Shown one piece after another: positions 1 to 64,000 of a stretch of DNA of 64,000 bases (within the stretch, counting starts at the first letter, position 1; each line of letters starts with the position of its first letter). The notes beneath the pieces are model-generated. The model did no database searches, had not been told where the DNA came from, and was given only the letters and a program-made list of their open reading frames with translations. The position numbers and the translations under genes were made by a program. The stretch is from Actinomycetes bacterium (GTDB taxonomy: Bacteria; Actinomycetota; Acidimicrobiia; Acidimicrobiales; RAAP-2). Location: positions 37,652 to 101,651 of the forward strand of contig JAKBNL010000006.1 in the NCBI GenBank assembly GCA_021831035.1, read 5' to 3'.

Positions 1-1406
1 ATCGCGACGTTGCCGAACCAGTCCTCGACCTGGACGACCGGCTGGACCGGGAAGACGCTCGAGGGCGAGTTGCTCGCGACCCCGGTCGGGCTCGTCTTGA
101 AGGAGAGCTGGGACGCTGGGCCGGGGCCGGTCACGAAGTAGGCGTTGGAGGTCGCGGGGAGGGCGGCGTCGGACTGGCTCGCCGGGTTGGCGACCGCCGT
201 CATCGTGTAGTTGGTCGCGGTCGTGGGCGGGTTGGAGGCCGGGTTGTAGTAGTAGCCGCCCCAGAAGAGGCAGCTCGAGGGGATCGCCGCGGTGCCGTTG
301 GTGACGGTGACCGTGACGGTCGTCTGAGACGTGGCGTTCGAGCAGCCCGTGAAGGCCCCTCCCGAGGAGGTGAAGGTGATCGTCCCGTCCCAGGCCGGGT
401 TGACCTGGCCGTTCGCGACGTTCTCCACCGCGACCGTCGGGTCGCTCGCGAAGGGGCTCCCGGCGGCCGCGGCCACGGGCTCGGTGCTGAAGACGAGCTG
501 GAACTGCGCGGCCGCGACGGTGAAGGGCTGGCTGTCGACCGGGGTGAGACTGCCATCGGAGGCGGTGAGGATGTAGTTCCCGCCCGAGCCGAGGGTGCAG
601 CCGGTGAAGGTCACCACGCCCAGGATCTCGTTGCCCTGACAGCCCGAGAGGACCCCGGTCGAGGGGGAGTTCGCCGAGATCTGCAGGATGACCGGTGAGA
701 GGTCGGTCGTCACGACGTTGCCGGCCGAGTCCTCGACGGCGATCACGGGCTGCTGGGTGAGGGGCGAGCCGGCGTAGCAGGTCGCCCCCGGACAGTCGGG
801 CTGCTTCAAGAAGACGAGGTGGTCGGCTCCGCCGCTGGTGAGGGCGTCCCCCGTGTTGCCGACCGGGTAGTCGACGACGAAGCTGTTGGAGTACTTGGTG
901 CCCACGAGGGTGATCGTGATGAGCTGGGGGGCCCCGGCGGCACAGGTCGGCGTGAAGGCCGTGCCGTTCCAGTACTCGACCGCGCCCGTCGAGGCGTACT
1001 GGACGACGTAGCCCGGGGTCCCACTCTGGGCGTTGGTGGTGTAGGGCGCGGGCAGCGGGAAGCCCTGGGTGGTGCTGTAGAAGGGGTAACCGCTGATCGG
1101 CGTGGTGCAGGCGTCGGTGAAGAGGGTCGGCCGGTTCTCGATGGCCGCGATGACCTCCTCGCTCGCCGTGGCGAGGATCGTGTCGGTCCGGGCCAGCTGG
1201 CGGTGCTGGGCGGAGGCCGCGATCGTCGTCGTGAAGGCGATGATCAGGGCGAGCGCGGCGAGGGCGAGGACGACGAGGGCGAGGAGGACCTCGATCATGG
1301 TGTCACCGCGCTCGGACTCTCCCCGACGTCGGAGCCACCCGGGCCCGAGGGGCCGCGCGGTCGTGCGGGGCGTCTCGGCGATCGGGCGCACGGGTCGCGA
1401 ACTCAT
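1..1406 (-). CDS. Large type IV pilin-like protein with tandem Ig-like repeats (3' end runs off the window)
   Basis: Absent from the ORF track because there is no stop in the window. ATG at 1406 follows GGAGG. Class III signal peptide GESERG|DTMIEVLLALVVLALAALALIIAF. Repeated LxFxxxP...QPVxxVEDxxGNV segments. Confidence 0.85.
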   Translation of the reverse strand, partial: MSSRPVRPIAETPRTTARPLGPGWLRRRGESERGDTMIEVLLALVVLALAALALIIAFTTTIAASAQHRQLARTDTILATASEEVIAAIENRPTLFTDACTTPISGYPFYSTTQGFPLPAPYTTNAQSGTPGYVVQYASTGAVEYWNGTAFTPTCAAGAPQLITITLVGTKYSNSFVVDYPVGNTGDALTSGGADHLVFLKQPDCPGATCYAGSPLTQQPVIAVEDSAGNVVTTDLSPVILQISANSPSTGVLSGCQGNEILGVVTFTGCTLGSGGNYILTASDGSLTPVDSQPFTVAAAQFQLVFSTEPVAAAAGSPFASDPTVAVENVANGQVNPAWDGTITFTSSGGAFTGCSNATSQTTVTVTVTNGTAAIPSSCLFWGGYYYNPASNPPTTATNYTMTAVANPASQSDAALPATSNAYFVTGPGPASQLSFKTSPTGVASNSPSSVFPVQPVVQVEDWFGNVA

Positions 1407-1437
1407 CCGAGCCTCCCTGGTGAGTGCGGGTTCTCGG

Positions 1438-2979
1438 TCATGAGAGGAGCAGTCCGAACGCGGCGGCCTCGAGGCCGGCGCCGTGCAGGGTCATCGTCCA
1501 GGTCTTGGGTGTCTCGGACTCGACCATCGCGGTGCCGGTCTTCAGCCCGATGTTGACGTTCGAGGGCACCGAGCACAGGACCGAGTAGGGACCGCCCTGC
1601 CAGGTGAGCCCGGTCCCGTAGTTGCAGGCGTTGCCCACCGGGTCCGAGGGGAAGGAGTCCCCGTTGGCCGCCCACTGGGAGTAGCTGTAGGTCGAGCTCG
1701 AGTTGTTGGGCATGACGAGGATCGGCTGGTCCGAGGTCCAGCCGATGTACTCCCCGGCGTCGGTCGACTCGGCGTCGGCCCCCACGGCCCACCAGCCCGT
1801 CGCCTGGGAGCCGTTCGCGGTGATCACCGAGATGTTCTTCAGCGTGATCGTGGTCGTGCCCGAGCCGGTCTGGTACAGGGCGGGCTTGCCCGAGATGCCC
1901 GTGTAGAAGGGCGACCCCGTCGAGCAGCCGCTTCCGCTCGAGGAGCAGTAGTTCCCCAGGAAGGCGTTCTGCCAGGTCGGCAGGGCGGAGGGGTTCACGG
2001 GGACCCCCGAGATGGAGAGGCAGAAGTACAGCTTGGAGCCGCCGGGGAGGTCGACCTCCATCTGGAGGCACCCGCTCTCGGCCGCCAGCAGGTTGTTCCC
2101 GGTCAGGCTGGAGAAGTCCACCAGGCACATCGAGGAGGCGTAGTAGCCCGTCCCGGGGGTGGCGAAGTTGCACCCGGCCGTCGACGAGACTGTGATGGGC
2201 TGGCCACCGGTCGAGATCGCCGGGGAGGCGGCCGCGGGCACGGCCGCGAGCGTGTACTGGTAGGCCGAGAGGTCGGTCGAGGTCTTGGCGGCCAGGGCGA
2301 ACTCGACCCGGGTCACGTTGAGGCTGCTGTCGGTGGCGTCGACGACCGGGACCCACGAGGTCCCGGCCGCGACGTCGAGGACCCCCTGGAGACCGTTGGC
2401 GTCGGTGCTCGAGGGCTGGTTGAAGACCTGGGCCGAGGCCTGGCAGGCGGAGGTAAGCCCTGATGCGCAGGGTGGCTCCACGTTGTAGGCGACGGTCGTC
2501 GAGGTGACCGGGGTCGTGGAGTAGCCGCTCGTGCAGTACTGGCGCACCAGCTCCCACTGCCCGCTCGTGAGGACCTCGGCGTAGCTGACCACCGTCGCGT
2601 AGCCCCCGCTCGACCGCGCCCCCCAGGCGAGGCCGAGCAACTGGTACTCCCCGGCCGGACCGCACTGGTCGAGGGTCTGGCCGGCGGCGGTGGTCACGGC
2701 GAGGGCCGAGGAGACGTCGTTCTGGTAGGTCGAGGCGACCACCTGGGAGTCCACGGTGTCGCCGAGGCGGCTCGACACCCCGCTTTGGAGCTTGAAGACC
2801 GAGATCAGCCCCAGCGAGAGCGCGCCCACGATGAGCGGCATGATCACGACGACGATGAGCAGTTCGATGAGGGTGAAGCCCTCCTCATCCCGGCGCGCGC
2901 GGCGGCACGCCACACACGCGCGAGGAGAGGCGTGTCCCTCGCCTCTCCGAGCGGCCCGACACCCGCCCCGCGCCGCCAC
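1438..2979 (-). CDS. Type IV minor pilin fused to a CshA-NR2-like adhesin domain
   Basis: Prepilin motif DEEG|FTLIELLIVVVIMP. The C-terminal half (CLVDFS...ALPTW..AFLGN...GKPALYQ...ADAEST...GNAC...AAFG) resembles CshA/CshB fibrillar adhesin domains from memory. TAGTG overlap with pilC. Confidence 0.8.
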   Translation of the reverse strand: MAARGGCRAARRGEGHASPRACVACRRARRDEEGFTLIELLIVVVIMPLIVGALSLGLISVFKLQSGVSSRLGDTVDSQVVASTYQNDVSSALAVTTAAGQTLDQCGPAGEYQLLGLAWGARSSGGYATVVSYAEVLTSGQWELVRQYCTSGYSTTPVTSTTVAYNVEPPCASGLTSACQASAQVFNQPSSTDANGLQGVLDVAAGTSWVPVVDATDSSLNVTRVEFALAAKTSTDLSAYQYTLAAVPAAASPAISTGGQPITVSSTAGCNFATPGTGYYASSMCLVDFSSLTGNNLLAAESGCLQMEVDLPGGSKLYFCLSISGVPVNPSALPTWQNAFLGNYCSSSGSGCSTGSPFYTGISGKPALYQTGSGTTTITLKNISVITANGSQATGWWAVGADAESTDAGEYIGWTSDQPILVMPNNSSSTYSYSQWAANGDSFPSDPVGNACNYGTGLTWQGGPYSVLCSVPSNVNIGLKTGTAMVESETPKTWTMTLHGAGLEAAAFGLLLS

Positions 2980-4292
2980 TACTGCACCTTCACCTGGTTG
3001 TAGACGCCGTACATCGCCGAGATGAGAGCCACGGCGACGAATCCGACCACGACGCCCATGAAGATGATGATCGCGGGCTCGAAGAGGGAGGTCGCGCGCT
3101 CGAGCTTGGTCTCGAGCTCGCGGTTGTAGTAGGCGGCGGCGACCTCGAGCTGCTGATCGAGGGTGCCGGTCTCCTCGCCCACGCGGAACATCTGGCGCGC
3201 CGCGGCGGGGAAGAGCTCGGTCATGTTGATCGGTCCCGAGATGCCCTGGCCCTGCATCATCTGCTCGCGCACCCCCTCGAGGGCGCGCCGGTAGACGAAG
3301 TTGTTGGCCGAGTCGGCGGTCACGGCCATCGAGCGCGGCAGGTCGACGCCGGCGCGCAGCATGGAGGCGAGCACTCGACAGACGCGTTCGACGATGGCCG
3401 TCTCGGAGAGGTCGCCCAAGACGGGCAGCTTGAGCAGGATCTTGTCGAGGGTGGCCTTGCCCTTCACGGTGCGGCGCATGGTGATGAACCCGCCCACGAG
3501 GATGATGACGAGGGCGGCCTCGAAGTACCAGTTGTGCCCGATGAACGACGTCGTGTCGAGCAGCATCACGGTCACCAGGGGCAGCTTCGCGTTGAGGCTC
3601 TTGAAGAACACCTCGAAGCGCGGCATGACGAAGACGGCGAGCACCACCACGACCACGACCGACATGACCGCGACGACCGACGGGTAGATGAGCGCCGAGG
3701 TGACCTTGGAGCGGGCCTTCTCGTCGCGGTCGATGTAGTCGGCCAGCTGGTTGAGGACGTTGTCGAGGTTCCCGGTGAGCTCGGCCGACTCCAGGATGCC
3801 GACGTAGAAGTTGGGGAAGGCCTCGGGGTGGGTGGAGGCCGCCGCGGCGAAGGTGTCGCCGGCGCGCAGCCGCACGGTCATGTCCTCGAGGACCCCGCGC
3901 ATCATCTTGTTCTGGGTCTCTTCGGTGATGACCTCGAGGGCCTCCATGATCGGCACGCCCGCGCGCATGAAGACGGCCAGCTGGCGAGTGAAGTTGGTCA
4001 GGTCCTTGCGCGGGACCTTCTTCTGGGTGATCTCGAAGGCGAGGATGCTCTTCTTCGGCTTCACCTCCAGGGGCTGGAGGCCGCGCTGGATCAGCGCGAC
4101 GTGGGCCGCCCCGGTGGAGAGGGCCTTCTCGGTCCCCGAGACGGTCTTGCCGTCCTGGTCGAGCGCCTTGAAGGCGAAGTCCTGCAACTTGTCGGCCTTC
4201 GCGCGCGCCTTGGGCGCCTTCTTTGCGGGCGCGGCCACCGGGGCGCCCTCGCGCGCACCTTGACCCTTCTCGGCTCTCTTCAACAGGCTCAT
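2979..4292 (-). CDS. pilC: Type IV pilus/T2SS inner-membrane platform protein (PilC/GspF)
   Basis: FTRQLAVFMRAGVPI, AELTGNLD, ALIYP, GEETGTLD and EPAII motifs in two T2SSF domains. Confidence 0.95.
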   Translation of the reverse strand: MSLLKRAEKGQGAREGAPVAAPAKKAPKARAKADKLQDFAFKALDQDGKTVSGTEKALSTGAAHVALIQRGLQPLEVKPKKSILAFEITQKKVPRKDLTNFTRQLAVFMRAGVPIMEALEVITEETQNKMMRGVLEDMTVRLRAGDTFAAAASTHPEAFPNFYVGILESAELTGNLDNVLNQLADYIDRDEKARSKVTSALIYPSVVAVMSVVVVVVLAVFVMPRFEVFFKSLNAKLPLVTVMLLDTTSFIGHNWYFEAALVIILVGGFITMRRTVKGKATLDKILLKLPVLGDLSETAIVERVCRVLASMLRAGVDLPRSMAVTADSANNFVYRRALEGVREQMMQGQGISGPINMTELFPAAARQMFRVGEETGTLDQQLEVAAAYYNRELETKLERATSLFEPAIIIFMGVVVGFVAVALISAMYGVYNQVKVQ

Positions 4293-6136
4293 AGGGTGTA
4301 CATCCCTCGGATCACCTCGGCTATCGACGTGATGTCGTTCTCGACAAGTCTTATTGCTTCTTGCTTGAGCGTGCTCATGCCCTGTTTAACCGCCATATTT
4401 CGCAGCTCCTCCTGGGTCGCCCAGCCGACGACCAGCCGGCGGATCTCCGAGGTCATCGTCAGGAGCTCGTAGACGCCGATGCGGTCCTTGTAGCCGGTGT
4501 TGGCGCAGAAGTTGCACCCGGCGCCGTGGTAGAAGACGCTCTTGGGGGCGCCACCGGACTCCTCGTAGAAGACCATCTCCTCGTCGGTCGGCGTGTAGGT
4601 CGTCTTGCACGACGGACAGATCCGACGCAGCAGCCGCTGGCCGACGACGCCGAGCACCGAGCTCGCGATGAGGAACGATTCGATGCCCATGTCGAGGAAG
4701 CGGTGCAGCGCCGAGACCGAGTCGGTCGCGTGCAGCGAGGAAAGCACGAAGTGACCGGTGAGGGCCGACTGGACCGCCACGCGCGTCGTCTCGACGTCGC
4801 GGATCTCGCCGACGAGGATGACGTCGGGGTCCTGGCGCAGGATCGAGCGCAGGCCGTTGGCGAAGGTGAGCCCGGCCTGATCGTTCGTCTGGATCTGGTT
4901 GATGGTGGGGAAGACGTACTCAACCGGGTCCTCGATCGTCATGATGTTGAGCGTCGGGTCGTTGACCTCGCTGAGCGACGCGTAGAGCGTCGTCGTCTTG
5001 CCCGAGCCCGTGGGGCCCGCGCAGAGGACCATCCCGAACGGCGATCGCACGAGCTTGGAGAACGTCGCGTGCGTCGCGGGCGGCATGCCGAGGTCGGAGA
5101 GCTTGAGGACCGAGCGCGTCTTGTCGAGCAGACGCATCACGCACACCTCGCCGCCGACCGTGGCGACCGTCGCGACGCGCACGTCGACCTCGCGACCGTC
5201 GATCATGATCGTCAGCTGGCCGTCCTGGGGACGACGGCGCTCGACGATGTTCATGTTCGCCATGATCTTGATGCGGCTGATGAGACCCGGGCCGATGGAT
5301 CCGGGGAGGGTGAGGACCTCCTTCATCGCGCCGTCGATGCGGAAGCGCACCCGCACGACGTCACCGGTCGGCTCGATGTGCACGTCGCTCGTGCGATCGC
5401 GCATGGCCTGGGTGAGGATGCTGTCGACGAGCTGGACGACCGGGGCGTCTTCCGAGACGATCTCGGACTCGGAGACCTCCTGCCCACCACCGCGACGACG
5501 CGATCCCTCGACCGACTCGAACACCTGGACGAGCCGCTCGACGTTGCCGAGCGCGTGGTAGTTCGAGTCGATCGCCCACTTGATGTCGCCCATGGGCGCG
5601 ATGAGCAGCTTCACCCGCTTGCCGCTCGCCTGGGCGAGGCGCGCCGAGAGCTCGTCGCTCGGCTCGGCGACGGCCATCGCGAGCGTGTCGCCGTCGAAGC
5701 GCACGGGGAAGCACATGTACTCGCGCGCGACGTCCTCGGGGATGAGGTCGATCACGGCGCTGTCGATCGGCTCGCGGCGCAGGTTCGCCACCTCGTACCC
5801 GAAGAAGGAGGCGAGCGCCTGGGCCAGGGTCTGCTCGGTCAGGGTCCCCACGCTGACGAGCACCTCGCCGAGGAGACCGCCGCCCGCCTTCTGCATGGCG
5901 AGGGCCTCGTCGAGCTGCGCCTCGGTGATGAGACCGCTGGCGACGAGCTGCTCGCCGAGGCGCTTGCGCCCGGCCTCACCCTGGGGGTCGGCGCCGGGCT
6001 TGGGCCCGAAGCCGGTGGTGCGGTCGTGGGTCGACCCGTTGGCCGAGCCGCCGGTGGAGGGGACCCCGGGCGCGGGGGGCGCCACGGTCGCGACCGACCC
6101 GCCGTCGCCGTCTCGAGACTTCCTGCGTAGCGCCAC
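4289..6136 (-). CDS. pilB: Type IV pilus assembly ATPase (PilB/GspE) with N-terminal MshEN domain
   Basis: Walker A GPTGSGKTT, Walker B DVILVGEIRD, CPSC/CNFC zinc motif. GTG at 6136 follows AAGGGG; the ORF track extends to 6250. Confidence 0.95.
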   Translation of the reverse strand: MALRRKSRDGDGGSVATVAPPAPGVPSTGGSANGSTHDRTTGFGPKPGADPQGEAGRKRLGEQLVASGLITEAQLDEALAMQKAGGGLLGEVLVSVGTLTEQTLAQALASFFGYEVANLRREPIDSAVIDLIPEDVAREYMCFPVRFDGDTLAMAVAEPSDELSARLAQASGKRVKLLIAPMGDIKWAIDSNYHALGNVERLVQVFESVEGSRRRGGGQEVSESEIVSEDAPVVQLVDSILTQAMRDRTSDVHIEPTGDVVRVRFRIDGAMKEVLTLPGSIGPGLISRIKIMANMNIVERRRPQDGQLTIMIDGREVDVRVATVATVGGEVCVMRLLDKTRSVLKLSDLGMPPATHATFSKLVRSPFGMVLCAGPTGSGKTTTLYASLSEVNDPTLNIMTIEDPVEYVFPTINQIQTNDQAGLTFANGLRSILRQDPDVILVGEIRDVETTRVAVQSALTGHFVLSSLHATDSVSALHRFLDMGIESFLIASSVLGVVGQRLLRRICPSCKTTYTPTDEEMVFYEESGGAPKSVFYHGAGCNFCANTGYKDRIGVYELLTMTSEIRRLVVGWATQEELRNMAVKQGMSTLKQEAIRLVENDITSIAEVIRGMYTL

Positions 6137-6483
6137 GGTTACCCCTTGCCCTTGTCTGTGCCCTTGCCGACCCCGCTCATCCGCGGGGCCCGTGGTGGAG
6201 AGATGACGTCGCCGAGAGAAAGGGCCCGAGTGGTCGGAGTCGGCGCCCACCCGCTGCCGTTCGCGCCTTCGCGAGAGCGATCAGTCAAGGTCATCGGCCC
6301 GACCACCGGTACCTCATTCGCCAGCGAGCGTACTTCACGACTCGGGAAAAAACGTGCATCATTCTTCACGAATCGTGCCTAGATGTACGCCCTTTCGTGG
6401 CACCTCCACGTCTCGGTGCGGTTGTGGCAAACTCCCGCACCCTTCCCAGTCCCTCTGGGAGAGTCTCGACAGTACGTGGTCAG

Positions 6484-6510
6484 CGTCAACGTTTCGTCAA
6501 CTTATCCACA
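6484..6510. promoter_or_regulatory. CGTCAAC direct repeat (11-bp period) abutting a perfect DnaA box TTATCCACA upstream of the pil operon
   Basis: Sequence cgtcaacgtttcgtcaacttatccaca at 6484-6510. Confidence 0.3.
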
Positions 6511-6921
6511 CCTTCGAACGGGTCCCGAGCGGCCCGAGTTGTTGGGCTCGGCGAGGGTTCGGTTAGGGCCATCTCGACCATCGGCCGCCCCGACATTCCG
6601 TGGCTGAGGGGCTCACCGAGGGCCGAGGGGGGTGCGCGGCCGCTGTGATGACGGTCGGAGCCGGACGGGATCGCCCGATCAGCTGGCGCCCGACGGCACC
6701 AGGTCCGGTATCGAGTCCTAGACCCGCAGCGTGGGGCTAGGCCAGTTGCCCGCCCCGCCATCCCGTTGACCAGGGAGACGAATGGAGGACGTGGCTGGTA
6801 AGTCTCGACGGTCCCCACGGTCGGTGGCCGTCGCGCGGTCGCTACGCCCCAGGCGTGAAGATGAACGGACTCTCACGACGATTGCTGAGCCGATCCGAAG
6901 CGTCACCACGCTAACCAGGAT

Positions 6922-7968
6922 TTACGCCAATGCGTCTCGGGGCGCGCCGGCCGCCGACGGCACCCGCGGCGGCGTCGGGCCCCCCGAGGCGACCCAGGCC
7001 GCCATCGTGAGCCCCAACGACCTCTCTCGGTCCGGCGCCGAGTGCACCCGGGCCGAGACGATCAGCTCGTCGGCACCGGTGCGTGCGACCAGCCCTGTGA
7101 GACCGGCCCCCACGGTCTCGGGACCACCGATGACGTGGCTCGCGAGGGCCTCATCGACCAGGGCGCGCTCGGCGGGTGAGTAGGGGTACGCGGCGGCGGT
7201 CTCGGGTCGCGGGAGGGGGCCCGGTCGGCCGACGGCGCGCTGGAGGGTCTGCAGCGCGCTCGGCCCGGCGAGGTAGTGAGCCTCGTCGTCGTTCGAGGCG
7301 CACACGACCGAGACCCCGACCATCACCCGAGGCGCGGTCAGGCTCGTCGAGGGCCGAAAGCCGGTGCGGTACGCCTCGAGCGCCGCGTCGAGGTGCTGGG
7401 GCGCGAAGTGGTACGCGAAGGCGAAGGGCAGCCCGAGCGTCGCGGCGAGGCGCGCGCTGTAGGTGGAGGACCCGAGCAGCCAGACCTCCGGCGCGTAGCC
7501 CGGTCCGGGCGTGGGGGTCGGTCGGGACGATCGCTCGGGGGCGAAGTAGCCGATCAGCTCGACGACGTCGTCGGGGAACGTGTCGTGGGTGAGCGCCGCA
7601 GCGCGGCGCAACGCGCGGATGGTGAGGGGGTCGGTCCCCGGAGCGCGTCCGACCCCGAGGTCCACGCGACCGGGGTGAAGGGCCTCGAGGGTCGCGAACT
7701 GCTCGGCCACGACGAGGGGCGCGTGGTTGGGCAGCATCACCCCGCCGGAGCCGACCCGGATGGTCGACGTGGCGGTGGCGAGATGGGCGATGAGCACCGC
7801 GGGGGCGGAGCTCGCGACCGAGGCCATCGCGTGGTGTTCGGCCACCCAGAAGCGCCGGTAGCCCAGCCGCTCAGCGGACTGGGCTAGGCCGGTCGTGGCC
7901 GCGAGGGCGCGCGCCGGCGTCGAGCCCTCGCCGACCGTCGCGAGGTCCAAGACGGACAGGGTGGCCAC
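6922..7968 (-). CDS. LLM-class flavin-dependent oxidoreductase (luciferase-like monooxygenase)
   Basis: [45 protein letters not shown] -10 lies 6 nt before the GTG (leaderless). Confidence 0.92.
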
Positions 7969-8393
7969 GGCCCCACCCTAGGGACAGGAGAGGACGGCGC
8001 GCTAGGTCGGCCCCGACTCTCGAGCGCCGACTCGAGGGCACCGCGCGGCGCAACGCGGGTCAAAGTCGGGGGACACATACCGACTGGGGGAACGCTGCTG
8101 AACAGGGGACTCACCTCGAAGACACCGGCGACGTCGTGCGTGGTCCGCCGGAGACGGGCCGTGGCGTGTAATCCAACCCCCGCTTCGCCGCGCGGGGTGG
8201 AGCGTCGGTGGCCTCATCACGGGTGAGGGCGAGGGACTCGAGGCACGCGCCGTCGCTACGAGAGCGGACGAACACGGCACCCACGGGTGTCACCCCGTCA
8301 ACCAGGGATAACGCCAGTGACAATGGTCGTCGACTGGTGCGCGGTCAAACCGTGGCCACCGGGGGCGACGCGAGCCGGGCGTCTCGTCGGCGA

Positions 8394-8413
8394 TGACCGT
8401 ATATATATAGTCA
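8394..8413. promoter_or_regulatory. AT-rich palindrome TGACCGTATATATATAGTCA (operator-like)
   Basis: 16 of 20 positions are self-complementary; intergenic, in otherwise very GC-rich DNA. Confidence 0.3.
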
Positions 8414-8682
8414 CGCGCGGGGGTTCCAGGTCGGGCGGTCATCCGATCCGCCCCTGCGTGGCGATGCTCGTCGCGTCGGGCTCGGACTCGGTTCGCCCCT
8501 CGCCACCAGTGGGGTCATCGCCAACCAACGGGGAGACCGAGCCTCCAGCGTCCCAGTGGAATCCCGCTAACCAGGTCAGATGCTCGACACCTCGCGGCGG
8601 TGGTCGTCGAGTCGGGAGAATCGCCGAATGCCGCGGTGGCGACGATGGTCCTCGAAACTTCGGGCCGCGGGGCGGCCCACCC

Positions 8683-9018
8683 CTAGTGGCAGACCAGGGT
8701 TCGACGCATGACGTCGTTGTCGGCGTCGGGGGTCGCGTCCGGGGGACGAGAGCGTCCCGAGTCGTTGTCCCGGGAGGGCGGGAGGGTCGTGAAGTGTTTG
8801 GGGTTCAAGATGGGCGGGGCCGTCGACAGGTGTGTCGGGATGGTCGGGGTGGTGCAGTGCAGGTAGGGGTGCTCGTGCGACACGAAGAGGGCGACCCCCA
8901 CGCCGATGGCGAGCACCGCCACGACCGTCGCGATGAGGGTCTTGACCCCCTCGCTGAGGCCCGGTCGGGGCGACTGGGGTCGGGGGCCCTCGTTGGGGGG
9001 CGGGAGTACGTCCGTCAC
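8683..9018 (-). CDS. Small hypothetical protein with one TM helix
   Basis: Hydrophobic segment LIATVVAVLAIGVGVALFV, followed by a Pro/Thr-rich tail and two Cys. Confidence 0.5.
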   Translation of the reverse strand: MTDVLPPPNEGPRPQSPRPGLSEGVKTLIATVVAVLAIGVGVALFVSHEHPYLHCTTPTIPTHLSTAPPILNPKHFTTLPPSRDNDSGRSRPPDATPDADNDVMRRTLVCH

Positions 9019-9082
9019 GGCTCTCCGATACTAGGGGCCGCGGCGGCCCGGCCACCCCGCTCGGCGATGGGACACTGGCCCT

Positions 9083-9676
9083 ATGGACGAGGTGGACCTC
9101 TTCGTCGTCACCGGGGTGATGGCCGCGGGCAAGTCGACGGTGGCCGAGGCTCTGGCCCATCGCTTCGAGAGATCGGCCCACGTCCGTGGTGACGCCTTTC
9201 GCCGGATGATCGTCGCGGGCCGTGACCCGATCACCCCCCCGCTGTCGTCCGAGGCGGAGCGTCAGCTCGCGCTCCGGCGGCGTCTGGCCATCGACGCGGC
9301 CCTCGCCTACCGGGCGGCGGGTTTCACGACCGTCCTCCAGGACCTCTACCTGGGGGACGACCTCAGGGGGGTCGTCGAACGACTGTCGAGCGTGCGACCG
9401 CGCGTCGTGATTCTCTGTCCGAGCGCGGCGGCGATCGCCGAGCGCGAGAGTCGACGGGAGAAGACCGGGTACGGCGCCTGGGACGTCGAGACCCTGTGGC
9501 GCACCTTCATGGACACGACGCCGCGGATCGGGCTGTGGCTCGACACGACCTCACTCAGCGTGGACCAGACGGTCAGCGCGATCCTGGACGATCGCGACGC
9601 GTCGCGAGTGGATCCGACCGAGCTCGCCCGGTGGCGGCGCCGGCACGGTTCGGCGGGGCTTCCCCGCGGCGGGTGA
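9083..9676 (+). CDS. P-loop kinase / AAA_33-like phosphotransferase
   Basis: N-terminal VVTGVMAAGKSTVA Walker A, then HVRGDAFRRM. Confidence 0.8.
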   Translation: MDEVDLFVVTGVMAAGKSTVAEALAHRFERSAHVRGDAFRRMIVAGRDPITPPLSSEAERQLALRRRLAIDAALAYRAAGFTTVLQDLYLGDDLRGVVERLSSVRPRVVILCPSAAAIAERESRREKTGYGAWDVETLWRTFMDTTPRIGLWLDTTSLSVDQTVSAILDDRDASRVDPTELARWRRRHGSAGLPRGG

Positions 9677-9896
9677 CCGGGTCCCTCGACGCGGTCGTGG
9701 GGCGGGCTCCACGGGGGATCGGTCCGCGTCGGGCTCGCCGAGCTCGACGAGGCTCGGGCGACCCCACGCGTGACCGCCCTCGCCGCCCCGTCGTCTCGGG
9801 GACGACGGGGCGGCCGGGGTCGGGGAGTGGTGTGGAGTGTCCGGGCGTCGTCCCGTCACCGCTAGAGCGCGGGCGGGTCCGAACGGGGGCGTCGAC

Positions 9897-11192
9897 CTAG
9901 AACCGGGGCGGATCGGCGCGGCGGCGGACGCGGCGCACCGCGATGACGCTGCGCGCGTAGGCGAGGGGACCGTAGGCCATTCCCATCGCGTGGAGGAGGG
10001 CCGTCGTGCGCGGGTAGCTGGGTGCGGCGCTGAGGGATCGGGGCGTCGAGGGGCGGAAGAACATCTTGAGACCACGGGGCAGGCGCCGCAGGATCCTCCC
10101 GAGATGGCGAGGGTCCTCCGCGGCCAGCGCGCAGTACAAGGCGGTGAGGCCGACGCCGTAGCCAAAGACCTGCTCGCGGAACTCGTGGGGGGTCCGTCGA
10201 TGCGAGTGGCGCACCAGCGCGGAGGGGACGAACGCCACGGTGCCGCCGAGCAGGAGGACCTCGATGAAGACCTTGAGGTCTTCCGCGCCGCGAGCGATGG
10301 TCCCGGCCCCCAGTCGCACGTCGAATCCTCCAGCGCGCTGGAGGGCCGCCCGTCTCACGGCCATGTTGTTGCCGGCACCGAAGCGACCCGCGGCGTACGG
10401 GAAGAGGGGGTCGGTCTTCCCGACGAGCGCGACGCTCCAACGCTGCGGCGTGAAGGTCTTGGTGAAGCCGCCGAAGAACTCTTCGAACCACAGCTGGGCC
10501 TCGGTGTCGAGCTCGGCCGGACGGACCATCCCGCCCACGGCGTCGACGTCGGCGTCGGTGGCGAAGGCCACGCCCAGGGCGCGTAGCCATCGTGGGTCGA
10601 CCTCCACGTCGTCGTCGGTGAACGCTACGATCTCGCCGCGGGAACTGGCCGCACCGCGATTGCGCGCCGATGACGCACCCGGGAACCTCTCAACCTCGAT
10701 CCGGACGTTCTCGAGGTCACTGAACGGTGGTATTGGGTCGCCGTCGCGGCGACGGTTGTCGACGACGATCACCTCGAAGGAGGGGTAGTCGCACGCGGCG
10801 ACCGAACGCACCGCCCGATCGAGGAGGTCGACGCGACGATAGAGCGTGGGGATGACCACCGACATGGTCGGCAGGGCGTCGTCCGGGACACGAGAGAGGT
10901 CGGCGACCTCGGCGTCGCGGTACTCGAGCGCGATCCTCGCGACGTCGTCGTCGCCCAGGCCCTCGGATCCGAGAAGACGCTCGCTGACGCCGAGCACCTG
11001 GCCGGAGCGGAGCACTTCCAGCCAGATCCGACCCGTCGGCGACGTCGCGCTGTCTCGCTCTTTCGCGTCCAGGTCGAGCCGGACGAGCCGGACCGGGCTC
11101 GGTCTTTCGTCGTCGGGGACTTTCACGACGTCCACGATACGTTTGCCGGCGGACGCCGGATCGTCACGACGTGCGATGGAGGAAGGGACCAC
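9897..11192 (-). CDS. Glycosyltransferase family 2
   Basis: SVVIPTL, VIVVDN, ARNRG, AFTDDD, GAEDL motifs. Confidence 0.92.
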   Translation of the reverse strand: MVPSSIARRDDPASAGKRIVDVVKVPDDERPSPVRLVRLDLDAKERDSATSPTGRIWLEVLRSGQVLGVSERLLGSEGLGDDDVARIALEYRDAEVADLSRVPDDALPTMSVVIPTLYRRVDLLDRAVRSVAACDYPSFEVIVVDNRRRDGDPIPPFSDLENVRIEVERFPGASSARNRGAASSRGEIVAFTDDDVEVDPRWLRALGVAFATDADVDAVGGMVRPAELDTEAQLWFEEFFGGFTKTFTPQRWSVALVGKTDPLFPYAAGRFGAGNNMAVRRAALQRAGGFDVRLGAGTIARGAEDLKVFIEVLLLGGTVAFVPSALVRHSHRRTPHEFREQVFGYGVGLTALYCALAAEDPRHLGRILRRLPRGLKMFFRPSTPRSLSAAPSYPRTTALLHAMGMAYGPLAYARSVIAVRRVRRRADPPRF

Positions 11193-11235
11193 TTACTCTG
11201 TTCCCATGACCCAGGCTCGAAAGTGAGTTAGCGTC

Positions 11236-12102
11236 ATGGGACCGCGTGTGTCAATCGTTGTGCCCGCGCACAATGAAGTGTCGAGGGTCGGCGGGCTGCT
11301 CGACGATCTCTCGGGCCTCGTGGCTCGGGGCGTCGCCAGTGTCGTCGTGGTGTGCAACGGGTGTACGGACGACACCGCCAAGGTCGCTAGCAGTCGAGAG
11401 GGTGTGCACGTCGTTGAGATTGCCCCTCGGGGCAAGAGTCACGCTCTTAACGCCGGTGACGTCGAAGCCGGCGACGTATATCCTCGGCTCTACTGCGACG
11501 CCGACGTTCGCATTGACGAGACGTCGGTGATCCAATTGACTCGGGCCCTCGACGGGGAGAGCGCGCGGGCGGTTGGACCGCGGGTGAACCACGATCTCGC
11601 CAACGCACACTGGATTGTGCGCCTCTTCTACGAAGCACTCGGTGCCCCAGTGGTGGCAGGCTGGATCAATCGCCACCTCGTGGGCCGTGGACTCTACGGC
11701 ACGAATAGGGCCGGGCGTGCTCGCTTCGGTGAGTTCCCGCTCCTCATCGCCGACGACCTCTTCTTTGACGCTCAGTTCGACGAGGGCGAGCGCGTCATCG
11801 TTGCGGCGGCGCAGGTGACCATCCCCGTCCCGCTGTCGTTGCGCGAGCTGCTTCGCCGTGAGATTCGGGTGGCGGCGGGAAACCGTGACCTCTTTGTCCC
11901 ACGAGCCCGGTCAGAGCTGACCCCCTATCTCGAAGTTCGCGCGGACAACTGGCGAGATCGCGCTGCCAACTTCGCTCGCTGGTTCCGTCAGGTTCGCGCG
12001 CGTGACATAGCACCGCTGGCCGTTTACTCCGCGGTTGTGGGGACCAGCCGACTATTACTCTTCGTTAGGAGCTGGCGAGGCTCGAGCCTCCCGTGGCGCT
12101 AG
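11236..12102 (+). CDS. Glycosyltransferase family 2
   Basis: SIVVPAHNE, VVCNGCTDDT, GKSHALN, YCDAD. Confidence 0.9.
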   Translation: MGPRVSIVVPAHNEVSRVGGLLDDLSGLVARGVASVVVVCNGCTDDTAKVASSREGVHVVEIAPRGKSHALNAGDVEAGDVYPRLYCDADVRIDETSVIQLTRALDGESARAVGPRVNHDLANAHWIVRLFYEALGAPVVAGWINRHLVGRGLYGTNRAGRARFGEFPLLIADDLFFDAQFDEGERVIVAAAQVTIPVPLSLRELLRREIRVAAGNRDLFVPRARSELTPYLEVRADNWRDRAANFARWFRQVRARDIAPLAVYSAVVGTSRLLLFVRSWRGSSLPWR

Positions 12103-12737
12103 ACGCCCCGACGTCAATCCACTGATCGCCCCTCACGACCCTCGGCTCTCGCCGGCTGGTGCGGCCCGGTGGAACGAACGTCCGGTGTCGCGATGGACGT
12201 CACGACGTGGGCGACCGTGATCTGGGGTGCCCCTCTAGCGGGGGTGACGGGGCCACGCCGGGCTGACGGGCGGCCCGGGCCCGGATCGTCTACTCGTCGA
12301 AGTCGGGCCCCGTCACGCGAGAAGACGGCGCGGGCTCGGCGAAGCCGACCGTGGGTTGTCGCGTCGACGGGAGCGAACCCATCGCAGCGTGCGACCCGTT
12401 GACCGTCCACGCGGTGGCGGAAGATGACTCCGGCTGCCGGGACGCCGTGGTCACGGCGCCTACGCCCCCTCTCGTGTTCGCCGGCCGTGAAGGCGGTGAC
12501 CACGGGTTCGAACCGGGGGGAGCGGGCACGTGCGACCGTTGGGGCCCGCCTCGCCAAGATGACGTGAGAGCTCGGAGGCGCCGTCGGGCGACTCCTCGCA
12601 CCCACCTGCTGTTGGGGTGCGCGGCTCTAGCCGGGGCGGCCGGTGGTCTCTCGCGCTCTCGCTGGGTCGCCGACGCCACTCAAGGGGACTGCACCGCCCA
12701 TAGGTGTCTCGACCCTGATGGGGCGCCTCAACTCCGA

Positions 12738-14000
12738 CTACGCGACCGGCACGCTCTCAATCCGTCGGTAGCGACGAATGGACATTGGGAGAAACATGAG
12801 CGCGGTAAGACCGGAATACACCAGAGACGCGATGCCAATTGAGTTGATGCCGTAGTGGCCGAGAAGCAGCAGAACGATGAGGACATAAACCACGCTGAAG
12901 ACGACGTTGCGAGCGGTGAGCCACCACACCCGCTTGTCGAGCCAGGCGAAGGTGCTATAGAACACCATGACGGCCACACCCGAGAGGGAGATCAGGAGCA
13001 TCCGCATCAGTGCTGTGCCGTGAGCGGCGTAACCCGCTCCGAAGACACGAAGGTACTCGGGCGCGAAGATGACGCCCAGCACGATCGACGGGACGAGAAC
13101 GACCGTCAAACCCTTGATGGCTGAATTGGCATGTTGTCTCAGTGCATGAGGCTCGTGCGAGGCCTCAACGAGAAATGAGCGTGCGATGCTCCAGGCAAAA
13201 GTACCAAGACTGTTGGAGATCATCGCGGGCAAGTAGTAGTACGCGTTCTCCACGGCGCCCAAGCGCTGGATCACGAGAAGCGTCACCAGGGCAGGTAAGA
13301 AAACGGTCGTCAAGACCGAAGCGTACTGCGCACCCGAGAGGATTACGAGCTCACGCGTCGTGGGGAGGTCTTCAGTACGGGTAGACGCCTCAATGTGTCC
13401 AGGAATCCGAACGCGGAAGAGATACAGCGAAACGAGCGCATCAGCGACGATGACCGGGATGACCCACGAGATAATGGTGCCCTGGGCCTTCGAGACAATG
13501 AGGAAGCAGGGGAGCAGCGCGAGTTTCGCTATGCCGTAGCCGATGTTTTCAACGGCGACCCATCGAGATGCCCTTAGTCCAATCAGGGCGGAATCTTGTA
13601 GCGCAAAGATAGTCCACGCAATCACGGCGACAAGGAAGAACGCCTTACTGGCTATACCCTCCTCGAGGAAGTGGTGCCCGAAGCCCAAGACTTCGTATCC
13701 GACGCTAAAGACCAATGCCGTCGACAGGGTCAAAACGTAAGAGCGTGCGATGAAGCGTCGCGTGAGTTCCCCGGCTACGGGAAGGAAGCGCTCGAAAATC
13801 GATCCGAAACTGAGTTGAGCAATTGTGGCGAGTAAGACCATTGCCGCAATTTCGGCCGTCGTCTTTCCAATGACTGACGTTGGTGCGAGTCGTGCGGCGA
13901 GCACCCAGAACGCGACCCCCAACAGCGCCGACCCTCCCGAAGACACCATCAGCGCGATGGCGTTTTGGATGAGGCGATTTTGCCGTAGCGGGTGTTTCAT
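12738..14000 (-). CDS. Wzx-like polysaccharide flippase
   Basis: Many TM segments with MATE/Wzx-type spacing (GVAFWVLAARL, FERFLP, AYYYLP). ATG at 14000 preferred; the ORF track starts at 14129. Confidence 0.8.
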   Translation of the reverse strand: MKHPLRQNRLIQNAIALMVSSGGSALLGVAFWVLAARLAPTSVIGKTTAEIAAMVLLATIAQLSFGSIFERFLPVAGELTRRFIARSYVLTLSTALVFSVGYEVLGFGHHFLEEGIASKAFFLVAVIAWTIFALQDSALIGLRASRWVAVENIGYGIAKLALLPCFLIVSKAQGTIISWVIPVIVADALVSLYLFRVRIPGHIEASTRTEDLPTTRELVILSGAQYASVLTTVFLPALVTLLVIQRLGAVENAYYYLPAMISNSLGTFAWSIARSFLVEASHEPHALRQHANSAIKGLTVVLVPSIVLGVIFAPEYLRVFGAGYAAHGTALMRMLLISLSGVAVMVFYSTFAWLDKRVWWLTARNVVFSVVYVLIVLLLLGHYGINSIGIASLVYSGLTALMFLPMSIRRYRRIESVPVA

Positions 14001-15282
14001 CAACTCTCGAGACTTATTTGGCACCAACTTGCTCCCGGCAAAATAGGAACGTCGCTCCAAACGCTTGTAGGCAGGGTATCCCGAAGTCCGTTGCACGTTG
14101 AGGTCACCAGGGTGCCGTGTCGCCCTCACCCTTGGCCCGGGCTACTGGGTCCCTGCGGTCGGGCCTCCGCCCGAGGAGTACTCCTCGCCTACCCGATGCC
14201 CTGGGTCACTCTCGAGTGCGATGGCGTTGCCGAAGGGAACTGACTCAGTGAGATGCGGGTGTGTGATAGCGCTCTCCCACGGGACTCTTCGGGTTCCAGC
14301 GCGCAAGGGTACCCGGACCACCCCCGCCGCCGACGTCGTGACGACCGCATCGGCTTCCCCGGAGGTGACGACGTTGATTTCGTCGTTCGACGTTGCCGGT
14401 CACCAGATGCAGATCGATCGATTGGAACTCCGTCTCGCCGAGCCGCGGTCTGTTCGAGAATCCACCCTGAGAAGGGAGCCCTTCCCCCTACGTGACCAAA
14501 TCGCCAGCGGATGAGCGAACTACTGGAACGACGCCGTGGTGATCGACGCCTCGGCCACGGCCACTGTGACGGAATGTGGTGGGAGGTGACCGATCGACAG
14601 TGGCCGCCGCCCCGGGTCCGTCGAGGTATCCGAACTGCACGACGGTCACCCAGATGAGCCCGGGGTTGAGGGGCGAGCCCTTCGACCCGAGGTTCTCGAT
14701 GTCCTCGTGGCGAGCGAGGGCAGAAACGGACTTGTTCCACGACGTCGGTCACGCCGTCAACTGCTTGTCCACCGCTGGATAACCGTGTCCCCGTCGTCCA
14801 ACTCACCGAGCGGGCGCGTACGCGAAAGGTCTGCGGACGGCCGTTCCGGCTATAAGGGGTTGCAGGGCTCGGGGCCCGTCGCGACGGTCTGCGCTGGACG
14901 GGCACGTGTGGTCGCCAGGGGCGAGAGCCTCTCTCACTCACAACGCCGCGTTGGCGTAGTGGCACCCGATTCTCGAAGCAGACACGGTGCATCGGATGTG
15001 GCTGCCACCCGAGGACATCGTGCCCGTCGCCGTCTCGGATAGAGCGCATGACAGGCGAGTTCGCCGGTGCGGCCTCGACAAACGCGCACCAGGAGCGTGC
15101 GCGGGACCGCGCATCTCGTCACACGGCGTGTCACTCAGAATCGACGCCGACCAGAGTGGTTACAAGCCACTCCGATCGATGGGCCGTGTAGATTACCTCC
15201 AACGGTGTGGCGATTCGGTTCTGAACCTCAGTCGAAGGGGTGTGATGCAGGTGATGCTCAGATTGCCGAGCCACCTTCGGCT

Positions 15283-16413
15283 GTGACGGCCACCGTGTCG
15301 TGGAGGAAGAAAGTCGCGTCCCGCATCGCCGATGCGCTCTTTGACCGCCGGCAACGGCTTAAGAGGACCTACCTGACTCGAGTCGCGGGTGAGCTCGTCG
15401 GGGTCGATCAACGGCTCAAGTGCTTCGTGGATGGCTCAGGGGAGTTCGCGGTGGCACGGAACAACTCGCGAATGGCGATTGCGGTGACGGAGACGCCGGT
15501 AGACGGAAGCTATCTAGTTCTGAAGTCGGGAACGGATGTCGCCTCAAGGCGAGAGCTCGATGTTGAAACGGCTTGTCTCAGCCAGATTAGGAGTGATCTC
15601 CTCGGGTCGGGATTCCTTGCGTATCTCCCTGAACGCATTGTCGCCCAACCCGATGGTCCTCTGCCCTTTATCGTCTACGCTTCCCCTTCGAGGTACACCG
15701 CGCTGGATGTGGCGCGCGCAGGTGGACTAGACGAGGATCTGATCACTGATGCTCTCGACACTGTTAGACGGTTGAAGGAGGAGACCTCGGTCATCGCTAC
15801 CGCCGACCCGTCCCTCATTGAGAGGACAGTCGGACGAAGGGTCGACGTCATCCGAGAGCAATGGGGGGGAGCCTTCTTCTGGAGAGAGGATCAGAGCCGC
15901 CTCAATGTGCTACGGAGGGAGTTGGTCGCGTCGTTGGAAGGCTGTCGGGTCGAACAAGGATGGCAGCACGGGGACTTTTCACTGGGCAACGTCCTCATCG
16001 ATCCGGTACGTCGCCGCGTGGCCGGCATAATCGATTGGGGTGGAAGTGCCTCCGACGAGATTGTCGGCGTCGACCCCTCGCTCTTCGCGCTCAGTGTGTT
16101 TGCCTTCCGCACGTCAACTGATGTGAACGCCAGTGTCGCACGTCTCGTCAAAGTCCTTGCGAGTCCCACTGAGAGGAGTGAGGACGAGCGGCGAGTGATC
16201 GAACGGATGAAGGAAGCGTGGCCCACGACTCAGGACCTGACTCTCATGCAGGGATTGGTGGTGACCTGGCTATATCACGTCGCCCACCTCTTCAAGATTC
16301 GATCCCCGAATGTCTTGGCTCCGGGACACTGGGTTCAACGAGAGAGCTCTCGAGCCCTCCGAGCCGTTGTCGAGTGGGGAATCCCGAACCTTCGGGCGGG
16401 CTTCAGGTCCTAG
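15283..16413 (+). CDS. Aminoglycoside-phosphotransferase/choline-kinase-like protein
   Basis: Brenner motif HGDFSLGNVL and IIDWG. The start is uncertain; the ORF is open from 15067. Confidence 0.75.
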   Translation: MTATVSWRKKVASRIADALFDRRQRLKRTYLTRVAGELVGVDQRLKCFVDGSGEFAVARNNSRMAIAVTETPVDGSYLVLKSGTDVASRRELDVETACLSQIRSDLLGSGFLAYLPERIVAQPDGPLPFIVYASPSRYTALDVARAGGLDEDLITDALDTVRRLKEETSVIATADPSLIERTVGRRVDVIREQWGGAFFWREDQSRLNVLRRELVASLEGCRVEQGWQHGDFSLGNVLIDPVRRRVAGIIDWGGSASDEIVGVDPSLFALSVFAFRTSTDVNASVARLVKVLASPTERSEDERRVIERMKEAWPTTQDLTLMQGLVVTWLYHVAHLFKIRSPNVLAPGHWVQRESSRALRAVVEWGIPNLRAGFRS

Positions 16414-16551
16414 CGGTTAGCACGCGATCATGAGATTGCTGGTGCGGGCCCCGACGGGTTCGTGGTGCCGCATCTCAACCGCGTGAAGGGGCGTGAATCC
16501 AGGGTGGCACCGCGTCACTCGCTCCCGACGCCGCCCTCGAGCCCAACGCAC

Positions 16552-17451
16552 CTATAGGTGGAAGAGTCCAACCATGGTGCGGGCGGACTTCGCACCGGCG
16601 AGGGGCGAGAGCCGAAGGAGTTGCTCGGTGGTGCGCAGCAGCGAGTAGTGGGTCAGGTAGGCGCCGACCTTGAGTCCGCGCGGCACGCTCGGGGCGATCA
16701 CAATGGTGGGCACGTGGTTGGTGGAACCCGAGGTGTTCTCGTCGAAGGTGATCGCGAGGACCAAACTGCCCGAGCGGTACTGGGGACTTGACAGCACTTT
16801 GGGGACGAAGGTGCGCATCCACGTGTCGCCCGCGGCCACCGAGCAGTCGTGCATGTCGTGGCACAGGTTCGGAGTGACGAAGGTGAACGGCTGGGTGAAC
16901 GAAGGCTGCGCGGGAAGCGGAACGTCGTTGCGAGCACACGTCGCACCGAGATCGGTGAAGTACGCCGCAGGGTTGTGCTTGGCGGCGTACTCACCGGCGG
17001 AGACCTTGTCGCAGGGCGTGGGCATCGATTCCACGTAAGAGCGCCACTTCCCGTTCAACTGGGAGAAGATGCTCTGAGCGGCGAGGGGATGGCTAGCCGG
17101 ATCGTTGTCGTCGCTGATGCCCTGAGCGGAGCCGGAGGTGAGGGCGATGTAATTGGGCAGGCTGGGATGCGTCGTTCCGTGGTAATTGGTGGCGAGCCCG
17201 CATAGAGAGATGAGATGGTTGAGGTACGGCGCCTCGGGTGAGCCAACGACGCCGTAGCCGACATTCTCGAGAACTATCCAGACAACGTGCTGGTAACTCT
17301 GCGTTGCGGCGTGGACACCGCAGGGTTGCGCCACGGTTGGCGCCGTGTGTGCCGCGGACGCAGTCGTGGCGGGAAGGGTCACCAGAATGCTCGCACAGAG
17401 GATGGTCGCTCCAACTACTGCGCGGCTACGGATGCGGGATCGTATTCTCAC
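16552..17451 (-). CDS. Secreted phosphoesterase (acid phosphatase/alkaline phosphatase superfamily)
   Basis: Signal peptide MRIRSRIRSRAVVGATILC...ASA; IVLEN, THPSLPNYIAL, KHNP, TPNLCHDMHD, ITFDE. Confidence 0.88.
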   Translation of the reverse strand: MRIRSRIRSRAVVGATILCASILVTLPATTASAAHTAPTVAQPCGVHAATQSYQHVVWIVLENVGYGVVGSPEAPYLNHLISLCGLATNYHGTTHPSLPNYIALTSGSAQGISDDNDPASHPLAAQSIFSQLNGKWRSYVESMPTPCDKVSAGEYAAKHNPAAYFTDLGATCARNDVPLPAQPSFTQPFTFVTPNLCHDMHDCSVAAGDTWMRTFVPKVLSSPQYRSGSLVLAITFDENTSGSTNHVPTIVIAPSVPRGLKVGAYLTHYSLLRTTEQLLRLSPLAGAKSARTMVGLFHL

Positions 17452-17681
17452 GCCCGCGAGATTAGGTCGACACCACGGATATTGGGTGTCGGGTCTCGCC
17501 CCGCTTCGCGGGGCGGTCGTGGCCACGCCCAACGCCGCTCCACCGCTGACGGGAGCCACCCTGGAGCACGGGCGTCGACGCCTCCTGGGGGCGCGTGGCC
17601 CCACGGGCGTGTCGAGATGGCGCGCCTCGACGGGCGCACTTTCGGGGTCGAGGACGGGTGGGCCTAATCTAATATGGGCCA

Positions 17682-20333
17682 GTGAGGGACGTCGATCTCC
17701 TACTGGAGCTTGACGACCTCATCGGACGGTCGTGCGCTGAGGCGGCGGCGGGACGATGGCTCGACGCGTACTTACTGGCCGCGGGCGCCTGGCAGGTCTG
17801 CGAGGACCGTCACGTCGGTACGGGCTTAGCTCAACTTTCGGTGCTGCGTCACACCGCGGCTCACCGGTCACGACGTGCCCTTTCGGTTGTTGAGCAACTC
17901 TGGAGGGCTCGTGAATCGTGGTCGAGGACTCGCCGCCGATGGGGCCGTGGGCGACGTCTAGATCGCACCGAGACGATCCTCACCGAGGTCCTCGTGACTC
18001 TCGCGCGCCGTGTCCTTACCTCCACGACCGTCGACACGGACGCTGAGATAGTGGATCGGCTGGAGGAAGTGAAGGGTCTGGTGGGGCGTTTGCCCGGTCG
18101 AGACAGGGCGAGCGTATGCACGATGCCGTCATCCTTCCGCAGCTTCGACCAGCGACCCGAGGATGTCCTGACGTTGGTCGAGCGGCTCATCGCGGTGCGA
18201 GGGTACCCCGAGGCACCGGTCGTCGTAGGCGTTCGGACCTCAGGTGCGTATCTCGCCCCCTTGGCACTGGCCGCGCTGGAGGCGCGCGGAGTGGAAGGCG
18301 CGTCCATAATCTCAATGCGCCCGGGTGCCCACCTCAATCCGTACGCCCTATCCAGAGTCCGCGCTCGCGGCGCCGAGTCGTCATTCCTCATCGTCGACGA
18401 TCCACCCTCCTCTGGTTCTGCGCTTGCGGCAGTCGCTCGCGGGCTACGCCGCTTCGTGGCCGACGCCGACAAGGTGACGTTCCTGGTCGCGACGATCACC
18501 GAGGACGGTTCGCTGCCCCAAGAACTGGATGACTTTCCCAGGGTGACGCTGCCCTGGGAGGAGTGGAAGATCCACTCGGAGCTCGCCGTGCCCAGGCTGG
18601 AGGGTGCCATCACGTCAGCCCTGTCAGCCAACGAGCGAGTCGTCTCGCTGGAGATCGTCGGCCCTGTCGCCCTGACCCGTCGGGAACACGTTCGAGTGAC
18701 CGTCCGCGCGACGGTGGCGACCGCGGACGGTGACGTTGATCAAAGGCTCCTCGCCGTACGCGGCGTCGGCCTCGGCTATCTCGGGCGCGATGCGCTGCGA
18801 GTGGCGGAAGCGCTGGGGGGACTCGTGTCTCGACCCCTTGCGATGGTGGGTGCCCTCCTCGTCGAAGAGCCACTGGATGGGGACGGAGACGCGCCGCCCC
18901 CGTCACCCGTGGTGGTCAAGTATCTGGCTCGACGGGCAGCGACCCTCGGCGTGGCGAGAGACCGCAGCGGCGACCGAGGGCTCTCGGCGAGTGTCAGTGG
19001 CGTGGCGTCACTTCTCATGGTCCGCTCGCTAGGGCCGCGCGCCTCTTTGGTTGCGGCTCGCGTGCTCGGTCCGGCGGTGCGTCTCGTTCTTCGTGCAGAG
19101 CACCCCGCAGTGATTGACGGCGCCATCGGCCGACAGCATTGGGGGAAGCGCGAGGGACGCTGGGCCAAGCGCGACTACGCCGACGGGGCCTTCTCCAACA
19201 GGGACCTCGCGTGCTACGACCTCGCGTTTGATCTCGCGTCGTCGGCCGTCGACGGAGACTCCGAGCGTGAGCGGACGCTCCGAGCTCTTTACGCCGAGGC
19301 AGTAGGGGATCAGATTGACGAGTGCCGATGGCTGCTCTACACGCTGGTGGCCTTGTGGGATCGCCATCGCGCAGGGGAGCTCGATCGATTCGAGTACTCT
19401 CGTCGCCAATCCGCGGCCGTGGTCAACTTTTTGTCCGAGGTCTATCTCGGCGACCTCGCCCCCGTTCACAGTGGCCCCGTGGTAGCGCTCGACCTCGATG
19501 GGGTCCTCGAGACGTCCGGTGGGAGTTACTCGGCACCAGGAAGGCTTGGCATGGTGTCGCTTCGGGCCCTTCTGGCCCACGGCTATCAAGTCATCGTGGC
19601 GACCGGGCGGAGCGCGACCGAAGTGGTTGATCGGGTCCGACCCCTACGCCTCGCGGGGGGCGTTGCGGAGTACGGATCGGCCATCGTGACGGCCGATGGC
19701 GACGTCCACGCCGTGATTGACGCGGGTGCCCTCGATGCCATCTCGCACCTTCGCACCCGGATTGCCGCGCTCAATGAGATTGACGTCGATCCTGGATTCT
19801 CCTACTCCATTCGGGCCTCACATAAGCGTCACCTCGGGCGACTCTCGAGCGGTGAGATGCAGCAGCTCGTCCGCTGCATTGAGTCCGACGGAAGGGCGGA
19901 TCTCCAGTTGATTCGAGGGGACAACCAGGTCGACCTGGTGGATAAGGGAGTCAACAAGGCGGCGGGGGTCGCCGCGCTCATTGGGCGCGACGGAAGTGAG
20001 GGTCCCCTCGTTCGTCTGGCCATGGGCGACACCGCCGCCGATCGCCCACTCCTTGAACGCGCCGAGCGTGCGGTCGTTCCCCGTAACGCCGTCGGGGAGC
20101 TTCGTCGGGACCGGTTCACCGTCACGGCGGGTCGATTTCAGGCCGGTGTCGTCGAGGCTGTCACTCGCGAGATCGGGCACCGACCGGGGGAGTGTTCGAT
20201 CTGCCGGCTGCCGTCGATACGTCCCGAAGCGGATTTGATCGCCAAGGCACTCTCGCTCGCCGAAGCCGGAACGTGGCCCGGGTTACTTCGGACCTCACGA
20301 CTGCTCTTGTGGGAGGCGCACCGTCGCGGGTGA
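17682..20333 (+). CDS. Multidomain protein: PRTase-like + kinase-like + HAD-IIB phosphatase
   Basis: PRPP-binding-like LIVDDPPSSGSAL. Complete HAD motifs ALDLDGV, ATGRS, NKAAG, GDTAAD. The kinase-like middle (IDGAIG...KRDY...DLAFDLA) is a weaker call. Confidence 0.75.
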   Translation: MRDVDLLLELDDLIGRSCAEAAAGRWLDAYLLAAGAWQVCEDRHVGTGLAQLSVLRHTAAHRSRRALSVVEQLWRARESWSRTRRRWGRGRRLDRTETILTEVLVTLARRVLTSTTVDTDAEIVDRLEEVKGLVGRLPGRDRASVCTMPSSFRSFDQRPEDVLTLVERLIAVRGYPEAPVVVGVRTSGAYLAPLALAALEARGVEGASIISMRPGAHLNPYALSRVRARGAESSFLIVDDPPSSGSALAAVARGLRRFVADADKVTFLVATITEDGSLPQELDDFPRVTLPWEEWKIHSELAVPRLEGAITSALSANERVVSLEIVGPVALTRREHVRVTVRATVATADGDVDQRLLAVRGVGLGYLGRDALRVAEALGGLVSRPLAMVGALLVEEPLDGDGDAPPPSPVVVKYLARRAATLGVARDRSGDRGLSASVSGVASLLMVRSLGPRASLVAARVLGPAVRLVLRAEHPAVIDGAIGRQHWGKREGRWAKRDYADGAFSNRDLACYDLAFDLASSAVDGDSERERTLRALYAEAVGDQIDECRWLLYTLVALWDRHRAGELDRFEYSRRQSAAVVNFLSEVYLGDLAPVHSGPVVALDLDGVLETSGGSYSAPGRLGMVSLRALLAHGYQVIVATGRSATEVVDRVRPLRLAGGVAEYGSAIVTADGDVHAVIDAGALDAISHLRTRIAALNEIDVDPGFSYSIRASHKRHLGRLSSGEMQQLVRCIESDGRADLQLIRGDNQVDLVDKGVNKAAGVAALIGRDGSEGPLVRLAMGDTAADRPLLERAERAVVPRNAVGELRRDRFTVTAGRFQAGVVEAVTREIGHRPGECSICRLPSIRPEADLIAKALSLAEAGTWPGLLRTSRLLLWEAHRRG

Positions 20334-20675
20334 GGGCTCGTCGGCGTGCACCGCGTGACTCGACGCGCGCGATCAGGGGCGTCGCCGCGTAACGGGTTAC
20401 CCCAGACGACTGAGCCAACGAGTGGCGCGTCGACAGCGCGGGCGTAGACCACCCGGCCGATGGCCCAAGGCTAGTGATCGGCGAAGGTTGGAGACGGCCC
20501 ACCCCGAGGGACTGCATCGTGTGGAACCAGGACGTGAACGGCGACACGGGTGTCGCTGACCACTGACGATCGCGGATGGTGGGTGATGCGGTGATTCATC
20601 TGGTCTAGTCCGGCGTCTCGATGTGCGTCGAACGGCTTGGGGATGCGGAGGTGCGACGGCTATCATCGCGCCGTC

Positions 20676-21686
20676 GTGACTACGTCGCCCAGTGATCAAG
20701 AGAGATACGTCGCCCTTCTCTCGATGGGGGGCACGATCGCGTCGGTTGCGCCGACGCCGGGGGCGGGTGTGATGCCGACGCTGGAGGCGGGAGACCTGAC
20801 GCGCACACTCGACGCCCATGGGGGTGTCGCATTGTCTGCGCGCACGGTGCGACTCATGCCCTCGGCGAGCTTCACCTTCGACGACGTCCTCGCGCTCGTC
20901 CGCGCGGTCGAGGCGGCCCTCGCGGAGGGAGCGACCGGGGTCGTCGTCACCCAGGGGACGGACAACCTCGAGGAGGTGGCCTTCGTCATCGACCTGCTCA
21001 TCGACGACGAGCGGCCCGTGGTCGTCTCGGGGGCCATGCGCTCGGCGGACGCGCCCGGTGCGGACGGTCCGGCGAACCTACGGGCCGCCGTCGCAGTCGC
21101 GGCGAGCCCCGACGCGCGAGGTCTGGGCACGCTCGTCGTGATGGGCGACGAGATCCACGCGGCCCGCTACGTGCGAAAGACGCACTCCTCGCGCCCCTCG
21201 GCCTTCGCCTCACCCGAGACGGGCCCACTCGGTCACCTCGTCGAGGGGGAGGTCCGCGTCGCGACCCGCGTCACCGCCCTCTCGCTCGGGGCCCGGGTCG
21301 ACGCGATCCCCCCGGTGGCGCTGCTGCGCTGCGCGCTCGGTGACGACGGGCGCCTGGTGGGGACCCTCCTCGCCCGGGGCTACCGAGGGCTCGTCGTCGA
21401 GGGAATGGGTGCGGGTCACGTGCCCGCCACGATGGTCGAACCCCTTGAGGCGCTCGCGCGCGAGGTCCCGGTGGTGTTCGCCTCGCGCACGGGTTCGGGC
21501 TCGACGCTTCGCCACTCCTACGGGTACCCCGGCTCCGAGATCGACCTCCTCGGGCGCGGGGTGGTCGCCGCGGGCGCGCTCGATGGCCTGAAGGCCCGCC
21601 TGGCGCTTGCCCTGGCGCTCGGGAGCACCGACGACCGAGCGCTCGCCGAGTCCCGCTTCGCCGCGGTGGTCGCGGCGGTCGGCTAG
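20676..21686 (+). CDS. ansA: L-asparaginase family protein
   Basis: MGGTIAS, TQGTDNLEE, SGAMRS, DGPANL motifs. Confidence 0.9.
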   Translation: MTTSPSDQERYVALLSMGGTIASVAPTPGAGVMPTLEAGDLTRTLDAHGGVALSARTVRLMPSASFTFDDVLALVRAVEAALAEGATGVVVTQGTDNLEEVAFVIDLLIDDERPVVVSGAMRSADAPGADGPANLRAAVAVAASPDARGLGTLVVMGDEIHAARYVRKTHSSRPSAFASPETGPLGHLVEGEVRVATRVTALSLGARVDAIPPVALLRCALGDDGRLVGTLLARGYRGLVVEGMGAGHVPATMVEPLEALAREVPVVFASRTGSGSTLRHSYGYPGSEIDLLGRGVVAAGALDGLKARLALALALGSTDDRALAESRFAAVVAAVG

Positions 21687-21719
21687 GAGAGGGGCCCGCC
21701 CTCGTCGTAGACTTCGACG

Positions 21720-22793
21720 GTGAACACCCCCACCGTCATCGTCTGTGACGGCGACGAGACCGGTCAGGAGCTCCTGGAGGAGTCCCTGCGGGTCGTCGCC
21801 TCGGGCGCGCTCGGCGTCCCGGTCGACCTCGAGCACTTCGACCTCTCGCTCGGCGCGCGCCGCGCGACGGACAACGGTGTCGTCCGAGAGGCCGCCGGCG
21901 CGATGCGCGAGACGGGCCTCGGGCTGAAGGCCGCCACGATCACCCCGCCCGAGCGCGGCGGCGTCGGTTCGCCCAACCGCCTGCTGCGCGAGGGCATCGG
22001 TGGGTCGGTGATCGTCCGCACCGGGCGACGTATCCCCGGGGTCGCCCCGACCGTGACGGGCATCAACGCGCCGATCGTGGTCGTGCGCATGGCCGTGGGC
22101 GACGCCTACGGCGCCGCCGAGGGCCGTGACGGCGAGCCCGGGGACGACGGCGAGGTGGCCTGGCGCACCGAGCGCATCGAGCGCTCGGTCTGCCGTCGGG
22201 TCGCCGAGTACTGCTTCATCGCGGCGGCCGAGAGCGACGGCGTCGTCTTCGGCGGGCCGAAGTGGACGGTCTCGCCGACCTACGAGGGGATGCTGAAAGA
22301 GGAGATGGACGCGGCCGCCGAGCGCCACCCCGACGTCCGCTACCGGCCCGTGCTCATCGACGCCACCTACGCCTTGCTCATGACGGAGAACCACGAGCGC
22401 CCCCTCGTCATCCCGTCGCTGAATCGCGACGGGGACTGCCTGAGCGACCTCGTCATCGCGATGTTCGGCTCGATCGCCGGTGCGGAGTCGGTCCTGCTCA
22501 GCCTCGACGGCGAGCTGCGTCCGATCGTCGCGATGGCCGAGGCGCCCCACGGAACGGCGCCGTCACTGCAGGGCAAGAACGTCGCCAACCCGATGGCCAT
22601 GCTCCTCGCGCTCGCCGCGGTGCTGGACCAGGCCGGAGCGCTTTCCGGGGGCGAGGCCTACGTCACGGCGGGTCACCGTCTGCGTCGCGCGACCCTCGCC
22701 GGGGCGGCCGAGGGCGTGCGCACCTTCGACCTGGGTGGCGAGGCGACGACGAGCGACGTCGTCGACGACGTCATCGCGCGCCTGAGCACCTGA
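21720..22793 (+). CDS. Isocitrate/isopropylmalate dehydrogenase family (probably isocitrate dehydrogenase)
   Basis: KAATITP, SPNRLLR, NRDGDCLSD, EAPHGTAP...NP.AM. Confidence 0.85.
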   Translation: MNTPTVIVCDGDETGQELLEESLRVVASGALGVPVDLEHFDLSLGARRATDNGVVREAAGAMRETGLGLKAATITPPERGGVGSPNRLLREGIGGSVIVRTGRRIPGVAPTVTGINAPIVVVRMAVGDAYGAAEGRDGEPGDDGEVAWRTERIERSVCRRVAEYCFIAAAESDGVVFGGPKWTVSPTYEGMLKEEMDAAAERHPDVRYRPVLIDATYALLMTENHERPLVIPSLNRDGDCLSDLVIAMFGSIAGAESVLLSLDGELRPIVAMAEAPHGTAPSLQGKNVANPMAMLLALAAVLDQAGALSGGEAYVTAGHRLRRATLAGAAEGVRTFDLGGEATTSDVVDDVIARLST

Positions 22794-22863
22794 TCGGGCG
22801 GCCCGCGGGGGGACGGTGGCATACTCGTCTCGTCGTGGGCGACGAGGTGACCGAGGGGGTGCC

Positions 22864-24558
22864 ATGAGTGAGGCGACCGAGCTGTTCCGTGAGGCCCGCA
22901 ACTTCCTGGTGGCGAACCGTGACGACTACGCGACGGCCTACGCGGGCTTCACCTGGCCCCGTCCGACCCACTTCAACTTCGCCACCGACTGGTTCGACGC
23001 GGGGCTGTGCGCGAGCCACCCCGACGCCGCCGCCCTCACCGTCGTCGAGGAGGACGGCACGAGTGCGTCCTACACCTTCGCCGAGCTCGCCGACACCTCC
23101 AAGCGCCTCGCCGCCTGGCTGGCCACCTTCGGTGTGGGCCGCGGGACCCGGGTGCTGGTCCTGCTGGGCAACCAGGTCGAGCTCTGGGAGGTGACCCTCG
23201 CCGCGATGCGCCTGGGGGCCGTCATAATCCCGGCGACGACGATGCTCACCACCGACGACCTCGCCGACCGCATCGCCCGCGCCGGGGCGGGGGCCGTGGT
23301 GGCGCGCGCCGACGTCGCCCCCCGCGTGCCCGCCGAGGAGGGCCTCGTGCGCGTCGCGGTGGGCGGGTCCGTCGACGGGTGGCTCGACTACGAGACGGCC
23401 CGCGTCCACCCCGACCTCTTCGAGCCCGACGGGCCGACGCCGGCGGGCGATCCCCTCTTGCTCTACTTCACCTCGGGCACGACGGCCCGGCCCAAGATGG
23501 TCGAGCACTCCCACGTGAGCTACCCGATCGGCCACCTGTCGACGATGTACTGGATCGGGCTGGGCGAGGGCGACGTGCACCTCAACCTCTCCTCGCCGGG
23601 GTGGGCCAAGCACGCCTGGAGCTGCGTCTTCGCCCCCTGGATCGCCGGGGCGACCACGGTCGTCTTCAACTACGCCCGATTCGACGCCGGGGCCCTGCTC
23701 GACGTGCTCGTGCGCGAGGGGGTCACGACCTTCTGCGCGCCGCCCACGGTGTGGCGGATGCTGGTGCTCGAGGACCTGGGCCGGTGGACGACCTCGCTGC
23801 GCGAGCTGGTCTCCGCGGGCGAGCCCCTGAATCCCGAGGTGATCGAGGCGGTGCGTCGGGCGTGGGGGCTCACGGTGCGCGACGGCTACGGCCAGACCGA
23901 GACGACCCTGCAGGTCGTCAACTCCCCGGGCCAGGTGGTGAAGGTCGGCTCCATGGGCCGGCCCGCGCCGGGGTTCGTCATCGACCTCGTGGACCCGGCG
24001 ACGGGCGAGCCCTCGAACGACGGCGAGATCTGCGTGCGCCTGGGCGACGCCCGCCCGGTCGGGCTGATGACCGCCTACCACGCCGACCTCGGCCCCGACG
24101 ACGACCTCAACGAGCGCGCCACGGTCGGGGGTCGGTACCACACCGGCGACGTCGCCCACCGGGACGAGGAGGGCTACATCACCTACGTCGGGCGGGCCGA
24201 CGACGTCTTCAAGTCGAGCGACTACCGCATCAGTCCCTTCGAGCTCGAGAGCGTGCTCATCGAGCACCCGGCCGTCGCCGAGGCCGCCGTGGTGCCCGCG
24301 CCCGACCCCGTGCGACTGTTCGTGCCCAAGGCCTACGTGACCCTCGCCCCCGGCCACGAGCCGAGCCGCGCGTTGGCGGGCGAGATCCTGGCCTTCTGCC
24401 GCGAGCGGCTCGCTCCCTATAAGCGGGTCCGGCGCCTCGAGTTCGCCGCGCTGCCCAAGACGATCAGCGGCAAGATCCGCCGGGTGGAGTTGCGCGCGCG
24501 CGAGGCCGGCGCCGAGACCGGGACCGGAGAGTACCGCGAGGAGGAGTTCGAGCGGTAG
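22864..24558 (+). CDS. Acyl-CoA synthetase (AMP-binding, medium-chain/acetate-CoA ligase-like)
   Basis: YFTSGTTARPK, YGQTE, YHTGD, GRADD, LPKTISGKIRR. Confidence 0.93.
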   Translation: MSEATELFREARNFLVANRDDYATAYAGFTWPRPTHFNFATDWFDAGLCASHPDAAALTVVEEDGTSASYTFAELADTSKRLAAWLATFGVGRGTRVLVLLGNQVELWEVTLAAMRLGAVIIPATTMLTTDDLADRIARAGAGAVVARADVAPRVPAEEGLVRVAVGGSVDGWLDYETARVHPDLFEPDGPTPAGDPLLLYFTSGTTARPKMVEHSHVSYPIGHLSTMYWIGLGEGDVHLNLSSPGWAKHAWSCVFAPWIAGATTVVFNYARFDAGALLDVLVREGVTTFCAPPTVWRMLVLEDLGRWTTSLRELVSAGEPLNPEVIEAVRRAWGLTVRDGYGQTETTLQVVNSPGQVVKVGSMGRPAPGFVIDLVDPATGEPSNDGEICVRLGDARPVGLMTAYHADLGPDDDLNERATVGGRYHTGDVAHRDEEGYITYVGRADDVFKSSDYRISPFELESVLIEHPAVAEAAVVPAPDPVRLFVPKAYVTLAPGHEPSRALAGEILAFCRERLAPYKRVRRLEFAALPKTISGKIRRVELRAREAGAETGTGEYREEEFER

Positions 24559-24658
24559 CCCCGTTCTCGCGCGCGACCGCGTCGTCCTCGGCGTGGCGGT
24601 CGAACGAGTTGTCGGATCGCGGCGGTGGTAGACAGGGCACCGAGGGTCGGACCGGTCA

Positions 24659-24688
24659 TTGACACGACGCCTCTCGCCTCCGTAGATT
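24659..24688 (+). promoter_or_regulatory. Housekeeping sigma-70 promoter TTGACA-N18-TAGATT
   Basis: Perfect -35 and TANNNT -10, 54 nt upstream of the FAH gene start. Confidence 0.65.
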
Positions 24689-24741
24689 CCTGCCCACCGT
24701 CGGTTAGTCCGGCGGGCGGGCCCGCCCTGAGGGAGTTCGAC

Positions 24742-25647
24742 GTGCGCCTGGCTTCGATCCGGACTGGCCGGGGGCTGCGGCTCCACGTGAGGGGAGCGAC
24801 GGGCTACGTCGACCTCGCCGACGCGACCGACGACGGGCGCCTGGCCACGCTCGCGGGTCTGTTCGGCGCGGGTGACGCGGGGCTCGCCGCGGCCCGACGC
24901 GCCAGCGAGCGCGAGGGCGTCGCGATCGAGCGCCACCTCTTCGGCCCGGCGACCCCGGAGGCCCCCCGGGTCCTGTGTCTCGGGGTGAACTACGCCGACC
25001 ACGCCCGGGAGGGCGGCCGCGACGTGCCCAGCTGGCCCGAGTCGTTCGTACGCGGGACGGGCAGCGTCATCGGCCCCTACGACGACCTCGTCGCCCCGGC
25101 CCTCACCGAGCGCCTCGACTACGAGGCCGAGGTCGCCGTCGTGATCGGGCGGGGCGGTCGCTACATCCGAGCGAGGGACGCCTTCGACGCGATCCTCGGC
25201 TACGCCGCGATGAACGACGGCTCAGCCCGGGAGTGGCAGCGCAAGGCGACCCAGTGGACCCCGGGCAAGAACTTCGACGGGACGATGCCCATCGGTCCCG
25301 AGATCGTCACCGTCGACGAGGTCGACATCACCGACGTGGCGATCCGGTCGATCCTGAACGGCGAGGTGATGCAAGACGCGCGCACCTCGATGATGATCGT
25401 GAGCGTCGCGCGCGCGGTCGAGTACTTCTCGGGCTTCACGACGCTGCGCCCGGGCGACGTCATCGCCACGGGCACCCCGGGGGGAGTCGGCTTCGCGCGC
25501 ACGCCGCCGGTCTGGCTCAAGCCCGGCGACCTGATCGAGGTCGAGGTGGGGGGCGTCGGGACCATCGCCAACCGGGTGGTCGCCGAAGAGGGTGCGCCGG
25601 CCGACTGGCCGTGGCGCCCGCTGGCGGTGGACACCACGGCCTTCTAG
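24742..25647 (+). CDS. Fumarylacetoacetate hydrolase family protein
   Basis: CLGVNYADH, LDYEAEVAVVIG, NDGSAR, GKNFD, GDVIATGTPGG. Confidence 0.92.
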   Translation: MRLASIRTGRGLRLHVRGATGYVDLADATDDGRLATLAGLFGAGDAGLAAARRASEREGVAIERHLFGPATPEAPRVLCLGVNYADHAREGGRDVPSWPESFVRGTGSVIGPYDDLVAPALTERLDYEAEVAVVIGRGGRYIRARDAFDAILGYAAMNDGSAREWQRKATQWTPGKNFDGTMPIGPEIVTVDEVDITDVAIRSILNGEVMQDARTSMMIVSVARAVEYFSGFTTLRPGDVIATGTPGGVGFARTPPVWLKPGDLIEVEVGGVGTIANRVVAEEGAPADWPWRPLAVDTTAF

Positions 25648-25695
25648 GCGGGCGATCACCGACGCCGCCGGGCGTCCAGCCGCGGGTCCGGGCGC

Positions 25696-26166
25696 TCAGG
25701 GGTCCTGGTGGCCGCTGCGGCCCAGGATGAGCAGGCCGAGCACCAAGACGAAGACGACCCCGAGACCCACCCCCAGGGCGACCAGAGTGTGGTCGTAGTC
25801 GCGATTCGTGAGCGGCCCGCCGAAGCTGAGGTGGGCCGAGGCGCTGAGGATGTCCCGCACGCCAGCCAGGATGCCGATGTAGAGGAAGGGTCGCACCGGC
25901 ATCACCGCCGAGCGAAGCTGGCCGAGCACGGTGTAGGCGATGTCGAGGACGATGATCACGACCAGCACGCCGTCGATCGCCTGGATGGTGAGCTCGGGGA
26001 ATCCGACCCGGTGCTGGACGAACTGGACGAACGTGTGGATAAGGATGACGGCCGACAGCGCCCACAGGGCGAGGACGACCCCGTACTCGAGCCCCACGAT
26101 GAGCCGGCTCATGGCCTTGTCGAGGGTCGTGCTCGGACGGGCGTTCGGGTCGCTGCGCTCGTCCAT
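25696..26166 (-). CDS. Phosphate-starvation-inducible PsiE family membrane protein
   Basis: Four TM helices; LVVIIVLDI...[17 protein letters not shown]. Confidence 0.75.
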
Positions 26167-26306
26167 TCGAGCAATGTAGCCAAGTCTGTGCCCTCGGGCG
26201 GCCCGCACGAGTCTCGGGGTCCGACCGACCAGGAGAGCCGGACGGCCCCGTGGGGGGTGCGCCAGCGACTAGGACTGGTCGGGGGACCGGGGTCGAAGGA
26301 GGCGTC

Positions 26307-26795
26307 GTGGGTGAGGCGGAGCGGTCGATCGAGCAGCGCGGGCGGTGGTACGAGGAGATGGACGAGGGCGTCACCTACCGCCACCGGCCCGGCCGCACGG
26401 CCACCGAGGCCGACAACGTGCTCTTCACGACCCTGACGATGAACCCCCAGCCCCTGCACCTCGACGCGGCCTGGTCGGCCGGCCAGCCCTTCGGCGAGCG
26501 CCTGGTGAACTCGATGTGGACCCTCTCGACGCTCGTGGGGCTCTCGGTGGGTCAGCTGACCCTGGGCACGCTCGTCGCCAATCTCGGGCTCACCGACGTC
26601 GCCTTCCCCCATCCGGTGCGGGTCGGCGACACCCTCTACGCCGAGTCGACGGTCCTCGCCAAGCGGCTCTCGCGCTCGCGGCCCGGTGAGGGTGTCGTCG
26701 AAGTCGAACACCGCGGGCTCAACCAAGAGGAGGTGCTCGTCGCGCGTTGTCGGAGGACGATGCTCGTGCGGCTCGCGCCCAGGGTCGAGGGGTGA
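26307..26795 (+). CDS. MaoC-family dehydratase (Rv2499c-like)
   Basis: [29 protein letters not shown]...LVNSM. AAGGAGG RBS. Confidence 0.92.
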
Positions 26796-27610
26796 GCTGG
26801 CTCTCGCCCGGGCCGGCGTGGCTCTTCTGTCCGGCCGATCGCCCCGAGCGCTTCGCCCGGGCCATCGAGACCTCGGATCTCGCGATCCTCGATCTCGAAG
26901 ACGGCGTCGCGCCCGCCCGACGCGCGTTCGCCCGCTCGGCGCTGGCCGCGCTCGACGCGCCATCCGAGCGGTTCATCGTTCGTCTGAACCCCGCCGGGTC
27001 GCCCGAGCACGCGCTCGACCGCGAGGCGCTCGAGCACTGCGCGGCGACGGTGGTGTTGCTCGCCAAGACCGAATCGGCGGACGACGTGACCGCGCTCGCG
27101 CCCCGGCGCGTCGTGGCCCTGTGCGAGACCCCCGTCGGGCTGAGTCGCGTCGAGGAGATCGCCGCGGCACCGAACGTGGTCGCCGTCATGTGGGGTGGCG
27201 AGGACCTGGCGGCCGGCCTCGGGGGCACCTCGAGTCGGCGCCCCGACGGCTCGCTGAGCGACGTCAGCCGCTACGCGCGGGCCCGTACCCTCCTCGCCGC
27301 GCGCACCGCCGGGGTCGTGGCCCTCGACACGGTGCACGTCGAGATCGACGACGAGGCGGGGCTGCGGGCCGAGGCGACCGACGCGGCGGCCATGGGCTTC
27401 GACGCGACGCCGTGCGTGCACCCGCGCCAGGTGGCCATCGTGCGTGAGGCCTATCGGCCGACGCCCGGCCAGATCGACTTCGCGCGCCGGGTCCTCGACC
27501 TCTGGGGGGGGACCGAGGGGGTCATCCGCGTGGACGGCGTGATGGTCGACGGCCCGGTCGTCGCGCACGCCCGCCGCACGCTGCGCCGGGCCGGGGAGGC
27601 CGCCGACTAG
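26792..27610 (+). CDS. citE: CitE-like acyl-CoA lyase (HpcH/HpaI family, Rv2498c-like)
   Basis: [45 protein letters not shown] overlap with the MaoC gene. Confidence 0.92.
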
Positions 27611-28191
27611 GCCCCCGGCGCGGCGCCCTCGGCGAGGCCGGCGCTGGTGCCTGAGAGGACCTGCTGGTGGCCGAGGTCGAGCAGGCGGATCCAGCTCTGC
27701 TGGCCCATCGTGAGACAGATGAACCCGGCCAGCTCGACCAGCTCCTCGTCGGAGAAGTGACGGCCCAGCCGCTCCCAAAAGGCGTCGTCGGGGTTGAGCC
27801 GCCAGGTGATGGCCTCGGCGTAGGAGAGGGCGGCGCGCTGGCGCTCGTCGTAGTCGGCGCTCGTCTCGAAGTTCATCAGGTCGTCGACGAGGTGCTCGTC
27901 GAGCCCGCCGGCGCGGGCCCGCTCAGAGCGCTGGTTGCCGCAGTAGGCGCAGTTGACCGAGCGCGACACGTAGAGCCGGCAGAGCTCCTTCAGCTCGTGC
28001 TCGACCACGCCCTGGCGAAAGAGCGCCTCCCAGGCGTGGGCGAAGGACCAGAACGCCGCGGGGGAGTGGGCGCGCACCGCCGAGCTCTCCGGTCGCGGCG
28101 TGCCCTCGGCGGCGCAGCGGCGCAGCTCGGCCATGACCTCCTCGGGCAGGGACGCGAGGTCGGGGTAGGGGATGCGCGGTCCGTCGGCCAT
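27607..28191 (-). CDS. Carboxymuconolactone decarboxylase/AhpD-like protein
   Basis: LKELCRLYVSRSVNCAYC (CxxC), AALSYAEAIT. TATCCT -10 lies 7 nt before the ATG. Confidence 0.85.
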   Translation of the reverse strand: MADGPRIPYPDLASLPEEVMAELRRCAAEGTPRPESSAVRAHSPAAFWSFAHAWEALFRQGVVEHELKELCRLYVSRSVNCAYCGNQRSERARAGGLDEHLVDDLMNFETSADYDERQRAALSYAEAITWRLNPDDAFWERLGRHFSDEELVELAGFICLTMGQQSWIRLLDLGHQQVLSGTSAGLAEGAAPGA

Positions 28192-28609
28192 GGCGCCGAG
28201 GATAGGTCGCCGGCGCCGGCGCGCCACGGCTCGTCGCGCACCGCGCGAGCCGGGCCCGATCGGGCGTCGCGGGCCCGACCACGAGCCCCGGACCGGTCCC
28301 CGCCACCGCCGGCCCCGGTCCGTCACGACGCCCCTCACCAGGGACTCTCGTGGGGCTGAGCCGCGACCCACCGACACTCACAGGGAACTCACAGTTGACC
28401 CCCTCGGCGCGGGCGGTCAAGACTGCCCCCAGCGGACGCGCCCCTTGAGGCGGGCGAGTCGTCAGAGCGAGGGCCCCGCGGACACGAACGTGCGGAGCGG
28501 TGCCGGGGGCGGCGAGCGCCGAGCACCGGTACGAGGTCGCCGGCGGCCGGTGGGGACGAGGGCGTGGGGTGACATCGGTTCCCCCGATTCCGGAGTGGGC
28601 AGGTGACAC

Positions 28610-29437
28610 ATGAGGATCGGACTCATCGGCTTTGGCGGGACCGGCACGGCGGTGGCGTCGGCCGTCCTCACCCACCCGGGGCTCAGCCTCGAGTGGGTGG
28701 TGCGCCGCAGTGACAAGCTCGAGCTGCGCTCGGTCGCGGAGTTCCTGGGCGTTGACGCCTCGGTGGACGCGCGGGTCTTCCCCCGGGACGCGTTCCCGGT
28801 CGACGAGCTCCTCGACGCGATGCCCGTCGACGTCATCGTCGACTTCTCGTCCGAGGACGGGATCGACTACTACGGCCAGGCCGCGGCGCGGCGCGGCATC
28901 GCGATCGTGACAGCGATCTCGCACTACCCCGCCGACAGGGTCGAGCTGCTGGGCGAGTTGGGCGAGGAGACGGCCGTCCTGTGGTCGCCGAACATCACCG
29001 TCGGGATCAACTTCCTCATCCTCGCCGCACAGACCCTCCGGCGGATCGCGCCGAACGTCGACGTGGAGATCGTCGAGGAGCACTTCAAGTCCAAAGAGGG
29101 CGTCTCGGGCACGGCCCGCGTGATCGCCGAGGGCCTCGAGGTGGATCCCCGCACGGCCAAGTCCATTCGCGCCGGGGGCATCGTCGGGGTCCACGTGGTC
29201 CTCTTCGGCTTCCCCCAGCAGACCGTGCGGATCCGTCACGAGTCGCTCTCGCGCGAGGCGTTCGGCAACGGCGCGATCTTCGCCGCGGAGAGGCTGGTGG
29301 GCCTCGCCCCCGGCCTGTACAAGATGGACGACCTCCTGCTGCCCTTCGTCAGCGACGGCTCATCCCCGACCGCGTCCGCGCGCGGCGCGTGCGGGGACTG
29401 TCCGGCCACGGGCGACCTCGCGACGCTGCCCCGCTGA
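28610..29437 (+). CDS. dapB: Dihydrodipicolinate reductase-like protein (divergent)
   Basis: GLIGFGGTG, DFSS, SPNITVG, EEHFKSKEGVSGTA, RAGGIVGVH, AFGNG. Confidence 0.75.
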   Translation: MRIGLIGFGGTGTAVASAVLTHPGLSLEWVVRRSDKLELRSVAEFLGVDASVDARVFPRDAFPVDELLDAMPVDVIVDFSSEDGIDYYGQAAARRGIAIVTAISHYPADRVELLGELGEETAVLWSPNITVGINFLILAAQTLRRIAPNVDVEIVEEHFKSKEGVSGTARVIAEGLEVDPRTAKSIRAGGIVGVHVVLFGFPQQTVRIRHESLSREAFGNGAIFAAERLVGLAPGLYKMDDLLLPFVSDGSSPTASARGACGDCPATGDLATLPR

Positions 29438-29545
29438 GACCCGGGCTCGCGGACCCGGTGTCGCCGCCGGCCAGCGCGCCGGCCCCCGAAGGCGTAAGAA
29501 GGGGGGCCCACCGGACAGGTGAGGGTGTCCGTCGCAGGAGGAGCC

Positions 29546-30517
29546 ATGTCCCATCCCCGAGTCACGCGTCGCGCGGCCGAACGGGTCGCCCTGGCTGCGC
29601 TCGGCGTCCTCGCGGGCGCCCTGGGCCTCGCGGTGCCGATCGCGGCCAGGGCCGTCGCCGCGGCCCCGGCCGCCTACCGCTGCGCGAGCCTCCCGACGAC
29701 GGCGCCCCGGGCCGGGACGACCGTGACGGTGTCGACCTCGCTCGGGCGGGCCCGCGTCACCTACCGCGCGACGACCACGACCGCGACCACCGTGCCCACC
29801 CCGGGGGTGGGCCTGCCCTTCCCCGGGGTGCTGCGGGTGAGCGACGGGGCGACCTCGTCCACCCTGGCACCGCCTCAGGGCTTCTCGGGCTCGGCGGTCG
29901 TCCAGCTCTGCGCCCTCGCCGACGGGTCGCGTCCGGCCGTCCTCCTCGGCGCCTACTCGGGCGGGGCCCACTGCTGCTTCGAGAGCGCGCTCTACGCGCC
30001 CACGCACGCGGGCTACGCCCTCGCGCTCGACGCGAACATCCGCTCGGTGAGCCCGGCCATCCGCTACGACCCGAACGGGGGACTCGCCCCCGCCCTCACG
30101 GAGGGCCACCTCGTGATGAAGAGCGGGGACGGGCGGTTCCCCTACCGGTTCGGCTGCTACGCCTGCACCCCGTCGCCGCTCGCCCTCTACCAGCTGCGCG
30201 GCGCGCGCCTGGTCGACGTGACCTCGCGCTACCCGGGCCCGGCGCGCGCGTGGCTCGCCTCGCTGCGAACGGCCCTGCGCCAGGCCGAGGCGCCCGGGAA
30301 CCGGGGATCGCTCTTCGGGGTGCTCGCCGCGTTCGTCGCCCAGTCCTGCACGCTCGGGTCGGGCGCGCGCGCCTGGGCCGAGGTCGCGACCCTCGAGCAC
30401 CGGGGGCTCCTCAGCGACGCCGCCTACCATCAGGCAGTATTCGTCACCCAGGGCTCCTACGTGCCGGCGCTTCGCCACTTCCTCCTCGGCGCCGGCTACT
30501 GCCACGGGGTGATCTAG
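29546..30517 (+). CDS. Secreted Cys-rich hypothetical protein
   Basis: AGGAGGAG RBS, signal peptide, YSGGAHCC and FGCYAC motifs. Confidence 0.75.
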   Translation: MSHPRVTRRAAERVALAALGVLAGALGLAVPIAARAVAAAPAAYRCASLPTTAPRAGTTVTVSTSLGRARVTYRATTTTATTVPTPGVGLPFPGVLRVSDGATSSTLAPPQGFSGSAVVQLCALADGSRPAVLLGAYSGGAHCCFESALYAPTHAGYALALDANIRSVSPAIRYDPNGGLAPALTEGHLVMKSGDGRFPYRFGCYACTPSPLALYQLRGARLVDVTSRYPGPARAWLASLRTALRQAEAPGNRGSLFGVLAAFVAQSCTLGSGARAWAEVATLEHRGLLSDAAYHQAVFVTQGSYVPALRHFLLGAGYCHGVI

Positions 30518-30642
30518 CCGCTCACGGCGCGACGGCCCACTCGGCGCGACCCCACCGCCCGTGGCCCGGGTCCGCCGGGCGTCTCGACGGCGGGGAGCCC
30601 GCACCGACCAGGGGGCGACGACGCGGGCCTCCGGGGCGGAGC

Positions 30643-30668
30643 GGAATAGCGACCCGCGGCGCGGGGTT
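30643..30668 (+). promoter_or_regulatory. ECF (SigR/SigH-type) promoter GGAAT-N18-GTT
   Basis: GGAAT AGCGACCCGCGGCGCGGG GTT, 9 nt before GTG 30678. Confidence 0.75.
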
Positions 30669-30677
30669 AATCCTTTC

Positions 30678-32168
30678 GTGCAGAGCCGCGGACCCTCGAC
30701 GCCCGGGGCCGGCGTCGAGGTGACCGGTGACCACTACGGGGCGTCCGGCGGGTCGGGCCTCGCGCGCGGCCAGCTGCGCTTCGTGCGCACCGTGGCGCTG
30801 TCGGTGGGCATCCAGGGACCGGTGGCCGGGGTGATCGTCGGCCCGGCGATCCTCGCCGGGCTCGTCGGTGGGTCGGGGGCGCTCGCCTACCTGCTGGGCT
30901 TTGTCGCCATGTCCTTCGTGGCCTACGCCTTCGTCGTGTTCGCCCGCTCCTTCAGCTCGTCGGGGTCGATCTACGCGTTCAACTCGGCGGCGCTGGGCCC
31001 GACCTACGGATTCGTGTCGGCGTGGATACTGCTGCTCGTCTACCTCTCCTTCGCCGCCGCCGTCTACGCGAGCACCGCCGACATCGCCCAGACGCTGCTC
31101 GCGTCCTGGGGCGTGCACGTGCCGTGGGTGTGGCTCGCCCTGGCCGGCGTCGCCGTCACCATGCTCTTCGCCCACCGCTCGATCCGCTTCGCCACGACGG
31201 CGATCTTCGCCGTCGAGGGCGTCGCGGTGGTGCTCGTGAGCGTGGTGGTGGTCGCCGTCGTGGTGCGCCACGGCGTGGGCCACGCCCTCGCCCCGACCCC
31301 GTTCGGGCTGCACGGGCTCGGCCTCGGCGCGCTGGCGCTCGGCGTCGTGAACGCCTTCGGGGCCTTCAGCGGCTTCGAGGGGGCGGCGACCCTCGGCGAG
31401 GAGTCCACCGAGGCGACGCGCACCATCCCCCGGGCGATCGGCTGGTCGCTCGCGGGATCGGCTCTCGTCTACATCGTCGTCACCTGGATCGCCGACAACG
31501 CCTACCCCTCCCCGCACGCCCTCGCCGCCGACCCCGCGCCCCTCGTGCACCTGGCCGACCTCTACGTCGGGTCGTGGATGGGCACGGTGGTGAACGCCGC
31601 CGGGGTCGTGAGCGCCTTCGGCGCCCAGCTGGCCTGCGTCGTCGCGGCGAACCGGCTGATCTACGCGCTGGGGCGCGACGTGACACCCGAAGGGGGCGCG
31701 CTGCGCCGCCTCCTCACCCGCGTCCACCCCCGCTTCCGCTCGCCGTCGGGGGCGCTCGCGGTCTCGGGCACCGTGACCCTGGCGGCGCTGCTCGCCTTCT
31801 CGAAGGAGGCGAGCGCGGTGCGTGCCCTCACCCTGACCGTTGAGTTCGGCGCGTACCTCATCATCGTGGCCTACCTGCTCACCGTGGTGGCCGCCGGCGC
31901 GTGGGTGCTGCGCCGGGCCCGGCGGTCCGGCCCCGTGGTCGCCCTGGCGCTCGGGACGCTCGTCTTGGGCGTCGTCCTCTACGACACCCTCCACCCCTTC
32001 CCTCCGGCGCCCTTCGACTGGATCGTGGTGGCGGCGGGCCTGGCCGTGGCGGCCGGCCTGGTCTTGGCGTTCGCTCCGGGGGTGCGCCGGCGTCTCGCCG
32101 TCTCACCGCTGCTGGTGGCGGTCCGCCGCGCCCCGCGCCTCCCGCCGGCGGGCGCTCAGCCCGGCTGA
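30678..32168 (+). CDS. APC-family amino acid permease
   Basis: SSSGSIYAF, FSGFEGAATLGEES, about 12 TM segments, HPRFRSP. Confidence 0.9.
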   Translation: MQSRGPSTPGAGVEVTGDHYGASGGSGLARGQLRFVRTVALSVGIQGPVAGVIVGPAILAGLVGGSGALAYLLGFVAMSFVAYAFVVFARSFSSSGSIYAFNSAALGPTYGFVSAWILLLVYLSFAAAVYASTADIAQTLLASWGVHVPWVWLALAGVAVTMLFAHRSIRFATTAIFAVEGVAVVLVSVVVVAVVVRHGVGHALAPTPFGLHGLGLGALALGVVNAFGAFSGFEGAATLGEESTEATRTIPRAIGWSLAGSALVYIVVTWIADNAYPSPHALAADPAPLVHLADLYVGSWMGTVVNAAGVVSAFGAQLACVVAANRLIYALGRDVTPEGGALRRLLTRVHPRFRSPSGALAVSGTVTLAALLAFSKEASAVRALTLTVEFGAYLIIVAYLLTVVAAGAWVLRRARRSGPVVALALGTLVLGVVLYDTLHPFPPAPFDWIVVAAGLAVAAGLVLAFAPGVRRRLAVSPLLVAVRRAPRLPPAGAQPG

Positions 32169-32803
32169 GTGCCCGAGCGCCGCCGCACGGGACGACCCTC
32201 CACGGCCGGAGGACGCAGTGCCCGGGCGACGCGCGCGACTCTTTGGACGGCCGTCACCGCGACGAGGGCGGCGAAGGTCCACGCGACGGTCGTCGCCCCG
32301 GTCGGCCACGCGAGCACGACGGTGTAGGCGAGGATCGTCTCGGCCCCCTCGGCCAGTCCGCCGAGGAGGTTCACCGAGCGCTCGTCGTGGGCCACGCCGT
32401 GACGCTCGAGGATGGCCGACCCGCCGAGCAGCGCGGTGCCCGAGAGGTAGTAGGCGACCAGCAGCGCCACCGTCGCGAGGCGCGCCGCGGGCTCGACCAC
32501 GGCGACCGCCAGCGCCAGCCCGGCGTAGATCGAGAAGTCCGCGACGAGGTCGAGGTAGCCACCGAGCTCGCTCGCGCCCCGGCGGCGCGCCAGCGCCCCG
32601 TCGAGGCCGTCGAGGGCGCGGTTCGCCCACCAGGCGAGGAGCGCGAGCGGCCACAGGCGCCCGAGCGCGGCGCCGATCGCCCCGAGGCCGACCAGCCAGC
32701 CGACCGCGGTCACGGTGCCCGCCCGCGCACCGCGGCGCTCCAGCGCGCCCGCGACCCGGTCGAGGGTCGGGGCGAGACGGCGACGCAGGCGGGCGTCGAA
32801 CAT
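32156..32803 (-). CDS. CDP-alcohol phosphatidyltransferase family (YnjF-like)
   Basis: NRALDGLDGALARRRG...GGYLDLVADF (DGxxAR...GxxLD..D) and GGLAEGAETI. TGATG overlap with the radical SAM gene. Confidence 0.88.
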   Translation of the reverse strand: MFDARLRRRLAPTLDRVAGALERRGARAGTVTAVGWLVGLGAIGAALGRLWPLALLAWWANRALDGLDGALARRRGASELGGYLDLVADFSIYAGLALAVAVVEPAARLATVALLVAYYLSGTALLGGSAILERHGVAHDERSVNLLGGLAEGAETILAYTVVLAWPTGATTVAWTFAALVAVTAVQRVARVARALRPPAVEGRPVRRRSGTQPG

Positions 32804-34215
32804 CAGGCGGCCGGGGCTCCTCGACGTCGGGGCAGGGGGAGGCGCTGGGCCAGGTCGAGGTTCTCGCGCGGGTCGAGGACCCCGTGCTGCACGCAGGCCG
32901 GCACCGTGCGTCCGTCCTCGGGGTGGGCCATCAGGTAGGAGCAGGCGGCGAGGCGCTCTTGGACCGCACGGACCTCGGGATCGGCGGCGACCTCGCCGGC
33001 CTCGAGCAGCGCCCACGCCGGGGCGACCTCCGCGGCGTCCATGAACCGGTGCATCACGAAGGTCGTCAGGCGGGGCCGCTCGGCGAGCACGCGGCGCCAC
33101 CCGCCGGCCCGGCGGACCGCGCGCCGGGCCCAGGCGAGGGCCGTCCCGACGAGCCGGGGGTGGCAGAGGGCGACGGCCCCGAGGCGTAGGGCCACGAGAG
33201 GCGCCGGGGCCGAGAAGTGGAAGCCGCCGAGGTGGGCGAAGAGCGCGTCGCGGGCGGCGAGGTCCCGGGGGTCGTCCTCGTCGAGCAGGCTCACCCAGCG
33301 CTCACCCGAGTAGAAGCCCCAGGCGGTGCGGTTGCAGCGCAGGTCGCCCACCTGCAGCACCCGGTAGGGGAGGCGAGCTCCGGCCCCCTCCTCGATCCGC
33401 GCCCACACCCGGTCGGCGTCGAGGAGCGAGTAGTCCGAGCGCCACCGTCGGTCGTCGCCGACGAAGGCGGCCGGCTGGAAGGAGAACATGCCGTAGCCCA
33501 GCCCACGGGCCTCGGCGAGCAGGTCGGGGATCTGGTCAACGTTCTCGGGGGTCACGGTGACGTTGTGGGCGAGGAAGGTGCGCACGCCGCGCTCGCGCAG
33601 GCGGGCGAACATCGCGGCCACTCGCGCGCGCTCGGGGGTGAGGTCGGTCTCGCGTTCCACCCGGCGCTGGCCGCGCCGTCCGCGCATCGTCGTGTCGATG
33701 TGCACGGCGAAGGAGAGCCGCGCCAGACGTCGCCGCCCGTCGGGCCCGGTCACCAGGCGCTCGAGGTAGTCGAGGTCGATGTCCCCGTGGGAGAAGCTCA
33801 TCGGCTCGCGACCGTGGCGGCGCATGGCCAGCAGCGCCGCGGCGTGGTCGTCGGGGTCGAGCAGGGTCACCTCGCCGCCGATGAGCTGGGCGTGCGCGTG
33901 GGGCGCGCGCGCCTCGAGGAAGGCGATCTGCGACTCGACCTCGGCGAGGGTGTGGGGCCCGTCGACGCGCACGCGGTTCGCGTCCGCGGAGTGGTAGCAG
34001 GGCGTGCACGAGAAGTTGCAGCGGGGGAAGACCCCGTGGGTCCCTTCGCACTCGACGCCGAAGCGCCCCAGGGCCTGGGCGGGCGTGCGCACGTGCTCGG
34101 GCAGCTCCGCCCACCGTCGCGCGAGGGCGTCGCGCGCCGCGGGGCTGACGGGTCGCAGGGCGCCCCTCACCCGCTCGACGGCCGGCGACCACCGCCGCGC
34201 GGGCTCAGTCCTCAT
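32803..34215 (-). CDS. Radical SAM protein of unknown function
   Basis: CNFSCTPC (CxxxCxxC), LIGGEVT, SFQP, C-terminal RLAACSY...DGRTVPAC. Confidence 0.9.
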   Translation of the reverse strand: MRTEPARRWSPAVERVRGALRPVSPAARDALARRWAELPEHVRTPAQALGRFGVECEGTHGVFPRCNFSCTPCYHSADANRVRVDGPHTLAEVESQIAFLEARAPHAHAQLIGGEVTLLDPDDHAAALLAMRRHGREPMSFSHGDIDLDYLERLVTGPDGRRRLARLSFAVHIDTTMRGRRGQRRVERETDLTPERARVAAMFARLRERGVRTFLAHNVTVTPENVDQIPDLLAEARGLGYGMFSFQPAAFVGDDRRWRSDYSLLDADRVWARIEEGAGARLPYRVLQVGDLRCNRTAWGFYSGERWVSLLDEDDPRDLAARDALFAHLGGFHFSAPAPLVALRLGAVALCHPRLVGTALAWARRAVRRAGGWRRVLAERPRLTTFVMHRFMDAAEVAPAWALLEAGEVAADPEVRAVQERLAACSYLMAHPEDGRTVPACVQHGVLDPRENLDLAQRLPLPRRRGAPAA

Positions 34216-34507
34216 CGACCGCGTCGCCCTCGGCCAGGCGGGCGGCGAACGCGCGCAGCCGCTCGAGGGCGTCGCGGTCTTCGATCACGACCGGTTGGCC
34301 GTCGGGGGAGTCGTGAAGCACGTCGACGATGCGCCGGTACGTGTCGAACTCCATGCCGCAGCGCACGCAGGTCATCAGGTGCTCGCGGACCTGCGCGGCC
34401 GTGGCCGCGTCGAGCTCGCCGTCGAGGTAGTGCTGGAGCCAGCGCCCCATCGCGTGACAGGTGCGCATCTCGTCCACGGTCTCGCGCACGTGACGGAGCC
34501 TCTTCAT
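34205..34507 (-). CDS. Zinc-binding anti-sigma factor (zf-HC2/ZAS)
   Basis: YLDGEL...VREHLMTCVRC (HxxxCxxC). ATGA overlap with the sigma gene. Confidence 0.88.
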   Translation of the reverse strand: MKRLRHVRETVDEMRTCHAMGRWLQHYLDGELDAATAAQVREHLMTCVRCGMEFDTYRRIVDVLHDSPDGQPVVIEDRDALERLRAFAARLAEGDAVDED

Positions 34508-35067
34508 CGTCGGGCGCCTTTCGTCGGGGCCAGGTCGGCCAAGATGAGGTACTCGCGCACGCTGCGTCGCGCGCGGTGCAGTCGGCTCATCACCGTGCCG
34601 ACGGGGACGCCGAGCACGGCGGCGGCCTCGGCGTAGGCGAGGCCGTCGACGTCGACGAGCTCCATCACCCGCCGGCGGGCCTCGGGCAGCTCGCCCATCG
34701 CCGCGCGCACGGCGGCCGTGAAGGCGCGCGACTCGGTGAGCTCGGCCGGGTCGCTCACCCGGGTCTCGGGCACGGCCTCGGCGTCCTCGGCGCGCTCGAG
34801 GCTCTCGGGCCGACGTGCGCGGAATCGGTTGGCGCTGACGTTGCGCAAGATCGTGAAGAGCCACGCCCGGGGGTGCGCACCGTCGAAGGTGTGGATCGCC
34901 CGATAGGCGCGCAGCAGCGTCTCTTGGACCAGGTCCTCGGCGTCGTGGGGGCTCGAGCTGAGCGAGCGGGCGACCCGCAGCAGAGCCGGGAGCTCGGGCA
35001 CGACGTAGCGCGAGAAGGGGTCCGACGCACCCGCACGCTCCGCCCCGCGGTGGCCCTCGGCGTCCAT
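34504..35067 (-). CDS. ECF sigma-70 factor
   Basis: DAEDLVQETLLRAY...RAWLFTILRN (region 2); YAEAAAVLGVPVGTVMSRLHRAR (region 4). Confidence 0.93.
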   Translation of the reverse strand: MDAEGHRGAERAGASDPFSRYVVPELPALLRVARSLSSSPHDAEDLVQETLLRAYRAIHTFDGAHPRAWLFTILRNVSANRFRARRPESLERAEDAEAVPETRVSDPAELTESRAFTAAVRAAMGELPEARRRVMELVDVDGLAYAEAAAVLGVPVGTVMSRLHRARRSVREYLILADLAPTKGARR

Positions 35068-35076
35068 CACGGGTGC

Positions 35077-35102
35077 AACCCTCGCACGCACCGGTCTATT
35101 CC
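35077..35102 (-). promoter_or_regulatory. ECF promoter GGAAT-N18-GTT upstream of the sigma gene (autoregulatory)
   Basis: Minus strand GGAAT AGACCGGTGCGTGCGAGG GTT, 9 nt before ATG 35067. Confidence 0.75.
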
Positions 35103-36454
35103 CGCTGCGAGGGCCGCGCGGAGCGCCCGGCGAACTCCCCGAAGAACTGGGCCGCGGCCTGCTGGATCGCCACGGACCAGCTGGGGTAGGGGTGGGCGGT
35201 GAGGGCGAGGCGCGCGGGGTAGAGCCCGGCGCGCAGGGCCAGGGCCAGCTCGGCGATCATCTCGCCGGCCCGCGGGGCCACGATCGTCGCCCCGACCAGG
35301 CGCCCCCCGAGCCGGTGGCGCGTCAGGGGCGCCGCGACGGCGATCAACTTGACGAACCCGTCGGTCTCACCGGTGGCGCGGGCCCGGTCGACCTCGCCGA
35401 GGGGAACGAAGGCGACCCGGGCCGACGGGTCGCGGACCTCGGCCTCGGTCGCCCCTACGCGGGCCACCTCGAGGGAGCCGTAGGTGACGGCGGGCGCCCA
35501 TTCGGGGTGGGCGCGCAGGGCGGGCACCGGGCCGAGGGCGTTGAGGGCGGCCACGCGCCCCATCTCGTACGCGACGTGAGTGAGGTTCAAGGATGTCGCG
35601 ACGTCACCCGCGGCGTAGACGCCCCGGGCGGAGGTCCGCAGCCGTCGGTCGACCCGCACGTGGCCGCTTCTCTCGAGGGCGACGCCGGCGGCCTCGAGTC
35701 CGAGCCCGGCGGTCGCGGGAGCCCGTCCCAGGGCCACCAGGAGCAGGTCGCCGGTGACGGTGCGCCCGTCGACGAGGCGAACCTCGACCCCCTCGGAGTG
35801 GCGGGCCTCGCTCGCGGCGTGGCCGGTGACGACGTCGACGCCGAGCCGGGTGAGGAGGGCCGTGAGTGCGGCGCTCGCCTCGGGCTCCTCGCGCGGGAGC
35901 AGGCGGGCCGCCGCCTCGACCACCGTGACCCGGCTGCCCAGTCGGCTGAAGGCCTCGGCCATCTCGACCCCGATCGGCCCGCCGCCGAGGATGACCAGGT
36001 GCCCGGGCCGCCGGCCGATCGCGAAGAGGTCCTCGTTGGTCACGGTTCGCGGCCCGTCGAGCCCCGGGATGGGGGGCCGCACCGCGTCGGCCCCGGCGCA
36101 CAGGACGACCCGGCGTGCCGCGAGGGCCCGTCCGTCGACCTCGAGGGTCCGAGCGCCGACGAAGCGGGCGCGTTCCTCGAGCACCGTCACGCCCAGGGCC
36201 CTCAGGGTCTCGGCGCTCTCGGTCGCGGCGACCTCCTCGACGACGCGCGCGACGTCGGCCATCGCTCCGACGAAGTCCCGGCCCGCCCGCGCCGAGGCCA
36301 GGAGCGTCTTGGAGGGCACGCAGCCACGGAAGGTGCAGTCGCCCCCGAGGGGGCCGTCGTTGATGAGGGTCACCGCGGCGCCGCGGCGCCGGGCGGTCCC
36401 GGCCGCCGACAGCCCCGCCGCACCCCCGCCGACTACGACCAGATCTCGTCCCAC
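35096..36454 (-). CDS. Class I pyridine nucleotide-disulfide oxidoreductase (MerA/LPD-like, substrate unknown)
   Basis: GGGAAG, GGDCTFRGCVPSK, GGGPIGVE, YAAGDV, HPYPSWS. No C-terminal CC. Confidence 0.9.
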   Translation of the reverse strand: MGRDLVVVGGGAAGLSAAGTARRRGAAVTLINDGPLGGDCTFRGCVPSKTLLASARAGRDFVGAMADVARVVEEVAATESAETLRALGVTVLEERARFVGARTLEVDGRALAARRVVLCAGADAVRPPIPGLDGPRTVTNEDLFAIGRRPGHLVILGGGPIGVEMAEAFSRLGSRVTVVEAAARLLPREEPEASAALTALLTRLGVDVVTGHAASEARHSEGVEVRLVDGRTVTGDLLLVALGRAPATAGLGLEAAGVALERSGHVRVDRRLRTSARGVYAAGDVATSLNLTHVAYEMGRVAALNALGPVPALRAHPEWAPAVTYGSLEVARVGATEAEVRDPSARVAFVPLGEVDRARATGETDGFVKLIAVAAPLTRHRLGGRLVGATIVAPRAGEMIAELALALRAGLYPARLALTAHPYPSWSVAIQQAAAQFFGEFAGRSARPSQRE

Positions 36455-36462
36455 TATCGGGC

Positions 36463-36488
36463 AACCGTCGCCGGGGCGTCCCTATTCC
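36463..36488 (-). promoter_or_regulatory. ECF promoter GGAAT-N18-GTT
   Basis: Minus strand GGAAT AGGGACGCCCCGGCGACG GTT, 8 nt before GTG 36454. Confidence 0.75.
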
Positions 36489-36512
36489 ATTCCCGGCCCC
36501 GGCGACCGCGGG

Positions 36513-36538
36513 GGAATGGCGCGGGCGCACGCGGCGTT
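36513..36538 (+). promoter_or_regulatory. ECF promoter GGAAT-N18-GTT
   Basis: GGAAT GGCGCGGGCGCACGCGGC GTT, 8 nt before GTG 36547. Confidence 0.75.
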
Positions 36539-36546
36539 GCCCCGGT

Positions 36547-36867
36547 GTGAGTGCCCCGTCGCCTCTCGGGTCGACGCCCTCGGCGGGCGAGCGCCTCGCC
36601 TGGTCACGTCCGCGCGAGGCGCTCGCCCACCTCGTGCGGGGCCGCACGGCCCGCGTCGCCGCCCCGGTCGCGGCCGTCGTGGGTACGGTGCTCTCGGCGG
36701 CCAACGAGGGGTCGTCGATCCTGGCCGGCCGGCTCGGTACGGCGGGCGTCGCGCGCCTCGTGGTCAACTTCGTCGTCCCCTTCCTCGTGGCGAGTTGGGG
36801 CGCTCTGTCGACGCACCGGCGGGGGGTCGGGAATACGCCCGACGCCGAGCGGGTTACCGGGGCATGA
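36547..36867 (+). CDS. Small membrane protein, NrtS-like
   Basis: VAAVVGTVLSAANEG...NFVVPFLVASWG resembles the NrtS family signature. Confidence 0.65.
   Translation: MSAPSPLGSTPSAGERLAWSRPREALAHLVRGRTARVAAPVAAVVGTVLSAANEGSSILAGRLGTAGVARLVVNFVVPFLVASWGALSTHRRGVGNTPDAERVTGA
36830..36855 (+). promoter_or_regulatory. ECF promoter GGAAT-N18-GTT upstream of thioredoxin
   Basis: GGAAT ACGCCCGACGCCGAGCGG GTT, 8 nt before ATG 36864. Confidence 0.75.
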
Positions 36868-37199
36868 GCACTATCACCCACGCCAACGACCGCTTCAGCT
36901 TCGAGCGCGACGTCCTGACCTCGCCGGTCCCGGTCGTCGTCGACTTCTGGGCCGGCTGGTGCGGCCCGTGCCGACTGGTCGCCCCGGAGCTCGAGCGGCT
37001 CGCCGCGAGCCACGGCGAGGCGGTGCGCGTCGTCAAGGTCGACGTCGACCGCAACGGCGAGGTCGCCGCCGAGTACGGGATCCAGTCGATCCCGACCATC
37101 GCCCTGTTCCGGGCGGGCCGCTGGATCGCCTCGAGCGTCGGCGCGAAGCCGGCCCGCGACATCGAGCGCGACCTGGGACTCGTCTCCGCCGAGGCGTGA
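36864..37199 (+). CDS. trxA: Thioredoxin
   Basis: VVVDFWAGWCGPC, KVDVD, YGIQSIPT. Buried inside longer shadow ORFs in the track. Confidence 0.95.
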   Translation: MSTITHANDRFSFERDVLTSPVPVVVDFWAGWCGPCRLVAPELERLAASHGEAVRVVKVDVDRNGEVAAEYGIQSIPTIALFRAGRWIASSVGAKPARDIERDLGLVSAEA

Positions 37200-37951
37200 G
37201 CACGCCGGGCGCGACCGGCCTCGCCGGCGCGCTGATCGAGGTGCCCTGCGTGTCGGCGAGCCAGATGCGCCGGGTCGGCGAGGTGGCGGTGCGTCGCTAC
37301 CACGTCCGCGTCATCCAGATGATGGAGAACGCCGGACGGGCGCTCGCGGACCTCGTCGGCGAGCGGCTGTCGCCCCGGAGCGTCGTGGTCCTCGCGGGCA
37401 CCGGGCACAACGGGGGCGGGGGGCTCGTCGGCGCGCGCCACCTCGCCAACCGCGGGGTCGAGGTGAGCGTCGTCACCGACCCCGACGCCCGCCGCGCCCC
37501 GCTCACCGCGCACCAGCTGCGCGCCCTCGTGGCGAGCGGCGTCGAGGTCACCGACCGACCGCGGCTCGCCAGCGACGTGGTGATCGACGCGCTCGTCGGG
37601 TACTCGCTCGCCGGACCCCTGCGCGGGCGGACCGCCGACTGGTCGCGCTGGACCCGCCGCCAGGGGGCACCGGTCGTCGCGCTCGACCCGCCGACCGGGC
37701 TCGACGCCACGACGGGCGTCCTCGACCCGACGGCCACCCACGCCGACCTCACCGCGACCCTGGTCCTGCCCAAGCGGGGGATGGTCGATCGGCCCGAGGT
37801 CGGCGAGGTGCACCTGGTCGACGTGGGCGTCCCGCGGGCCGCGCTCGCCGCCGCCGGGCTCGACGCGCCCGCGCTCGCCGTCCGCGGCGCTACCGTGACG
37901 CTGACGGCCGTGCCCGGAGGGTTCGCCGCCGTGGGGGAGGTCGCGCGGTGA
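37196..37951 (+). CDS. nnrE: NAD(P)H-hydrate epimerase (stand-alone YjeF_N/NnrE)
   Basis: MMENAGRA, LAGTGHNGGGG..ARHL, IDALVGY, ALDPPTG, LPK. GTGA overlap with trxA. Confidence 0.82.
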   Translation: MSTPGATGLAGALIEVPCVSASQMRRVGEVAVRRYHVRVIQMMENAGRALADLVGERLSPRSVVVLAGTGHNGGGGLVGARHLANRGVEVSVVTDPDARRAPLTAHQLRALVASGVEVTDRPRLASDVVIDALVGYSLAGPLRGRTADWSRWTRRQGAPVVALDPPTGLDATTGVLDPTATHADLTATLVLPKRGMVDRPEVGEVHLVDVGVPRAALAAAGLDAPALAVRGATVTLTAVPGGFAAVGEVAR

Positions 37952-38250
37952 GGGTGGACCTGATCTACGACGACGACTGCCCCAACTGGCGCACGGTCGC
38001 CGACGAACTCACCGAGCTGCTCGGCGAGTGCGACTTCACCCTCGAGCTGCGCGAGTCCTCGTCCCTCGATCCGACCCTCGCCGCCCGGTACCGGGGCTCC
38101 CCGACGATCCTCGTCGACGGGCGTGACCCCTTCGTCGGCGAGGGCGAGCCCGTCGGGGCGGCCTGTCGGATCTACCGGACCCCGCGGGGCCCGGCCGGGG
38201 CACCGACCCTCGAGCAGCTGCGCGACGCGCTGGGCGCGCGGGGGCGCTGA
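37948..38250 (+). CDS. Small thioredoxin-like protein (CPN...GSPT..DG.DPF...CRIY type, often mer-operon associated)
   Basis: YDDDCPNW, YRGSPTILVDGRDPF, ACRIY, GAPT. Confidence 0.7.
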   Translation: MRVDLIYDDDCPNWRTVADELTELLGECDFTLELRESSSLDPTLAARYRGSPTILVDGRDPFVGEGEPVGAACRIYRTPRGPAGAPTLEQLRDALGARGR

Positions 38251-38251
38251 C

Positions 38252-38608
38252 GTGGACCGGGGCCGCGCACCGCGCACCGAGGATGTCCTCGAGCAGCCGG
38301 AGGCCGTCGCCGAGGCGCCGGTCGGCGTGCGTCTGGGCGAGGGGGTCGCCGAGCTCGCGGCGGCGCGCGGGGGCGTCATCTACCTGCGCCTGCGCGAGTC
38401 GCGCTGCTGTTCGGGGACCCTCGCCTTCCTCGACGCGGTGACCGAGCCCCCCGCCCGCGCGGATGCCGAGCGCGCCTGGCTCGTCGAGGGCGTCGAGGTC
38501 CGTCTCGTGAGCGCGCTTCGCCGTCCTCCCGTTGAGATCGCCATCGAGCGGCGCGGGCGCCGGGGCCGCCTCGTCGCCCTGTGGGACGGCTGCGCGTACC
38601 GACTCTGA
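38252..38608 (+). CDS. Small hypothetical protein with vicinal Cys
   Basis: GGVIYL..ESRCCSG and C-terminal WDGCAY. GTG directly follows the preceding stop. Confidence 0.6.
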   Translation: MDRGRAPRTEDVLEQPEAVAEAPVGVRLGEGVAELAAARGGVIYLRLRESRCCSGTLAFLDAVTEPPARADAERAWLVEGVEVRLVSALRRPPVEIAIERRGRRGRLVALWDGCAYRL

Positions 38609-38612
38609 CCCC

Positions 38613-39479
38613 CTAGTCCCTCGCGGCCCCGGGTCGGTGCTCGTGCGGGGCGAGTCGCGCCGTCACCTCGGCGGTGGTCCCGGGCCGGTCGAGCCAGGCC
38701 GCCGTCTGCTCTCGGGCCCGCTCGATCAGCTCGCTCGTGCGGGTGAAGTCCAGCGGGGAGACGGCGAGCGGGCAGAGTGGGGGCATGACGCGCAGGTCCA
38801 GCGTCCCCGCGTGGCGTTCGACGTCCTCGCGGAGGCGGCGTTGGATCAAGAGGGTGAGCGAGTGGAAGGCGACCCCGAGCGCGCTGCGCGGCGTGGCGCC
38901 CGCGGCGCAGGCGAAGCCCGTGGCCAGCACGTAGACCGCCGTCGCCCCGAGCTCGAGGGCGTGAGAGATTGGGGCGTTGTTGGCCACGCCGCCGTCGACG
39001 TGGGGGTGGCCGTCGATCCACACCGGCGGGAAGACCCCCGGGAGGGCGGCGCTCGCCATGACGGCCTCGACGATCGGGCCGCGGGTGATGAGCGTCTCGG
39101 CGCCGTTGTCGAGGGCGACGGCTACGACCGCGAGGGGAGTCGCGGACCCCTCCACCCGCGTCGACCCGAAGCTCTCGTCGAGGAGACGGCGCAGCCCGTG
39201 AGGGTCGACCAGGTGATCGGCCCGTCCGGCGATCCCCCGCAGACCGACGAGCAGCCGGCCCGGGAAGATGTGCTCTCGACGGACCCGGCACCAGACGCGC
39301 GCCAGCTCCTCGACCCCCGCGGGTCCGGGGTGCGTGGCCACCCACGCGGCGTTGATGGCCCCGATCGAGGTTCCGAGCACGAGGTCGGGCTCGACGCCGC
39401 GCTCGGCGAGGGCGCCGAGCATCCCCACCTGGACGGCGCCGAGGCTGCCGCCCCCGGTGAGGACGAACGCGGTCGTCAC
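38613..39479 (-). CDS. Patatin-like phospholipase
   Basis: GGGSLG, GTSIG nucleophile elbow, DGG. Confidence 0.92.
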   Translation of the reverse strand: MTTAFVLTGGGSLGAVQVGMLGALAERGVEPDLVLGTSIGAINAAWVATHPGPAGVEELARVWCRVRREHIFPGRLLVGLRGIAGRADHLVDPHGLRRLLDESFGSTRVEGSATPLAVVAVALDNGAETLITRGPIVEAVMASAALPGVFPPVWIDGHPHVDGGVANNAPISHALELGATAVYVLATGFACAAGATPRSALGVAFHSLTLLIQRRLREDVERHAGTLDLRVMPPLCPLAVSPLDFTRTSELIERAREQTAAWLDRPGTTAEVTARLAPHEHRPGAARD

Positions 39480-39492
39480 GGCGTCGCCGTCG

Positions 39493-40014
39493 TCAGCTCG
39501 TGCGCGACCCGCGCTCGCGCTGCCCCCGGCGTCCGAGCGCGCGGGCGGCGACCAGCAGGACCGCCACGCCGACGTAGGCCCACGAGAGGCCCGGGTGTCC
39601 GGAGGCCTCGAGGGCGAATGAGCCGAGGACTGCGACGACGATCACCGCGCTCCGCACGCCGTCGCGGCGGGGACGGGCGCCGGGCGCCTCGGGAGACCGG
39701 CCCACGGCGGTCAGGACCTCGTCGAGGGAGGGGTTCACGAGGGCGCGCCCACCGACGACGACCGTCGGCACGGTCTCGTTGCCGCGCGCGACGCGGCGCG
39801 CCGCCGCGGCGGCCGCGGGGTCGCGCCCGATGTCGGCCTCGGTCCGCTCGACCCGAGCCGCGCGAGGTCGGCGAGCAGCCGCGCGCACGAGGCGCAGCCC
39901 GGCCGCCGGTAGAGGGTGATCGGAGGCGGCTCGGGCGCCGCGACGACGGAGCGCCAGGGCTCTCCCGACGCGCCGTCACCGCCTTCGGGGGGGGCCGAGG
40001 GTGTCGCTCGCCAT
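39493..40014 (-). pseudogene. Frameshifted mycoredoxin/NrdH-like glutaredoxin with C-terminal TM hairpin
   Basis: ITLYRRPGCASC is in one frame and GNETVPTVVVG plus two TM helices in another. Indels lie at G8 39987-39994 and C3 39852-39854 (plus-strand runs). Confidence 0.7.
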
Positions 40015-40018
40015 CGGC

Positions 40019-40819
40019 TCAGGCCCCCACCCTCGCCGATCGCGGGGCGAGCGCCGGGGCCAGGATCGCCCCGACGACTAGGCCGAACATGAGGTGGGCG
40101 ATGAAGAACCACCACTGGGGCACGAAGGCCATCATCGAGTTCGTCGGGGGTAGCAGGACCCAGCGCATGAGGACGTACACCAGCGCCCCGCCGATCATCG
40201 AGGCGCCGATCACGCCGGCGCGCGTGCGCAGCGCCGACAGGCCCGCGCGACGGGCGCCCAGGATCACCGCGGCGAAGGCCACGCCGAGCAGCAGCGACAT
40301 CATCATGTGCAAGATGAGTCCCACCACGACCCGCCCGGGGCTCACGGGCATGGCCGCCATCACCGCGTCGCGCGCCGAGGCCGGCATGCCCGCCAACAGC
40401 TGGCTCACCGTCGAGTTGGTGGCGTGGCCGGTCATGAGCTGGCCCATGAGCTGGACCTTGGCCGCGGGGACGTGCATCCCCATGAGAAGCGCCCCGAAGT
40501 GCTGGGCCATGGCCGAGCTGATGCGGCCGCTGGCGATGGCGGCACTCATCGGGCCCATGGCCGAGGCCGGCAGTGAGATGCCCATGGCCCCCAAGAGCGA
40601 GGGCAGCATCGTGAGGGGCGGGGTGATCGTGTAGACGAAGGCCGGGATGCCGAGGTTCACCGGGCTCCAGAAGCCCTGGCCCGCGACGGCCATCACGACC
40701 ATCATGATCATCGCGAGCATGACGCCGCCGGCCAGGCCCGCGCCGAGGGCCCTCGGGACCCAGCGGGCGGTGGGCGACGCCGCCGGGGCGGCGGTGCGGT
40801 GGGTGGTGGCTGTCGTCAT
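40019..40819 (-). CDS. Methionine-rich integral membrane protein
   Basis: About 26 Met in 266 aa by hand count; His in TM segments (ILHMMMS, IAHLMFG); AAGGA RBS. Confidence 0.75.
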   Translation of the reverse strand: MTTATTHRTAAPAASPTARWVPRALGAGLAGGVMLAMIMMVVMAVAGQGFWSPVNLGIPAFVYTITPPLTMLPSLLGAMGISLPASAMGPMSAAIASGRISSAMAQHFGALLMGMHVPAAKVQLMGQLMTGHATNSTVSQLLAGMPASARDAVMAAMPVSPGRVVVGLILHMMMSLLLGVAFAAVILGARRAGLSALRTRAGVIGASMIGGALVYVLMRWVLLPPTNSMMAFVPQWWFFIAHLMFGLVVGAILAPALAPRSARVGA

Positions 40820-40867
40820 CTCAGTTGTCCTTCGTCGGGTTCTCGGCCGTATCGACCTCGCTGAGGG

Positions 40868-40893
40868 AACCCCGCTCACCGCGAGGGCATTCC
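40868..40893 (-). promoter_or_regulatory. ECF promoter GGAAT-N18-GTT
   Basis: Minus strand GGAAT GCCCTCGCGGTGAGCGGG GTT, about 48 nt before ATG 40819, which has its own RBS. Confidence 0.7.
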
Positions 40894-41061
40894 CCGATCG
40901 TGGGCCACGGCTCAGGCGATTCGCGGGACCGGGGCCGTGGGCCTCGCGGGCAGTCGAGTTGCCGACGGCGCTCTGTGCCGAGGGGGCCTCGACTCCGCTA
41001 GGGACTATCCCCATCGAGACGAAGGTGTTGGACTCTGAGTCAGGATCGCCGCGTTGCCGGA

Positions 41062-41811
41062 TCAGCCCCGGCGGACCATCACGATCCGGCGCAGGGGGAT
41101 CCCCAGGTCCGAGCCGACCCAGGTGCGCGCGAGCGCGTGGGCGCGCGGGAGGCGGCGCGGGTCGATTCCCGGAAGGTAAAGGGAGTCGACGAAGAGTCGG
41201 GCGTCCTGCTCTCGACCCATCTCGAAGGCGAACCGCCGCCGTGTGTCAGATAGCAGCCCCCACCCGCGTGGGGCGCGCGCGACCAGGGATGCGGGAGCGG
41301 CGCCGTTGGGATAGGCGAAGTGTGCTCGGCGCAGTCGCACGAGGAGGCGGGCCCAGCGCACCTGGTCCCGGGACGTCAGCACGGAACCCCCGCCTGGAGC
41401 GAGAGCCACGAGGCGCCCGCCCGGGGCGAGGACGCGCTCGACCTCACGGACGCACGACTCGAGGGGCTCGAGCAACATCAGAGCCATGGAGCACACGACT
41501 ACGTCGAACGCGGCGTCGATGAAAGGGAGGTGTGAGGCAGTCCCCACGATGTAGGCGGTGTTCGAGTGCTGGGCGGCCCGCGAGAGCTCGCTCGGGGAGC
41601 GGTCGAGCCCGATCCAGGGGCGACCCCAGCCCTCGGTGGCCATGGGGGCGCTCCCACAGGCGAGGTCCAGGGTGCGGGCGGAGGGCGTCGTGGCCTCCAG
41701 GAGCCACTGGTAGGGCGTGCGGCCGGTGAAGTAGGAGTGGGCGAGCACGTCCTCAGTGATGCCCGGGCGCCGTTGGTGGAAGTCCTTCAGGTAACTGGAC
41801 CAGGTCGTCAC
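41062..41811 (-). CDS. Class I SAM-dependent methyltransferase
   Basis: TLDLACGS, GLDRS, LPFIDAAFDVVVC, RVLAPGG. Confidence 0.88.
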   Translation of the reverse strand: MTTWSSYLKDFHQRRPGITEDVLAHSYFTGRTPYQWLLEATTPSARTLDLACGSAPMATEGWGRPWIGLDRSPSELSRAAQHSNTAYIVGTASHLPFIDAAFDVVVCSMALMLLEPLESCVREVERVLAPGGRLVALAPGGGSVLTSRDQVRWARLLVRLRRAHFAYPNGAAPASLVARAPRGWGLLSDTRRRFAFEMGREQDARLFVDSLYLPGIDPRRLPRAHALARTWVGSDLGIPLRRIVMVRRG

Positions 41812-42008
41812 CGAATCCTTCCACTCGAGCGGGTCGCACGGAGACCGCGATCCGCTTGGAGCTTCGGACCCTCGGGACAGGCCCGTAGGGCGCAGTGGTG
41901 GGGCGCACAGTCAGCCTGCTGTCGACCGTGTTCATGTATGGCGGGACAGTTCGCTCTCGCCTCCCTCCTCCGCGGGGGACGGGGAAACCACAATCGCTGG
42001 CGTTCTTA

Positions 42009-42033
42009 TTAAAGATTGTATACTAACCTTTAA
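42009..42033. promoter_or_regulatory. Inverted repeat TTAAAGATT-N7-AACCTTTAA overlapping a TATACT -10 upstream of fic
   Basis: 8 of 9 bp arms match; very AT-rich patch 12 nt before the ATG. Confidence 0.5.
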
Positions 42034-42045
42034 CACGGAGAACAC

Positions 42046-43332
42046 ATGTCAAAGGTTGTGCAGCGTCGCTGGACCGGAGACGGTTCCGGTCCCACACGCC
42101 GTGACCGCCTCGGCTGCGACTACCAATCGTATGTCCCGGACGAGCTCCAGGGTCGTGCGTTCGTCCTGGATGGTGACGTCGCCGCGGACATTGCAGAAGC
42201 AGAAGCAGCGATCCTGAGACTCAACGCAAACGCCACTGCACTCACGAACACCGAAGCCCTTGCACGAATCCTCCTCCGTGCGGAGGCCGTCGCCTCCTCC
42301 CGCATCGAGGGGCTCGAAGTGGGAGCGCGCCGCTTGCTCCACGAGGAGGTCAGTAGAGAGACGGAGGGCAAGTCGGCCGATGTCACCGCATCGGAAGTTC
42401 TTTCGAACATCGACGCAATGGCGTTTGCGGTGAACGCGATCCGCGCGGGCGACCGGATAACGCTCGACGTGGTCCTCGACACTCACAGGCTCCTCCTCGC
42501 CCATACTCGCCTCAGCCATCACGGGGGGCTACTGCGAGGAGAGCAGAACTGGATCGGGGGAAGCTCATACAACCCCTGCTCGGCCGCATTCGTTCCGCCA
42601 CCAGAGAATCTCGTGTTGCCGCTCATGGAAGACCTCGTTGCGTTCTGCAACGACGACGGCTTGCCGCCCGTGGCGCAGGCAGCCATCGTTCACGCGCAGT
42701 TCGAAACCATTCACCCATTCGTCGATGGCAATGGGCGGACGGGTCGCGCCCTGATGCATATCGCTCTCAGACGTCGTGGACTTGCGGAGAAGGTCCTGAC
42801 GCCAGTCTCGCTGGTCCTCGCGACGTGGTCGAAGGCGTATGTCAACGCCCTCACCGAGTATCGGTACTCTGGAGCAGCAGACTCGGCCGATGCTCGGAGG
42901 GGAGTCAATGCCTGGATTTCGCAATTCTCGACTGCGTGCACACGAGCGTGCGCCGATGCCGAGTCATTCGAACGGCGCGCCAGCGAGATCCAAGCTGAGT
43001 GGCGACGGCGAATCGGCAGCATCCGGCGCAACTCTGCGGCCGATCTGCTACTCAAGGCACTGCCTGGTGCACCAGTGCTTACGGTCTCGGGCGCTGCATC
43101 GCTCATCGGACGAACCTTTCCCGCGGCCAACAACGCCATCAGTACGCTCACTGCGGTGGACGTGCTGCGACAAGTGACAGTCGGTAAGCGGAATCGTGCT
43201 TACGAAGCGCCAGATATCATCGCCGCGTTCACCGACCTGGAACGCCAGCTTGCAAGCCCCGAAGGAAGCTCTCTTTCCTCCCTGCCAAGCCGGCCTGTCC
43301 CGCAACGACCCGGGAGCGCTGAAGGGGCATAG
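42046..43332 (+). CDS. fic: Fic family protein (class II, with C-terminal wHTH)
   Basis: Canonical HPFVDGNGRTGR; inhibitory SSRIEG helix N-terminal to it. Confidence 0.93.
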   Translation: MSKVVQRRWTGDGSGPTRRDRLGCDYQSYVPDELQGRAFVLDGDVAADIAEAEAAILRLNANATALTNTEALARILLRAEAVASSRIEGLEVGARRLLHEEVSRETEGKSADVTASEVLSNIDAMAFAVNAIRAGDRITLDVVLDTHRLLLAHTRLSHHGGLLRGEQNWIGGSSYNPCSAAFVPPPENLVLPLMEDLVAFCNDDGLPPVAQAAIVHAQFETIHPFVDGNGRTGRALMHIALRRRGLAEKVLTPVSLVLATWSKAYVNALTEYRYSGAADSADARRGVNAWISQFSTACTRACADAESFERRASEIQAEWRRRIGSIRRNSAADLLLKALPGAPVLTVSGAASLIGRTFPAANNAISTLTAVDVLRQVTVGKRNRAYEAPDIIAAFTDLERQLASPEGSSLSSLPSRPVPQRPGSAEGA

Positions 43333-43462
43333 CACACGGCATTTGCGTTGAGCCTTCAGGCGTCGGCTGCTGACTGGCTGTTACCTCTAGGACTAGACAA
43401 CTCATCGCGCGGCTGTCATGCCCGTCCGGCGATAGGGATCGGCGGCAGATTGGGCTGCTACC

Positions 43463-43678
43463 TGGGCCTACGCAATGAACGTGTGGTGACGCGTCCTGAA
43501 GTCAATGAAGTACCCCGTCAGTGGTGAGCATGTTCGAATGAAGATGCAGCGCACCCACCGAGATCAGTTCCCTCCCTCTTGTGTCGTCGACCATCGTCGC
43601 GGACTACGATTCCGCTTGAAGCGGGTGACCTTGAGCAGTTCGCGATCCCGAGCGCAGGCGGTGGTGGGCCTACGCAAT
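43463..43678. repeat. 14-bp direct repeat TGGGCCTACGCAAT at 43463-43476 and 43665-43678
   Basis: Exact match, 202 bp apart. Confidence 0.6.
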
Positions 43679-43795
43679 AGTTGGGTTTTGTCCTTGCCGG
43701 CTTCGGGACGAACTCCCCGTTCAGTTTTCCGAGCGGTGCCGCGTCGATGAGGGAGTCAATCTGGCACCGATAGTGGCTCCGACTAGGAACGACGT

Positions 43796-43839
43796 TGGAG
43801 CGGGCGACGGGAATCGAACCCGCGTTCTCAGCTTGGGAA
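43796..43839 (-). repeat. att site: 44-bp 3' fragment of tRNA-Gly(CCC)
   Basis: Reverse complement TTCCCAAGCTGAGAACGCGGGTTCGATTCCCGTCGCCCGCTCCA = anticodon loop, T-arm and CCA. No 5' half follows. Confidence 0.92.
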
Positions 43840-43899
43840 CGGTTCCAGGGCGTGAGAGCCCTTGCGCCACAAGGCCTCGAGGGCGCCGGGCCCGCGCCG

Positions 43900-43916
43900 C
43901 GACACACCGGCGACAC
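43900..43916 (+). promoter_or_regulatory. Putative integrase arm-binding sites CGACAC-N5-CGACAC
   Basis: The same spaced pair recurs at 59428-59444. Confidence 0.6.
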
Positions 43917-43976
43917 CGAGCCCTGGCGATTAGTGGCGCGACTGCGCGGGGGCGGCGGCCCCGGACGGCTCGGTCC

Positions 43977-44192
43977 ATGGACACCGCACACGACCCCACC
44001 ACCTGCCCGGGATGCGACCGGGTGCTGCACCTCGCCGAGCTCGCCGACTGGCTCGACGAGAGCCCCCACACCCTCTACAAGTGGTCGGCCGTCGGCTACC
44101 CGACCTTCCCGAGGCGCCTGCGCCTGCAGAACCGTCGGGTCGCGGTCACGTGCCGCGCGACGAAGGCCTGGCTCGCGGAGGTGGCGTCATGA
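43977..44192 (+). CDS. Excisionase/AlpA-like HTH protein
   Basis: 71 aa; LHLAELADWLDESPHTLYKW...FP...RL HTH pattern; ATGA overlap with the integrase. Confidence 0.75.
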   Translation: MDTAHDPTTCPGCDRVLHLAELADWLDESPHTLYKWSAVGYPTFPRRLRLQNRRVAVTCRATKAWLAEVAS

Positions 44193-45700
44193 GGCTGCTC
44201 GCGGCGTGGATCGGGAACGACCGCAAGGCGGTGAGGACCGCCCGGGGCCCTCGCTACCAGGTGCGCTGGCGCCTCGATCCCGGCGCCGGCCGACGTCCGG
44301 TCGAGCGCAAGGCGACCGAGTTCCGCACGCTCGCCGCCGCCCGGGCCTTCGTCGAGCGCCTCGAGAGGGCCGAGTACGGGGTGGACGGCTGGCGTCTCGA
44401 CGCCGACGGGCGGCCGACCCAGGAGCCCGTGGGTGCGACGAGCGTCTTCGCGGCGCTCGAGGTGTACGCCGCGTCGCGCTGGAACTCGGTCTGGCAGACC
44501 GCCTCGCGGTCCAAGGTGCGCATGCGCCTCGTCGAGCTCGTCGTGCGCACCCTCGAGCCGAGAGGGGAGCGCGACGCGCTCGCCGCCGCCCTCGAGGAGC
44601 AGCGCCCGGACCGCCGTCGCGCCGAGCCGCGGGCTCCGGTCGAGTGGGCGGCGCGCTACCTGCGCGACCACGGCCTGCGACCCGCGCCGGCAGAGATGGG
44701 CGACGAGATGGCGGCCGCTCGGCGCTGGATCGAGGCACGCTCCATTCCCCTGACAGCCCTCACGATGGAGCGCGTCGCCGAGCTCCGGGACCACTTCACC
44801 CGCTCGTCCCTCGCCCCTCAGACCGCCCGCACCTACTGGAGCGGCACGGTGATGCCCTTCCTCACGTGGCTCGTCGACACCGAGCAGATCGGCCGAGGGG
44901 TCGTCAAGGCGCTGCCGAAACAGCGCCGCGACGTCGAGAACGAGCGCCCCGACCCTCGCCGCGTCCCCGAGCCCTCTCAGGTGGAGCTCGTCGCCGCCCA
45001 CTTCGCCGAGCACCACGGGGACAAGTGGGCCACGTTCGTGCGCCTCGCGACGTGGTGCGCGCTGCGCATCTCGGAGGCCCTGGACCTGCGCGGCACGAGC
45101 TTCTTCGAGCAGCGCGGCCGGCTCTACCTGCGGGTCGCGACGCAGCAGCGCCGGGTCACGGGGGTTGACTCTGACGATGGCGCGACGCTGGTTCGCACAG
45201 GTACCAAGGCGGCTCGAGATCGCCAGGCGAGACCTCGCGAAGTCCCCCTCCCCAGGTGGCTGGAGCGCGAGGTGCGCGAACTCCTCGGCGCCCGCCTCGG
45301 AGCCGACGGCACGCTCATCTTCACCGGGCCGCGCGGAGCCGCAGCCCCGGCCGAGGCGGTCCGGCGCTGGTGGCGTGAGGCGGTCGATGAGGTCCTTGTC
45401 CCCGCGGCACCTGACCTCGCCGGCATCACGCCGCACGCGATGCGCCACGCCGGCATGACCTACTGGTTCGCCCAGGGGGTCGATCACAAGCGCATCCAGC
45501 TCTGGGGCGGCTGGGCGAGCCTCAGGGTCATGCTGGACACCTACCGGGGCGTTCTCGACGGCCTTGAGGAGGTCGACTTGGCTGGCATCGACTCTGACGG
45601 GTCGCTCTCGCGGCTCGGCGGTGACCCCGGTCTCGCTGAGTGTGTCGGCGCGAAGGTCGTGGACCTCAGTGCGTGGCGCCGGCGCGGCTCTGCTGGTTGA
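44189..45700 (+). CDS. Tyrosine recombinase/integrase
   Basis: ALRISEAL (R), GTK (K), TPHAMRH (HxxR), LWGGW (W), LDTY (Y). Confidence 0.88.
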   Translation: MRLLAAWIGNDRKAVRTARGPRYQVRWRLDPGAGRRPVERKATEFRTLAAARAFVERLERAEYGVDGWRLDADGRPTQEPVGATSVFAALEVYAASRWNSVWQTASRSKVRMRLVELVVRTLEPRGERDALAAALEEQRPDRRRAEPRAPVEWAARYLRDHGLRPAPAEMGDEMAAARRWIEARSIPLTALTMERVAELRDHFTRSSLAPQTARTYWSGTVMPFLTWLVDTEQIGRGVVKALPKQRRDVENERPDPRRVPEPSQVELVAAHFAEHHGDKWATFVRLATWCALRISEALDLRGTSFFEQRGRLYLRVATQQRRVTGVDSDDGATLVRTGTKAARDRQARPREVPLPRWLEREVRELLGARLGADGTLIFTGPRGAAAPAEAVRRWWREAVDEVLVPAAPDLAGITPHAMRHAGMTYWFAQGVDHKRIQLWGGWASLRVMLDTYRGVLDGLEEVDLAGIDSDGSLSRLGGDPGLAECVGAKVVDLSAWRRRGSAG

Positions 45701-46001
45701 GGTCGCACTCTGGGGGGCGAGGCGGGACGGGATGCCCCGTTGGGGCCCTCTCCGACCCCTCGTCACTCTCGGGAGTGGTCCGCACGCTGGTGGGGTGGTT
45801 GATCCACGGCGAAGGGGGCAGGAAGAGGGGCCACGGATCCCTCGAGCCAGCGCGACGGTGCCTCATCGCAGGAGGCCGATAGAACTTAGATCTGGGCTTG
45901 GCCGCCAAGCCACTTCTCCGCGACAGGACGTCTACGTCGACCCGCTGACGTGACGGTGGAATCCGGTTGCACGCTCAGGCGAAGCCTGAGATGATGCGTC
46001 G

Positions 46002-46952
46002 ATGGCAAGCGACATCGAGCCCATCGACTTACCAGACGGCCGACGGCTCGACGTCCGCTGCAGCGGTCCGACAGATGCGCCCGCCGTGTTCTTCCATCAC
46101 GATTCCCCAGGCTCCGCGACGGGACGACGTTTTCTCGAGGAGTCGGCGCACCGGCACGGTCTGCGGTTCCTCACCATGTCGCGACCGGGCTACGGGGACT
46201 CGACACCTCGTCCGGGGCGCCAAGTTGTCGATGTCGTGAGTGACACGCGATCGGCCCTCGACCACTTCGGCGTCGAGCGCTGCATGGTCATCGGCGTCTC
46301 GGGAGGAGCCCCCTACGCCCTGGCGTGCGCGGCGCGACTCGCGGGCTGCTCGAGTGTGGCGATCTTCAGTGGGGTCGGACCAGTTGACCAGATGGGGCGG
46401 AGGCGATTCGCCGGGCAAGCGAAGTTCAAGCACGCACTCCTAGATCTGGTACAGCGTCGGTGGGACCCGATTGGGTCCCGTGAAGATGTCCGCGACCTGC
46501 TCGCTCCCAGTTGGAACGTTTCGACGCTCACCCCGCAGGGATTCATCGAGTACGCCGCAACGAAACTTCCCCCAGCCGATCGAGCCGTGATCGATGGCGA
46601 CTATGCCGAGGACCTCGTCGCGGACTTCCACGAGGCGATGCGCCACTCTCTCGATGGACTGGTCGACGATGAGATCGCGATCGCTCACTGGTTCATCCTC
46701 CAGCTCGATTTCGATGATGATGAAGAGGGCATGATCCTGCCAAGTTGGGGCTTCCGCTTCAAAGAGATCTCGGTCCCTGTCTCGGTGTGGCGCGGCACTG
46801 CCGACAAAGTCGTTCCAATAAGCCACGCTCGTTGGTTCGCTGAGAACATCCCGAATGCCAGCCTCCACGTTGTGAAGGGTGAGGGCCATTTCTCCGTCGT
46901 CGTTCACGCCATTGATCGCGCGCTCGAAGAGATGTCCAGCCAGCCCACCTGA
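46002..46952 (+). CDS. Alpha/beta hydrolase
   Basis: GVSGG nucleophile, GTADKVVP (Asp), GEGHFS (His). Confidence 0.88.
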   Translation: MASDIEPIDLPDGRRLDVRCSGPTDAPAVFFHHDSPGSATGRRFLEESAHRHGLRFLTMSRPGYGDSTPRPGRQVVDVVSDTRSALDHFGVERCMVIGVSGGAPYALACAARLAGCSSVAIFSGVGPVDQMGRRRFAGQAKFKHALLDLVQRRWDPIGSREDVRDLLAPSWNVSTLTPQGFIEYAATKLPPADRAVIDGDYAEDLVADFHEAMRHSLDGLVDDEIAIAHWFILQLDFDDDEEGMILPSWGFRFKEISVPVSVWRGTADKVVPISHARWFAENIPNASLHVVKGEGHFSVVVHAIDRALEEMSSQPT

Positions 46953-47202
46953 CAACCCTTTGACAGGCTTCGGCGACGTCGTCGGGACATATCTCGAAGT
47001 TGCTCAACCACAGGAGGTGGTCTTTGTCGGGGCGGTACGCAATCGGGTCTCAGGCGTACCGTAGCGAAGGAGTGAGATCTTCACCGCCTAGGCACCCGCG
47101 CAGTCTGAGCAACCGTTGAGATTGGTCCGGTGAGGAAGAGGGCGATGAGAGGCGTGCACGAGGAGGAGGGCCCCGGCCGGGCTCGAAGGGTAAGGGAGAT
47201 GC

Positions 47203-48753
47203 ATGATCTACTGCAGCCACTGCGGCGCTGACAACATCGACGACGGCTCCTTCTGCGTCCGATGTGGCTCGCGCCTGGGTCACGTCGATGGGCCCCGCAA
47301 CGAAGCCATGGGGGAGTCCGCGGACGCGCCCGAGGAAGAACATGGGGATGGCGCCGACGACAGCTCCCCGATCAGTGCCGACACCGAACGATCCCCAAGG
47401 CGGACGAGGAAGCGTGCTCGGTGGGCTGTACTGGCGATAGCGCTTGTACTCATCGTCGGAGGGTCCGTCACCGCCGGGGTGATGCTGCATCGTCACGGGC
47501 GTGGCTCGGGGCCCGCAACACCGACAACAGCGACGGTTCACCTGACGTCGGCGCAGAGCTGCACTCTCAAGACCCTTGACGTGACGAAGCGTCTCTGGGG
47601 GACACCCCTTTCCGATTGGACCAGCGAAATTTCGGCCACGCAGCAACTTCTCCTCGGCCGGTACGGCTCGGGATCGAAGTACCTGAACGCCTTCAATGCG
47701 GCGGTGAGCGTGGGATTCCAGAAGGCTGCCCTCGACGGGGCCCGCAGTGCCCAGATCTCGGAGATCGTGCCCGTCGCCAAGGCTTGCGGAAGCACTCACC
47801 CTCAGACGTTCCTCGGACCTGCCCCGAAAAAGAAGGCCAGCCCAGACTTCAACGTACCCGCCGCACTCGTTGCCGATGGCAGCCACCTCTGGGTAGCGAA
47901 CTTCAATGGAAGTTCAGTCACCGAGCTCAACTTGAGCGACGGCTCCCTCGTGAGGGTCATCTCGGGCTCAACCTACGACTTCAACTTGTCCGCCGCGCTC
48001 GTCGCCCATGGCAGTCACCTCTGGGTGGCGAACAGTAACTCGATCACCGAGCTCAACTTGAGCGACGGCTCCCTCGTGAGGGTCATATCTGGCGCCTCCT
48101 ACGACTTCAGCAATCCCGAGGCCCTCGTGGCTTACGGCAGCCACCTCTGGGTGGCGAACTACAATGGAGGTTCAGTTATCGAACTCACCTTGAGCGACGG
48201 CTCCCTCGTGAGGACCATCTCCGGCTCCACTCAAGGTATCACTGCCCCCCACGCACTCGTTGCAGATGGCAGTCACCTTTGGGTGGCGAACAGTAACTCG
48301 ATCACCGAACTCAACTTGAGCGACGGCTCCCTCGCGAGGACCTTCACTAGTGCCTCCTACCACATCAACGGTCCCGAGCTCGCATCCGACGGCAGCACTC
48401 TTTGGGTGGCGAACTACTACAGCAACTCACTCACCGAGCTCAACTTGAGCGACGGCTCCCTCGTTAGGACCGTCTCTGGTGCCGCCTACGGATTCAATGG
48501 TCCCGATGCCCTCGCATCCGACGGCAGCCACCTCTGGGTGGCTAACGCCCACAGCAACTCGGTCACCGAGCTCAACTTGAGCGACGGCTCTCTCGTGAGG
48601 ACTATCTCCGGTTCCGCCTACGGGTTCGATGGCCCCGACGCGCTCGCCACCGACGGAAGCCACCTCTGGGTGGCTAACGGCGTCGGCAACTCCGTTACCG
48701 AGCTCAACCTGAGCGACGGCTCCTTCGTGAGGACCATCTCCAATGCCTCGTAA
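47203..48753 (+). CDS. Zinc-ribbon + TM + seven-bladed beta-propeller membrane protein
   Basis: N-terminal CSHCG...FCVRCG, one TM helix, seven 42-44 aa repeats ALxxDGSHLWVAN..SxTELNLSDGSLVR. Confidence 0.85.
   Translation: MIYCSHCGADNIDDGSFCVRCGSRLGHVDGPRNEAMGESADAPEEEHGDGADDSSPISADTERSPRRTRKRARWAVLAIALVLIVGGSVTAGVMLHRHGRGSGPATPTTATVHLTSAQSCTLKTLDVTKRLWGTPLSDWTSEISATQQLLLGRYGSGSKYLNAFNAAVSVGFQKAALDGARSAQISEIVPVAKACGSTHPQTFLGPAPKKKASPDFNVPAALVADGSHLWVANFNGSSVTELNLSDGSLVRVISGSTYDFNLSAALVAHGSHLWVANSNSITELNLSDGSLVRVISGASYDFSNPEALVAYGSHLWVANYNGGSVIELTLSDGSLVRTISGSTQGITAPHALVADGSHLWVANSNSITELNLSDGSLARTFTSASYHINGPELASDGSTLWVANYYSNSLTELNLSDGSLVRTVSGAAYGFNGPDALASDGSHLWVANAHSNSVTELNLSDGSLVRTISGSAYGFDGPDALATDGSHLWVANGVGNSVTELNLSDGSFVRTISNAS
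47857..48750 (+). repeat. Seven coding tandem repeats of about 130 bp
   Basis: Recurrent DNA cores cacctctgggtggcgaac and accgagctcaacttgagcgacggctccctcgt. Confidence 0.9.
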
Positions 48754-48930
48754 GATTCCCGAGTCGCTCCAAGTTCCACTTGGGTCGCCAAGGGTAGGAG
48801 GGCAGCCCCTGGTCGGCTCGTGGGTCTTGAGCAGGGCCCTGTTCGAGCAGCAATGGGCAACCCGGGTAAACAGTGGCGCTCGCTTGACTGACGGGTCGAA
48901 GGGAACTGGTCGTCTCTTGCGTGCACTGGG

Positions 48931-51336
48931 TCATGATGTCCGGTACCAGGCGGGGAACACTGACGAGCCCTTTGTCGGCGCTCGCCAGCAGGTAGGGCAC
49001 AGAACACCCGGGCGCGTCTCTGGGGTCACCACAGAGTGAAGGGCGCGTCCGCCGCAGTGGGGACACGGGATTGCCGAGTACCGAGCGGTCTCGGCGCGTC
49101 CGGACCGCAACAGAACGGGATCTCCCGAAGGTGAGCTCGTTTGCCGACTCAGGTACCGCAGCTGCGTGTCGGTGACTCCCACCGCCAGCATCTCGGCACG
49201 GCTTAGGCCGTCTCTGCATCCACGTAGAGCCTCGAGAGCCGGTGTGCGGGCTTCATCTGGAAGTTGCCACTTGTCCGTACTCCACGAGAAGTCCGGGTCG
49301 CAGTAGACGTCGATGACGTGCCTAGCCCAGTCCGGATCCGTCCCTGGTGCGAGGGGAAGTCCCTTCAGGTGGTCAAGGAGGGTCCTCGAAAGTTCAGGGT
49401 TGGGGCAGGCCGCGACACAGCGCGCGGCTCGCTCAGACAGCCCCGCCTCGATCAGGCTCTGACGCAGCGCGGTGGACGACCGTCGCCGAGACGGGCCACT
49501 CCTTCGAGTCGGCCTCACCTCAACGGCGCCGACGATGGGTCCGAGCACGACGGTGCCGTGCTCGTGGGGCAACTCGATGCACAGCTCCCAGTGGAGTGTG
49601 GGGCCATCAAGGCGCCAGCGCTCCTGAGAGATCACGGCTCGCAGCGAGCGCCGAAGGTCTGAGTCCTCGCGATTTCCCGACTCGGCGAGCGCCGCGATCG
49701 CGTGAGCGACCAGCTCGGCGTTGGAGTTGAAGGTCTCGTCGAGCACCGGGTCCTCGTCGGCCGCCTCGAGGCGAGCGATCTCTTCGCGAAGGCGCTCTCC
49801 GTCACGGCGAAGTCTCTCAACCTCACTCACGAAGTCGCGAGCCAGCCCCTCATCCTCGGCAAGGCCTGCGTTCCTCAGAGCGCGACCTGTAGCCCTCTCG
49901 ACCTCTGTCAGCTCGCGGCGCCGTGCCCTCAGCTCAGCGCGAAGCGGGTTGAGGGGTATCGCCCCACCGATTGGCTGAAAGCGCTGGGCATCGAGATGAG
50001 CCGGAAGCCCACTCTCCACACCGTGGAGGATGCTCTCAGCCAGCGACCTGTGCCACGTGATGCGGTCCACTCGTCCCAGTGCCCTGACGTCGGAGCCTTC
50101 GGGGTTCTCAGGCTGCCACCCGGAGAAGTGCCGCTCGGCAACATGCGGTCGACTCATCAGCACGTAGTCACCTCGGTCAGCGGCAAGGGAGAACTCGTGG
50201 CCGCCGTCAGTGAACTGGAAGAGGCCCGAGAGCGGTGGTGCGCTGTCATGGCTGGCCCCGCCTGTGAGAGGGCGTGAGCTGCGCCGACTCCTGATCCTCT
50301 CGAACGTCTCGTCGTCGGCCCAGCCGCCGTCGGGCACAGGAACGCTGACCCTGAGTCGAAGGGCACCGTGCTCATAGCCCTCGATGCTCTCCACCTCCAC
50401 TCCAGCAAACTCATCGAGCCCGGCGAAGGGGTTTGGCCAGAGGACCTCATGGACGCCTTTCTGATACAGGTCCACCCATCCGATGAGGCTCGCGACGGCG
50501 TCCGAGGGGTTCCGTGCGTCCGCCACGGTGGCGGCTTCGCCGTGAAGCTGTCGGAGCCGTGCGCTGGAGATCCCGATCTCTCCCAGCCGCCGTGTCACAT
50601 CGCCGGCGCTTAGTGACAGGTCGCTGAGGACCTGCAGCATCTCGCGAACGGGCTTCACCTCGTCCTTGTTGATCGCGAGCTTCCGAGCGACCTTTACGTA
50701 TCCCGGAGGATTCGAACTGGGTATCCACTCGTTCCTCTGCTGCTGGGCGACACGTCCGACGGTGTGGCGCTGGACGATGGTGTCGCGCTCAGAGGCTGCG
50801 AACAGCGCGAGGATGCCGAACTGCATGCGGCCCTGGGGCGTGCGGACCTTGATCTCCGTCTCGCCGTGCAGCGTCTCGGTGTGCGCCTCGAGTGCCTCAA
50901 GGATCTGGCTGAGGTAGTTGACCGATCGAAGCAGGCGAGTGACGGACGCGACCCACGTCTCGCGTGGCTGATACGCCTCGAGGATGAGGGTCAACTCCCG
51001 TACGAAGCTGTTCCCGTCCTCAAGGTCGTCGCGGGCCGCCGAGCCCTGTGAGTAGACGTAGAGCACGCCATCACGCTCGACCAGCGCCATGCGGCTGCGG
51101 GCGACTCGCTTGGTGACCGCCCCCCAGCGCTCCGGGCTGTCGAACACCTCCATCCCGGCGGAGAGCAGCTCCGTAGCCCCAGGCAGGTGTCGCACCTTGG
51201 TCAGGGTCTGCTGGATCATGCCCAGCATGAGCAGCCCGTTGTACTCGTCGCTCTCGCGCATGACCACCAGGTGGTCGAGGCCCGGCGAGGCTGCCGCGGC
51301 ACTCGGCCGCGGAGCAGGGGATCGCCGCCTACTCAC
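48931..51336 (-). CDS. Divergent large serine recombinase-like protein
   Basis: VVMRES (candidate RxS), SVTRLLR (DRLxR variant), TPQGR...FAASERDTIVQR...G, PPGY, coiled coil, terminal CPHC...CPTC. AAGGAG RBS. Confidence 0.7.
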   Translation of the reverse strand: MSRRRSPAPRPSAAAASPGLDHLVVMRESDEYNGLLMLGMIQQTLTKVRHLPGATELLSAGMEVFDSPERWGAVTKRVARSRMALVERDGVLYVYSQGSAARDDLEDGNSFVRELTLILEAYQPRETWVASVTRLLRSVNYLSQILEALEAHTETLHGETEIKVRTPQGRMQFGILALFAASERDTIVQRHTVGRVAQQQRNEWIPSSNPPGYVKVARKLAINKDEVKPVREMLQVLSDLSLSAGDVTRRLGEIGISSARLRQLHGEAATVADARNPSDAVASLIGWVDLYQKGVHEVLWPNPFAGLDEFAGVEVESIEGYEHGALRLRVSVPVPDGGWADDETFERIRSRRSSRPLTGGASHDSAPPLSGLFQFTDGGHEFSLAADRGDYVLMSRPHVAERHFSGWQPENPEGSDVRALGRVDRITWHRSLAESILHGVESGLPAHLDAQRFQPIGGAIPLNPLRAELRARRRELTEVERATGRALRNAGLAEDEGLARDFVSEVERLRRDGERLREEIARLEAADEDPVLDETFNSNAELVAHAIAALAESGNREDSDLRRSLRAVISQERWRLDGPTLHWELCIELPHEHGTVVLGPIVGAVEVRPTRRSGPSRRRSSTALRQSLIEAGLSERAARCVAACPNPELSRTLLDHLKGLPLAPGTDPDWARHVIDVYCDPDFSWSTDKWQLPDEARTPALEALRGCRDGLSRAEMLAVGVTDTQLRYLSRQTSSPSGDPVLLRSGRAETARYSAIPCPHCGGRALHSVVTPETRPGVLCPTCWRAPTKGSSVFPAWYRTS

Positions 51337-51478
51337 GCTCCTTCTCCGAGGTCGCTCCCGCCGGGGGCCGGCGACGCGCTAGCTGTGCCATCTGCAGCCA
51401 GGCAGCGGCGATGTGGTCGCGCCGCACGCTCGACCGCAGGAGCCGAGCCGTGGTCCGCCTGGGCCGATTCGCTACCAT
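51329..51478 (-). CDS. Possible 49-aa leaderless protein directly upstream of the recombinase
   Basis: TACACT -10 lies 7 nt before the ATG; the stop overlaps the recombinase start region. Confidence 0.3.
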   Translation of the reverse strand: MVANRPRRTTARLLRSSVRRDHIAAAWLQMAQLARRRPPAGATSEKERE

Positions 51479-51573
51479 CTGGCAGAGTGTAGCAAGTCTC
51501 GGACTGTTGGTTCGAACCGAGACTGCCAGCGCTCTGCACAGATGAAGTGCAAGGCGCCTCGCCGGCCACTCTA

Positions 51574-52965
51574 GATCACGTCCCGCCGAGTGGTGTAATT
51601 CCAAAGGAGCACTTCTCGATGCGCGACCATCTTGTCATTTGACCTTGGCGAGAGCAATCTTTGCCGCAGGCAGAGCGTCACTCTTCAGCTGGTCCATGGA
51701 CTCCTGGCTGAGATAGCGACGCTCCGAGACGCTCCACTCGTCGTGCTGCTCGACACAGACCGCGGTGATGAGACGAAGGGCCGCGGCGTCGTTGGGAAAG
51801 ATGCCGACCACGTTGGTGCGTCTCTTGATCTCCGCGTTGAGCCGCTCGAGCGAGTTGGTCGACCAGATCTTCTGCCAGTGGTTCGTCGGGAAATGACGAA
51901 AGGCGGTGATGTCCTCGGCGGCGTCGAGAAGCATCTCGGCGACGACTGAGAACTGGCGCTTCAGCGTGGCGGCAACTTCCTTCACCTGGCGTTCGACGTG
52001 CTCGGCGTCGGGCTGGGCGAAGATCGTGCGGATCATGGCGGCGACCATCGACTGCTGGTTCTTTGGCACCTTCACGAGCACGTTGCGCATGAAGTGGACC
52101 CGACAGCGCTGCCAGGCGGCCCCGGGAAAGACCTGGGCGATCGCGGCCTTTAGCCCCAAGTGTGAGTCGCTGATCACGAGCTGGACCCCGTGCAGTCCAC
52201 GACCCCGCAGGCTCTGGAGGAACTCGGTCCAGAAGGCCGCGTCCTCTGAGTCACCTATAGCGATGCCCAGCACCTCTCGGCTGGCGTCCTGGGCGACGCC
52301 GGTCGCGACCACGACGGCGCGGCTGACCACCCGTCCCCCCACCCGGGCCTTGACGTAGGTGGCGTCACAGAGCAGGTAGGGAAAGGCCAGGTGGGAGAGG
52401 CTGCGCTCGCGAAAGGCCGCCATCTCCTCATCGAGCGCCGAACAGATCCGCGAGACCTCGGACTTGGATATCCCGGCGTCCACCCCGAGTGCCATCACCA
52501 CGTCGTCGACCTTGCGGGTGGAGACCCCGTGGACGTATGCCTCCATGACAACCGCGTAGAGGGCCTGGTCGATGCGCCGGCGCCGCTCAAGCACGCTCGG
52601 AAAGAAGGAGCCCTTGCGCAGCTTGGGGATCTTGAGCTCGACGTCGCCAGCCTTGGTCGAGACCAGCCGCGGCCGCGATCCGTTTCGCTGGGTCGTGCGA
52701 GCCAGCGAGCGCTCGTGGCGGCCCGCCTGGACGACCTCGGTCACCTCGGCATCGATTAGGGCTTGGTAGAGGAAGGCGACCATCTGGCGAACCAGATCAC
52801 CGCTCTCGTCGCTTTGGAGTTGTTCGAGCACCTCGGATAGGTCAAAATCATGATGGGTCACCGGAGTATTCCTTTCGTGCCTTGCAATGGACACATCAAG
52901 AACTACTCCGGTGGCCCGTCACCACGACGGACCTCAGGATTTACACCACTTCAGGGGACGCCAAC
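51574..52965 (-). mobile_element. Complete IS256-family element (1392 bp)
   Basis: 29-bp imperfect TIRs (21/29 match); 8-bp target duplication CCACTCTA at 51566-51573 and 52966-52973. Confidence 0.93.
51635..52861 (-). CDS. IS256 family DDE transposase
   Basis: AYVHGVSTRKV, LLCDATYVK, VISDSHLGL, WQRCRVHF, STNSLERLNAEIKRR. Confidence 0.95.
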   Translation of the reverse strand: MTHHDFDLSEVLEQLQSDESGDLVRQMVAFLYQALIDAEVTEVVQAGRHERSLARTTQRNGSRPRLVSTKAGDVELKIPKLRKGSFFPSVLERRRRIDQALYAVVMEAYVHGVSTRKVDDVVMALGVDAGISKSEVSRICSALDEEMAAFRERSLSHLAFPYLLCDATYVKARVGGRVVSRAVVVATGVAQDASREVLGIAIGDSEDAAFWTEFLQSLRGRGLHGVQLVISDSHLGLKAAIAQVFPGAAWQRCRVHFMRNVLVKVPKNQQSMVAAMIRTIFAQPDAEHVERQVKEVAATLKRQFSVVAEMLLDAAEDITAFRHFPTNHWQKIWSTNSLERLNAEIKRRTNVVGIFPNDAAALRLITAVCVEQHDEWSVSERRYLSQESMDQLKSDALPAAKIALAKVK

Positions 52966-53325
52966 CCACTCTACGAAAGACGACGGGCCCAGACGGGCGT
53001 GACTTATCGGATGCCACACCCGCACGGCGGACCTGCCGGAGGTCGCGGATCATGGCGGCGAGGTGGGGACTGGCGTAGAGGCTCGGCATGCCGGTGACAG
53101 TCCGTGGCAGGGGGCCTGGCGCAATCGACGCCGTTTGGGGCCCACTTCGCCTGAACTCGGTGAAGGGGAGGGCTTGAGCTCTGTGGCGAGAGAGGGCAGC
53201 GGCGGGCGCACGAGCTGCCGGTCACGTGTGGAGCCCCGGGTGCCTCGCCGAGAGGGGCCTTCTTCGGGCGAGGGGGCGCGAACTGACAGCCTCTCTCTGT
53301 GAGACGGCGCTTGTAAGCTGGCCCC

Positions 53326-54687
53326 ATGAGCCGACCCGCCTTCACGTTCGTGGACCTGTTCGCTGGTATCGGCGGGTTCCACGCCGCGCTCAGCGCGATG
53401 GGTGGCGAGTGTGTCTACGGAGTCGAGATCGACCCCGCGGCGGCGGCGGTCTATCGGCGCAACTGGGGGATGGACATCCTCGGCGACATCACCGCCGACG
53501 CGAGCGACACCACGATGCGAGTGCCTCGCCATGATGTCCTCTGCGCCGGCTTCCCGTGCCAGCCGTTCTCCAAGAGCGGCGCTCAGCGCGGCATGGAGGA
53601 GACGCGTGGGACCTTGTACTGGAACATCCTGAAGGTCATCCAGGTGCGTCGGCCGGCCGTGGTGCTGCTCGAGAACGTCCGGAACCTCGCGGGCCCGCGC
53701 CATCAGCACGAGTGGGATGTGATCATCGACACCCTGAGGTCTGAGGGCTATCGCGTCTCTGGGGCGCCGGCGGTGTTCTCCCCCCACCTGCTCCCACGAG
53801 AGCTTGGCGGTCGGCCCCAGGTCCGAGAGAGGGTCTTCATCACGGCTACACGGTTGCCAAGGGGCCGAGGCCACTCGCCCGTTGCCGAGCCGGTAGCCGA
53901 CAATCGCCCCATAGCAGGCTGGGATCCGTGGACGTGGAACCTCGACGAGGGCCTTCCGCTTGACGCCGATCATGAGGTTGAGGGCTGCGAGCTGACCGAC
54001 GCGGAGCGGCTATGGATCGACGCTTGGGACGACTTCGTGCAACGAATGTGGGAGGCGCGCAGCGGCCGGCGCCTGCCAGGGTTCCCACTATGGGCCGATC
54101 ACTGGGTCATTCCATCGAGCCTCGATGAGAGGGAACTTGAGCACGAACCCAAGTGGAAGGCCGACTTCATGAGGAAGAACGCGGCGTTCTACGCCGAGCA
54201 CCGCAAGGTGATTGACCGTTGGACCAAGAGGTGGGACGTCTACTCCGACGCCTTTCCGCCCTCGCGGCGCAAGCTCGAGTGGCAGGCCCAGGACACGCCA
54301 CGTCTCTGGGAGACGGTCATGCACTTTCGCCCCTCGGGTATCCGAGCCAAACGCCCGACGTACCTGCCTGCCCTGGTGGCGATCGCACAGACGAGCATCG
54401 TCGGCAGTCGGGGTCGACGCCTCTCTCCCCGGGAGGCGGCTCGACTCCAAGGCCTTCCCGAGTGGTTCGACTTCGGGGGTCAGAGCCCAGCGGTCACCTA
54501 CCGCCAACTCGGCAACGGCGTCTCGGTGGGTGCGGTGTGGCACATCCTGCGACGACATGTCGAGCGGGACCAGGACGTGCTGAGGGTCACACGCCCCGCT
54601 CTCCTAGAGGCCGTGTTCAAAGCACCCGGGTGCCCAGATGAAGTGCTTGAGCAGATGGGGCCCGACAGGGACGACGCGGTCGCCTAG
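53326..54687 (+). CDS. dcm: DNA (cytosine-5) methyltransferase
   Basis: DLFAGIGG, GFPCQPFS, LENV, QVRERVF, RLQGLP, LGNGV. TAAGCT -10 lies 6 nt before the ATG. Confidence 0.95.
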   Translation: MSRPAFTFVDLFAGIGGFHAALSAMGGECVYGVEIDPAAAAVYRRNWGMDILGDITADASDTTMRVPRHDVLCAGFPCQPFSKSGAQRGMEETRGTLYWNILKVIQVRRPAVVLLENVRNLAGPRHQHEWDVIIDTLRSEGYRVSGAPAVFSPHLLPRELGGRPQVRERVFITATRLPRGRGHSPVAEPVADNRPIAGWDPWTWNLDEGLPLDADHEVEGCELTDAERLWIDAWDDFVQRMWEARSGRRLPGFPLWADHWVIPSSLDERELEHEPKWKADFMRKNAAFYAEHRKVIDRWTKRWDVYSDAFPPSRRKLEWQAQDTPRLWETVMHFRPSGIRAKRPTYLPALVAIAQTSIVGSRGRRLSPREAARLQGLPEWFDFGGQSPAVTYRQLGNGVSVGAVWHILRRHVERDQDVLRVTRPALLEAVFKAPGCPDEVLEQMGPDRDDAVA

Positions 54688-54870
54688 GTCCCAGCGCACG
54701 CGCCCCTCCAGGCCCGTCAAGTGGGTCAGGCGTATGCCAGTCTCGTCTCCGACACCAACAGACCTAGTTGCGCAAACCAACAACTAGACCCTGGACCTCG
54801 TTCACTTAGGCGAATGTCGGCGGTTCCGGGGTGCTGTAATTAAGGAGAGGGCACCCCGAAGGACGGCGCA

Positions 54871-55770
54871 GTGTCTAACGACGAGTCAACCGAATCCGAG
54901 ACCGCGGACAAATGGCTTCGTGGCCAACTCAGCCATTCAGACCCCGAAGTCACCGAGCTCTACCACTACACGAATCAAAGAGGGTTCTTAGGAATTCTCG
55001 CTGATCAAGGGATCTGGGCCACGCACGTTGGTCACTTGAACGACAAGTCGGAAGTTGAGCACGCTGTAACGATGCTCCAATCGCACGTCCGTTCACTTCG
55101 CTCCAGAACTCCGCCACGGGCCTCGCGCCTTCTCGACTGGATCCTCACGACACTTGAAGGCATGTCGGCCCAACGGACGGGGCTGTTCGTGGTGTCCTTC
55201 TCTGCCAACCCAGACTCTCTCACGCAGTGGGATCGCTACGCTCAGGACTTCGGATACGCAATGGGCTTCGATCCGAAGCGGTTGAATTTGGTGCACCGTA
55301 TCAGCCCCACCGATACTTGCCATGGAAGGCTGATCCGGGTCTTTTACGCGGAAGATGCGAAGCAAAGCCTGATCTCCGCCACAATCGATAAGTTGCTAAA
55401 TCGAGCTGACGAATTGAGCGTGTCAGGCTTTGCGATAGACCCTGACTGGGACATCTGGAACCGTGAACTCCTTCAGTGCCTCGCTCTCCTGTTCACCGCC
55501 CTCAAGCACGAGGCGTACACGTCGGAAGACGAATACAGACTCGTTGTGACCCACGATCCCACGCAGCCCACATCAGCCAGAGAGGGAAAGCACGGTGTCG
55601 CCACGTACGTCACTCTCTCCCCTGATCAAGAGAACGACCTTCCGCTTGTCTCGGTAGTGGTAGGACCAAGTCATTATCCCGAAGTCGCCAGGTTTGCAGT
55701 TCAACAGATCCTTGTTCGGCGCCTAGGCGTTGGGCAGATCCGCAACTCCAACATTCCGAAGAGGACATGA
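54871..55770 (+). CDS. DUF2971-like protein
   Basis: LYHYT, WATH..HLND.SE, SFS...SLTQW.RYA, KH.AY..E.EYR. Confidence 0.8.
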   Translation: MSNDESTESETADKWLRGQLSHSDPEVTELYHYTNQRGFLGILADQGIWATHVGHLNDKSEVEHAVTMLQSHVRSLRSRTPPRASRLLDWILTTLEGMSAQRTGLFVVSFSANPDSLTQWDRYAQDFGYAMGFDPKRLNLVHRISPTDTCHGRLIRVFYAEDAKQSLISATIDKLLNRADELSVSGFAIDPDWDIWNRELLQCLALLFTALKHEAYTSEDEYRLVVTHDPTQPTSAREGKHGVATYVTLSPDQENDLPLVSVVVGPSHYPEVARFAVQQILVRRLGVGQIRNSNIPKRT

Positions 55771-55924
55771 CGCCAGTCGCATGGAGGGTTCTGGACAACG
55801 GTGATTGGCCTTGAACTATGCAAGGGGCTGGGGCATGCAGGAGGGGAAGCCACTAACCCTGCTTACGCCAGTCCAGAACGCGTCAGTCGGAGATGCTCTA
55901 CCTCGGCTTCCTGACTCGTACGGA

Positions 55925-56266
55925 CTACCCTTCCGTCCAGGAAGGGTCGGGAGCGATGCCGAAGTCCTCCTTCGCGCCTGCGAGGCCGCTAGCCCAAGCG
56001 GTGAGCTGGTCGATGAGCTCGTCAGGGGAAAGACGGGCCTGGGCATCGAGCATGCGACGTGTCGCGATGTCCCGTGGAACTACGCGCACCTGTAGGTCGA
56101 GTTCGCATGCCTCGAACACACGCAGAAGCGAGTCGCAGTTCGGCTGAGTTTCACGTCTCTCCCAACGAGTAACCGTGGATCGCGAGACCCCGAGTCGCTT
56201 GGCGAGCGCCTCCTGCGAGAGCCCTGCCCTCTTGCGGGCCTCGATGACGAGCTGGGCACTGGTCAC
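55925..56266 (-). CDS. XRE-family HTH regulator
   Basis: EARKRAGLSQEALAKRLGVSRSTVTRWER.ETQP. TACCGT -10 lies 6 nt before the GTG. Confidence 0.8.
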   Translation of the reverse strand: MTSAQLVIEARKRAGLSQEALAKRLGVSRSTVTRWERRETQPNCDSLLRVFEACELDLQVRVVPRDIATRRMLDAQARLSPDELIDQLTAWASGLAGAKEDFGIAPDPSWTEG

Positions 56267-56657
56267 GTCGCCACGGTAGCGATGGCCGGTGACCACAGAG
56301 GGCGATAGCGGACCAGATGTCGGACGACTCCGGCGGGCTAGGTGCTGCCACGGCCGGGATGACGATGGACTCTTGACCAGGAACGTCGCCTCAGGGCCGT
56401 TAGATGGCGATGTCTGGACGGGGGCTGGCGACACCGCAGACCAGGGGCCCGATCCCGGCTCGGCACCCATCGTCGGCGAATCGCCCTCATCGACGCTTGG
56501 CGACGAGAGGAAGACACGAGTCCCGTCTGTTGCTGGATCTGGCAGGAGCTCAATCGGGACCTCTACCATCGGGGCTCGTGACGGCGGTTGCGAAGGCAGG
56601 GCGAGAGGCCTCGTGACAGGGGTCAGCGGCGTCGCAGGTGATCTCGGGAGGGTCGAG

Positions 56658-57962
56658 GTGACACTCGCCATCGCGAGCACACTTGGAATCGACCCGCCAG
56701 AGGTCCGTCGGGGTAGCACCGTCCCGACCGAGTTCCTGGACCGGATACTCCGGGCCCTAGGTATCGACCCGTCGGGCCTTCAGAACTCCTACAGGAAGAT
56801 GGAGCGAGCCCTCGCAGAAGTCGGGGAGACCTACGACCCAGCTGAGGACTCCAGTGAAGCGCGCGGTCGGACGGGCGGTGGCACCATCACGAACGCCGGC
56901 TACCGCAAGCTGCTGCGGGGACTGAGTGGCGAGCCAAGGTGCTTCATCTTGAGCGTCGCAGACAGCCCCGCGAGCTCTCAGTACGGCGACGTGATGGGCA
57001 GCTCGTATGGGTTCGCCGTCACCGTTTCGGGGAGTCGACTGCTGATTGCAGGCGGGGCGGGTTCACGTGCCATCTTCTACCGAACCCGTAACGCGTCCGA
57101 TGAGCCTCGAAGGGCGTTCGTCGGCACAGCCGTGGTCACGACCATCGAGAGGACAGGCCCGGACGACTTCCAGGCACACCTCTCGGGCTATCGAGCGCTG
57201 CCAGAGCCGGTTCTCGACAAGGACGTGAGCATCGCCGGCTGGAACCGTCAGCACGGCATCACCGAGATCAGCCACGACACCTTCGTGGCCCTAGAGCGGG
57301 CGGGACGTGGAGGCGGGGATGAGTCTGGGCCGTCACATGGTGAACGTCCTGCGACTCTCGGCCCGGGTCCGGAGTCGCCGGCGACACCACCGGTCGCCTC
57401 AGTCGTGCCCGTTCCGGGCGACGAGACAGAGGACCCACTCGCCGGCGCGGGACGGATTGACGGCCCAGTCGACCTCAGCGTCTGTGCAGATCCCCTCCCC
57501 TCGGACCTTCCACTACCGTCCGGGCCGCCATCACCAGATCTCCACCCGGCGCTGCCAGTCGAGGGAGCCGGCGGTCGCCGGGGAAGGCGTCGACCCCCAG
57601 TCGAGCAGCGAAGGGTCGACAAGTTCGTCGAGGAGCGGGCGATCTTCCTGGCCACCCAGTACATGACGGAGTGGGGCTGGAGGCTGAGCCGGGACTGTCA
57701 GGCCCTCGGAGTCGGGTATGACCTCGAGTTCGAGCGAGACGGGACTTTCCGCCACGTGGAGGTGAAGGGCATCGCCGGAAACCAGGTCGAGTTCAACCTC
57801 ACCGCACTGGAGTGGCGCCGAGTCCTCGTGGACGAGTCGTTCATGGTGGTGGCCGTCACAGGCGCCCTGAGTCCGACCACAACTCGGATCCGCGTGCTGA
57901 CTCGAGATCAGCTGCAGGCAGCCGAGAGAAGCCCAGTCCAGTATCGGCTGAGGCTCAGGTGA
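56658..57962 (+). CDS. Multidomain nuclease: helical N-domain + EVE/PUA-like domain + DUF3883 PD-(D/E)XK
   Basis: GGGAGG RBS. C-terminal VEERAI...GYDL...HVEVKG...LT..EW is a clear match; the middle YGDV.GSSY.F...IFYR...AFVG.A.V segment is a weaker call. Confidence 0.72.
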   Translation: MTLAIASTLGIDPPEVRRGSTVPTEFLDRILRALGIDPSGLQNSYRKMERALAEVGETYDPAEDSSEARGRTGGGTITNAGYRKLLRGLSGEPRCFILSVADSPASSQYGDVMGSSYGFAVTVSGSRLLIAGGAGSRAIFYRTRNASDEPRRAFVGTAVVTTIERTGPDDFQAHLSGYRALPEPVLDKDVSIAGWNRQHGITEISHDTFVALERAGRGGGDESGPSHGERPATLGPGPESPATPPVASVVPVPGDETEDPLAGAGRIDGPVDLSVCADPLPSDLPLPSGPPSPDLHPALPVEGAGGRRGRRRPPVEQRRVDKFVEERAIFLATQYMTEWGWRLSRDCQALGVGYDLEFERDGTFRHVEVKGIAGNQVEFNLTALEWRRVLVDESFMVVAVTGALSPTTTRIRVLTRDQLQAAERSPVQYRLRLR

Positions 57963-58121
57963 CGTGCCCCACGGCGACCGGCCAGAGGGCTGGCTGTCGC
58001 TTCCCCCATCCTGGCTGAGGGATCGCGTCCCTGCGGAGACCCTGGTCTCCTTGAAAAGGACCGCGCCGTGGCGTCGCGGCCTAGGAGCGCCCCGGAGGCC
58101 GAGACTCGGTAGCCTCGCCCC

Positions 58122-58727
58122 GTGGAGCTGCAGCAGTTCACGGACCTGATTGCCGCAGGGCTGGAGAGGGCTGACGCGCTCAGGCCCGGGCCTCCCCCCT
58201 CACGCACCGGGACGATCTATCAGGCAGGAGTCGGTGCCCACAGCGAGGACCGCATGGTGGAGCTCGCACTCGCGGCGGTGTCGGATCGGCTAAATGGAGT
58301 GACGGTCGAGACTCGGGTCCCCTACCCGAGGTCTGGGCGTATCAAGTGCGACGTCCGTCTGAGTGGGGACACGGACTGGGCCATCGAGGTGAAGCTCCTG
58401 CGCCGCCTCGGTGACAACGGTAAGCCCAACGACAACATCCTCATGCATATCCTCTCGCCCTACAAGCAGGACCGCAGCGCGGTCACCGACTGCGTGAAGC
58501 TCGCCCAGTCCGGGTTCGCCGCGAGGGAGGCGGTCATGATCATCGGCTTCGAGTACCCGGAGTGGCCTCTGGAGCCGGCGGTGAAGGCATTCGAGCGCAT
58601 CGCCAGCGATCTCGTGAGCCTCCGGCCGTGTGCGCCCGCCAGGTTCCGTGGACTCGTCCACCCGGTGCAGCGAGAGGGTGCCGTGTTCGCATGGGAGATC
58701 ACCGGCGCGAAGTCGGCGTTCCTCTAG
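58122..58727 (+). CDS. Putative PD-(D/E)XK nuclease
   Basis: SED...KCDV...AIEVK core. TAGCCT -10 lies 6 nt before the GTG. Confidence 0.6.
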   Translation: MELQQFTDLIAAGLERADALRPGPPPSRTGTIYQAGVGAHSEDRMVELALAAVSDRLNGVTVETRVPYPRSGRIKCDVRLSGDTDWAIEVKLLRRLGDNGKPNDNILMHILSPYKQDRSAVTDCVKLAQSGFAAREAVMIIGFEYPEWPLEPAVKAFERIASDLVSLRPCAPARFRGLVHPVQREGAVFAWEITGAKSAFL

Positions 58728-58733
58728 GCGCAC

Positions 58734-59267
58734 ATGGGTGCAAGAGGCGCTGACGGCATCCCGAGCGCAGAGCGAGGGGATGCGCATGAACTCGTGGGAA
58801 CGCGGTCGCGCCCTCCCGCGGACCCCGCGTCCTGGGCCAGCTCTGAGGCGGCGCGGCGGACGATGCGCGGGAACCGCTCCAAGGACACCCGACCCGAGGT
58901 CGCTGTTCGCTCGGCCCTGCATCGGGCCGGCTTGCGCTTTCGCAAGCACTTCCCGGTGATCCCGGGATCTCGCTCTCGCGTCGACGTGGCCTTCCCTCGG
59001 TGGCGCGTCGCCGTCCAGGTCGACGGGTGCTTCTGGCACGGCTGTCCCGACCACGGGACCCAGCCCGTGACCCATGCCGAGTACTGGACGGAGAAGATCC
59101 GGCGCAACGTCGAGCGCGACAGGCGCTGCGATGACGCCCTCGCCGAGGCGGGCTGGACCGTTCTGCGATTCTGGGAGCACGAGGAGACAGCGGCCGTGGT
59201 GACCGCTGTGCAGCATGCACTCAAGGAGTGCTCGACGCGCGCGCTGCAGCCGTCCTTGCACGAGTGA
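58734..59267 (+). CDS. vsr: Very short patch repair endonuclease
   Basis: MRGNRSKDTRPE, VDVAF, DGCFWHGC, YW..KI.RN..RD, GW.VLRFWEH. Confidence 0.93.
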   Translation: MGARGADGIPSAERGDAHELVGTRSRPPADPASWASSEAARRTMRGNRSKDTRPEVAVRSALHRAGLRFRKHFPVIPGSRSRVDVAFPRWRVAVQVDGCFWHGCPDHGTQPVTHAEYWTEKIRRNVERDRRCDDALAEAGWTVLRFWEHEETAAVVTAVQHALKECSTRALQPSLHE

Positions 59268-59427
59268 GCGCAAGGCACCGGACAGTGCCGATTCCCCTGG
59301 ATGCCTCTCCGCGGTCCTCTCAGTCAGGGCCCTCGGCGGAGTCCGCACCCGGAGGCGGCGACCGTGAGACGAGGGGCTCGTCTCCCCGCTCGCGGCGAGT
59401 CTCAGGGCGCTGCTACCCTCGGCCTCG

Positions 59428-59444
59428 CGACACTCCCACGACAC
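59428..59444 (+). promoter_or_regulatory. Putative integrase arm-binding sites CGACAC-N5-CGACAC
   Basis: Matches 43900-43916; about 100 bp inside the right att. Confidence 0.6.
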
Positions 59445-59542
59445 TGAACCGGGGCGAAGAGTGGCAAACGGAGGCGGAAGATGACGAGCATCACCTCGGC
59501 GACGTCGCTCGAGATCCCCCTTCCCATCTGGGATGAGGGACG

Positions 59543-59586
59543 TGGAGCGGGCGACGGGAATCGAACCCGCGTTCTCAGCTTGGGAA
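59543..59586 (-). repeat. att site: second 44-bp 3' fragment of tRNA-Gly(CCC)
   Basis: Identical to 43796-43839; again no tRNA 5' half adjacent. Confidence 0.92.
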
Positions 59587-60017
59587 GGGACGCGTCGAAT
59601 TCGGGACGACACACAACCTTCCTGATGGCGGGGACTCCAATGTGCTCCTAGATCTCGAAGATCGGCCCACGGGCAAGATTCGGGCAATATCTCGAGCGGT
59701 CTCTTTGAACTCGTACGGGGCAGTTCCGCGCCCGAACGCACACCTCGCGAAGGGAACTGACTCGTCTCACAAGCGTCGATTGACGTCAATCGGTCTACGT
59801 CGGTGGAAAGCCAAGGACTCCTGGGGCAGGTCAGAGTCTCTATGAGACGCGGGGCGGTGAAGGGCGCGTAGAGATCAGACGAACCTGATGGATAGCTCCA
59901 CGTCGACGGCACAATCAAGGCGGACCAACTCGTGGACGGTCGACGGTTGGTCCATTGAAGTGTTCCCGACAATCGGCAGAGCAGCCAGAATACGGGCGGC
60001 TGGCAGGTTATGCGGCC

Positions 60018-60734
60018 CTAGTTCTTGGGGCCCTCGGCAACCAGCACGGCGGTCGAGCCTCCCGCCTCGAACGGCCACGTAGATGCGGGAAGCTTCTCGG
60101 CGAGGTCGCCTCGGTCGACGCTGAGGAGATACGCCGCCGCCGTCGCTCTGTCGGCAAATACGGCCCGAGTACGAACGTCTCTCTTCTCCACTCTGGTGAA
60201 GTGAGAGCGAAGGTAGCGCGCTCCGTTCTCGACACTGAAGGCCGGTTCCTCATGTTCTTCGCCCACCAGACGCCAGAGCTCATCCAGGTGACGACGACCG
60301 TTCGTCACGGCGACGAGCCGTCCCCCGGGGTGAAGGACTCTCGCAATCTCCCCCAACGCCTGGTCGAGGGGATCCACGTGATAGAGCATCCAGGCGGCAA
60401 CAACGACATCGAATGTCGCGTCGTCGAATGGAAGGTCTCGCACGTCGGCCTCGATAGCTTCGACGCCTAGATCGCGGCAAGCAATGATCATCGCCGGTGA
60501 AGAGTCCGTCGCCACGACGCGGCACTTTAACTGCTTACCCATTCGACGGGCGAAGGTCCCCTTACCTGCCCCCACCTCAAGCACCTGTCGTGGCGAGACC
60601 TCGCGCACCGCGTCGAGTGCCACATCTTGAGGAGTCCTGCCCGCGTGATCGTCTCGCCACACGGAGGACCGGATGTCGAGTTTCTCGGTAGTCCGGTACT
60701 GATCACGCACGTAATCTCTGTCATTCAGACGCAC
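60018..60734 (-). CDS. Class I SAM-dependent methyltransferase
   Basis: VLEVGAGKG, DLPFDDATFDVVVAAWMLYH, RVLHPGG. Confidence 0.88.
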   Translation of the reverse strand: MRLNDRDYVRDQYRTTEKLDIRSSVWRDDHAGRTPQDVALDAVREVSPRQVLEVGAGKGTFARRMGKQLKCRVVATDSSPAMIIACRDLGVEAIEADVRDLPFDDATFDVVVAAWMLYHVDPLDQALGEIARVLHPGGRLVAVTNGRRHLDELWRLVGEEHEEPAFSVENGARYLRSHFTRVEKRDVRTRAVFADRATAAAYLLSVDRGDLAEKLPASTWPFEAGGSTAVLVAEGPKN

Positions 60735-60893
60735 GAACTCAACCTAGAGCACGAGTCAAGGGAGGGGGCCCGGATTCATGGAGAGTGCGAGGGGCGCATA
60801 GTCGATGTTCTGCTACGAAAGACACAGTGACAGCGGGACTTGAAAGAGGTTAAGAAACGCCCGTCACCTTTGGATCGCTGAGAGGATCTACCC

Positions 60894-61529
60894 GTGCGTC
60901 CTGTGAACCTAGTCATCGCCAACGCCGGCGGGACGCTCGATGACCTCATCGGGGAGATTGGAGACGCGTTCCAGTCTGCCGTGGCATCCTCGCAACGGCT
61001 GCTGGGCGTGGAAGGCGTGGATGTGGTCGTGGTCGACGCTCCCGATGACGTCATACCCGAGTGGGGAGTGGGTGGCTACACCTACGGCCCTCACACGATT
61101 CTCGTAGCGCTCGATCCGGCGGCCACGATCGAGAGCCACCACATCGAAAGGACACTCGTCCACGAGTTCCACCACACGATGCGCTGGCGCGGCCCGGGTT
61201 GCGGGGGAAGCCTGGGTCAGATGCTGGTCAGTGAGGGGATGGCCGAACTCTTCGAAGAGGAGGTCTTCGGAGAGGCTCCATTCTTCAGCCGCGTGGACAT
61301 AACCAACGACGAGATCGCCGCGGCTCGATTGGCGCTGTACGAACCCGAGTTCGATCAGAGGAAGTGGTTCTTCGGATCCGATGGCGTCACCTTCGCCTTT
61401 GGCTATACCTACGGCTACCGACTGTGCAAGTCCTACGCCGAGGCCACCGGCAAGCGCGCGTCGGACCTCGTCGCCGTACCCTCGCAAGACGTTCTCGAGC
61501 TGGAGACTCGATTAGTGCGCGAGCCCTGA
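60894..61529 (+). CDS. DUF2268-like Zn-dependent peptidase
   Basis: HEFHH (HExxH) and SEGMAE, followed by KWFFG and GYTYGY. Confidence 0.8.
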   Translation: MRPVNLVIANAGGTLDDLIGEIGDAFQSAVASSQRLLGVEGVDVVVVDAPDDVIPEWGVGGYTYGPHTILVALDPAATIESHHIERTLVHEFHHTMRWRGPGCGGSLGQMLVSEGMAELFEEEVFGEAPFFSRVDITNDEIAAARLALYEPEFDQRKWFFGSDGVTFAFGYTYGYRLCKSYAEATGKRASDLVAVPSQDVLELETRLVREP

Positions 61530-61606
61530 ACTCGTCCGATCGTCTGCTCCTCGCCCCTCGCGGGCTGTCGTGGCGGGTCTCACGCAGTTGGACGCCGGCG
61601 CCTCTT

Positions 61607-61624
61607 ATGCTCGCCGTCGCGTGA
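61607..61624 (+). promoter_or_regulatory. Possible leader peptide MLAVA upstream of the erm-like gene
   Basis: ATGCTCGCCGTCGCGTGA ends 39 nt before the erm-like start. Confidence 0.25.
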
Positions 61625-61663
61625 TAGGTTGCCTCGCCGTGGGAGCGTTCGTGATGGTCTTCC

Positions 61664-62206
61664 GTGGCCGGGCAACCCCGGCCCTGGTGGGGGTGGCATC
61701 GGCTTGACCGCTCCTGGGCGGACGGTCTGGTAGCTGACGCCCGGGTACGGCCCGGGGATCTTGTGCTGGACGTGGGCGCAGGCTCCGGAGTACTCGTCGA
61801 CGCACTCCTCGCGGCGGGTGCGACGGTCATCGCGGTCGAACTGCACTCGGAGCGCGCTCAGCGTCTCCGCGCGCGCTACTCCCAAGACCGGGTCACCGTC
61901 GTACGGGCTGACGCGAGGGATCTGCGCCTGCCGCGCCGACCCTTTCGAGTCGTGGCGAACCCGCCGTTCTCCGTGCTCAAACCCCTGCTGTCACGACTGC
62001 TCGCACCGGGTAGCAGACTCACCGAAGCAGTGCTGGTCGTTCCTCGTTACGTGGCGCGACAGTGGACTGGACCCGACGCTCCCGCACGCGGGCGCTGGTC
62101 TAATGAGTTCACGGTGTCTCGTGGTCGAAGCATTCCGGCCCACGCCTTTCATCCTCAGCCACCCAAAGGGGCGGTCACGCTGATGATTCGACGAAAGCAC
62201 CACTGA
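61664..62206 (+). CDS. erm: Erm(37)-like rRNA adenine N6-methyltransferase (short Erm/KsgA family)
   Basis: WGWHRL..SWA, VRPGDLVLDVGAG.G, AVELH, RLP.RPFRVVANPPF. 180 aa with no C-terminal domain. Confidence 0.82.
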   Translation: MAGQPRPWWGWHRLDRSWADGLVADARVRPGDLVLDVGAGSGVLVDALLAAGATVIAVELHSERAQRLRARYSQDRVTVVRADARDLRLPRRPFRVVANPPFSVLKPLLSRLLAPGSRLTEAVLVVPRYVARQWTGPDAPARGRWSNEFTVSRGRSIPAHAFHPQPPKGAVTLMIRRKHH

Positions 62207-62507
62207 GAGTCCATCGGCTCGCTCGGAGAAGGAGCTGAGCCGTCCGGAGGAGTTGTAGAGACTTTGTGAATCGCGGTGCGAATCAGAGCGGGGACGCCAA
62301 GAAGCGGTTACTTCGTCCTGACTCGACTTGATCCGAACGGGGACGTCAACTATGGGGGAACATGGTGGCGCGACAACGGCGGCGGTAGTTGCACCGATAT
62401 GGTCACCGTCTGCGATTCGGTGTGACCGCCTAACGAAACTGAAGTACTGGGCAACAGCGAGACGTGCCTTCCCGGAGTGGCTTCACCACCCTGGGAAGGC
62501 AGTCCGC

Positions 62508-63698
62508 TTACCCTTGGGGAACATTTCCGAGACCGGTGACGACGGTGATCGGTCCGTAGGTAATGCTGTCCGGTAGCGATGAAGGTCCCGATTCCCCACT
62601 CGCCACTGCTTGTTGGGACACCGCACAAGCCAGAAGCGTGCCTGAGGTCGAACTGAGGGTGACGGAAAAGACCTCGCCACCACCGATGGGTATCGAGACT
62701 TCGTCGCCGCTGCGCCCCATCGAATCAACGACATCAGTCTTGAGTGAGGCTCCAGGAAGCTGACTCAACACGTGGTACAAGACTGGGGCCAGTTTCGTAG
62801 ACGCGTCAGGAAGCTGGAGCAGTCGCTCAACGACCTCCACCTCCTGCGTTGGCGAGCACCCGGTATCGCCTCCCACGACTCCCCCGACGGGGCATATCTG
62901 CGGAGCGCGGGCCACAGAACCGTCGACATTCACACGTCCCTCCGCGAGGAGGCTTGCCAGCTCGCCGGGGTTTGACGGAAGCGCATCCACGTTGGTGGCG
63001 CCGGCCACGATGGATGAGACGCTGGAGGTACCAAGGGTGAATCCGAAGCCGAAGAACCCGGCGCCAGAGGACTCGTACTTGCCGATTTGTCCCTGTGCGT
63101 TTGGGTTCAGGTTGGCCAGATTCCCGGAGAGCCGGTTCGAAGAGTCTTGAAGGGCGCACGGAATGTACGGTCGACCGGCGGCTACCCAGAGCGATTCGTC
63201 GCCCGGGGTGGCGAAGTGACTCCCGTCCGCTCCCATCGGAGAAGGCGTGATCGAGACCCGACCGTCGCCGTTGGCCCCAATCCAACTCTGGACTGTGCCG
63301 GTCGAGACGTACGAGATCTGGTCCTGCGCCGGGAGACGGGGGCTCGAGAACGTGCAGGCGAGCGTCACGGTGTCGTCTTGGTAGTAGTACTCACCAGCGG
63401 CGAGTTGGGGGAGCACGTCGTGACGTGCACTCGTGGTTGCGGCTCGGTTGAGCATCGCGGCCGCGGCGCTGGGAGCGTCGGAACTCGTCATCAGCACTGG
63501 AAGCACTGCGGCTGAGAGGGTGAGAATCGCGGCAGTCGATCCGACCAGGAGGACCTTGTGCCGGCTGGTTTGCGACTGGCTACTCACGCACATCCAAATC
63601 GGATCCTCCGATAGAGCGATTTCGTCCTCGACCGAGGAGTCAAGAGGATCTAAGTCGGCGAAGACCCGATCAAGCAGTTCGTGAATGTTGTCGGTCAT
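62508..63698 (-). CDS. CU044_5270-like membrane-anchored protein (ECF-associated)
   Basis: TM helix, AAAMLNRAA, GEYYY, LPSNP..L, LY.VL..LPG, DSMGR.G. ATGA overlap with the sigma gene. Confidence 0.7.
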   Translation of the reverse strand: MTDNIHELLDRVFADLDPLDSSVEDEIALSEDPIWMCVSSQSQTSRHKVLLVGSTAAILTLSAAVLPVLMTSSDAPSAAAAMLNRAATTSARHDVLPQLAAGEYYYQDDTVTLACTFSSPRLPAQDQISYVSTGTVQSWIGANGDGRVSITPSPMGADGSHFATPGDESLWVAAGRPYIPCALQDSSNRLSGNLANLNPNAQGQIGKYESSGAGFFGFGFTLGTSSVSSIVAGATNVDALPSNPGELASLLAEGRVNVDGSVARAPQICPVGGVVGGDTGCSPTQEVEVVERLLQLPDASTKLAPVLYHVLSQLPGASLKTDVVDSMGRSGDEVSIPIGGGEVFSVTLSSTSGTLLACAVSQQAVASGESGPSSLPDSITYGPITVVTGLGNVPQG

Positions 63699-64000
63699 TG
63701 GTTCTCCTTGGTGTGACTGACGGCCTTGGCAAACGTGTGTCCACGGCGTCGAAGCGCGTCCTCGAGGCGCTGAGTCGCGCGGTGATACCGGACGTTGACG
63801 GTGCCGATCGATAACCGGAGCATGGAAGCGATCTCAGCTCGACTCAATTGCTCCCAGTGCACGAGCCGGAGTATCTCGACGTCGCTCCTGGATAGTTCCG
63901 ACAGGGCCTCGACGAGGGTCTGGTCAAGGGGCGATGCCACGTGCGTCGCCGAGCCGAGGTCCACACCGTCCACCGTCCGATGGCGAGCGAGGCGGCGCAG
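63695..64000 (-). CDS. ECF sigma factor, C-terminal part (5' end outside the window)
   Basis: Region 4 LSRSDVEILRLVHWEQLSRAEIASML..SIGTV.VRYHRA..RL. Confidence 0.8.
   Translation of the reverse strand: MRRLARHRTVDGVDLGSATHVASPLDQTLVEALSELSRSDVEILRLVHWEQLSRAEIASMLRLSIGTVNVRYHRATQRLEDALRRRGHTFAKAVSHTKENQ

Follow-up and report, generated by a model that had tools for sequence, protein, structure and literature searches.

The 883-aa protein encoded in the window, by which we mean the whole stretch of 64,000 nucleotides analyzed here, is a widely conserved, unstudied four-part enzyme that most likely ribosylates a cell-envelope glycan from PRPP and subsequently removes the phosphate. Its gene spans positions 17682..20333 (+), starting with a GTG codon at 17682 that is backed by homologues aligning from residue about 4 and continuing unbroken to the stop codon at 20331-20333. 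The gene call of the source annotation (779 aa) is 104 N-terminal residues short. Full-length homologues are 30-64% identical, and at E<1e-30 the search recovered more than 418 cluster representatives (clusters at 50% identity); the architecture of the open reading frame is therefore not due to chance. The family, referred to here as PRT-K-HAD, occurs in the phyla Actinomycetota, Chloroflexota, and Dormibacterota, and source annotations label it merely “HAD family phosphatase”. A preliminary description of the gene had stated that no characterized enzyme has such an architecture. In agreement with this, we found no NCBIfam equivalog for the 883-aa protein, and a literature search did not reveal a published description of the PRT-K-HAD architecture.

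Domain architecture of PRT-K-HAD

Ordered from the N-terminus, the protein comprises a helical bundle, a type I phosphoribosyltransferase (PRTase) domain, a domain with the APH/choline-kinase fold, a HAD-IIB domain, and a His/Cys/Cys tail. The full-length AlphaFold model is of high confidence (pLDDT 91, pTM 0.92) and indicates one compact multi-domain enzyme, and hydrophobic segments were not found anywhere in the 883 residues. The N-terminal helical bundle (residues 1-145; 17682..18116, +) carries a conserved WLDAYLLAAGxxQ motif.

The type I PRTase domain covers residues about 146-295 (18117..18566, +) according to Pfam, profile, and AlphaFold analyses. When a profile was built from the corresponding region of 25 family members, its first match in the PDB was PyrR (E=1.2e-4 over 120 residues), followed by OPRT, APRT, and HGPRT. 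Pfam PF00156 was matched by 24 of the 25 members with a best E value of 9e-9; the single 883-aa sequence scored 14.5 bits, which is under the Pfam cut-off of 26.3. These family-level matches support the N-terminal PRTase assignment made in the preliminary description. The alignment with PyrR spans the PPi loop as well as the PRPP motif. The PPi-binding loop GVRTSG, which follows the first core strand (residues 183-188; 18228..18245, +), corresponds to the GIKTRG loop of PyrR (VVGVRTSGAYLA aligned with PyrR LVGIKTRGIYLA). The PRPP-binding motif FLIVDDPPSSGSA, already noticed earlier, lies at residues 235-247 (18384..18422, +) and aligns with PyrR VILVDDVLYTGRT, including the hydrophobic strand, the two acidic residues, and the phosphate-binding loop. 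Each of the two elements is kept in 185 of 196 members, with G183, R185, and G188 invariant in the former and D239, P241, and P242 in the latter. Searching the PDB with the PRT-domain profile at E<=10 yielded 45 distinct sequences, nearly all of which are nucleotide-type PRTases or PRTase-fold regulators; none of the 45 is a capsule polymerase or glycan ribofuranosyltransferase chain. Relatedness to the Ter-cluster PRTases (PRTase_2/TRSP) was rejected, as a match was obtained in a single member out of 25 (E=0.12). Transfer activity of the domain is a prediction, the PRPP motif fitting binding and catalysis alike.

The middle domain (residues 296-597; 18567..19472, +) matched nothing in Pfam or the PDB by sequence, and the fold search alone succeeded. 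Its AlphaFold model (pLDDT 92.8) matched bilobal APH/choline-kinase (ELK) folds in Foldseek with a probability of 1.00 and E values from 1.6e-6 to 3e-4. The matches include fructosamine-3-kinase, choline/ethanolamine kinases, methylthioribose kinase, homoserine kinase, maltokinase, and glucosamine kinase, with the entries 3f7w, 2qg7, 5eqp, 2ppq, and 2olc at E values from 1.6e-6 to 3e-5. The Brenner motif HxDxxxxN is present in none of the 196 members, the conserved Mg-binding Asp (DFG/DxD) is absent, with D, G, S, A, N, L, or R at residue 498 after strand beta7, and the Lys-Glu pair and the canonical P-loop are missing. Invariant residues of the domain are R334, G363, G365, R418, D479, K496, D513, and D517. 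By sequence-motif criteria, the domain would classify as a pseudokinase, and the degenerate APH fold that had been suspected in this central segment proved right. Because neither the Brenner motif nor the Mg-binding Asp is conserved, re-phosphorylation by the kinase-fold domain is unlikely, and we do not uphold the phosphorylation that the preliminary description had allowed for next to dephosphorylation. D479 and K496 are invariant, and non-canonical catalysis could be possible. The overall bilobal fold is common to the kinases of PF01636 (APH/choline-kinase/fructosamine-kinase); unlike these, the middle domain lacks the catalytic motifs, and profile-profile comparison revealed no sequence similarity to the neighboring APH kinases. 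The idea that it is a diverged copy of the neighboring APH kinase found no support (hhalign probability 0.1%).

The HAD-IIB phosphatase domain with its C2B cap (residues 598-835; 19473..20186, +) was identified by Pfam, motifs, and Foldseek. Motif I, D604-L-D606 (19491..19499, +), which supplies the nucleophile and the Asp+2 general acid/base, is kept in 183 of 196 members. Motifs II (T641), III (K759), and IV (GD783xxxD787) were all found as well, and Pfam Hydrolase_3 scored 32.1 bits against a cut-off of 20.9, which confirms the full HAD-IIB motif set reported before. TIGR01484 aligned end to end with a score under its cut-off, and the domain scores under every NCBIfam equivalog cut-off. The best 50 Foldseek matches to the full-length model were HAD proteins only, led by PH1421, OtsB2, and sucrose-phosphatase at about E=1e-9; for the HAD domain, the comparison with 1wr8 gave E=1.5e-9 and a TMt of about 0.8. 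A role as PMM-type mutase was judged unlikely, given that this type is absent among the best 50 structural matches. The structural neighbors of the domain are sugar-phosphate phosphatases that act after glycosyl transfer (OtsB2, sucrose-phosphatase (SPP), MpgP). It shares all four motifs and the C2B cap with the HAD-IIB sugar-phosphate phosphatases (OtsB, sucrose-6-P phosphatase, MpgP, Cof/YidA-type) and, as predicted here, it would also share the logic of OtsB, sucrose-6-P phosphatase, and MpgP, in which the glycoside phosphate from a preceding transferase gets dephosphorylated. In contrast to OtsB/MpgP-type phosphatases, the HAD domain is fused to a PRTase and a pseudokinase and has an invariant HxxxxCxxC tail. 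This H833-x4-C838-x2-C841 motif (20178..20204, +; 194 of 196 members) is followed by amphipathic C-terminal helices, possibly forming a metal site or a tail close to the membrane.

Genomic context and natural fusions

In order to describe the surroundings of the family, neighbors were counted by targeted tblastn in 80 non-redundant loci (83 in all). We found that PRT-K-HAD genes reside in envelope-glycan loci with GT2s, a Wzx-like flippase, an APH kinase, and a polytopic membrane protein, as well as CE4, GH16, and FemAB-like genes. The flippase is the commonest neighbor (55 of 80 loci), and in 26 loci its gene is the next one downstream in the same orientation. The polytopic membrane protein of about 620 aa, named “glycosyltransferase” by NCBI, carries a C-terminal soluble domain and is encoded in 53 of the 83 loci. 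One of the related loci has the full Wzz/Wzy/Wzx set; in another, GT2, CE4, FemAB-like, and epimerase genes belong to a translationally coupled operon; and some contain genes for an SDR epimerase or an FAD oxidoreductase.

Within the window, a divergent PF04185 (PLC/AcpA-type) phosphoesterase with a signal-peptide-like N-terminus is encoded at 16552..17604 (-), with its true start probably inside this listed open reading frame; it is present in 24 of the 80 related loci. An APH-family kinase with intact HGDFSLGN and IIDW motifs follows at 15067..16413 (+). The exact start codon is uncertain, 15067 being probably too far upstream; the kinase occurs in 44 of the 80 loci and is fused to the flippase elsewhere. 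The candidate Wzx/MOP-like flippase of the window (12738..14129, -) has about 10 hydrophobic segments. Two GT2 glycosyltransferases are encoded as well, a small one of 288 aa (11236..12102, +) and an MftF/AglG-like one of 431 aa (9897..11192, -), homologues of which were found in 52 of the 80 loci. In this genome, half of the cassette sits about 25 kb away, and the cluster contains no obvious priming transferase.

Natural fusions link the same components. PRT-K-HAD is preceded by a GT2 in P0130 and by a GT4 in L008, where the GT4 domain stands in for the N-terminal helical bundle, and it is followed by a flippase in L059 and in P0183 (E=4e-25 versus the flippase of the window). N-terminal extensions in L030 and L022 were considered as GT2 fusions and rejected as over-extended open reading frames. 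Among 41 relatives, the flippase was found in 12 genomes, the polytopic protein in 13, and both in 12. PRT-K-HAD is present in four of the 41, three of them inside the group of 12 with both partners and one (G038) without either, and nine of the 12 have the flippase-polytopic pair without PRT-K-HAD. Among these relatives, PRT-K-HAD is hence an accessory add-on to a flippase-plus-polytopic core, and its presence in three of 12 such genomes is what characterizes a decoration step that is optional.

Proposed function and alternative explanations

The gene context and the natural fusions argue for decoration of a lipid-linked envelope glycan and not for a soluble building block. We propose, and put the chance of this at about even, that PRT-K-HAD is a cytoplasmic, membrane-proximal enzyme that adds a ribofuranosyl residue in two steps within an envelope-glycan pathway. 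The type I PRTase would bind PRPP-Mg and move ribose-5-phosphate onto a hydroxyl group of a lipid-linked glycan that the neighboring GT2 enzymes assemble, polyprenyl phosphate itself being the less likely acceptor. HAD-IIB would then strip the 5-phosphate ahead of export, and the Wzx-like flippase would export the ribosylated unit. The pseudokinase probably serves as an acceptor-binding or scaffolding module via its conserved Arg/His/Lys/Asp pocket. We infer the PRPP donor, the acceptor, the reaction order, and the inactivity of the kinase fold from domains, motifs, context, and fusions. The preliminary description had suggested a one-polypeptide route to a ribose-containing building block; its core, phosphoribosyl transfer followed by dephosphorylation, stands as the best-supported reading, whereas the soluble product does not. 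A search of the literature on ribofuranose in the cell-wall polymers of actinomycetes turned up no ribose-containing glycan for any organism that carries the gene. In an extended form of the proposal, which we hold to be rather unlikely, PRT-K-HAD would be a third, independently evolved PRPP-dependent pentofuranosylation machine in monoderm phyla that is docked on the Wzx-like flippase, with the ribofuranosyl cap licensing export. It would combine a nucleotide-type PRTase, an acceptor-presenting pseudokinase, and HAD-IIB, and the polytopic partner would belong to an unclassified glycosyltransferase/polymerase family.

PyrR proteins, to which the PRTase domain is closest among those of solved structure, are mainly regulators, which is compatible with HAD-IIB being the only catalytic part and the PRTase-like and kinase-like domains sensing PRPP, a nucleotide, or (p)ppGpp. 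Such sensing could tune the phosphatase or an associated flippase complex. In PurR-type proteins, the PRTase domain has retained the PRPP motif but only binds ligands (PMC8789054), so that PurR and partly PyrR exemplify PRTase folds with this motif as ligand sensors; the middle domain, moreover, is already a pseudoenzyme by its motifs. Nevertheless, we regard a sensor-phosphatase as unlikely. Invariance extends to the PPi loop, the RPG loop, and the DDPP motif, a whole set whose retention is more typical of an active site, the GT2 and GT4 fusions parallel known Ribf transferases, and a phosphatase alone leaves the accessory distribution unexplained. Quite unlikely, in our view, is also the soluble route of the preliminary description, in which the PRTase would ribosylate a small molecule and HAD would yield a riboside for neighboring enzymes. 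With the flippase and the AglG-like GT2 as fusion partners, the enzyme is located at the membrane and on lipid-linked intermediates, one member is part of the Wzz/Wzy/Wzx locus, and the cassette lacks a nucleotidyltransferase or activating enzyme to reuse a free riboside. This outweighs the observations that the PRTase domain resembles nucleotide-type PRTases more closely than it does gPRT/CriT, that the best GT2 neighbor matches are MftF-like, a family glycosylating a small molecule, and that the cluster of the window is devoid of a priming phosphoglycosyltransferase.

The very tight link to the flippase by direct adjacency and fusions would also suit a transfer of ribose-5-phosphate by the PRTase onto polyprenyl phosphate, from which HAD would yield polyprenyl-P-ribofuranose, a donor exported by the flippase for use by the polytopic protein. 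A soluble type I PRTase would here do what the UbiA-type PPPRS/DPPR synthase does in three-component pentofuranose systems, the lipid phosphate would be bound in the basic pocket of the pseudokinase, and the polytopic protein would possibly be GT-C-like. This variant is in line with the unclassified polytopic protein and its C-terminal soluble domain in 53 of 83 loci, with the SDR epimerase and FAD oxidoreductase genes, which recall lipid-P-Ribf epimerization (PMC11127046), and with the flippase fused to the C-terminus of PRT-K-HAD, which must therefore be at the membrane. However, the nine of 12 genomes with flippase and polytopic protein alone imply that the flippase has another substrate. 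Furthermore, the flippase is a large MOP/Wzx protein, typical for oligosaccharide units, and not a GtrA or MATE, and a phosphate monoester nucleophile is known for no type I PRTase, which makes the variant quite unlikely. A three-activity enzyme, finally, would have either a kinase-fold domain acting via D479 and K496 or a PMM-type phosphomutase as HAD-IIB. In the former case, the sequence would be transfer, dephosphorylation, and re-phosphorylation at another position; in the latter, the phosphate would be moved by the mutase. D479 occupies the site of the catalytic-loop Asp and is invariant together with K496, R334, and R418, and sugar kinases (methylthioribose kinase, fructosamine-3-kinase, maltokinase, glucosamine kinase) are among the structural neighbors. 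The missing Brenner motif (0/196), Lys-Glu pair, and canonical P-loop, the variable residue 498, the separate and fully canonical APH kinase encoded nearby, and the lack of PMM-type mutases among the top 50 matches of the HAD domain render this highly improbable.

Relation to known ribofuranosylation systems

An explanation for ribofuranose in bacterial glycans came only in 2022-2024. To our knowledge, all enzymes characterized so far are from Gram-negative bacteria, being either members of a single gPRT-PRP lineage or UbiA-type synthases. The gPRT-PRP ribofuranosyltransferases include those of Klebsiella O4/O7, Hib Bcs3, and Campylobacter Cj1432, the last with a GT4 module. The PRPP-dependent glycan ribofuranosyltransferases combine PRTase-like gPRT/CriT with a HAD phosphatase and are fused to GTs too (PMC11127046, PMC10299916, PMC12096443). 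PRT-K-HAD likewise unites a PRPP-type PRTase fold and a HAD phosphatase in one polypeptide, has helical bundles flanking the PRTase core, and is found in surface-glycan loci and in GT fusions (GT4 in Cj1432, GT2 or GT4 here). We detected no sequence similarity to gPRT/CriT or PRP/CrpP, which suggests a functional analogy and not homology. Unlike in gPRT-PRP, the PRTase is a canonical type I domain (PyrR/OPRT-like), and the phosphatase is a C-terminal HAD-IIB with C2B cap, whereas PRP has a small helical cap and is N-terminal to the transferase. The order is thus reversed, since PRT leads and HAD ends the chain, the two are separated by a 300-aa pseudokinase, the hosts belong to monoderm phyla, and a Wzx-type flippase takes the place of an ABC transporter. 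The architecture remains without a characterized enzyme, but the PRPP-dependent ribofuranosylation chemistry has a precedent, which the preliminary description had left unmentioned.

The three-component pentofuranose and mycobacterial DPPR pathways consist of UbiA-type PPPRS/Rv3806c, a phosphatase (PRP/Rv3807c), a flippase, and a GT-C (PMC11127046, PMC10994848). Predicted common features are the transfer of PRPP-derived ribose-5-phosphate and 5-dephosphorylation; features observed here are genetic coupling to a flippase and a polytopic protein, and an epimerase or oxidoreductase in some loci. In contrast to the UbiA-fold membrane enzyme PPPRS, the transferase of PRT-K-HAD is a soluble type I PRTase without transmembrane segment; the flippase is MOP/Wzx-like, and the flippase-polytopic pair stands without PRT-K-HAD in most of the relatives that have it. 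With the type I PRTases of nucleotide metabolism (PyrR/UPRT, OPRT, APRT; PF00156), PRT-K-HAD has the fold, the PPi loop, and the PRPP motif in common. It differs from them in being embedded in an 883-aa protein, in having no recognizable base-binding hood, in its family-specific DDPPxSG variant, and in its glycan-assembly context.

Overall, if the proposed function is true, PRPP-dependent glycosylation would have arisen independently at least three times, and it would now include soil actinomycetes (Streptomyces, Kitasatospora, Nocardia, Rhodococcus) and little-known phyla. The enzyme would clearly exemplify the reuse of a kinase fold for a non-catalytic purpose within a glycosyltransferase, and the chain of fusions between GT2, flippase, APH kinase, and polytopic protein outlines an unstudied membrane complex. 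In addition, it would predict undiscovered envelope decorations with ribose or derived pentofuranoses, which would be relevant to phage and toxin receptors.

Domain architecture and family of PRT-K-HAD

PRT-K-HAD, the 883-residue protein combining PRTase, kinase-fold and HAD-IIB domains, is encoded by an uninterrupted ORF (17682-20333, + strand) that starts with GTG at 17682 and ends with its stop codon at 20333. The stored gene call for the source genome, at 779 aa, begins 104 codons late and leaves out 17682-17993. The nearest homologues (882 and 875 aa, 62-64% identity) are of similar length and their alignments begin at residue 1-4, so the long N-terminus is real, and the conservation of its helical bundle identifies GTG 17682 as the genuine start. 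Direct reading revealed a TAATAT hexamer ending 6 nt before this GTG, a placement from which the transcript may be leaderless.

The full-length AlphaFold2 model, based on an alignment of 55 sequences, is confident throughout (mean pLDDT 91, pTM 0.92) and indicates a single compact multi-domain protein. An N-terminal helical bundle (residues 1-145) is followed by an alpha/beta PRTase domain (residues about 146-295), in which strand 180-184 precedes GVRTSG and strand 235-239 leads into DDPPSSGSA. The PF00156 match of the single sequence is weak (Pfam, E=0.022), and 24 of 25 family members match this entry, the best at E=9e-9. When a profile of the PRTase region from 25 members was compared with the PDB, PyrR was the best match (E=1.2e-4 across about 120 residues), followed by OPRT, APRT and HGPRT. 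Both loops of the domain align with PyrR, one with its PPi loop and the other with its PRPP motif.

The central domain (residues 296-597) had no sequence match in Pfam or the PDB, even with a profile query, and none to the neighbouring APH kinases in profile-profile comparison. A separate model of this domain (pLDDT 92.8) matched, in Foldseek, fructosamine-3-kinase, ethanolamine and choline kinases, homoserine kinase, methylthioribose kinase, maltokinase, glucosamine kinase and a macrolide phosphotransferase (probability 1.00, E as low as 1.6e-6). The Brenner motif HxDxxxxN occurs in 0 of 196 members, the family alignment holds no conserved Lys-Glu pair, and the residue past strand beta7, where the Mg-binding Asp is expected, varies across members. 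Invariant residues are R334, G363, G365, R418, D479, K496, D513 and D517. By sequence criteria, the domain is thus a pseudokinase whose charged pocket is conserved; it belongs to the APH/ELK kinases by fold, not catalytically.

The HAD-IIB phosphatase domain (residues 598-835) carries D604xD606, with the Asp at +2, T641, K759 and GD783xxxD787; its C2B cap, of alpha/beta type, separates motif II from motif III. Its structural neighbours are PH1421, OtsB2 and sucrose-phosphatase (Foldseek, E=1.5e-9). Directly past it lies H833-x4-C838-x2-C841 (window 20178-20204, + strand), present in 194 of 196 members and followed by amphipathic helices; this motif offers just three obvious metal ligands.

PRT-K-HAD therefore truly belongs to both the type I PRTase and the HAD-IIB superfamily. 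The preliminary description had proposed a PRTase-like N-terminal domain, which the PyrR and PF00156 matches bear out. Its central degenerate APH fold agrees with the APH/choline-kinase-type matches and the missing canonical catalytic motifs, and the full C-terminal HAD-IIB set it had reported is indeed complete.

An exhaustive HMMER search over representatives of 50%-identity clusters yielded 882 relatives at E<=0.001, of which 418 reach E<=1e-30; almost all are 850-1000 aa long and match end to end. When a single genome of each species was scanned, relatives turned up in 203 species, among them members of Streptomyces, Kitasatospora, Streptacidiphilus, Nocardia, Rhodococcus, Amycolatopsis, Pseudonocardia and Terrabacter, as well as Solirubrobacterales, Acidimicrobiales, Chloroflexota and Dormibacterota. 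The homologues are named solely "HAD family phosphatase" or "hypothetical" in their sources. No NCBIfam equivalog and no literature description of this architecture were found, in line with the earlier statement that no characterised enzyme has it.

Glycan-assembly context, fusions and distribution

In the window, PRT-K-HAD neighbours a divergent PF04185 phosphoesterase (16552-17604, -), a canonical APH kinase (15067-16413, +), a Wzx-like flippase with about 10 transmembrane segments (12738-14129, -) and two GT2 enzymes (11236-12102, +; 9897-11192, -). Across 80 non-redundant related loci, a flippase homologue occurs in 55 (in 26 immediately downstream of PRT-K-HAD on the same strand), a GT2 in 52, an APH kinase in 44 and the phosphoesterase in 24. 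According to Pfam-labelled gene calls, one family member lies within a Wzz/Wzy/Wzx locus with GT4, GT2, APH and DegT genes. Another belongs to a translationally coupled operon encoding two GT2s, a flippase-APH fusion, a GT2-polytopic fusion, a CE4 deacetylase, PRT-K-HAD, a FemAB-like GNAT and an epimerase. Streptomyces and Kitasatospora loci additionally contain GH16 and FAD-oxidoreductase genes.

Roughly 60 residues into its ORF as listed, the phosphoesterase has a signal-like RIRSRIRSR...ASA segment, so it is probably exported and its true start probably lies downstream of the GTG given for this ORF. The enzyme would be an extracellular one of PLC/AcpA type, linked to the glycan cluster. About 0.9-1.2 kb (14130-15300) separates the divergent flippase and APH genes, unusually long for such an intergenic region in a 1.9-Mb genome. 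The sole long ORF there (14189-15049, -) is probably not a gene, since it is rich in Arg, Pro and Ser and matches no family; the first ~100 codons of the APH ORF look non-homologous too.

A polytopic membrane protein of ~620 aa, in which 7 or more hydrophobic segments precede a soluble C-terminal domain, was found in 53 of all 83 related loci (for example L084:17953-19860, -) and in the source genome outside the window (C3:15396-16655, -). It had no sequence match in Pfam, NCBIfam or the PDB, is named "glycosyltransferase" by NCBI and is joined to an AglG-like GT2 in locus L085. We regard it as a candidate unclassified GT-C-like transferase or polymerase.

Natural fusions connect these components. 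In P0130, established without AlphaFold, PRT-K-HAD is fused to a GT2 sharing 52% identity with the AglG-like GT2 fused elsewhere to the polytopic protein, and in L008 it is fused to a GT4, which takes the place of the helical bundle. PRT-K-HAD is fused to the flippase in P0183, whose membrane part matches the window flippase (E=4e-25), and in an 1823-aa ORF of L059 (9233-14704, +) that also ends in a further kinase-like C-terminus. A 725-aa flippase-APH kinase fusion is encoded at L085:4266-6443 (+). In one relative, the flippase and the polytopic protein appear to be fused, as they share a single 1414-aa open frame (G040:C29:9186-11840). From these links, we describe PRT-K-HAD as part of a membrane-associated assembly next to the flippase; the fusions suggest that flippase, kinase, transferases and polytopic protein form a physical complex.

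PRT-K-HAD occurs in 4 of 41 relatives' genomes (2 of 25 within the genus), the flippase in 12 and the polytopic protein in 13, with 12 genomes carrying both. The latter two thus form a core to which PRT-K-HAD is an optional add-on. The rest of the cassette lies on the same contig of the source genome, some 25 kb upstream of the cluster in the window (C3:9700-22400), and comprises GH16, AglG-like GT2, polytopic protein, GT2 and SDR epimerase genes. The GC content of window 10000-20000 is 62-66% compared to 70-76% in the flanks; together with the rarity of PRT-K-HAD in the genus, this is consistent with a horizontally acquired island.

Proposed reaction and relation to gPRT-PRP enzymes

HAD-IIB enzymes such as OtsB, SPP and MpgP classically act last, after a transferase whose product is a phosphorylated glycoside. 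The most economical reading of PRT-K-HAD, which we hold with roughly even confidence, is a PRPP-dependent ribofuranosylation enzyme working in two steps prior to export: after transfer of ribose-5-phosphate to a lipid-linked glycan, the HAD-IIB domain would take off the 5-phosphate and the unit would then be flipped across the membrane. The analysis shows which domains are present, how their motifs are conserved, the gene context, the fusions and the distribution, whereas we infer the donor, the acceptor, the reaction order and that the kinase fold plays a non-catalytic part. Carriers of the gene are not known to make a ribose-containing glycan.

A ligand sensor coupled to a phosphatase seems unlikely to us, and the soluble riboside building block of the preliminary description slightly more so. 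Polyprenyl phosphate as the acceptor is made attractive by the flippase fusions and weakened by the accessory distribution of PRT-K-HAD, and we regard it as about equally unlikely. A three-activity enzyme, with an atypical yet active kinase or a mutase, appears very improbable.

Two-step ribofuranosylation follows a transferase-then-dephosphorylation logic established for the gPRT-PRP glycan ribofuranosyltransferases, which are also fused to other GT modules (PMC11127046, PMC11231755, PMC10299916, PMC12096443). PRT-K-HAD would share this logic but does not qualify as a member of their family. Comparison by sequence revealed no similarity to gPRT/CriT or PRP/CrpP; its phosphatase is of another HAD subclass with a different cap, the domain order is reversed, and a pseudokinase is placed between the two catalytic domains. 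Given these differences, its membership in the PRTase and HAD-IIB superfamilies and its fold-only kinship to kinases, PRT-K-HAD probably represents a convergent solution to PRPP-dependent glycan ribosylation.

What the first reader, a model, noticed from the sequence alone, without database searches (positions are those of the whole stretch)
32156..34215. Radical SAM enzyme translationally coupled to a YnjF-like CDP-alcohol phosphatidyltransferase
Seen: TGATG overlap; CxxxCxxC, GGEVT, FQP and a terminal RLxxC...DGRxVPxC. Known: the FQP and terminal C...DGRxxPxC pattern recalls the Tes/GDGT-MAS (MJ0619-type) radical SAM group that acts on lipids, but the N-terminal Cys clusters of Tes are absent here. 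E. coli YnjF is an uncharacterised member of this transferase family. Inference: a two-step pathway that makes or modifies a membrane lipid or head group under thiol/metal stress.
Basis: partly seen in the sequence, partly recalled or inferred. Interest (0 to 1): 0.7.

Follow-up and report, generated by a model that had tools for sequence, protein, structure and literature searches.

The report
Cut-down Tes-like radical SAM with YnjF
A stress-controlled operon in an acid-mine-drainage actinobacterium pairs an uncharacterised iron-sulfur radical enzyme, a remote stripped-down relative of the archaeal lipid-welding enzyme Tes, with the counterpart of E. coli's unexplained lipid head-group transferase YnjF; the pairing recurs widely, so it probably makes or alters an unknown membrane lipid.

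Summary
All the motifs are present, and a TGATG overlap joins a 470-aa radical SAM (rSAM) gene (32803-34215, -) to a 215-aa CDP-alcohol phosphatidyltransferase gene (32156-32803, -). The transferase is the reciprocal best hit of E. coli YnjF (37% identity).

The rSAM belongs to a large unnamed family with seven invariant Cys. It has no direct sequence match to any solved structure. Three lines tie it remotely to tetraether synthase Tes/GDGT-MAS:
- A full-length fold match to 7TOL (E 1e-10).
- A profile bridge through a sister family.
- Shared FQP and HxFMDA...C...PxDGRxxPxC motifs.

It lacks Tes's two N-terminal metal domains and fails the Tes family model, so it is not Tes.

The YnjF-like gene lies near the rSAM in 41 of 80 related loci, 29 of them directly downstream. 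It is one of two near-exclusive partner modules. The other carries MTAP, TIGR04282/TIGR04283 and a second rSAM, and 0 of 24 such genomes have any YnjF. A MerA/Lpd-like flavoprotein accompanies both.

Here sigma, anti-sigma, rSAM and YnjF-like genes form one coupled operon behind a leaderless GGAAT-N18-GTT promoter, inside a six-promoter thiol-stress-type regulon.

The chemistry is unknown. My best reading is radical modification of a phospholipid built from an imported head group.

The parts
35077..35102 (-). SigR/SigH-type promoter (GGAAT-N18-GTT) of the sigma/anti-sigma/rSAM/YnjF-like operon. The ATG lies 9 nt after the GTT, so the transcript is probably leaderless.
   Evidence: same arrangement upstream of the sigma gene in relatives
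34504..35067 (-). ECF sigma factor (regions 2 and 4). The start is placed at ATG 35067 because the promoter overlaps the longer ORF.
34205..34507 (-). ZAS-type anti-sigma factor (zf-HC2, H-x3-C-x2-C = HLMTCVRC), 100 aa. Its ATG overlaps the sigma stop as ATGA.
32803..34215 (-). Radical SAM enzyme, 470 aa, of an unnamed family. It is a remote N-terminally cut-down homologue of Tes/GDGT-MAS. rSAM cluster ligands are C66/C70/C73. Putative auxiliary-cluster ligands are C294/C425/C441, possibly with M388. C56 is an extra invariant Cys.
32156..32803 (-). YnjF-type CDP-alcohol phosphatidyltransferase, 215 aa. The catalytic motif D65-x2-D-G-x2-A-R-x7-G-x3-D85-x3-D89 is intact. It is translationally coupled to the rSAM gene (TGATG).
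35096..36454 (-). MerA/Lpd-like pyridine-nucleotide disulfide oxidoreductase with a CxxxxC redox centre. It is the most constant neighbour of the rSAM family.
36463..36488 (-). GGAAT-N18-GTT promoter of the reductase gene. The GTG start lies 8 nt after the GTT.
30643..30668 (+). GGAAT-N18-GTT promoter of the permease gene. GTG 30678 lies 9 nt after the GTT.
30678..32168 (+). APC-family amino acid/organocation permease, convergent with the YnjF-like gene and overlapping its 3' end by 13 nt. It is the candidate importer of the head-group precursor.
36830..37199 (+). GGAAT-N18-GTT promoter plus thioredoxin gene (36864-37199), in the same regulon.
41062..41811 (-). Class I SAM methyltransferase. 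Its best model is the DVU_1556 family, below cut-off. Homologues recur beside the rSAM in 28 of 80 loci.

Best explanation
The ECF sigma, ZAS anti-sigma, rSAM and YnjF-like transferase genes are translationally coupled. They form a self-activating, probably leaderless operon within a local SigR/SigH-like (thiol-stress-type) regulon. That regulon also drives a MerA/Lpd-like flavoprotein reductase, a thioredoxin and an APC permease.

The rSAM belongs to an uncharacterised, strongly conserved, patchily distributed actinobacterial family. It is a remote, cut-down homologue of tetraether synthase Tes/GDGT-MAS. It keeps the rSAM cluster, the FQP contact to 5'-deoxyadenosine and the C-terminal auxiliary [4Fe-4S] domain with three Cys and perhaps one Met. 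It has lost the rubredoxin domain and the N-terminal cluster domain.

Most likely mechanism (inferred):
1. The permease brings in a polar alcohol.
2. The YnjF-like enzyme joins that alcohol to a phosphatidyl group from CDP-diacylglycerol.
3. The rSAM abstracts a hydrogen atom from this lipid, on the head group or the chain. It uses its auxiliary cluster as Tes does, to hold or convert the substrate radical, possibly through a C-S bond.
4. The flavoprotein reductase serves the redox side of the cycle.

The YnjF-plus-importer set is one of two interchangeable modules that feed the same rSAM/reductase core.

Shown here: gene structure, homologies, conserved linkage, and promoter motifs with their spacing. 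Inferred: the substrate, the order of steps, the reaction chemistry and the inducing signal.
For: Operon and regulon:
- Overlapping start and stop codons join all four genes.
- There are six GGAAT-N18-GTT sites within 10 kb against 1.3 expected in the whole window.
- Five of the six have a start codon 8-9 nt after the GTT.
- In relatives the same motif sits upstream of the sigma, reductase, permease and rSAM genes.
- The anti-sigma factor carries the zf-HC2/HxxxCxxC motif.

Tes relationship:
- The AF2 model has pLDDT 81.5.
- Foldseek's top hit is 7TOL, E 9.7e-11, TM 0.53/0.51, over 461 columns. The next rSAM enzymes align over only about 240 columns.
- The sister-family profile A2 hits 7TOL at E 2.9e-18 across the rSAM and C-terminal domains.
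- A1 against A2 gives probability 100%, E 4.5e-77.
- Tes and TrsS are the best NCBIfam matches of the sister family.
- By alignment, C294/C425/C441, M388-H389 and Q247 correspond to the Tes HQHC Cys, C456, C470, M439-H440 and Q268. The roles of those Tes residues come from PMC9433317 and PMC13459092.

YnjF identity: 37% identity over 195 aa, reciprocal best hit, intact catalytic motif.

Linkage:
- A YnjF-like gene is present in 41 of 80 loci, 29 of them directly downstream on the same strand.
- It co-occurs with an importer (APC or YnjBC) in 25 of 29 loci, against 1 of 22 loci without it.
- The reductase is present in 40 of 51 fully flanked loci.
- The two context types switch at least 10 times on the rSAM tree.

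Substrate supply: a CdsA gene is present, so CDP-diacylglycerol is available.
Against: - There is no experimental or transcript evidence. The metatranscriptomes from the same study gave only 18-24-nt chance matches.
- The direct sequence signal to Tes is nil. There is no PDB hit with the protein or its profile. The Tes model scores only 13 bits, less than it gives this genome's MoaA (82 bits).
- 41 of the 138 invariant residues are Arg, Lys, Asp, Glu or His. That suits a polar substrate better than a hydrocarbon tail.
- The rSAM works in 24 of 24 tested type II genomes with no YnjF, so its substrate need not be a YnjF product.
- The type II partners (MTAP-like phosphorylase, nucleotidyltransferase-like TIGR04282, GT2) and the thiol/selenol redox neighbours could equally point to soluble sugar, sulfur, selenium or arsenic chemistry.
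- The sigma and anti-sigma factors score below the SigH and RsrA family cut-offs.
Confidence: 0.42

Rival explanations
1. Sulfur insertion instead of C-C coupling. The rSAM stops at the Tes-type carbon-sulfur(cluster) intermediate and releases a thiolated lipid or head group, as LipA does for lipoate. The adjacent Lpd/MerA-like flavoprotein then cycles the resulting thiol/disulfide. This would give a membrane-anchored redox buffer switched on by thiol stress.
For: - Tes forms a C-S bond to its C-terminal cluster (PMC9433317), and the ligands of that cluster are conserved here.
- A disulfide reductase is the constant partner and also sits beside a sister-family member.
- Thiol and selenol proteins recur around the superfamily: a SelL-related protein, a thioredoxin-like selenoprotein fusion, bacillithiol genes BshC and PIG-L, and CcdA and TlpA genes in type I loci.
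- The operon lies in a SigR-type regulon that includes thioredoxin.
- E. coli ynjF lies beside the rhodanese gene ynjE and the AhpD-like gene ynjA.
Against: - No thiolated phospholipid of this kind is known.
- No sulfur donor or cluster-repair gene lies in the operon.
- The association with redox proteins could reflect electron supply or co-regulation only.
- Nothing here distinguishes thiolation from other radical outcomes.
Confidence: 0.14
2. A true Tes-like tail-to-tail coupling enzyme. The rSAM joins two acyl chains of the phospholipid made by YnjF to give macrocyclic or membrane-spanning lipids.
For: - The full-length fold match to GDGT-MAS includes the domain that forms the lipid pockets.
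- The auxiliary-cluster ligands are conserved.
- The partner is a phospholipid head-group transferase.
Against: - Both N-terminal metal domains are missing, and identity to 7TOL in the fold alignment is only 14%.
- The family is an accessory trait, present in 7 of 277 good Actinomycetota genomes and absent from a same-genus genome.
- Its hosts include Streptomyces and Pseudonocardia, where membrane-spanning lipids are not known (own knowledge).
- The set of invariant residues is rich in charged residues.
- The thiol-redox partners are unexplained by this reading.
Confidence: 0.1
3. An organo-arsenic, organo-selenium or sugar pathway of the ArsS type. The rSAM adds a 5'-deoxyadenosyl group to a heteroatom or an alkene. 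The product is trimmed and activated, and here YnjF makes the phospholipid form, by analogy with arsenosugar phospholipids.
For: - In 26 of 80 relatives the rSAM sits beside an MTAP-like phosphorylase, often overlapping it, together with TIGR04282, TIGR04283 ('arsenosugar biosynthesis glycosyltransferase') and an Rv1681-type rSAM.
- GT2-rSAM fusion proteins exist.
- HpnH/HpnG and ArsS are precedents for adenosylation followed by removal of adenine (PMC13459092, PMC12159101).
- The organism comes from mine drainage.
Against: - This genome has no TIGR04283 or ArsS above cut-off and no MTAP-like or TIGR04282 homologue.
- The rSAM shows no similarity to ArsS.
- No ars genes were seen in the island.
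- The fold relative is Tes, which abstracts hydrogen, not an adenosylating enzyme.
Confidence: 0.14
4. The two enzymes are only co-regulated stress genes with unrelated substrates, and the adjacency reflects shared control rather than a shared pathway.
For: - The rSAM occurs without YnjF.
- YnjF occurs without the rSAM in E. coli.
- The island holds other general thiol-stress genes.
Against: - The genes are directly adjacent on the same strand, often overlapping, in 29 loci across several orders.
- YnjF is present with strong exclusivity against the alternative module (Fisher p 3e-7, not corrected for phylogeny).
- In this window the genes are translationally coupled.
Confidence: 0.1

Closest known systems
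Tetraether lipid synthase Tes / GDGT-MAS (M. jannaschii MJ0619; PDB 7TOL and 7TOM; NCBIfam NF045702)
   Same: - Radical SAM core.
- FQP glutamine that binds 5'-deoxyadenosine.
- C-terminal auxiliary-cluster domain with the HxFMDA...C...PxDGRxxPxC motif and a third Cys.
- Best and only full-length fold match.
   Different: - Lacks the rubredoxin domain (C9/C12/C33/H36) and the N-terminal [4Fe-4S] domain (C73/C77/C80/His).
- 14% identity in the fold alignment.
- Fails the family model (13 bits against a cut-off of 450).
- Found in aerobic actinobacteria as an accessory gene.
- Travels with thiol-redox and head-group genes.
- Many invariant charged residues.
E. coli K-12 ynjF and the adjacent ydjX-ydjY-ydjZ-ynjA-ynjB-ynjC-ynjD-ynjE cluster (all uncharacterised)
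   Same: - The transferase is the reciprocal best hit of YnjF and has the same catalytic motif.
- In relatives the rSAM/YnjF pair sits with YnjB- and YnjC-like ABC importer genes (14 and 12 of 80 loci) and DedA genes (12 of 80).
- Sulfur-redox genes accompany both sets.
   Different: - E. coli has no member of this rSAM family.
- In this window the importer is an APC permease instead of YnjBCD.
- No DedA gene was found beside the operon; the one weak YdjZ-like hit lies on contig C18. No YnjA, YnjE or YdjY homologue was found in the genome.
Radical SAM (seleno)protein TrsS (NCBIfam NF045646) and the unnamed sister family A2
   Same: - They fall in the same superfamily branch. Sister-family members score about equally on the Tes and TrsS models.
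- They share partners from thiol and selenol redox families.
   Different: - The window protein matches TrsS only at the CxxxCxxC region (18.5 bits against 490).
- No selenocysteine is evident.
- TrsS itself is uncharacterised.
ArsS-type 'rSAM/selenodomain' cassette (TIGR04167 + TIGR04282 + TIGR04283), and HpnH/HpnG
   Same: The alternative (type II) neighbourhood of the same rSAM family carries TIGR04282, TIGR04283 and an MTAP/PNP-fold enzyme.
   Different: - None of these genes is in this genome.
- The rSAM is unrelated to ArsS and HpnH beyond the shared core fold.
SigR-RsrA / SigH-RshA thiol-stress ECF systems of actinobacteria
   Same: - ECF sigma plus ZAS anti-sigma factor.
- Autoregulated GGAAT-N18-GTT promoters.
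- Thioredoxin in the regulon.
   Different: - Both proteins score below the SigH and RsrA family cut-offs (98 against 251.55 bits; 28.8 against 62.5).
- The sigma pair is fused into one operon with the rSAM and the transferase.

Membership tests
Tes / GDGT-MAS | CX3CX2C radical SAM cluster motif and the GGE SAM-binding motif | tested here: met
   C66/C70/C73 and GGEVT 113-117 are invariant in the family.
Tes / GDGT-MAS | C-terminal auxiliary [4Fe-4S] domain ligated by three Cys and a labile Met (Met439), with a conserved Tyr459 nearby | tested here: met
   Tested by alignment only. C294, C425 and C441 are invariant and M388 is at least 90% conserved. They align through the sister family to the Tes HQHC Cys, C456, C470 and M439. 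Y427 lies next to the Y459 position. Metal binding was not measured.
Tes / GDGT-MAS | N-terminal rubredoxin-like site C9-X2-C12-X20-C33-X2-H36 | tested here: not met
   The only Cys before the rSAM motif is C56.
Tes / GDGT-MAS | N-terminal [4Fe-4S] cluster (C73, C77, C80 and a His) | tested here: not met
   No such motif is present. The N-terminal 55 residues are predicted to be helical.
Tes / GDGT-MAS | Score over the NCBIfam NF045702 cut-off (450 bits) | tested here: not met
   No hit at E <= 0.01. The genome scan gives 13.3 bits, less than MoaA's 82 bits.
Tes / GDGT-MAS | Overall fold including the lipid-pocket domain | tested here: met
   Foldseek to 7TOL gives E 9.7e-11 and TM 0.53/0.51 over 461 columns, using a model of pLDDT 81.5.
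Tes / GDGT-MAS | Tail-to-tail C-C coupling of membrane lipids | not testable with these tools
   This needs lipid analysis or an enzyme assay.
YnjF subfamily of CDP-alcohol phosphatidyltransferases (PF01066) | Pfam domain over the gathering score and an intact D-x2-D-G-x2-A-R-x7,8-G-x3-D-x3-D motif | tested here: met
   24.6 bits against a cut-off of 22. D65, D68, G69, A72, R73, G81, D85 and D89 can be read directly from the sequence.
YnjF subfamily of CDP-alcohol phosphatidyltransferases (PF01066) | Reciprocal best hit with E. coli YnjF | tested here: met
   37% identity over 195 aa, E 4e-28. It is the only hit of YnjF in this genome and the only hit of the window protein in K-12.
YnjF subfamily of CDP-alcohol phosphatidyltransferases (PF01066) | Neighbourhood with a YnjBCD importer and DedA proteins | tested here: inconclusive
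   Present in relatives (YnjB in 14, YnjC in 12 and DedA in 12 of 80 loci). In this window an APC permease takes that place.
ArsS arsenosugar cassette | rSAM of family TIGR04167 with TIGR04282/TIGR04283 partners | tested here: not met
   The protein has no ArsS hit. The genome has none over the cut-off. No MTAP-like or TIGR04282 homologue was found. The partners occur only in relatives' type II loci.
SigR/SigH-type ECF-ZAS regulon | ECF sigma, ZAS HxxxCxxC anti-sigma and autoregulatory GGAAT-N18-GTT promoters | tested here: met
   The promoter consensus is taken from established knowledge of SigR and SigH.
SigR/SigH-type ECF-ZAS regulon | Orthology to SigH (TIGR02947) and RsrA (TIGR03988) | tested here: not met
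   98.3 bits against a cut-off of 251.55, and 28.8 against 62.5.
SigR/SigH-type ECF-ZAS regulon | Induction by thiol oxidants | not testable with these tools
   No usable RNA data exist.

The most novel reading that the evidence does not exclude
The rSAM family is a minimal Tes derivative that has turned the Tes carbon-sulfur(cluster) intermediate into an end product. It installs sulfur on a lipid or its head group. The always-adjacent Lpd/MerA-like flavoprotein keeps the resulting thiol or dithiol reduced. The result would be an undescribed membrane-anchored redox-buffer lipid, induced by a SigR-type thiol-stress circuit. It could be built either from an imported head group (YnjF arm) or from a head group made de novo (type II arm). 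This would also assign a first function to E. coli YnjF-type transferases.
Probability: 0.12. Interest if true: 0.9.

Novelty: new variant of a known kind. Interest (0 to 1): 0.62.

Why it matters
The rSAM family is large: more than 2,400 clusters at 90% identity, in about 2.5% of sampled Actinomycetota species. It is unusually conserved, 57-70% identical in a sample spanning several actinobacterial classes, yet it has no name, no structure and no literature.

Placing it as a stripped-down relative of Tes gives a concrete mechanistic frame and testable residues. Its tight link to YnjF offers a way into a long-standing E. coli gene cluster of unknown function (ydjX-ynjF).

Its control by a thiol-stress-type sigma factor, together with its constant disulfide-reductase partner, suggests an unrecognised link between radical lipid or head-group chemistry and redox stress. 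The existence of two interchangeable partner modules is a useful handle for working out the product.

Tried and rejected
- **Direct sequence searches against the PDB.** Neither the protein nor its family profile found a solved relative. The Tes link needed a fold search and a bridging family.
- **NCBIfam on the rSAM.** Only chance-level hits at the CxxxCxxC region, to TrsS and viperin.
- **True Tes.** Rejected on the missing N-terminal domains and the model score. The Tes model's best hit in this genome is MoaA, which shows how weak direct scores are.
- **ArsS/arsenosugar reading for this locus.** Rejected because the genome lacks the cassette.
- **Obligate rSAM-YnjF pair.** Rejected on 0 of 24 type II genomes with YnjF against 12 of 12 controls.
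- **Separate rSAM subfamilies for the two contexts.** Rejected because the context switches at least 10 times on the tree, even within one Streptomyces clade.
- **Transcript evidence.** Only DNA runs hold the locus. Three metatranscriptomes from the same study gave only 18-24-nt spurious matches.
- **Literature.** 'ynjF' occurs in six papers, none functional by title or abstract. Nothing was found on this rSAM family. The TrsS source paper (Haft and Tolstoy 2025) is not held.
- **Closest solved CDP-alcohol transferase.** Only a weak match to IPCT/DIPPS 4MND, so there is no guide to the head group.
- **Model coordinates.** They were not available to scripts, so I could not check distances between cluster ligands or the character of the pocket.

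Full report
**Observation.** The window is high-GC DNA from a 1.9-Mb Acidimicrobiaceae-like genome, and the locus is held in mine-drainage and wastewater metagenome runs.
- On the minus strand, a 470-aa ORF (32803-34215) is followed by a 215-aa ORF (32156-32803). The junction is TGATG.
- Only one Cys (C56) precedes the rSAM motif.
- Pfam assigns Radical_SAM and CDP-OH_P_transf, both above their gathering scores.

**The operon is longer than the finding.**
- The ECF sigma stop and the anti-sigma start overlap as ATGA.
- The anti-sigma stop overlaps the rSAM start by 11 nt. So sigma, ZAS anti-sigma (zf-HC2, HLMTCVRC), rSAM and transferase are four coupled genes.
- A GGAAT-N18-GTT site lies at 35077-35102, with an ATG 9 nt after the GTT.
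- The window has six such sites, all between 30.6 and 40.9 kb. Shuffles of the whole 64 kb give 1.3, and only 1 of 100 shuffles reaches six.
- Five of the six have a start codon 8-9 nt after the GTT, the pattern of leaderless transcripts. These five serve the APC permease, the sigma operon, the MerA/Lpd-like reductase, a small NrtS-like membrane protein and thioredoxin.
- GGAAT-N18-GTT is the SigR/SigH consensus (established knowledge).
- In related loci the same motif sits upstream of the sigma, reductase and permease genes. Where no sigma gene intervenes, it sits directly upstream of the rSAM gene.
- The sigma and anti-sigma factors score below the SigH and RsrA family cut-offs. They are a SigR-like pair, not the named orthologues.

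**The transferase.** It is 37% identical to E. coli YnjF over 195 residues (E 4e-28).
- YnjF's only hit in this genome is this gene. This gene's only hit in K-12 is ynjF.
- The catalytic motif D65-x2-D-G-x2-A-R-x7-G-x3-D85-x3-D89 is intact.
- No close solved structure exists.
- A CdsA gene is present, so CDP-diacylglycerol is available.
- YnjF is annotated only as a domain-containing protein. A full-text search found six papers that mention it, none functional by title or abstract.

**The radical SAM enzyme.**
- It has more than 2,400 homologues at E <= 0.001 among the candidates scored. The best 120 are all 59-94% identical, and the few with names are labelled only 'radical SAM protein' or 'hypothetical'.
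- An alignment of 30 homologues shows 138 invariant positions, including seven Cys: C56, C66, C70, C73, C294, C425 and C441.
- Neither the protein nor its profile matches any PDB sequence. No NCBIfam model fits.
- An AlphaFold model (pLDDT 81.5, pTM 0.86) finds GDGT-MAS/Tes (7TOL) as its top hit: E 9.7e-11, TM 0.53/0.51, over 461 columns. All other rSAM enzymes align over only about 240 columns of the core, at E >= 2e-5.

**A sequence bridge to Tes.**
- An exhaustive profile search found a second tier of full-length proteins at E 1e-40 to 1e-55.
- Their best NCBIfam matches are Tes (NF045702) and the selenoprotein TrsS (NF045646), at 32-66 bits.
- A profile of 20 of these proteins (A2) hits 7TOL at E 2.9e-18 across the rSAM and C-terminal domains.
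- A1 against A2 gives probability 100%, E 4.5e-77, over the full length.

**Residue map.** The alignments give the following equivalences. The PDB chain runs 20 residues ahead of native numbering, checked against Tyr459, Gln268, Ser271 and Cys102/105 named in PMC9433317.

| Window protein | Tes (native numbering) |
|---|---|
| C66/C70/C73 | C98/C102/C105 |
| Q247 in SFQP | Q268, which binds 5'-deoxyadenosine |
| C294 in GDxRCNR | the Cys of SHQHC (C338) |
| M388-H389-R-F-M-D | M439-H440-F-M-D |
| C425 | C456 |
| Y427 | next to the Y459 position |
| C441 | C470 |

- Tes's C-terminal cluster has three Cys and one labile Met ligand. It forms the C-S bond intermediate (PMC9433317, PMC13459092).
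- The rubredoxin site and the N-terminal cluster of Tes have no counterpart here.
- The Tes model gives this gene only 13 bits, less than the 82 bits it gives this genome's MoaA.
- The protein is therefore a remote, cut-down homologue of Tes and not a member of the Tes family.

**Conserved context.** A genome-collection scan found at least 586 loci, and the best 80 were kept. They span Acidimicrobiia, Streptomyces, Pseudonocardiaceae, Geodermatophilus, Gaiellales and others. Counts by tblastn:
- A YnjF-like gene lies within 6 kb in 41 of 80 loci. In 29 it is directly downstream on the same strand.
- The MerA/Lpd-like reductase is present in 55 of 80.
- An APC permease is present in 21, YnjB- and YnjC-like ABC genes in 14 and 12, DedA in 12, and a DVU_1556-like methyltransferase in 28.

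A second, alternative neighbourhood ('type II') carries these genes:
- a metallophosphoesterase fused to an Rv1681-type rSAM (26 loci);
- TIGR04283 (23 loci) and TIGR04282 (17 loci);
- an MTAP-like phosphorylase (14 loci);
- a SelL-related redox protein (18 loci);
- a further FAD oxidoreductase (16 loci).

Among the 51 loci with at least 4 kb on both sides:

| Context | Loci |
|---|---|
| YnjF only | 26 |
| Type II only | 18 |
| Both | 3 |
| Neither | 4 |

- Fisher's test gives p 3e-7, uncorrected for phylogeny.
- YnjF comes with an importer in 25 of 29 loci, against 1 of 22 loci without YnjF.
- Whole-genome checks show that 0 of 24 type II genomes have any YnjF-like gene. All 12 positive controls have exactly one strong match.
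- On a maximum-likelihood tree of the rSAM, the context label changes at least 10 times, even within one Streptomyces clade. The same orthologue therefore works with either module.
- GT2-rSAM fusion proteins exist (P0095 and P0133).
- This genome has none of the type II genes. Its methyltransferase homologue lies 7 kb away at 41062-41811.
- E. coli K-12 has YnjF but no such rSAM.
- The family is found in 7 of 277 good-quality Actinomycetota species genomes and is absent from a species of the same genus. It is an accessory trait.

**Sister-family contexts.** These also feature thiol chemistry:
- DUF547 is adjacent twice and fused once.
- Bacillithiol genes BshC and PIG-L lie nearby.
- A Pyr_redox_2 reductase is adjacent.
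- One member is fused to a thioredoxin-like (seleno)protein, and another to a polyprenyl-phosphate-type GT2.

**Interpretation.**
- The secure conclusions are the operon structure, the YnjF identity, the remote Tes homology with a conserved auxiliary-cluster domain, the conserved but non-obligate linkage, and the SigR-type promoter set.
- The chemistry is inferred. I favour radical modification of a phospholipid whose head group is imported and attached by the YnjF-like enzyme, with the flavoprotein as redox partner (0.42).
- Against a hydrocarbon-tail substrate, 41 of the 138 invariant residues are charged or His, so the head group may be the target.
- The rivals are thiolation via the Tes-type C-S intermediate (0.14), ArsS-like adenosylation chemistry (0.14), true tail coupling (0.10) and mere co-regulation (0.10).
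- No transcript data could be obtained, and no paper on the family was found.

**Verdict.** This is a real, conserved and uncharacterised system. It is a new family-level variant within the Tes/TrsS branch of radical SAM enzymes, with a defined partner set and regulatory circuit. Interest is 0.62.

Noticed in passing
window 30643-40893: Six GGAAT-N18-GTT sites, all with exactly 18-nt spacing. Five have a start codon 8-9 nt after the GTT. This is a compact leaderless ECF regulon: permease, sigma operon, reductase, NrtS-like protein and thioredoxin. The sixth site (40868-40893, -) has no start codon within 45 nt.
   Followed up: yes
window 37948-38250 (+): A 100-aa protein with an N-terminal DCPNW motif. 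Its best match is the 'DF family (seleno)protein' model (47 bits, below the cut-off of 70). Homologues recur in 6 related loci.
   Followed up: partly
window 40019-40861 (-): A 280-aa ORF with no Pfam or NCBIfam family. It is conserved in 8 related loci, where it is often preceded by a GGAAT-N18-GTT site.
   Followed up: partly
window 38613-39479 (-): A patatin-like phospholipase gene inside the island, conserved in 6 related loci. It is a second lipid-active enzyme near the operon.
   Followed up: no
window 42046-43332 (+): A Fic/DOC family protein with a Fic_N domain, just beyond the island.
   Followed up: no
window 32156-32168: The YnjF-like gene and the convergent APC permease gene overlap by 13 nt at their 3' ends.
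   Followed up: no
P0095 (690 aa), P0133 (493 aa): Natural fusions of a family 2 glycosyltransferase domain to the N-terminus of this rSAM family. P0095 is 66% identical to the window protein over the rSAM part.
   Followed up: partly
L092, L093, L094; P0248, P0210, P0254: The sister rSAM family (A2) is adjacent to or fused with DUF547. It also lies next to bacillithiol genes (BshC, PIG-L) and a Pyr_redox_2 reductase. Other members are fused to a VPGUxxT thioredoxin-like (seleno)protein or to a polyprenyl-phosphate-type GT2.
   Followed up: partly
L002, L004, L006, L007, L012, L018: In several Acidimicrobiales loci a CcdA/DsbD-like membrane protein and a TlpA-like thioredoxin lie a few genes from the rSAM. 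This hints at an extracytoplasmic thiol-redox link.
   Followed up: no
genome G209 (same genus as the window): A 99%-complete genome of the same genus has no member of the rSAM family, so the system is gained or lost at species level.
   Followed up: no
G000 contig C8:81885-83804 (-): The best match to the Tes family model in this genome is a MoaA-like gene (82 bits on the core only). This is a warning that core-only scores to NF045702 are not specific.
   Followed up: yes

What the first reader, a model, noticed from the sequence alone, without database searches (positions are those of the whole stretch)
48931..51336. Highly divergent 801-aa serine recombinase nested inside a tyrosine-integrase element
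It retains the alphaE-helix and PxGY signatures. It has an insertion after the candidate catalytic RES, TRLLR instead of DRLxR, a cysteine-less zinc-ribbon position (LSGLFQFTDGG), and a new CxxC...CxxC at the extreme C-terminus after about 200 extra residues. It could be a novel LSR subfamily, a domesticated DNA-binding protein, or the integrase of a nested cargo unit.
Basis: partly seen in the sequence, partly recalled or inferred. Interest (0 to 1): 0.6.

Follow-up and report, generated by a model that had tools for sequence, protein, structure and literature searches.

The report
Divergent large serine recombinase operon
This is an intact gene for an unusual, uncharacterised branch of the large serine recombinases (DNA cut-and-paste enzymes), with two small partner genes, one of which a jumping gene has split here; the branch could widen the toolbox of site-specific integrases.

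Summary

- **Family:** about 300 clusters at 50% identity, all identified hosts Actinomycetota. It is rare in genomes: 1 of 400 other sampled genomes.
- **Fold and profile:** both place it among large serine recombinases (LSRs), with catalytic domain, recombinase domain, zinc-ribbon-type domain and inserted coiled coil.
- **Catalytic residues:** R27, S29, R134, R137 and R190 are 98-100% conserved where aligned, so it is probably active, not domesticated.
- **Differences from canonical LSRs:** a roughly 40-aa insertion after helix A; S/T in place of Asp in DRLxR; no zinc-binding cysteines in the zinc-ribbon domain; a family-specific 195-aa C-terminal domain ending in an invariant four-Cys ribbon, with no solved structural match.

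New here:
- The gene ends a compact operon, ORF-A then overlapping ORF-B then recombinase.
- ORF-A is predicted to dock at the coiled-coil base, where directionality factors bind.
- A conserved 47-nt dyad-symmetric element lies inside ORF-A.
- In this genome a 1392-bp IS256-family element splits ORF-A.

The operon sits inside a 15.7-kb tRNA-Gly island that has its own tyrosine integrase, a pairing seen in six of about nine informative contexts, the window included. The recombination sites and biological role remain unknown. I rate it a new variant of a known kind.

The parts
48931..51336 (-). Gene for the 801-aa divergent large serine recombinase (GTG start, intact)
   Evidence: LSR fold; profile-profile match
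50722..51285 (-). Catalytic (resolvase-type) domain, residues about 18-205. It contains R27-E-S29, a roughly 40-aa insertion at 48-90, T133-R134-L-L-R137, and E183-R184...R190 in helix E.
   Evidence: Pfam Resolvase half-domain. Family 131-201 aligns to gamma-delta resolvase 63-132. Structural alignments start at model residues 18-21, against residues 1-3 of Bxb1, PhiC31 and 4bqq and residue 11 of the SPbeta-type integrase 9dxh. Conservation.
50269..50721 (-). Recombinase-domain equivalent, residues about 206-356, beginning with PPGY
   Evidence: hhalign; VIA alignment to 4bqq, 4kis and 9ter. No Pfam Recombinase hit.
49519..50268 (-). Zinc-ribbon-domain equivalent without zinc-binding cysteines, residues about 357-606. 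The inserted coiled coil is residues 464-525 (49762-49947).
48934..49518 (-). Family-specific C-terminal domain, residues 607-801: a helical part, a weakly winged-helix-like part, then the CxxC...CxxC ribbon at C758-C783 (48988-49065)
   Evidence: Model pLDDT 94.6. No PDB match: Foldseek E > 0.7, VIA best Z 4.8. Atlas TM < 0.5.
51329..51478 (-). ORF-B: a 49-aa conserved overlapping reading frame (motif S..RRD.V..AW..L). Its stop lies just past the recombinase start codon. It is intact here.
   Evidence: Codon-position identities are 0.59/0.62/0.43 in this frame, against 0.43/0.54/0.60 in the ORF-A frame.
51478..51524 (-). Conserved 47-nt dyad-symmetric element inside ORF-A (core 51495-51524), one copy per locus, ending at the ORF-B start codon
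51333..51573 (-). 3' part of ORF-A (the small partner gene). Its stop overlaps the recombinase start as GTGA.
   Evidence: homologues
52974..53089 (-). 5' part of ORF-A (ATG at 53089), separated from the rest by the IS
   Evidence: Removing the IS and one duplicated target copy gives a 118-aa ORF.
51574..52965 (-). IS256-family insertion sequence, 1392 bp. The Mutator-family transposase is at 51635-52894. Imperfect terminal inverted repeats; 8-bp target duplication CCACTCTA at 51566-51573 and 52966-52973.
   Evidence: It is absent at the same place in L012 and L013. Single copy in the assembly.
43796..43842 (-). tRNA-Gly(CCC) 3' fragment, the distal boundary repeat of the 15.7-kb island
59543..59589 (-). 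Second tRNA-Gly(CCC) 3' fragment, the proximal boundary repeat
   Evidence: The intact tRNA is on contig C13.
44012..45700 (+). Tyrosine integrase of the island. An alternative gene call starts at 44189, with a 71-aa gene at 43977-44192.

Best explanation
The gene encodes a probably active member of a distinct, uncharacterised clade of large serine recombinases (LSRs) found in Actinomycetota.

**Architecture.** It keeps the LSR domain order: catalytic domain with Ser nucleophile S29, recombinase domain, second DNA-binding domain, and a coiled coil inserted in that domain. The second DNA-binding domain has lost its zinc ligands. A family-specific C-terminal domain of about 195 aa, ending in a four-Cys zinc ribbon, has been added. 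I infer that this is an extra DNA-binding module.

**Operon.** The gene is the last in a compact operon. ORF-A is about 118 aa, and only its first 77 or so residues are conserved. ORF-B is about 50 aa and lies in an overlapping frame. The recombinase follows. ORF-A is predicted to dock on the second DNA-binding domain at the base of the coiled coil. That is where recombination directionality factors bind known LSRs, so it is most likely a directionality or activity cofactor.

**Inferred function.** By analogy with LSRs, a recombinase dimer binds a dyad-symmetric site, synapses with a partner site, and exchanges strands by subunit rotation after Ser29 attack. The module would then integrate or excise a DNA unit that travels inside tRNA-targeting islands carrying defence cargo.

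**State in this genome.** An IS256-family insertion has split ORF-A and cut the recombinase off from its native upstream region. The system is therefore probably impaired or deregulated here.

**Shown versus inferred.** Shown: homology, fold, residue conservation, operon structure, IS insertion, island setting. Inferred: catalytic activity, cofactor role, DNA sites, biological role.
For: **Family.** There are 28 full-length homologues at 44-81% identity. An exhaustive profile search found 307 clusters at E < 1e-30.

**Homology to LSRs.**
- Pfam Resolvase scores 37.4 bits against a 23.3 cut-off.
- The PHROG LSR integrase family matches at E 3.9e-17.
- hhalign against 11 canonical LSRs gives probability 98.4% and E 7e-15, aligning family residues 93-586 to LSR 54-490. 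This covers the recombinase domain, the zinc-ribbon domain and the coiled coil.

**Fold.**
- The AlphaFold2 model has mean pLDDT 78.
- The 15 Foldseek matches at E <= 0.001 are all LSR structures, E 9e-12 to 1e-4.
- VIA-align matches model 18-591 to an SPbeta-type integrase: Z 10.3, 384 residues aligned, rmsd 19.2 A across flexible domains.
- VIA-align matches model 188-589 to the Listeria integrase C-terminal domain: Z 8.0, 274 of 305 residues.

**Catalytic serine.** The structural alignments begin at model residue 20 against Bxb1 residue 1, and model residue 19 against PhiC31 residue 2. That places S29 on S10 and S12 respectively.

**Catalytic residues by sequence.** R134, R137, E183, R184 and R190 align with gamma-delta resolvase R68, R71, E118, R119 and R125.

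**Conservation in 102 diverse members.** R27 97/97, S29 97/97, R134 and R137 102/102, R190 100/102, and the four C-terminal Cys 101-102/102.

**Partner genes.**
- ORF-A overlaps the recombinase start in eight loci, counting the IS-restored copy in the window. ORF-B is conserved in nine loci.
- The complex prediction supports binding but does not show it. The score is 0.68 and the best of 3 controls is 0.00. That mark was reached by 58 of 80 solved complexes and by 2 of 110 mismatched pairs, and these counts hold only roughly because my own alignments were used.
- The three runs agree in at least 28% of contacts, and the partner's pLDDT is at least 46.
- The interface is recombinase 437-447, 532-552 and 596/598 with ORF-A 2-22 and 34-41.
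- Known directionality factors bind the second DNA-binding domain and the coiled-coil base (PMC11722253).

**IS insertion.**
Against: - No recombination sites (att, res or inversion sites) were identified, and no recombined junction was seen.
- The first 92 residues cannot be aligned to canonical recombinases by profile methods. The S29 assignment therefore rests on a predicted structure, on the R-x-S spacing and on conservation.
- The Asp of DRLxR is replaced. The equivalents of gamma-delta D36 and R45 are not evident.
- In six of about nine informative contexts, the window included, a complete tyrosine integrase module lies 1-8 kb away, with an Xis-like gene in three of them. The serine recombinase is therefore not needed to explain integration at the tRNA.
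- Only one copy of the dyad element exists per locus.
- ORF-A is poorly modelled on its own, with pLDDT about 46.
Confidence: 0.6

Rival explanations
1. Backbone accessory recombinase of tyrosine-integrase islands. It is not the integrase of a separate nested unit. Instead it acts on the single dyad element upstream of its own gene, either to resolve multimers or tandem arrays of the excised island, or to give the island circle a second integration route. This resembles a res site placed upstream of a resolvase gene.
For: It co-occurs with non-orthologous tyrosine integrases, three of them with Xis-like genes, in the window, L001, L002, L006, L010 and L042/L044. The layout is often similar. 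A conserved dyad-symmetric element lies about 160-190 nt upstream of the recombinase start. The islands form tandem arrays at tRNA-Gly here.
Against: The protein has LSR architecture, with a coiled coil and a directionality-factor-like partner, rather than a small resolvase with accessory sites. L043, L013 and L014 show no tyrosine integrase within the available flanks. The element may equally be an operator, an RNA hairpin, or a consequence of coding constraint; covariation is not significant.
Confidence: 0.2
2. Catalytically dead, domesticated DNA-binding protein, for example a regulator or defence component, that merely retains an LSR-like fold.
For: Several features diverge: an insertion in the catalytic domain, Asp67-equivalent replaced, no alignable D36 or R45, zinc ligands lost, a new C-terminal domain. 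Its neighbours are mostly defence genes.
Against: The R-x-S motif, both Arg of the (D)RLxR motif and the helix-E Arg are 98-100% conserved among aligned members across 102 members that are otherwise only about 20-50% identical. Such conservation is not expected without catalysis. There is no PADLOC defence-family match.
Confidence: 0.07
3. DNA invertase that switches expression of the adjacent divergently transcribed C5 methyltransferase and restriction cargo (phase variation).
For: It is divergent from a C5 DNA methyltransferase in the window, L012 and L013. One source names relatives 'DNA invertase Pin-like'.
Against: No inverted-repeat pair flanks the intergenic or promoter region in the window or in the IS-free relatives. 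More distant homologues have quite different neighbours. The protein is four times the size of Hin/Gin-type invertases and has LSR domains.
Confidence: 0.05

Closest known systems
Large serine recombinases / serine integrases (Bxb1, PhiC31, SPbeta SprA, Listeria A118-type integrase; Pfam Resolvase + Recombinase + Zn_ribbon_recom)
   Same: The domain order is the same: catalytic domain, helix E, recombinase domain, second DNA-binding domain with an inserted coiled coil. The R-x-S, RLxR and helix-E Arg residues are kept. The P-x-G-Y start of the recombinase domain is kept. A small partner protein is predicted to bind at the coiled-coil base, as directionality factors do.
   Different: It is 801 aa, against about 450-610. 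It has a roughly 40-aa insertion between helix A and strand 2. S/T replaces Asp before the first Arg. There are no zinc-binding cysteines in the second DNA-binding domain. It has an extra 195-aa C-terminal domain with its own four-Cys ribbon and no solved relative. Pfam Recombinase and Zn_ribbon_recom models do not detect it. The partner genes are translationally linked directly upstream. It usually sits inside islands that already have a tyrosine integrase.
Small serine resolvases and invertases (gamma-delta/Tn3 resolvase, Hin, Gin)
   Same: The C-terminal half of the catalytic domain aligns by sequence: family 131-201 to gamma-delta 63-132. A dyad-symmetric element lies upstream of the gene, reminiscent of res.
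   Different: The protein is four times larger, has LSR-type DNA-binding domains instead of a simple helix-turn-helix, and has only a single copy of the candidate site.
Recombination directionality factors of serine integrases (e.g. SPbeta SprB, PhiC31 gp3, Bxb1 gp47)
   Same: ORF-A is small, has no family assignment, and is predicted to contact the second DNA-binding domain and the base of the coiled coil (PMC11722253).
   Different: It has no sequence similarity to any known factor. It is encoded immediately upstream and overlaps the recombinase start, so it would be co-expressed rather than separately regulated. A second overlapping ORF (ORF-B) has no known counterpart.

Membership tests
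Serine recombinase superfamily | Resolvase-type catalytic domain | tested here: met
   Pfam PF00239 scores 37.4 bits against a 23.3 cut-off, though only for profile positions 68-144. The predicted b1-aA-b2-aB-b3-aD-b4-aE topology aligns from model residues 18-21 with Bxb1, PhiC31 and SPbeta-type structures.
Serine recombinase superfamily | Nucleophilic Ser at the end of strand 1 in an R-x-S motif, with two Arg of the DRLxR motif and an Arg in helix E | tested here: met
   R27-E-S29, R134, R137 and R190 are 98-100% conserved among aligned members across 102 members. R134, R137 and R190 align by sequence with gamma-delta R68, R71 and R125. S29 is placed on Bxb1 S10 and PhiC31 S12 only by the offsets of the structural alignment. 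Profile alignment of the first 92 residues failed.
Serine recombinase superfamily | Asp preceding the first Arg (DRLxR; gamma-delta D67) | tested here: not met
   It is T133 here. Across the family the position is S 59, T 20, N 8, D 7 and G 4 of 102.
Large serine recombinases | Recombinase domain after helix E | tested here: met
   There is no Pfam PF07508 hit. hhalign does align residues 206-356 with the recombinase domain of 11 canonical LSRs. VIA aligns model 185-356 to PhiC31 147-346 (Z 7.2, rmsd 4.0 A, 136 residues).
Large serine recombinases | Zinc-ribbon domain with four zinc-binding Cys | tested here: not met
   The domain aligns, but the Cys positions hold F/T/D/G and other residues. 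The median Cys count in residues 360-460 is 0, and no column exceeds 5 of 102.
Large serine recombinases | Coiled-coil motif inserted in the second DNA-binding domain | tested here: met
   Helices 464-492 and 496-525 are in the model. They align with the LSR coiled coil in hhalign and in VIA.
Large serine recombinases | Recombination between defined attP and attB sites, with direction set by a directionality factor | not testable with these tools
   No att sites were found. A candidate cofactor (ORF-A) and a candidate site (the dyad element) are only predictions.

The most novel reading that the evidence does not exclude
The ORF-A / ORF-B / recombinase module is a self-contained mobile or cassette-capturing unit of a new kind. 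It would be an LSR-derived enzyme with a third, zinc-ribbon DNA-binding domain and constitutively co-translated cofactors. Using the dyad element inside its own cofactor gene as its recombination site, it would insert or exchange defence cargo within tRNA islands that belong to unrelated tyrosine integrases. Recombination at that site would also switch the cofactor gene on or off.
Probability: 0.12. Interest if true: 0.8.

Novelty: new variant of a known kind. Interest (0 to 1): 0.52.

Why it matters
LSRs are leading tools for inserting large DNA into genomes. Surveys that require the Pfam Recombinase and Zn_ribbon_recom domains would miss this clade, because neither model detects it.

A clade that has dropped the zinc ligands of the second DNA-binding domain bears directly on how LSRs read their sites and set direction. 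So do its extra, strictly conserved C-terminal zinc-ribbon domain and its candidate cofactors encoded in the same operon.

Its repeated residence inside islands that already own a tyrosine integrase, next to changing defence cargo, raises a testable question: why does an island carry two site-specific recombination systems?

For this genome alone, the result is a well-explained annotation: a divergent recombinase operon, with an IS-disrupted partner gene, in a tRNA-Gly island.

Tried and rejected
- **Profile alignment of the N-terminal 92 residues to canonical recombinases.** hhalign on residues 15-215 and 15-60 of a 102-member alignment gave no confident alignment of RES to the catalytic Ser. 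That point therefore rests on structure and conservation.
- **Empty-site comparison.** Same-genus and same-order genomes share no DNA-level synteny with the flank, so the island or module ends could not be mapped that way.
- **Conserved 3' flank or att motif after the stop codon.** None was found in the window, L012, L013 or L014.
- **Repeats within the island.**
  - The only direct repeats are the tRNA fragments and the repeats inside the beta-propeller gene.
  - Inverted repeats are only weak, chance-like pairs.
- **Second copy of the dyad element.** None in the window at up to 3 mismatches, and none in the loci.
- **RNA-structure reading of the dyad element.**
  - RNAalifold gives a 7-bp stem with a covariation term near 0.
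  - In the pair count, 79 of 500 shuffles reach the observed covariation score.
  - There is no Rfam match.
  - The RNA reading is neither supported nor excluded.
- **C-terminal domain fold.**
  - Foldseek against the PDB gave nothing below E 0.7.
  - VIA wide gave best Z 4.8 to MarR/ArsR-type winged helices, which is below the level that means more than a common arrangement.
  - The Atlas gave TM below 0.5.
- **Defence-system libraries.** No PADLOC hit for the recombinase or ORF-A.
- **Literature.** Three searches found no description of this clade.
Full report
**1. The observation**

The window has an open frame at 48931-51336 on the minus strand, 801 aa with a GTG start. Its codon-position GC (GC3 0.77) is that of a real gene in this roughly 65-75% GC genome.

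Homologues share the residues upstream of 'MRES' ('SRRR...LDHLVV'). The long start is therefore right, not the shorter database call that begins at MRES.

- RES at residues 27-29.
- T-R-L-L-R at 133-137.
- PPGY at 210-213.
- 'PPLSGLFQFTDGG' at 367-379.
- C758/C761 and C780/C783.

**2. A conserved family**

- A word-indexed search found 28 full-length relatives at 44-81% identity, all about 800 aa.
- An exhaustive profile search of 1.84 billion representatives found 307 clusters at E < 1e-30 and 520 at E < 1e-10.
- Named hosts are all Actinomycetota: Actinomycetes, Acidimicrobiia and Nitriliruptoria.
- Sources label the proteins only as 'recombinase family protein' or 'DNA invertase Pin-like'.
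- The family is rare in genomes. Only 1 of 400 other sampled Actinomycetota genomes has a match at E <= 1e-40.
- The window's genome has one copy, plus two canonical serine recombinases elsewhere.

**3. It is a large serine recombinase by homology and by fold**

*Sequence evidence*
- Pfam sees only the second half of the Resolvase domain: residues 128-203, 37.4 bits against a 23.3 cut-off. It sees no Recombinase or Zn_ribbon_recom domain.
- A family profile aligns residues 131-201 with gamma-delta resolvase 63-132. The equivalences are R134=R68, R137=R71, E183=E118, R184=R119 and R190=R125.
- Profile-profile comparison with 11 canonical LSRs from related genomes gives probability 98.4% and E 7e-15. 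It covers family residues 93-586 against LSR 54-490, which includes the recombinase domain, the zinc-ribbon domain and the coiled coil.
- In that alignment the canonical 'LLxGLxxCxxCG' falls on 'PPLSGLFQFTDGG'.

*Structural evidence*
- An AlphaFold2 model built from 28 sequences has mean pLDDT 78.
- All 15 Foldseek matches to solved structures at E <= 0.001 are LSRs: SPbeta-type, Bxb1, PhiC31 and Listeria integrases, at E 9e-12 to 1e-4.
- VIA-align matches model 18-591 to chain residues 11-537 of an SPbeta-type integrase (Z 10.3, 384 aligned; rmsd 19.2 A because the domains are hinged).
- VIA-align matches model 188-589 to nearly the whole Listeria integrase C-terminal domain (Z 8.0, 274 of 305 aligned).

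**4. The catalytic serine**

Profile methods cannot align the first 92 residues. Three other lines of evidence bear on the point:
- The model puts S29 at the end of strand 1 (22-28), before helix A (34-47). That is where the nucleophile sits in all serine recombinases.
- The structural alignments start at model residue 20 against Bxb1 residue 1, and model residue 19 against PhiC31 residue 2. These offsets place S29 on Bxb1 S10 and PhiC31 S12.
- In 102 diverse full-length members, R27 and S29 are present in all 97 sequences that cover the position. R134 and R137 are present in 102 of 102, and R190 in 100 of 102.

The residue-level equivalence is still structural inference, not experiment.

**5. 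What differs from known LSRs**

1. About 40 extra residues (48-90: two short helices and a hairpin) lie between helix A and strand 2.
2. The Asp of DRLxR is S or T in 79 of 102 members and Asp in only 7.
3. The zinc-ribbon domain has no conserved Cys. The median is 0 Cys per sequence in residues 360-460.
4. Residues 607-801 form a compact extra domain. Modelled alone with 85 sequences it reaches pLDDT 94.6 and pTM 0.87.
   - Its four Cys are invariant.
   - It has no significant solved relative: Foldseek E > 0.7, and VIA best Z 4.8 to MarR/ArsR-type winged helices over residues 685-801.
   - A winged-helix-plus-zinc-ribbon DNA-binding role is my inference only.

**6. The operon (new)**

*ORF-A*
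- In eight loci, counting the IS-restored copy in the window, a small gene of 116-119 aa ends in an ATGA/GTGA overlap with the recombinase start.
- Only its first 77 or so residues are conserved: M..LY.SP.LA.RIR.LR ... TL.SNLQSES.YTLP.

*ORF-B*
- Downstream of that conserved part, conservation moves to another frame. A 49-72-aa ORF-B starts at a conserved ATG (GTG in one locus) and carries the motif S..RRD.V..AW..L.
- Codon-position identities are 0.59/0.62/0.43 in the ORF-B frame, against 0.43/0.54/0.60 for the same DNA read in the ORF-A frame. ORF-B is therefore the frame under protein-level selection there.

*Predicted binding of ORF-A*
- A complex prediction of ORF-A with its recombinase (from locus L013) supports binding but does not show it.
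- The score is 0.68, and the best of three controls is 0.00.
- That mark was reached by 58 of 80 solved complexes and by 2 of 110 mismatched pairs. These counts hold only roughly, because my own alignments were used.
- The runs agree in at least 28% of contacts, and the partner's pLDDT is at least 46.
- The contacts are ORF-A residues 2-22 and 34-41 with recombinase 437-447, 532-552 and 596/598. That is the second DNA-binding domain at the foot of the coiled coil.
- Known directionality factors, though unrelated in sequence, bind the same region (PMC11722253).

**7. A conserved DNA element (new)**

- Inside ORF-A, and ending at the ORF-B start, 47 nt are almost invariant in ten loci whose flanks are unalignable.
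- Mean pairwise identity at codon positions 1/2/3 is 0.79/0.80/0.65 in the element, against 0.46/0.45/0.37 in the conserved N-terminal part of ORF-A.
- The element uses A/T-ending codons in a GC-rich gene.
- The core is dyad-symmetric, ACTCTCG...CGAGAGT. Here it reads AGTCTCGG...CCGAGACT, with a change on both arms. In L006 it is a perfect 14+14 palindrome.
- 79% of cells pair, against at most 46% when the partners are slid by one to three columns. Covariation is not above shuffles.
- There is one copy per locus and no Rfam match.
- It could be the recombinase's site, an operator, or an mRNA hairpin in front of ORF-B. I cannot tell which.

**8. The IS insertion**

- In the window, ORF-A is in two pieces: 53089-52974 and 51573-51333.
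- Between them lies a 1392-bp IS256-family element at 51574-52965. It has an intact Mutator-family transposase (E 9e-139), imperfect terminal repeats, and a perfect 8-bp target duplication CCACTCTA.
- Removing the IS and one duplicated copy restores a 118-aa ORF.
- The relatives L012 and L013 are collinear across the site without the IS.
- ORF-B, the dyad element and the recombinase are untouched. They are, however, separated from whatever promoter lies upstream of ORF-A.

**9. Setting**

*The island*
- Two 47-bp direct repeats, at 43796-43842 and 59543-59589, are 3' fragments of tRNA-Gly(CCC).
- They bound a 15.7-kb island. Its gene order is: a 71-aa gene, the tyrosine integrase, an alpha/beta hydrolase, a zinc-ribbon/beta-propeller protein, the recombinase operon, then a C5 methyltransferase, DUF2971, a NOV_C protein, a 201-aa protein and Vsr.
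- The intact tRNA-Gly lies on contig C13 next to a second tyrosine integrase. Two islands are therefore stacked at this tRNA.

*Co-occurrence with tyrosine integrases*
- A tyrosine integrase lies 1-8 kb from the homologue in L001 (at tRNA-Leu), L002 (at tRNA-Glu), L006, L010 and L042/L044. In L002, L006 and L042/L044 it comes with an AlpA/HTH_17 gene.
- These integrases fall into groups with no detectable similarity to one another.
- None is seen in the flanks available for L043, L013 or L014.

*Variable surroundings*
- Neighbouring cargo differs from locus to locus and is mostly defence-related. Examples are methyltransferase/Vsr, DUF499-DUF1156-SNF2, HipA, DndB and large helicases.
- Nucleotide homology between the window and its 68-81%-identical relatives ends within about 50 nt of the recombinase stop codon.
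- The operon therefore behaves as a portable module in changing surroundings. This fits a unit with the recombinase gene at its edge, or a conserved backbone gene flanking a cargo hot spot. The data do not decide between the two.

**10. Verdict**

Domestication is unlikely. The role as integrase of a nested unit is open.

I rate the finding a new variant of a known kind. The protein is clearly an LSR relative that works, by inference, like one. It fails two textbook features, the DRLxR Asp and the zinc ligands. It adds a new domain and an unusual cofactor operon.

Interest is moderate. A serine-recombinase specialist would want to test it, but nothing here overturns the known mechanism.

Noticed in passing
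window 43796-43842 and 59543-59589; own genome contig C13:2259-2332 (locus L051): Tandem array of two islands at tRNA-Gly(CCC). Two displaced 3' fragments lie in the window. The intact tRNA is on another contig, directly next to a second tyrosine integrase (379 aa, PF00589 E 1e-14). The window's contig ends 772 bp past the window, inside the second island.
   Followed up: yes
window 47203-48753 (+): A 516-aa protein with an N-terminal zinc ribbon and a repetitive beta-propeller-like body (weak Lactonase / DUF4988 / DUF6923 hits). Its DNA carries internal repeats of about 127-260 nt. It lies between the tyrosine integrase and the recombinase, and is absent from related loci.
   Followed up: partly
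window 53326-59267: Restriction-modification-like cargo: a C5 cytosine methyltransferase (E 4e-70), DUF2971, a NOV_C-domain protein, a 201-aa protein and a Vsr mismatch endonuclease. In relative L012 the DUF2971 and NOV_C pair is replaced by a single 243-aa gene between conserved flanks.
   Followed up: partly
window 42046-43332 (+): A Fic/DOC-family gene sits in low-GC DNA (0.625) just outside the distal tRNA fragment. It may be a remnant of an older island whose boundary repeat has decayed.
   Followed up: no
window about 12000-20000: A second stretch of lower GC (0.62-0.66, against 0.70-0.77 around it). It may be another acquired region.
   Followed up: no
own genome contig C7:88075-91470 (loci L005/L032): A canonical 549-aa LSR with the usual Cys-rich zinc ribbon lies next to a 308-aa protein that looks like a replication initiator of actinomycete integrative elements. 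This is a separate mobile element in the same genome.
   Followed up: no
locus L043:12714-13946: A Mutator/IS256-family transposase also lies directly beside the recombinase homologue in an unrelated metagenome contig, this time downstream. Contigs L042, L044 and L045 all break just upstream of the recombinase gene. This suggests repeats or strain variation at that spot.
   Followed up: no
locus L044:213-253: In the 815-831-aa Acidimicrobiia subgroup the conserved dyad element is not found. A different perfect 14-nt inverted repeat (13-nt spacer) lies about 525 nt upstream of the recombinase gene.
   Followed up: no
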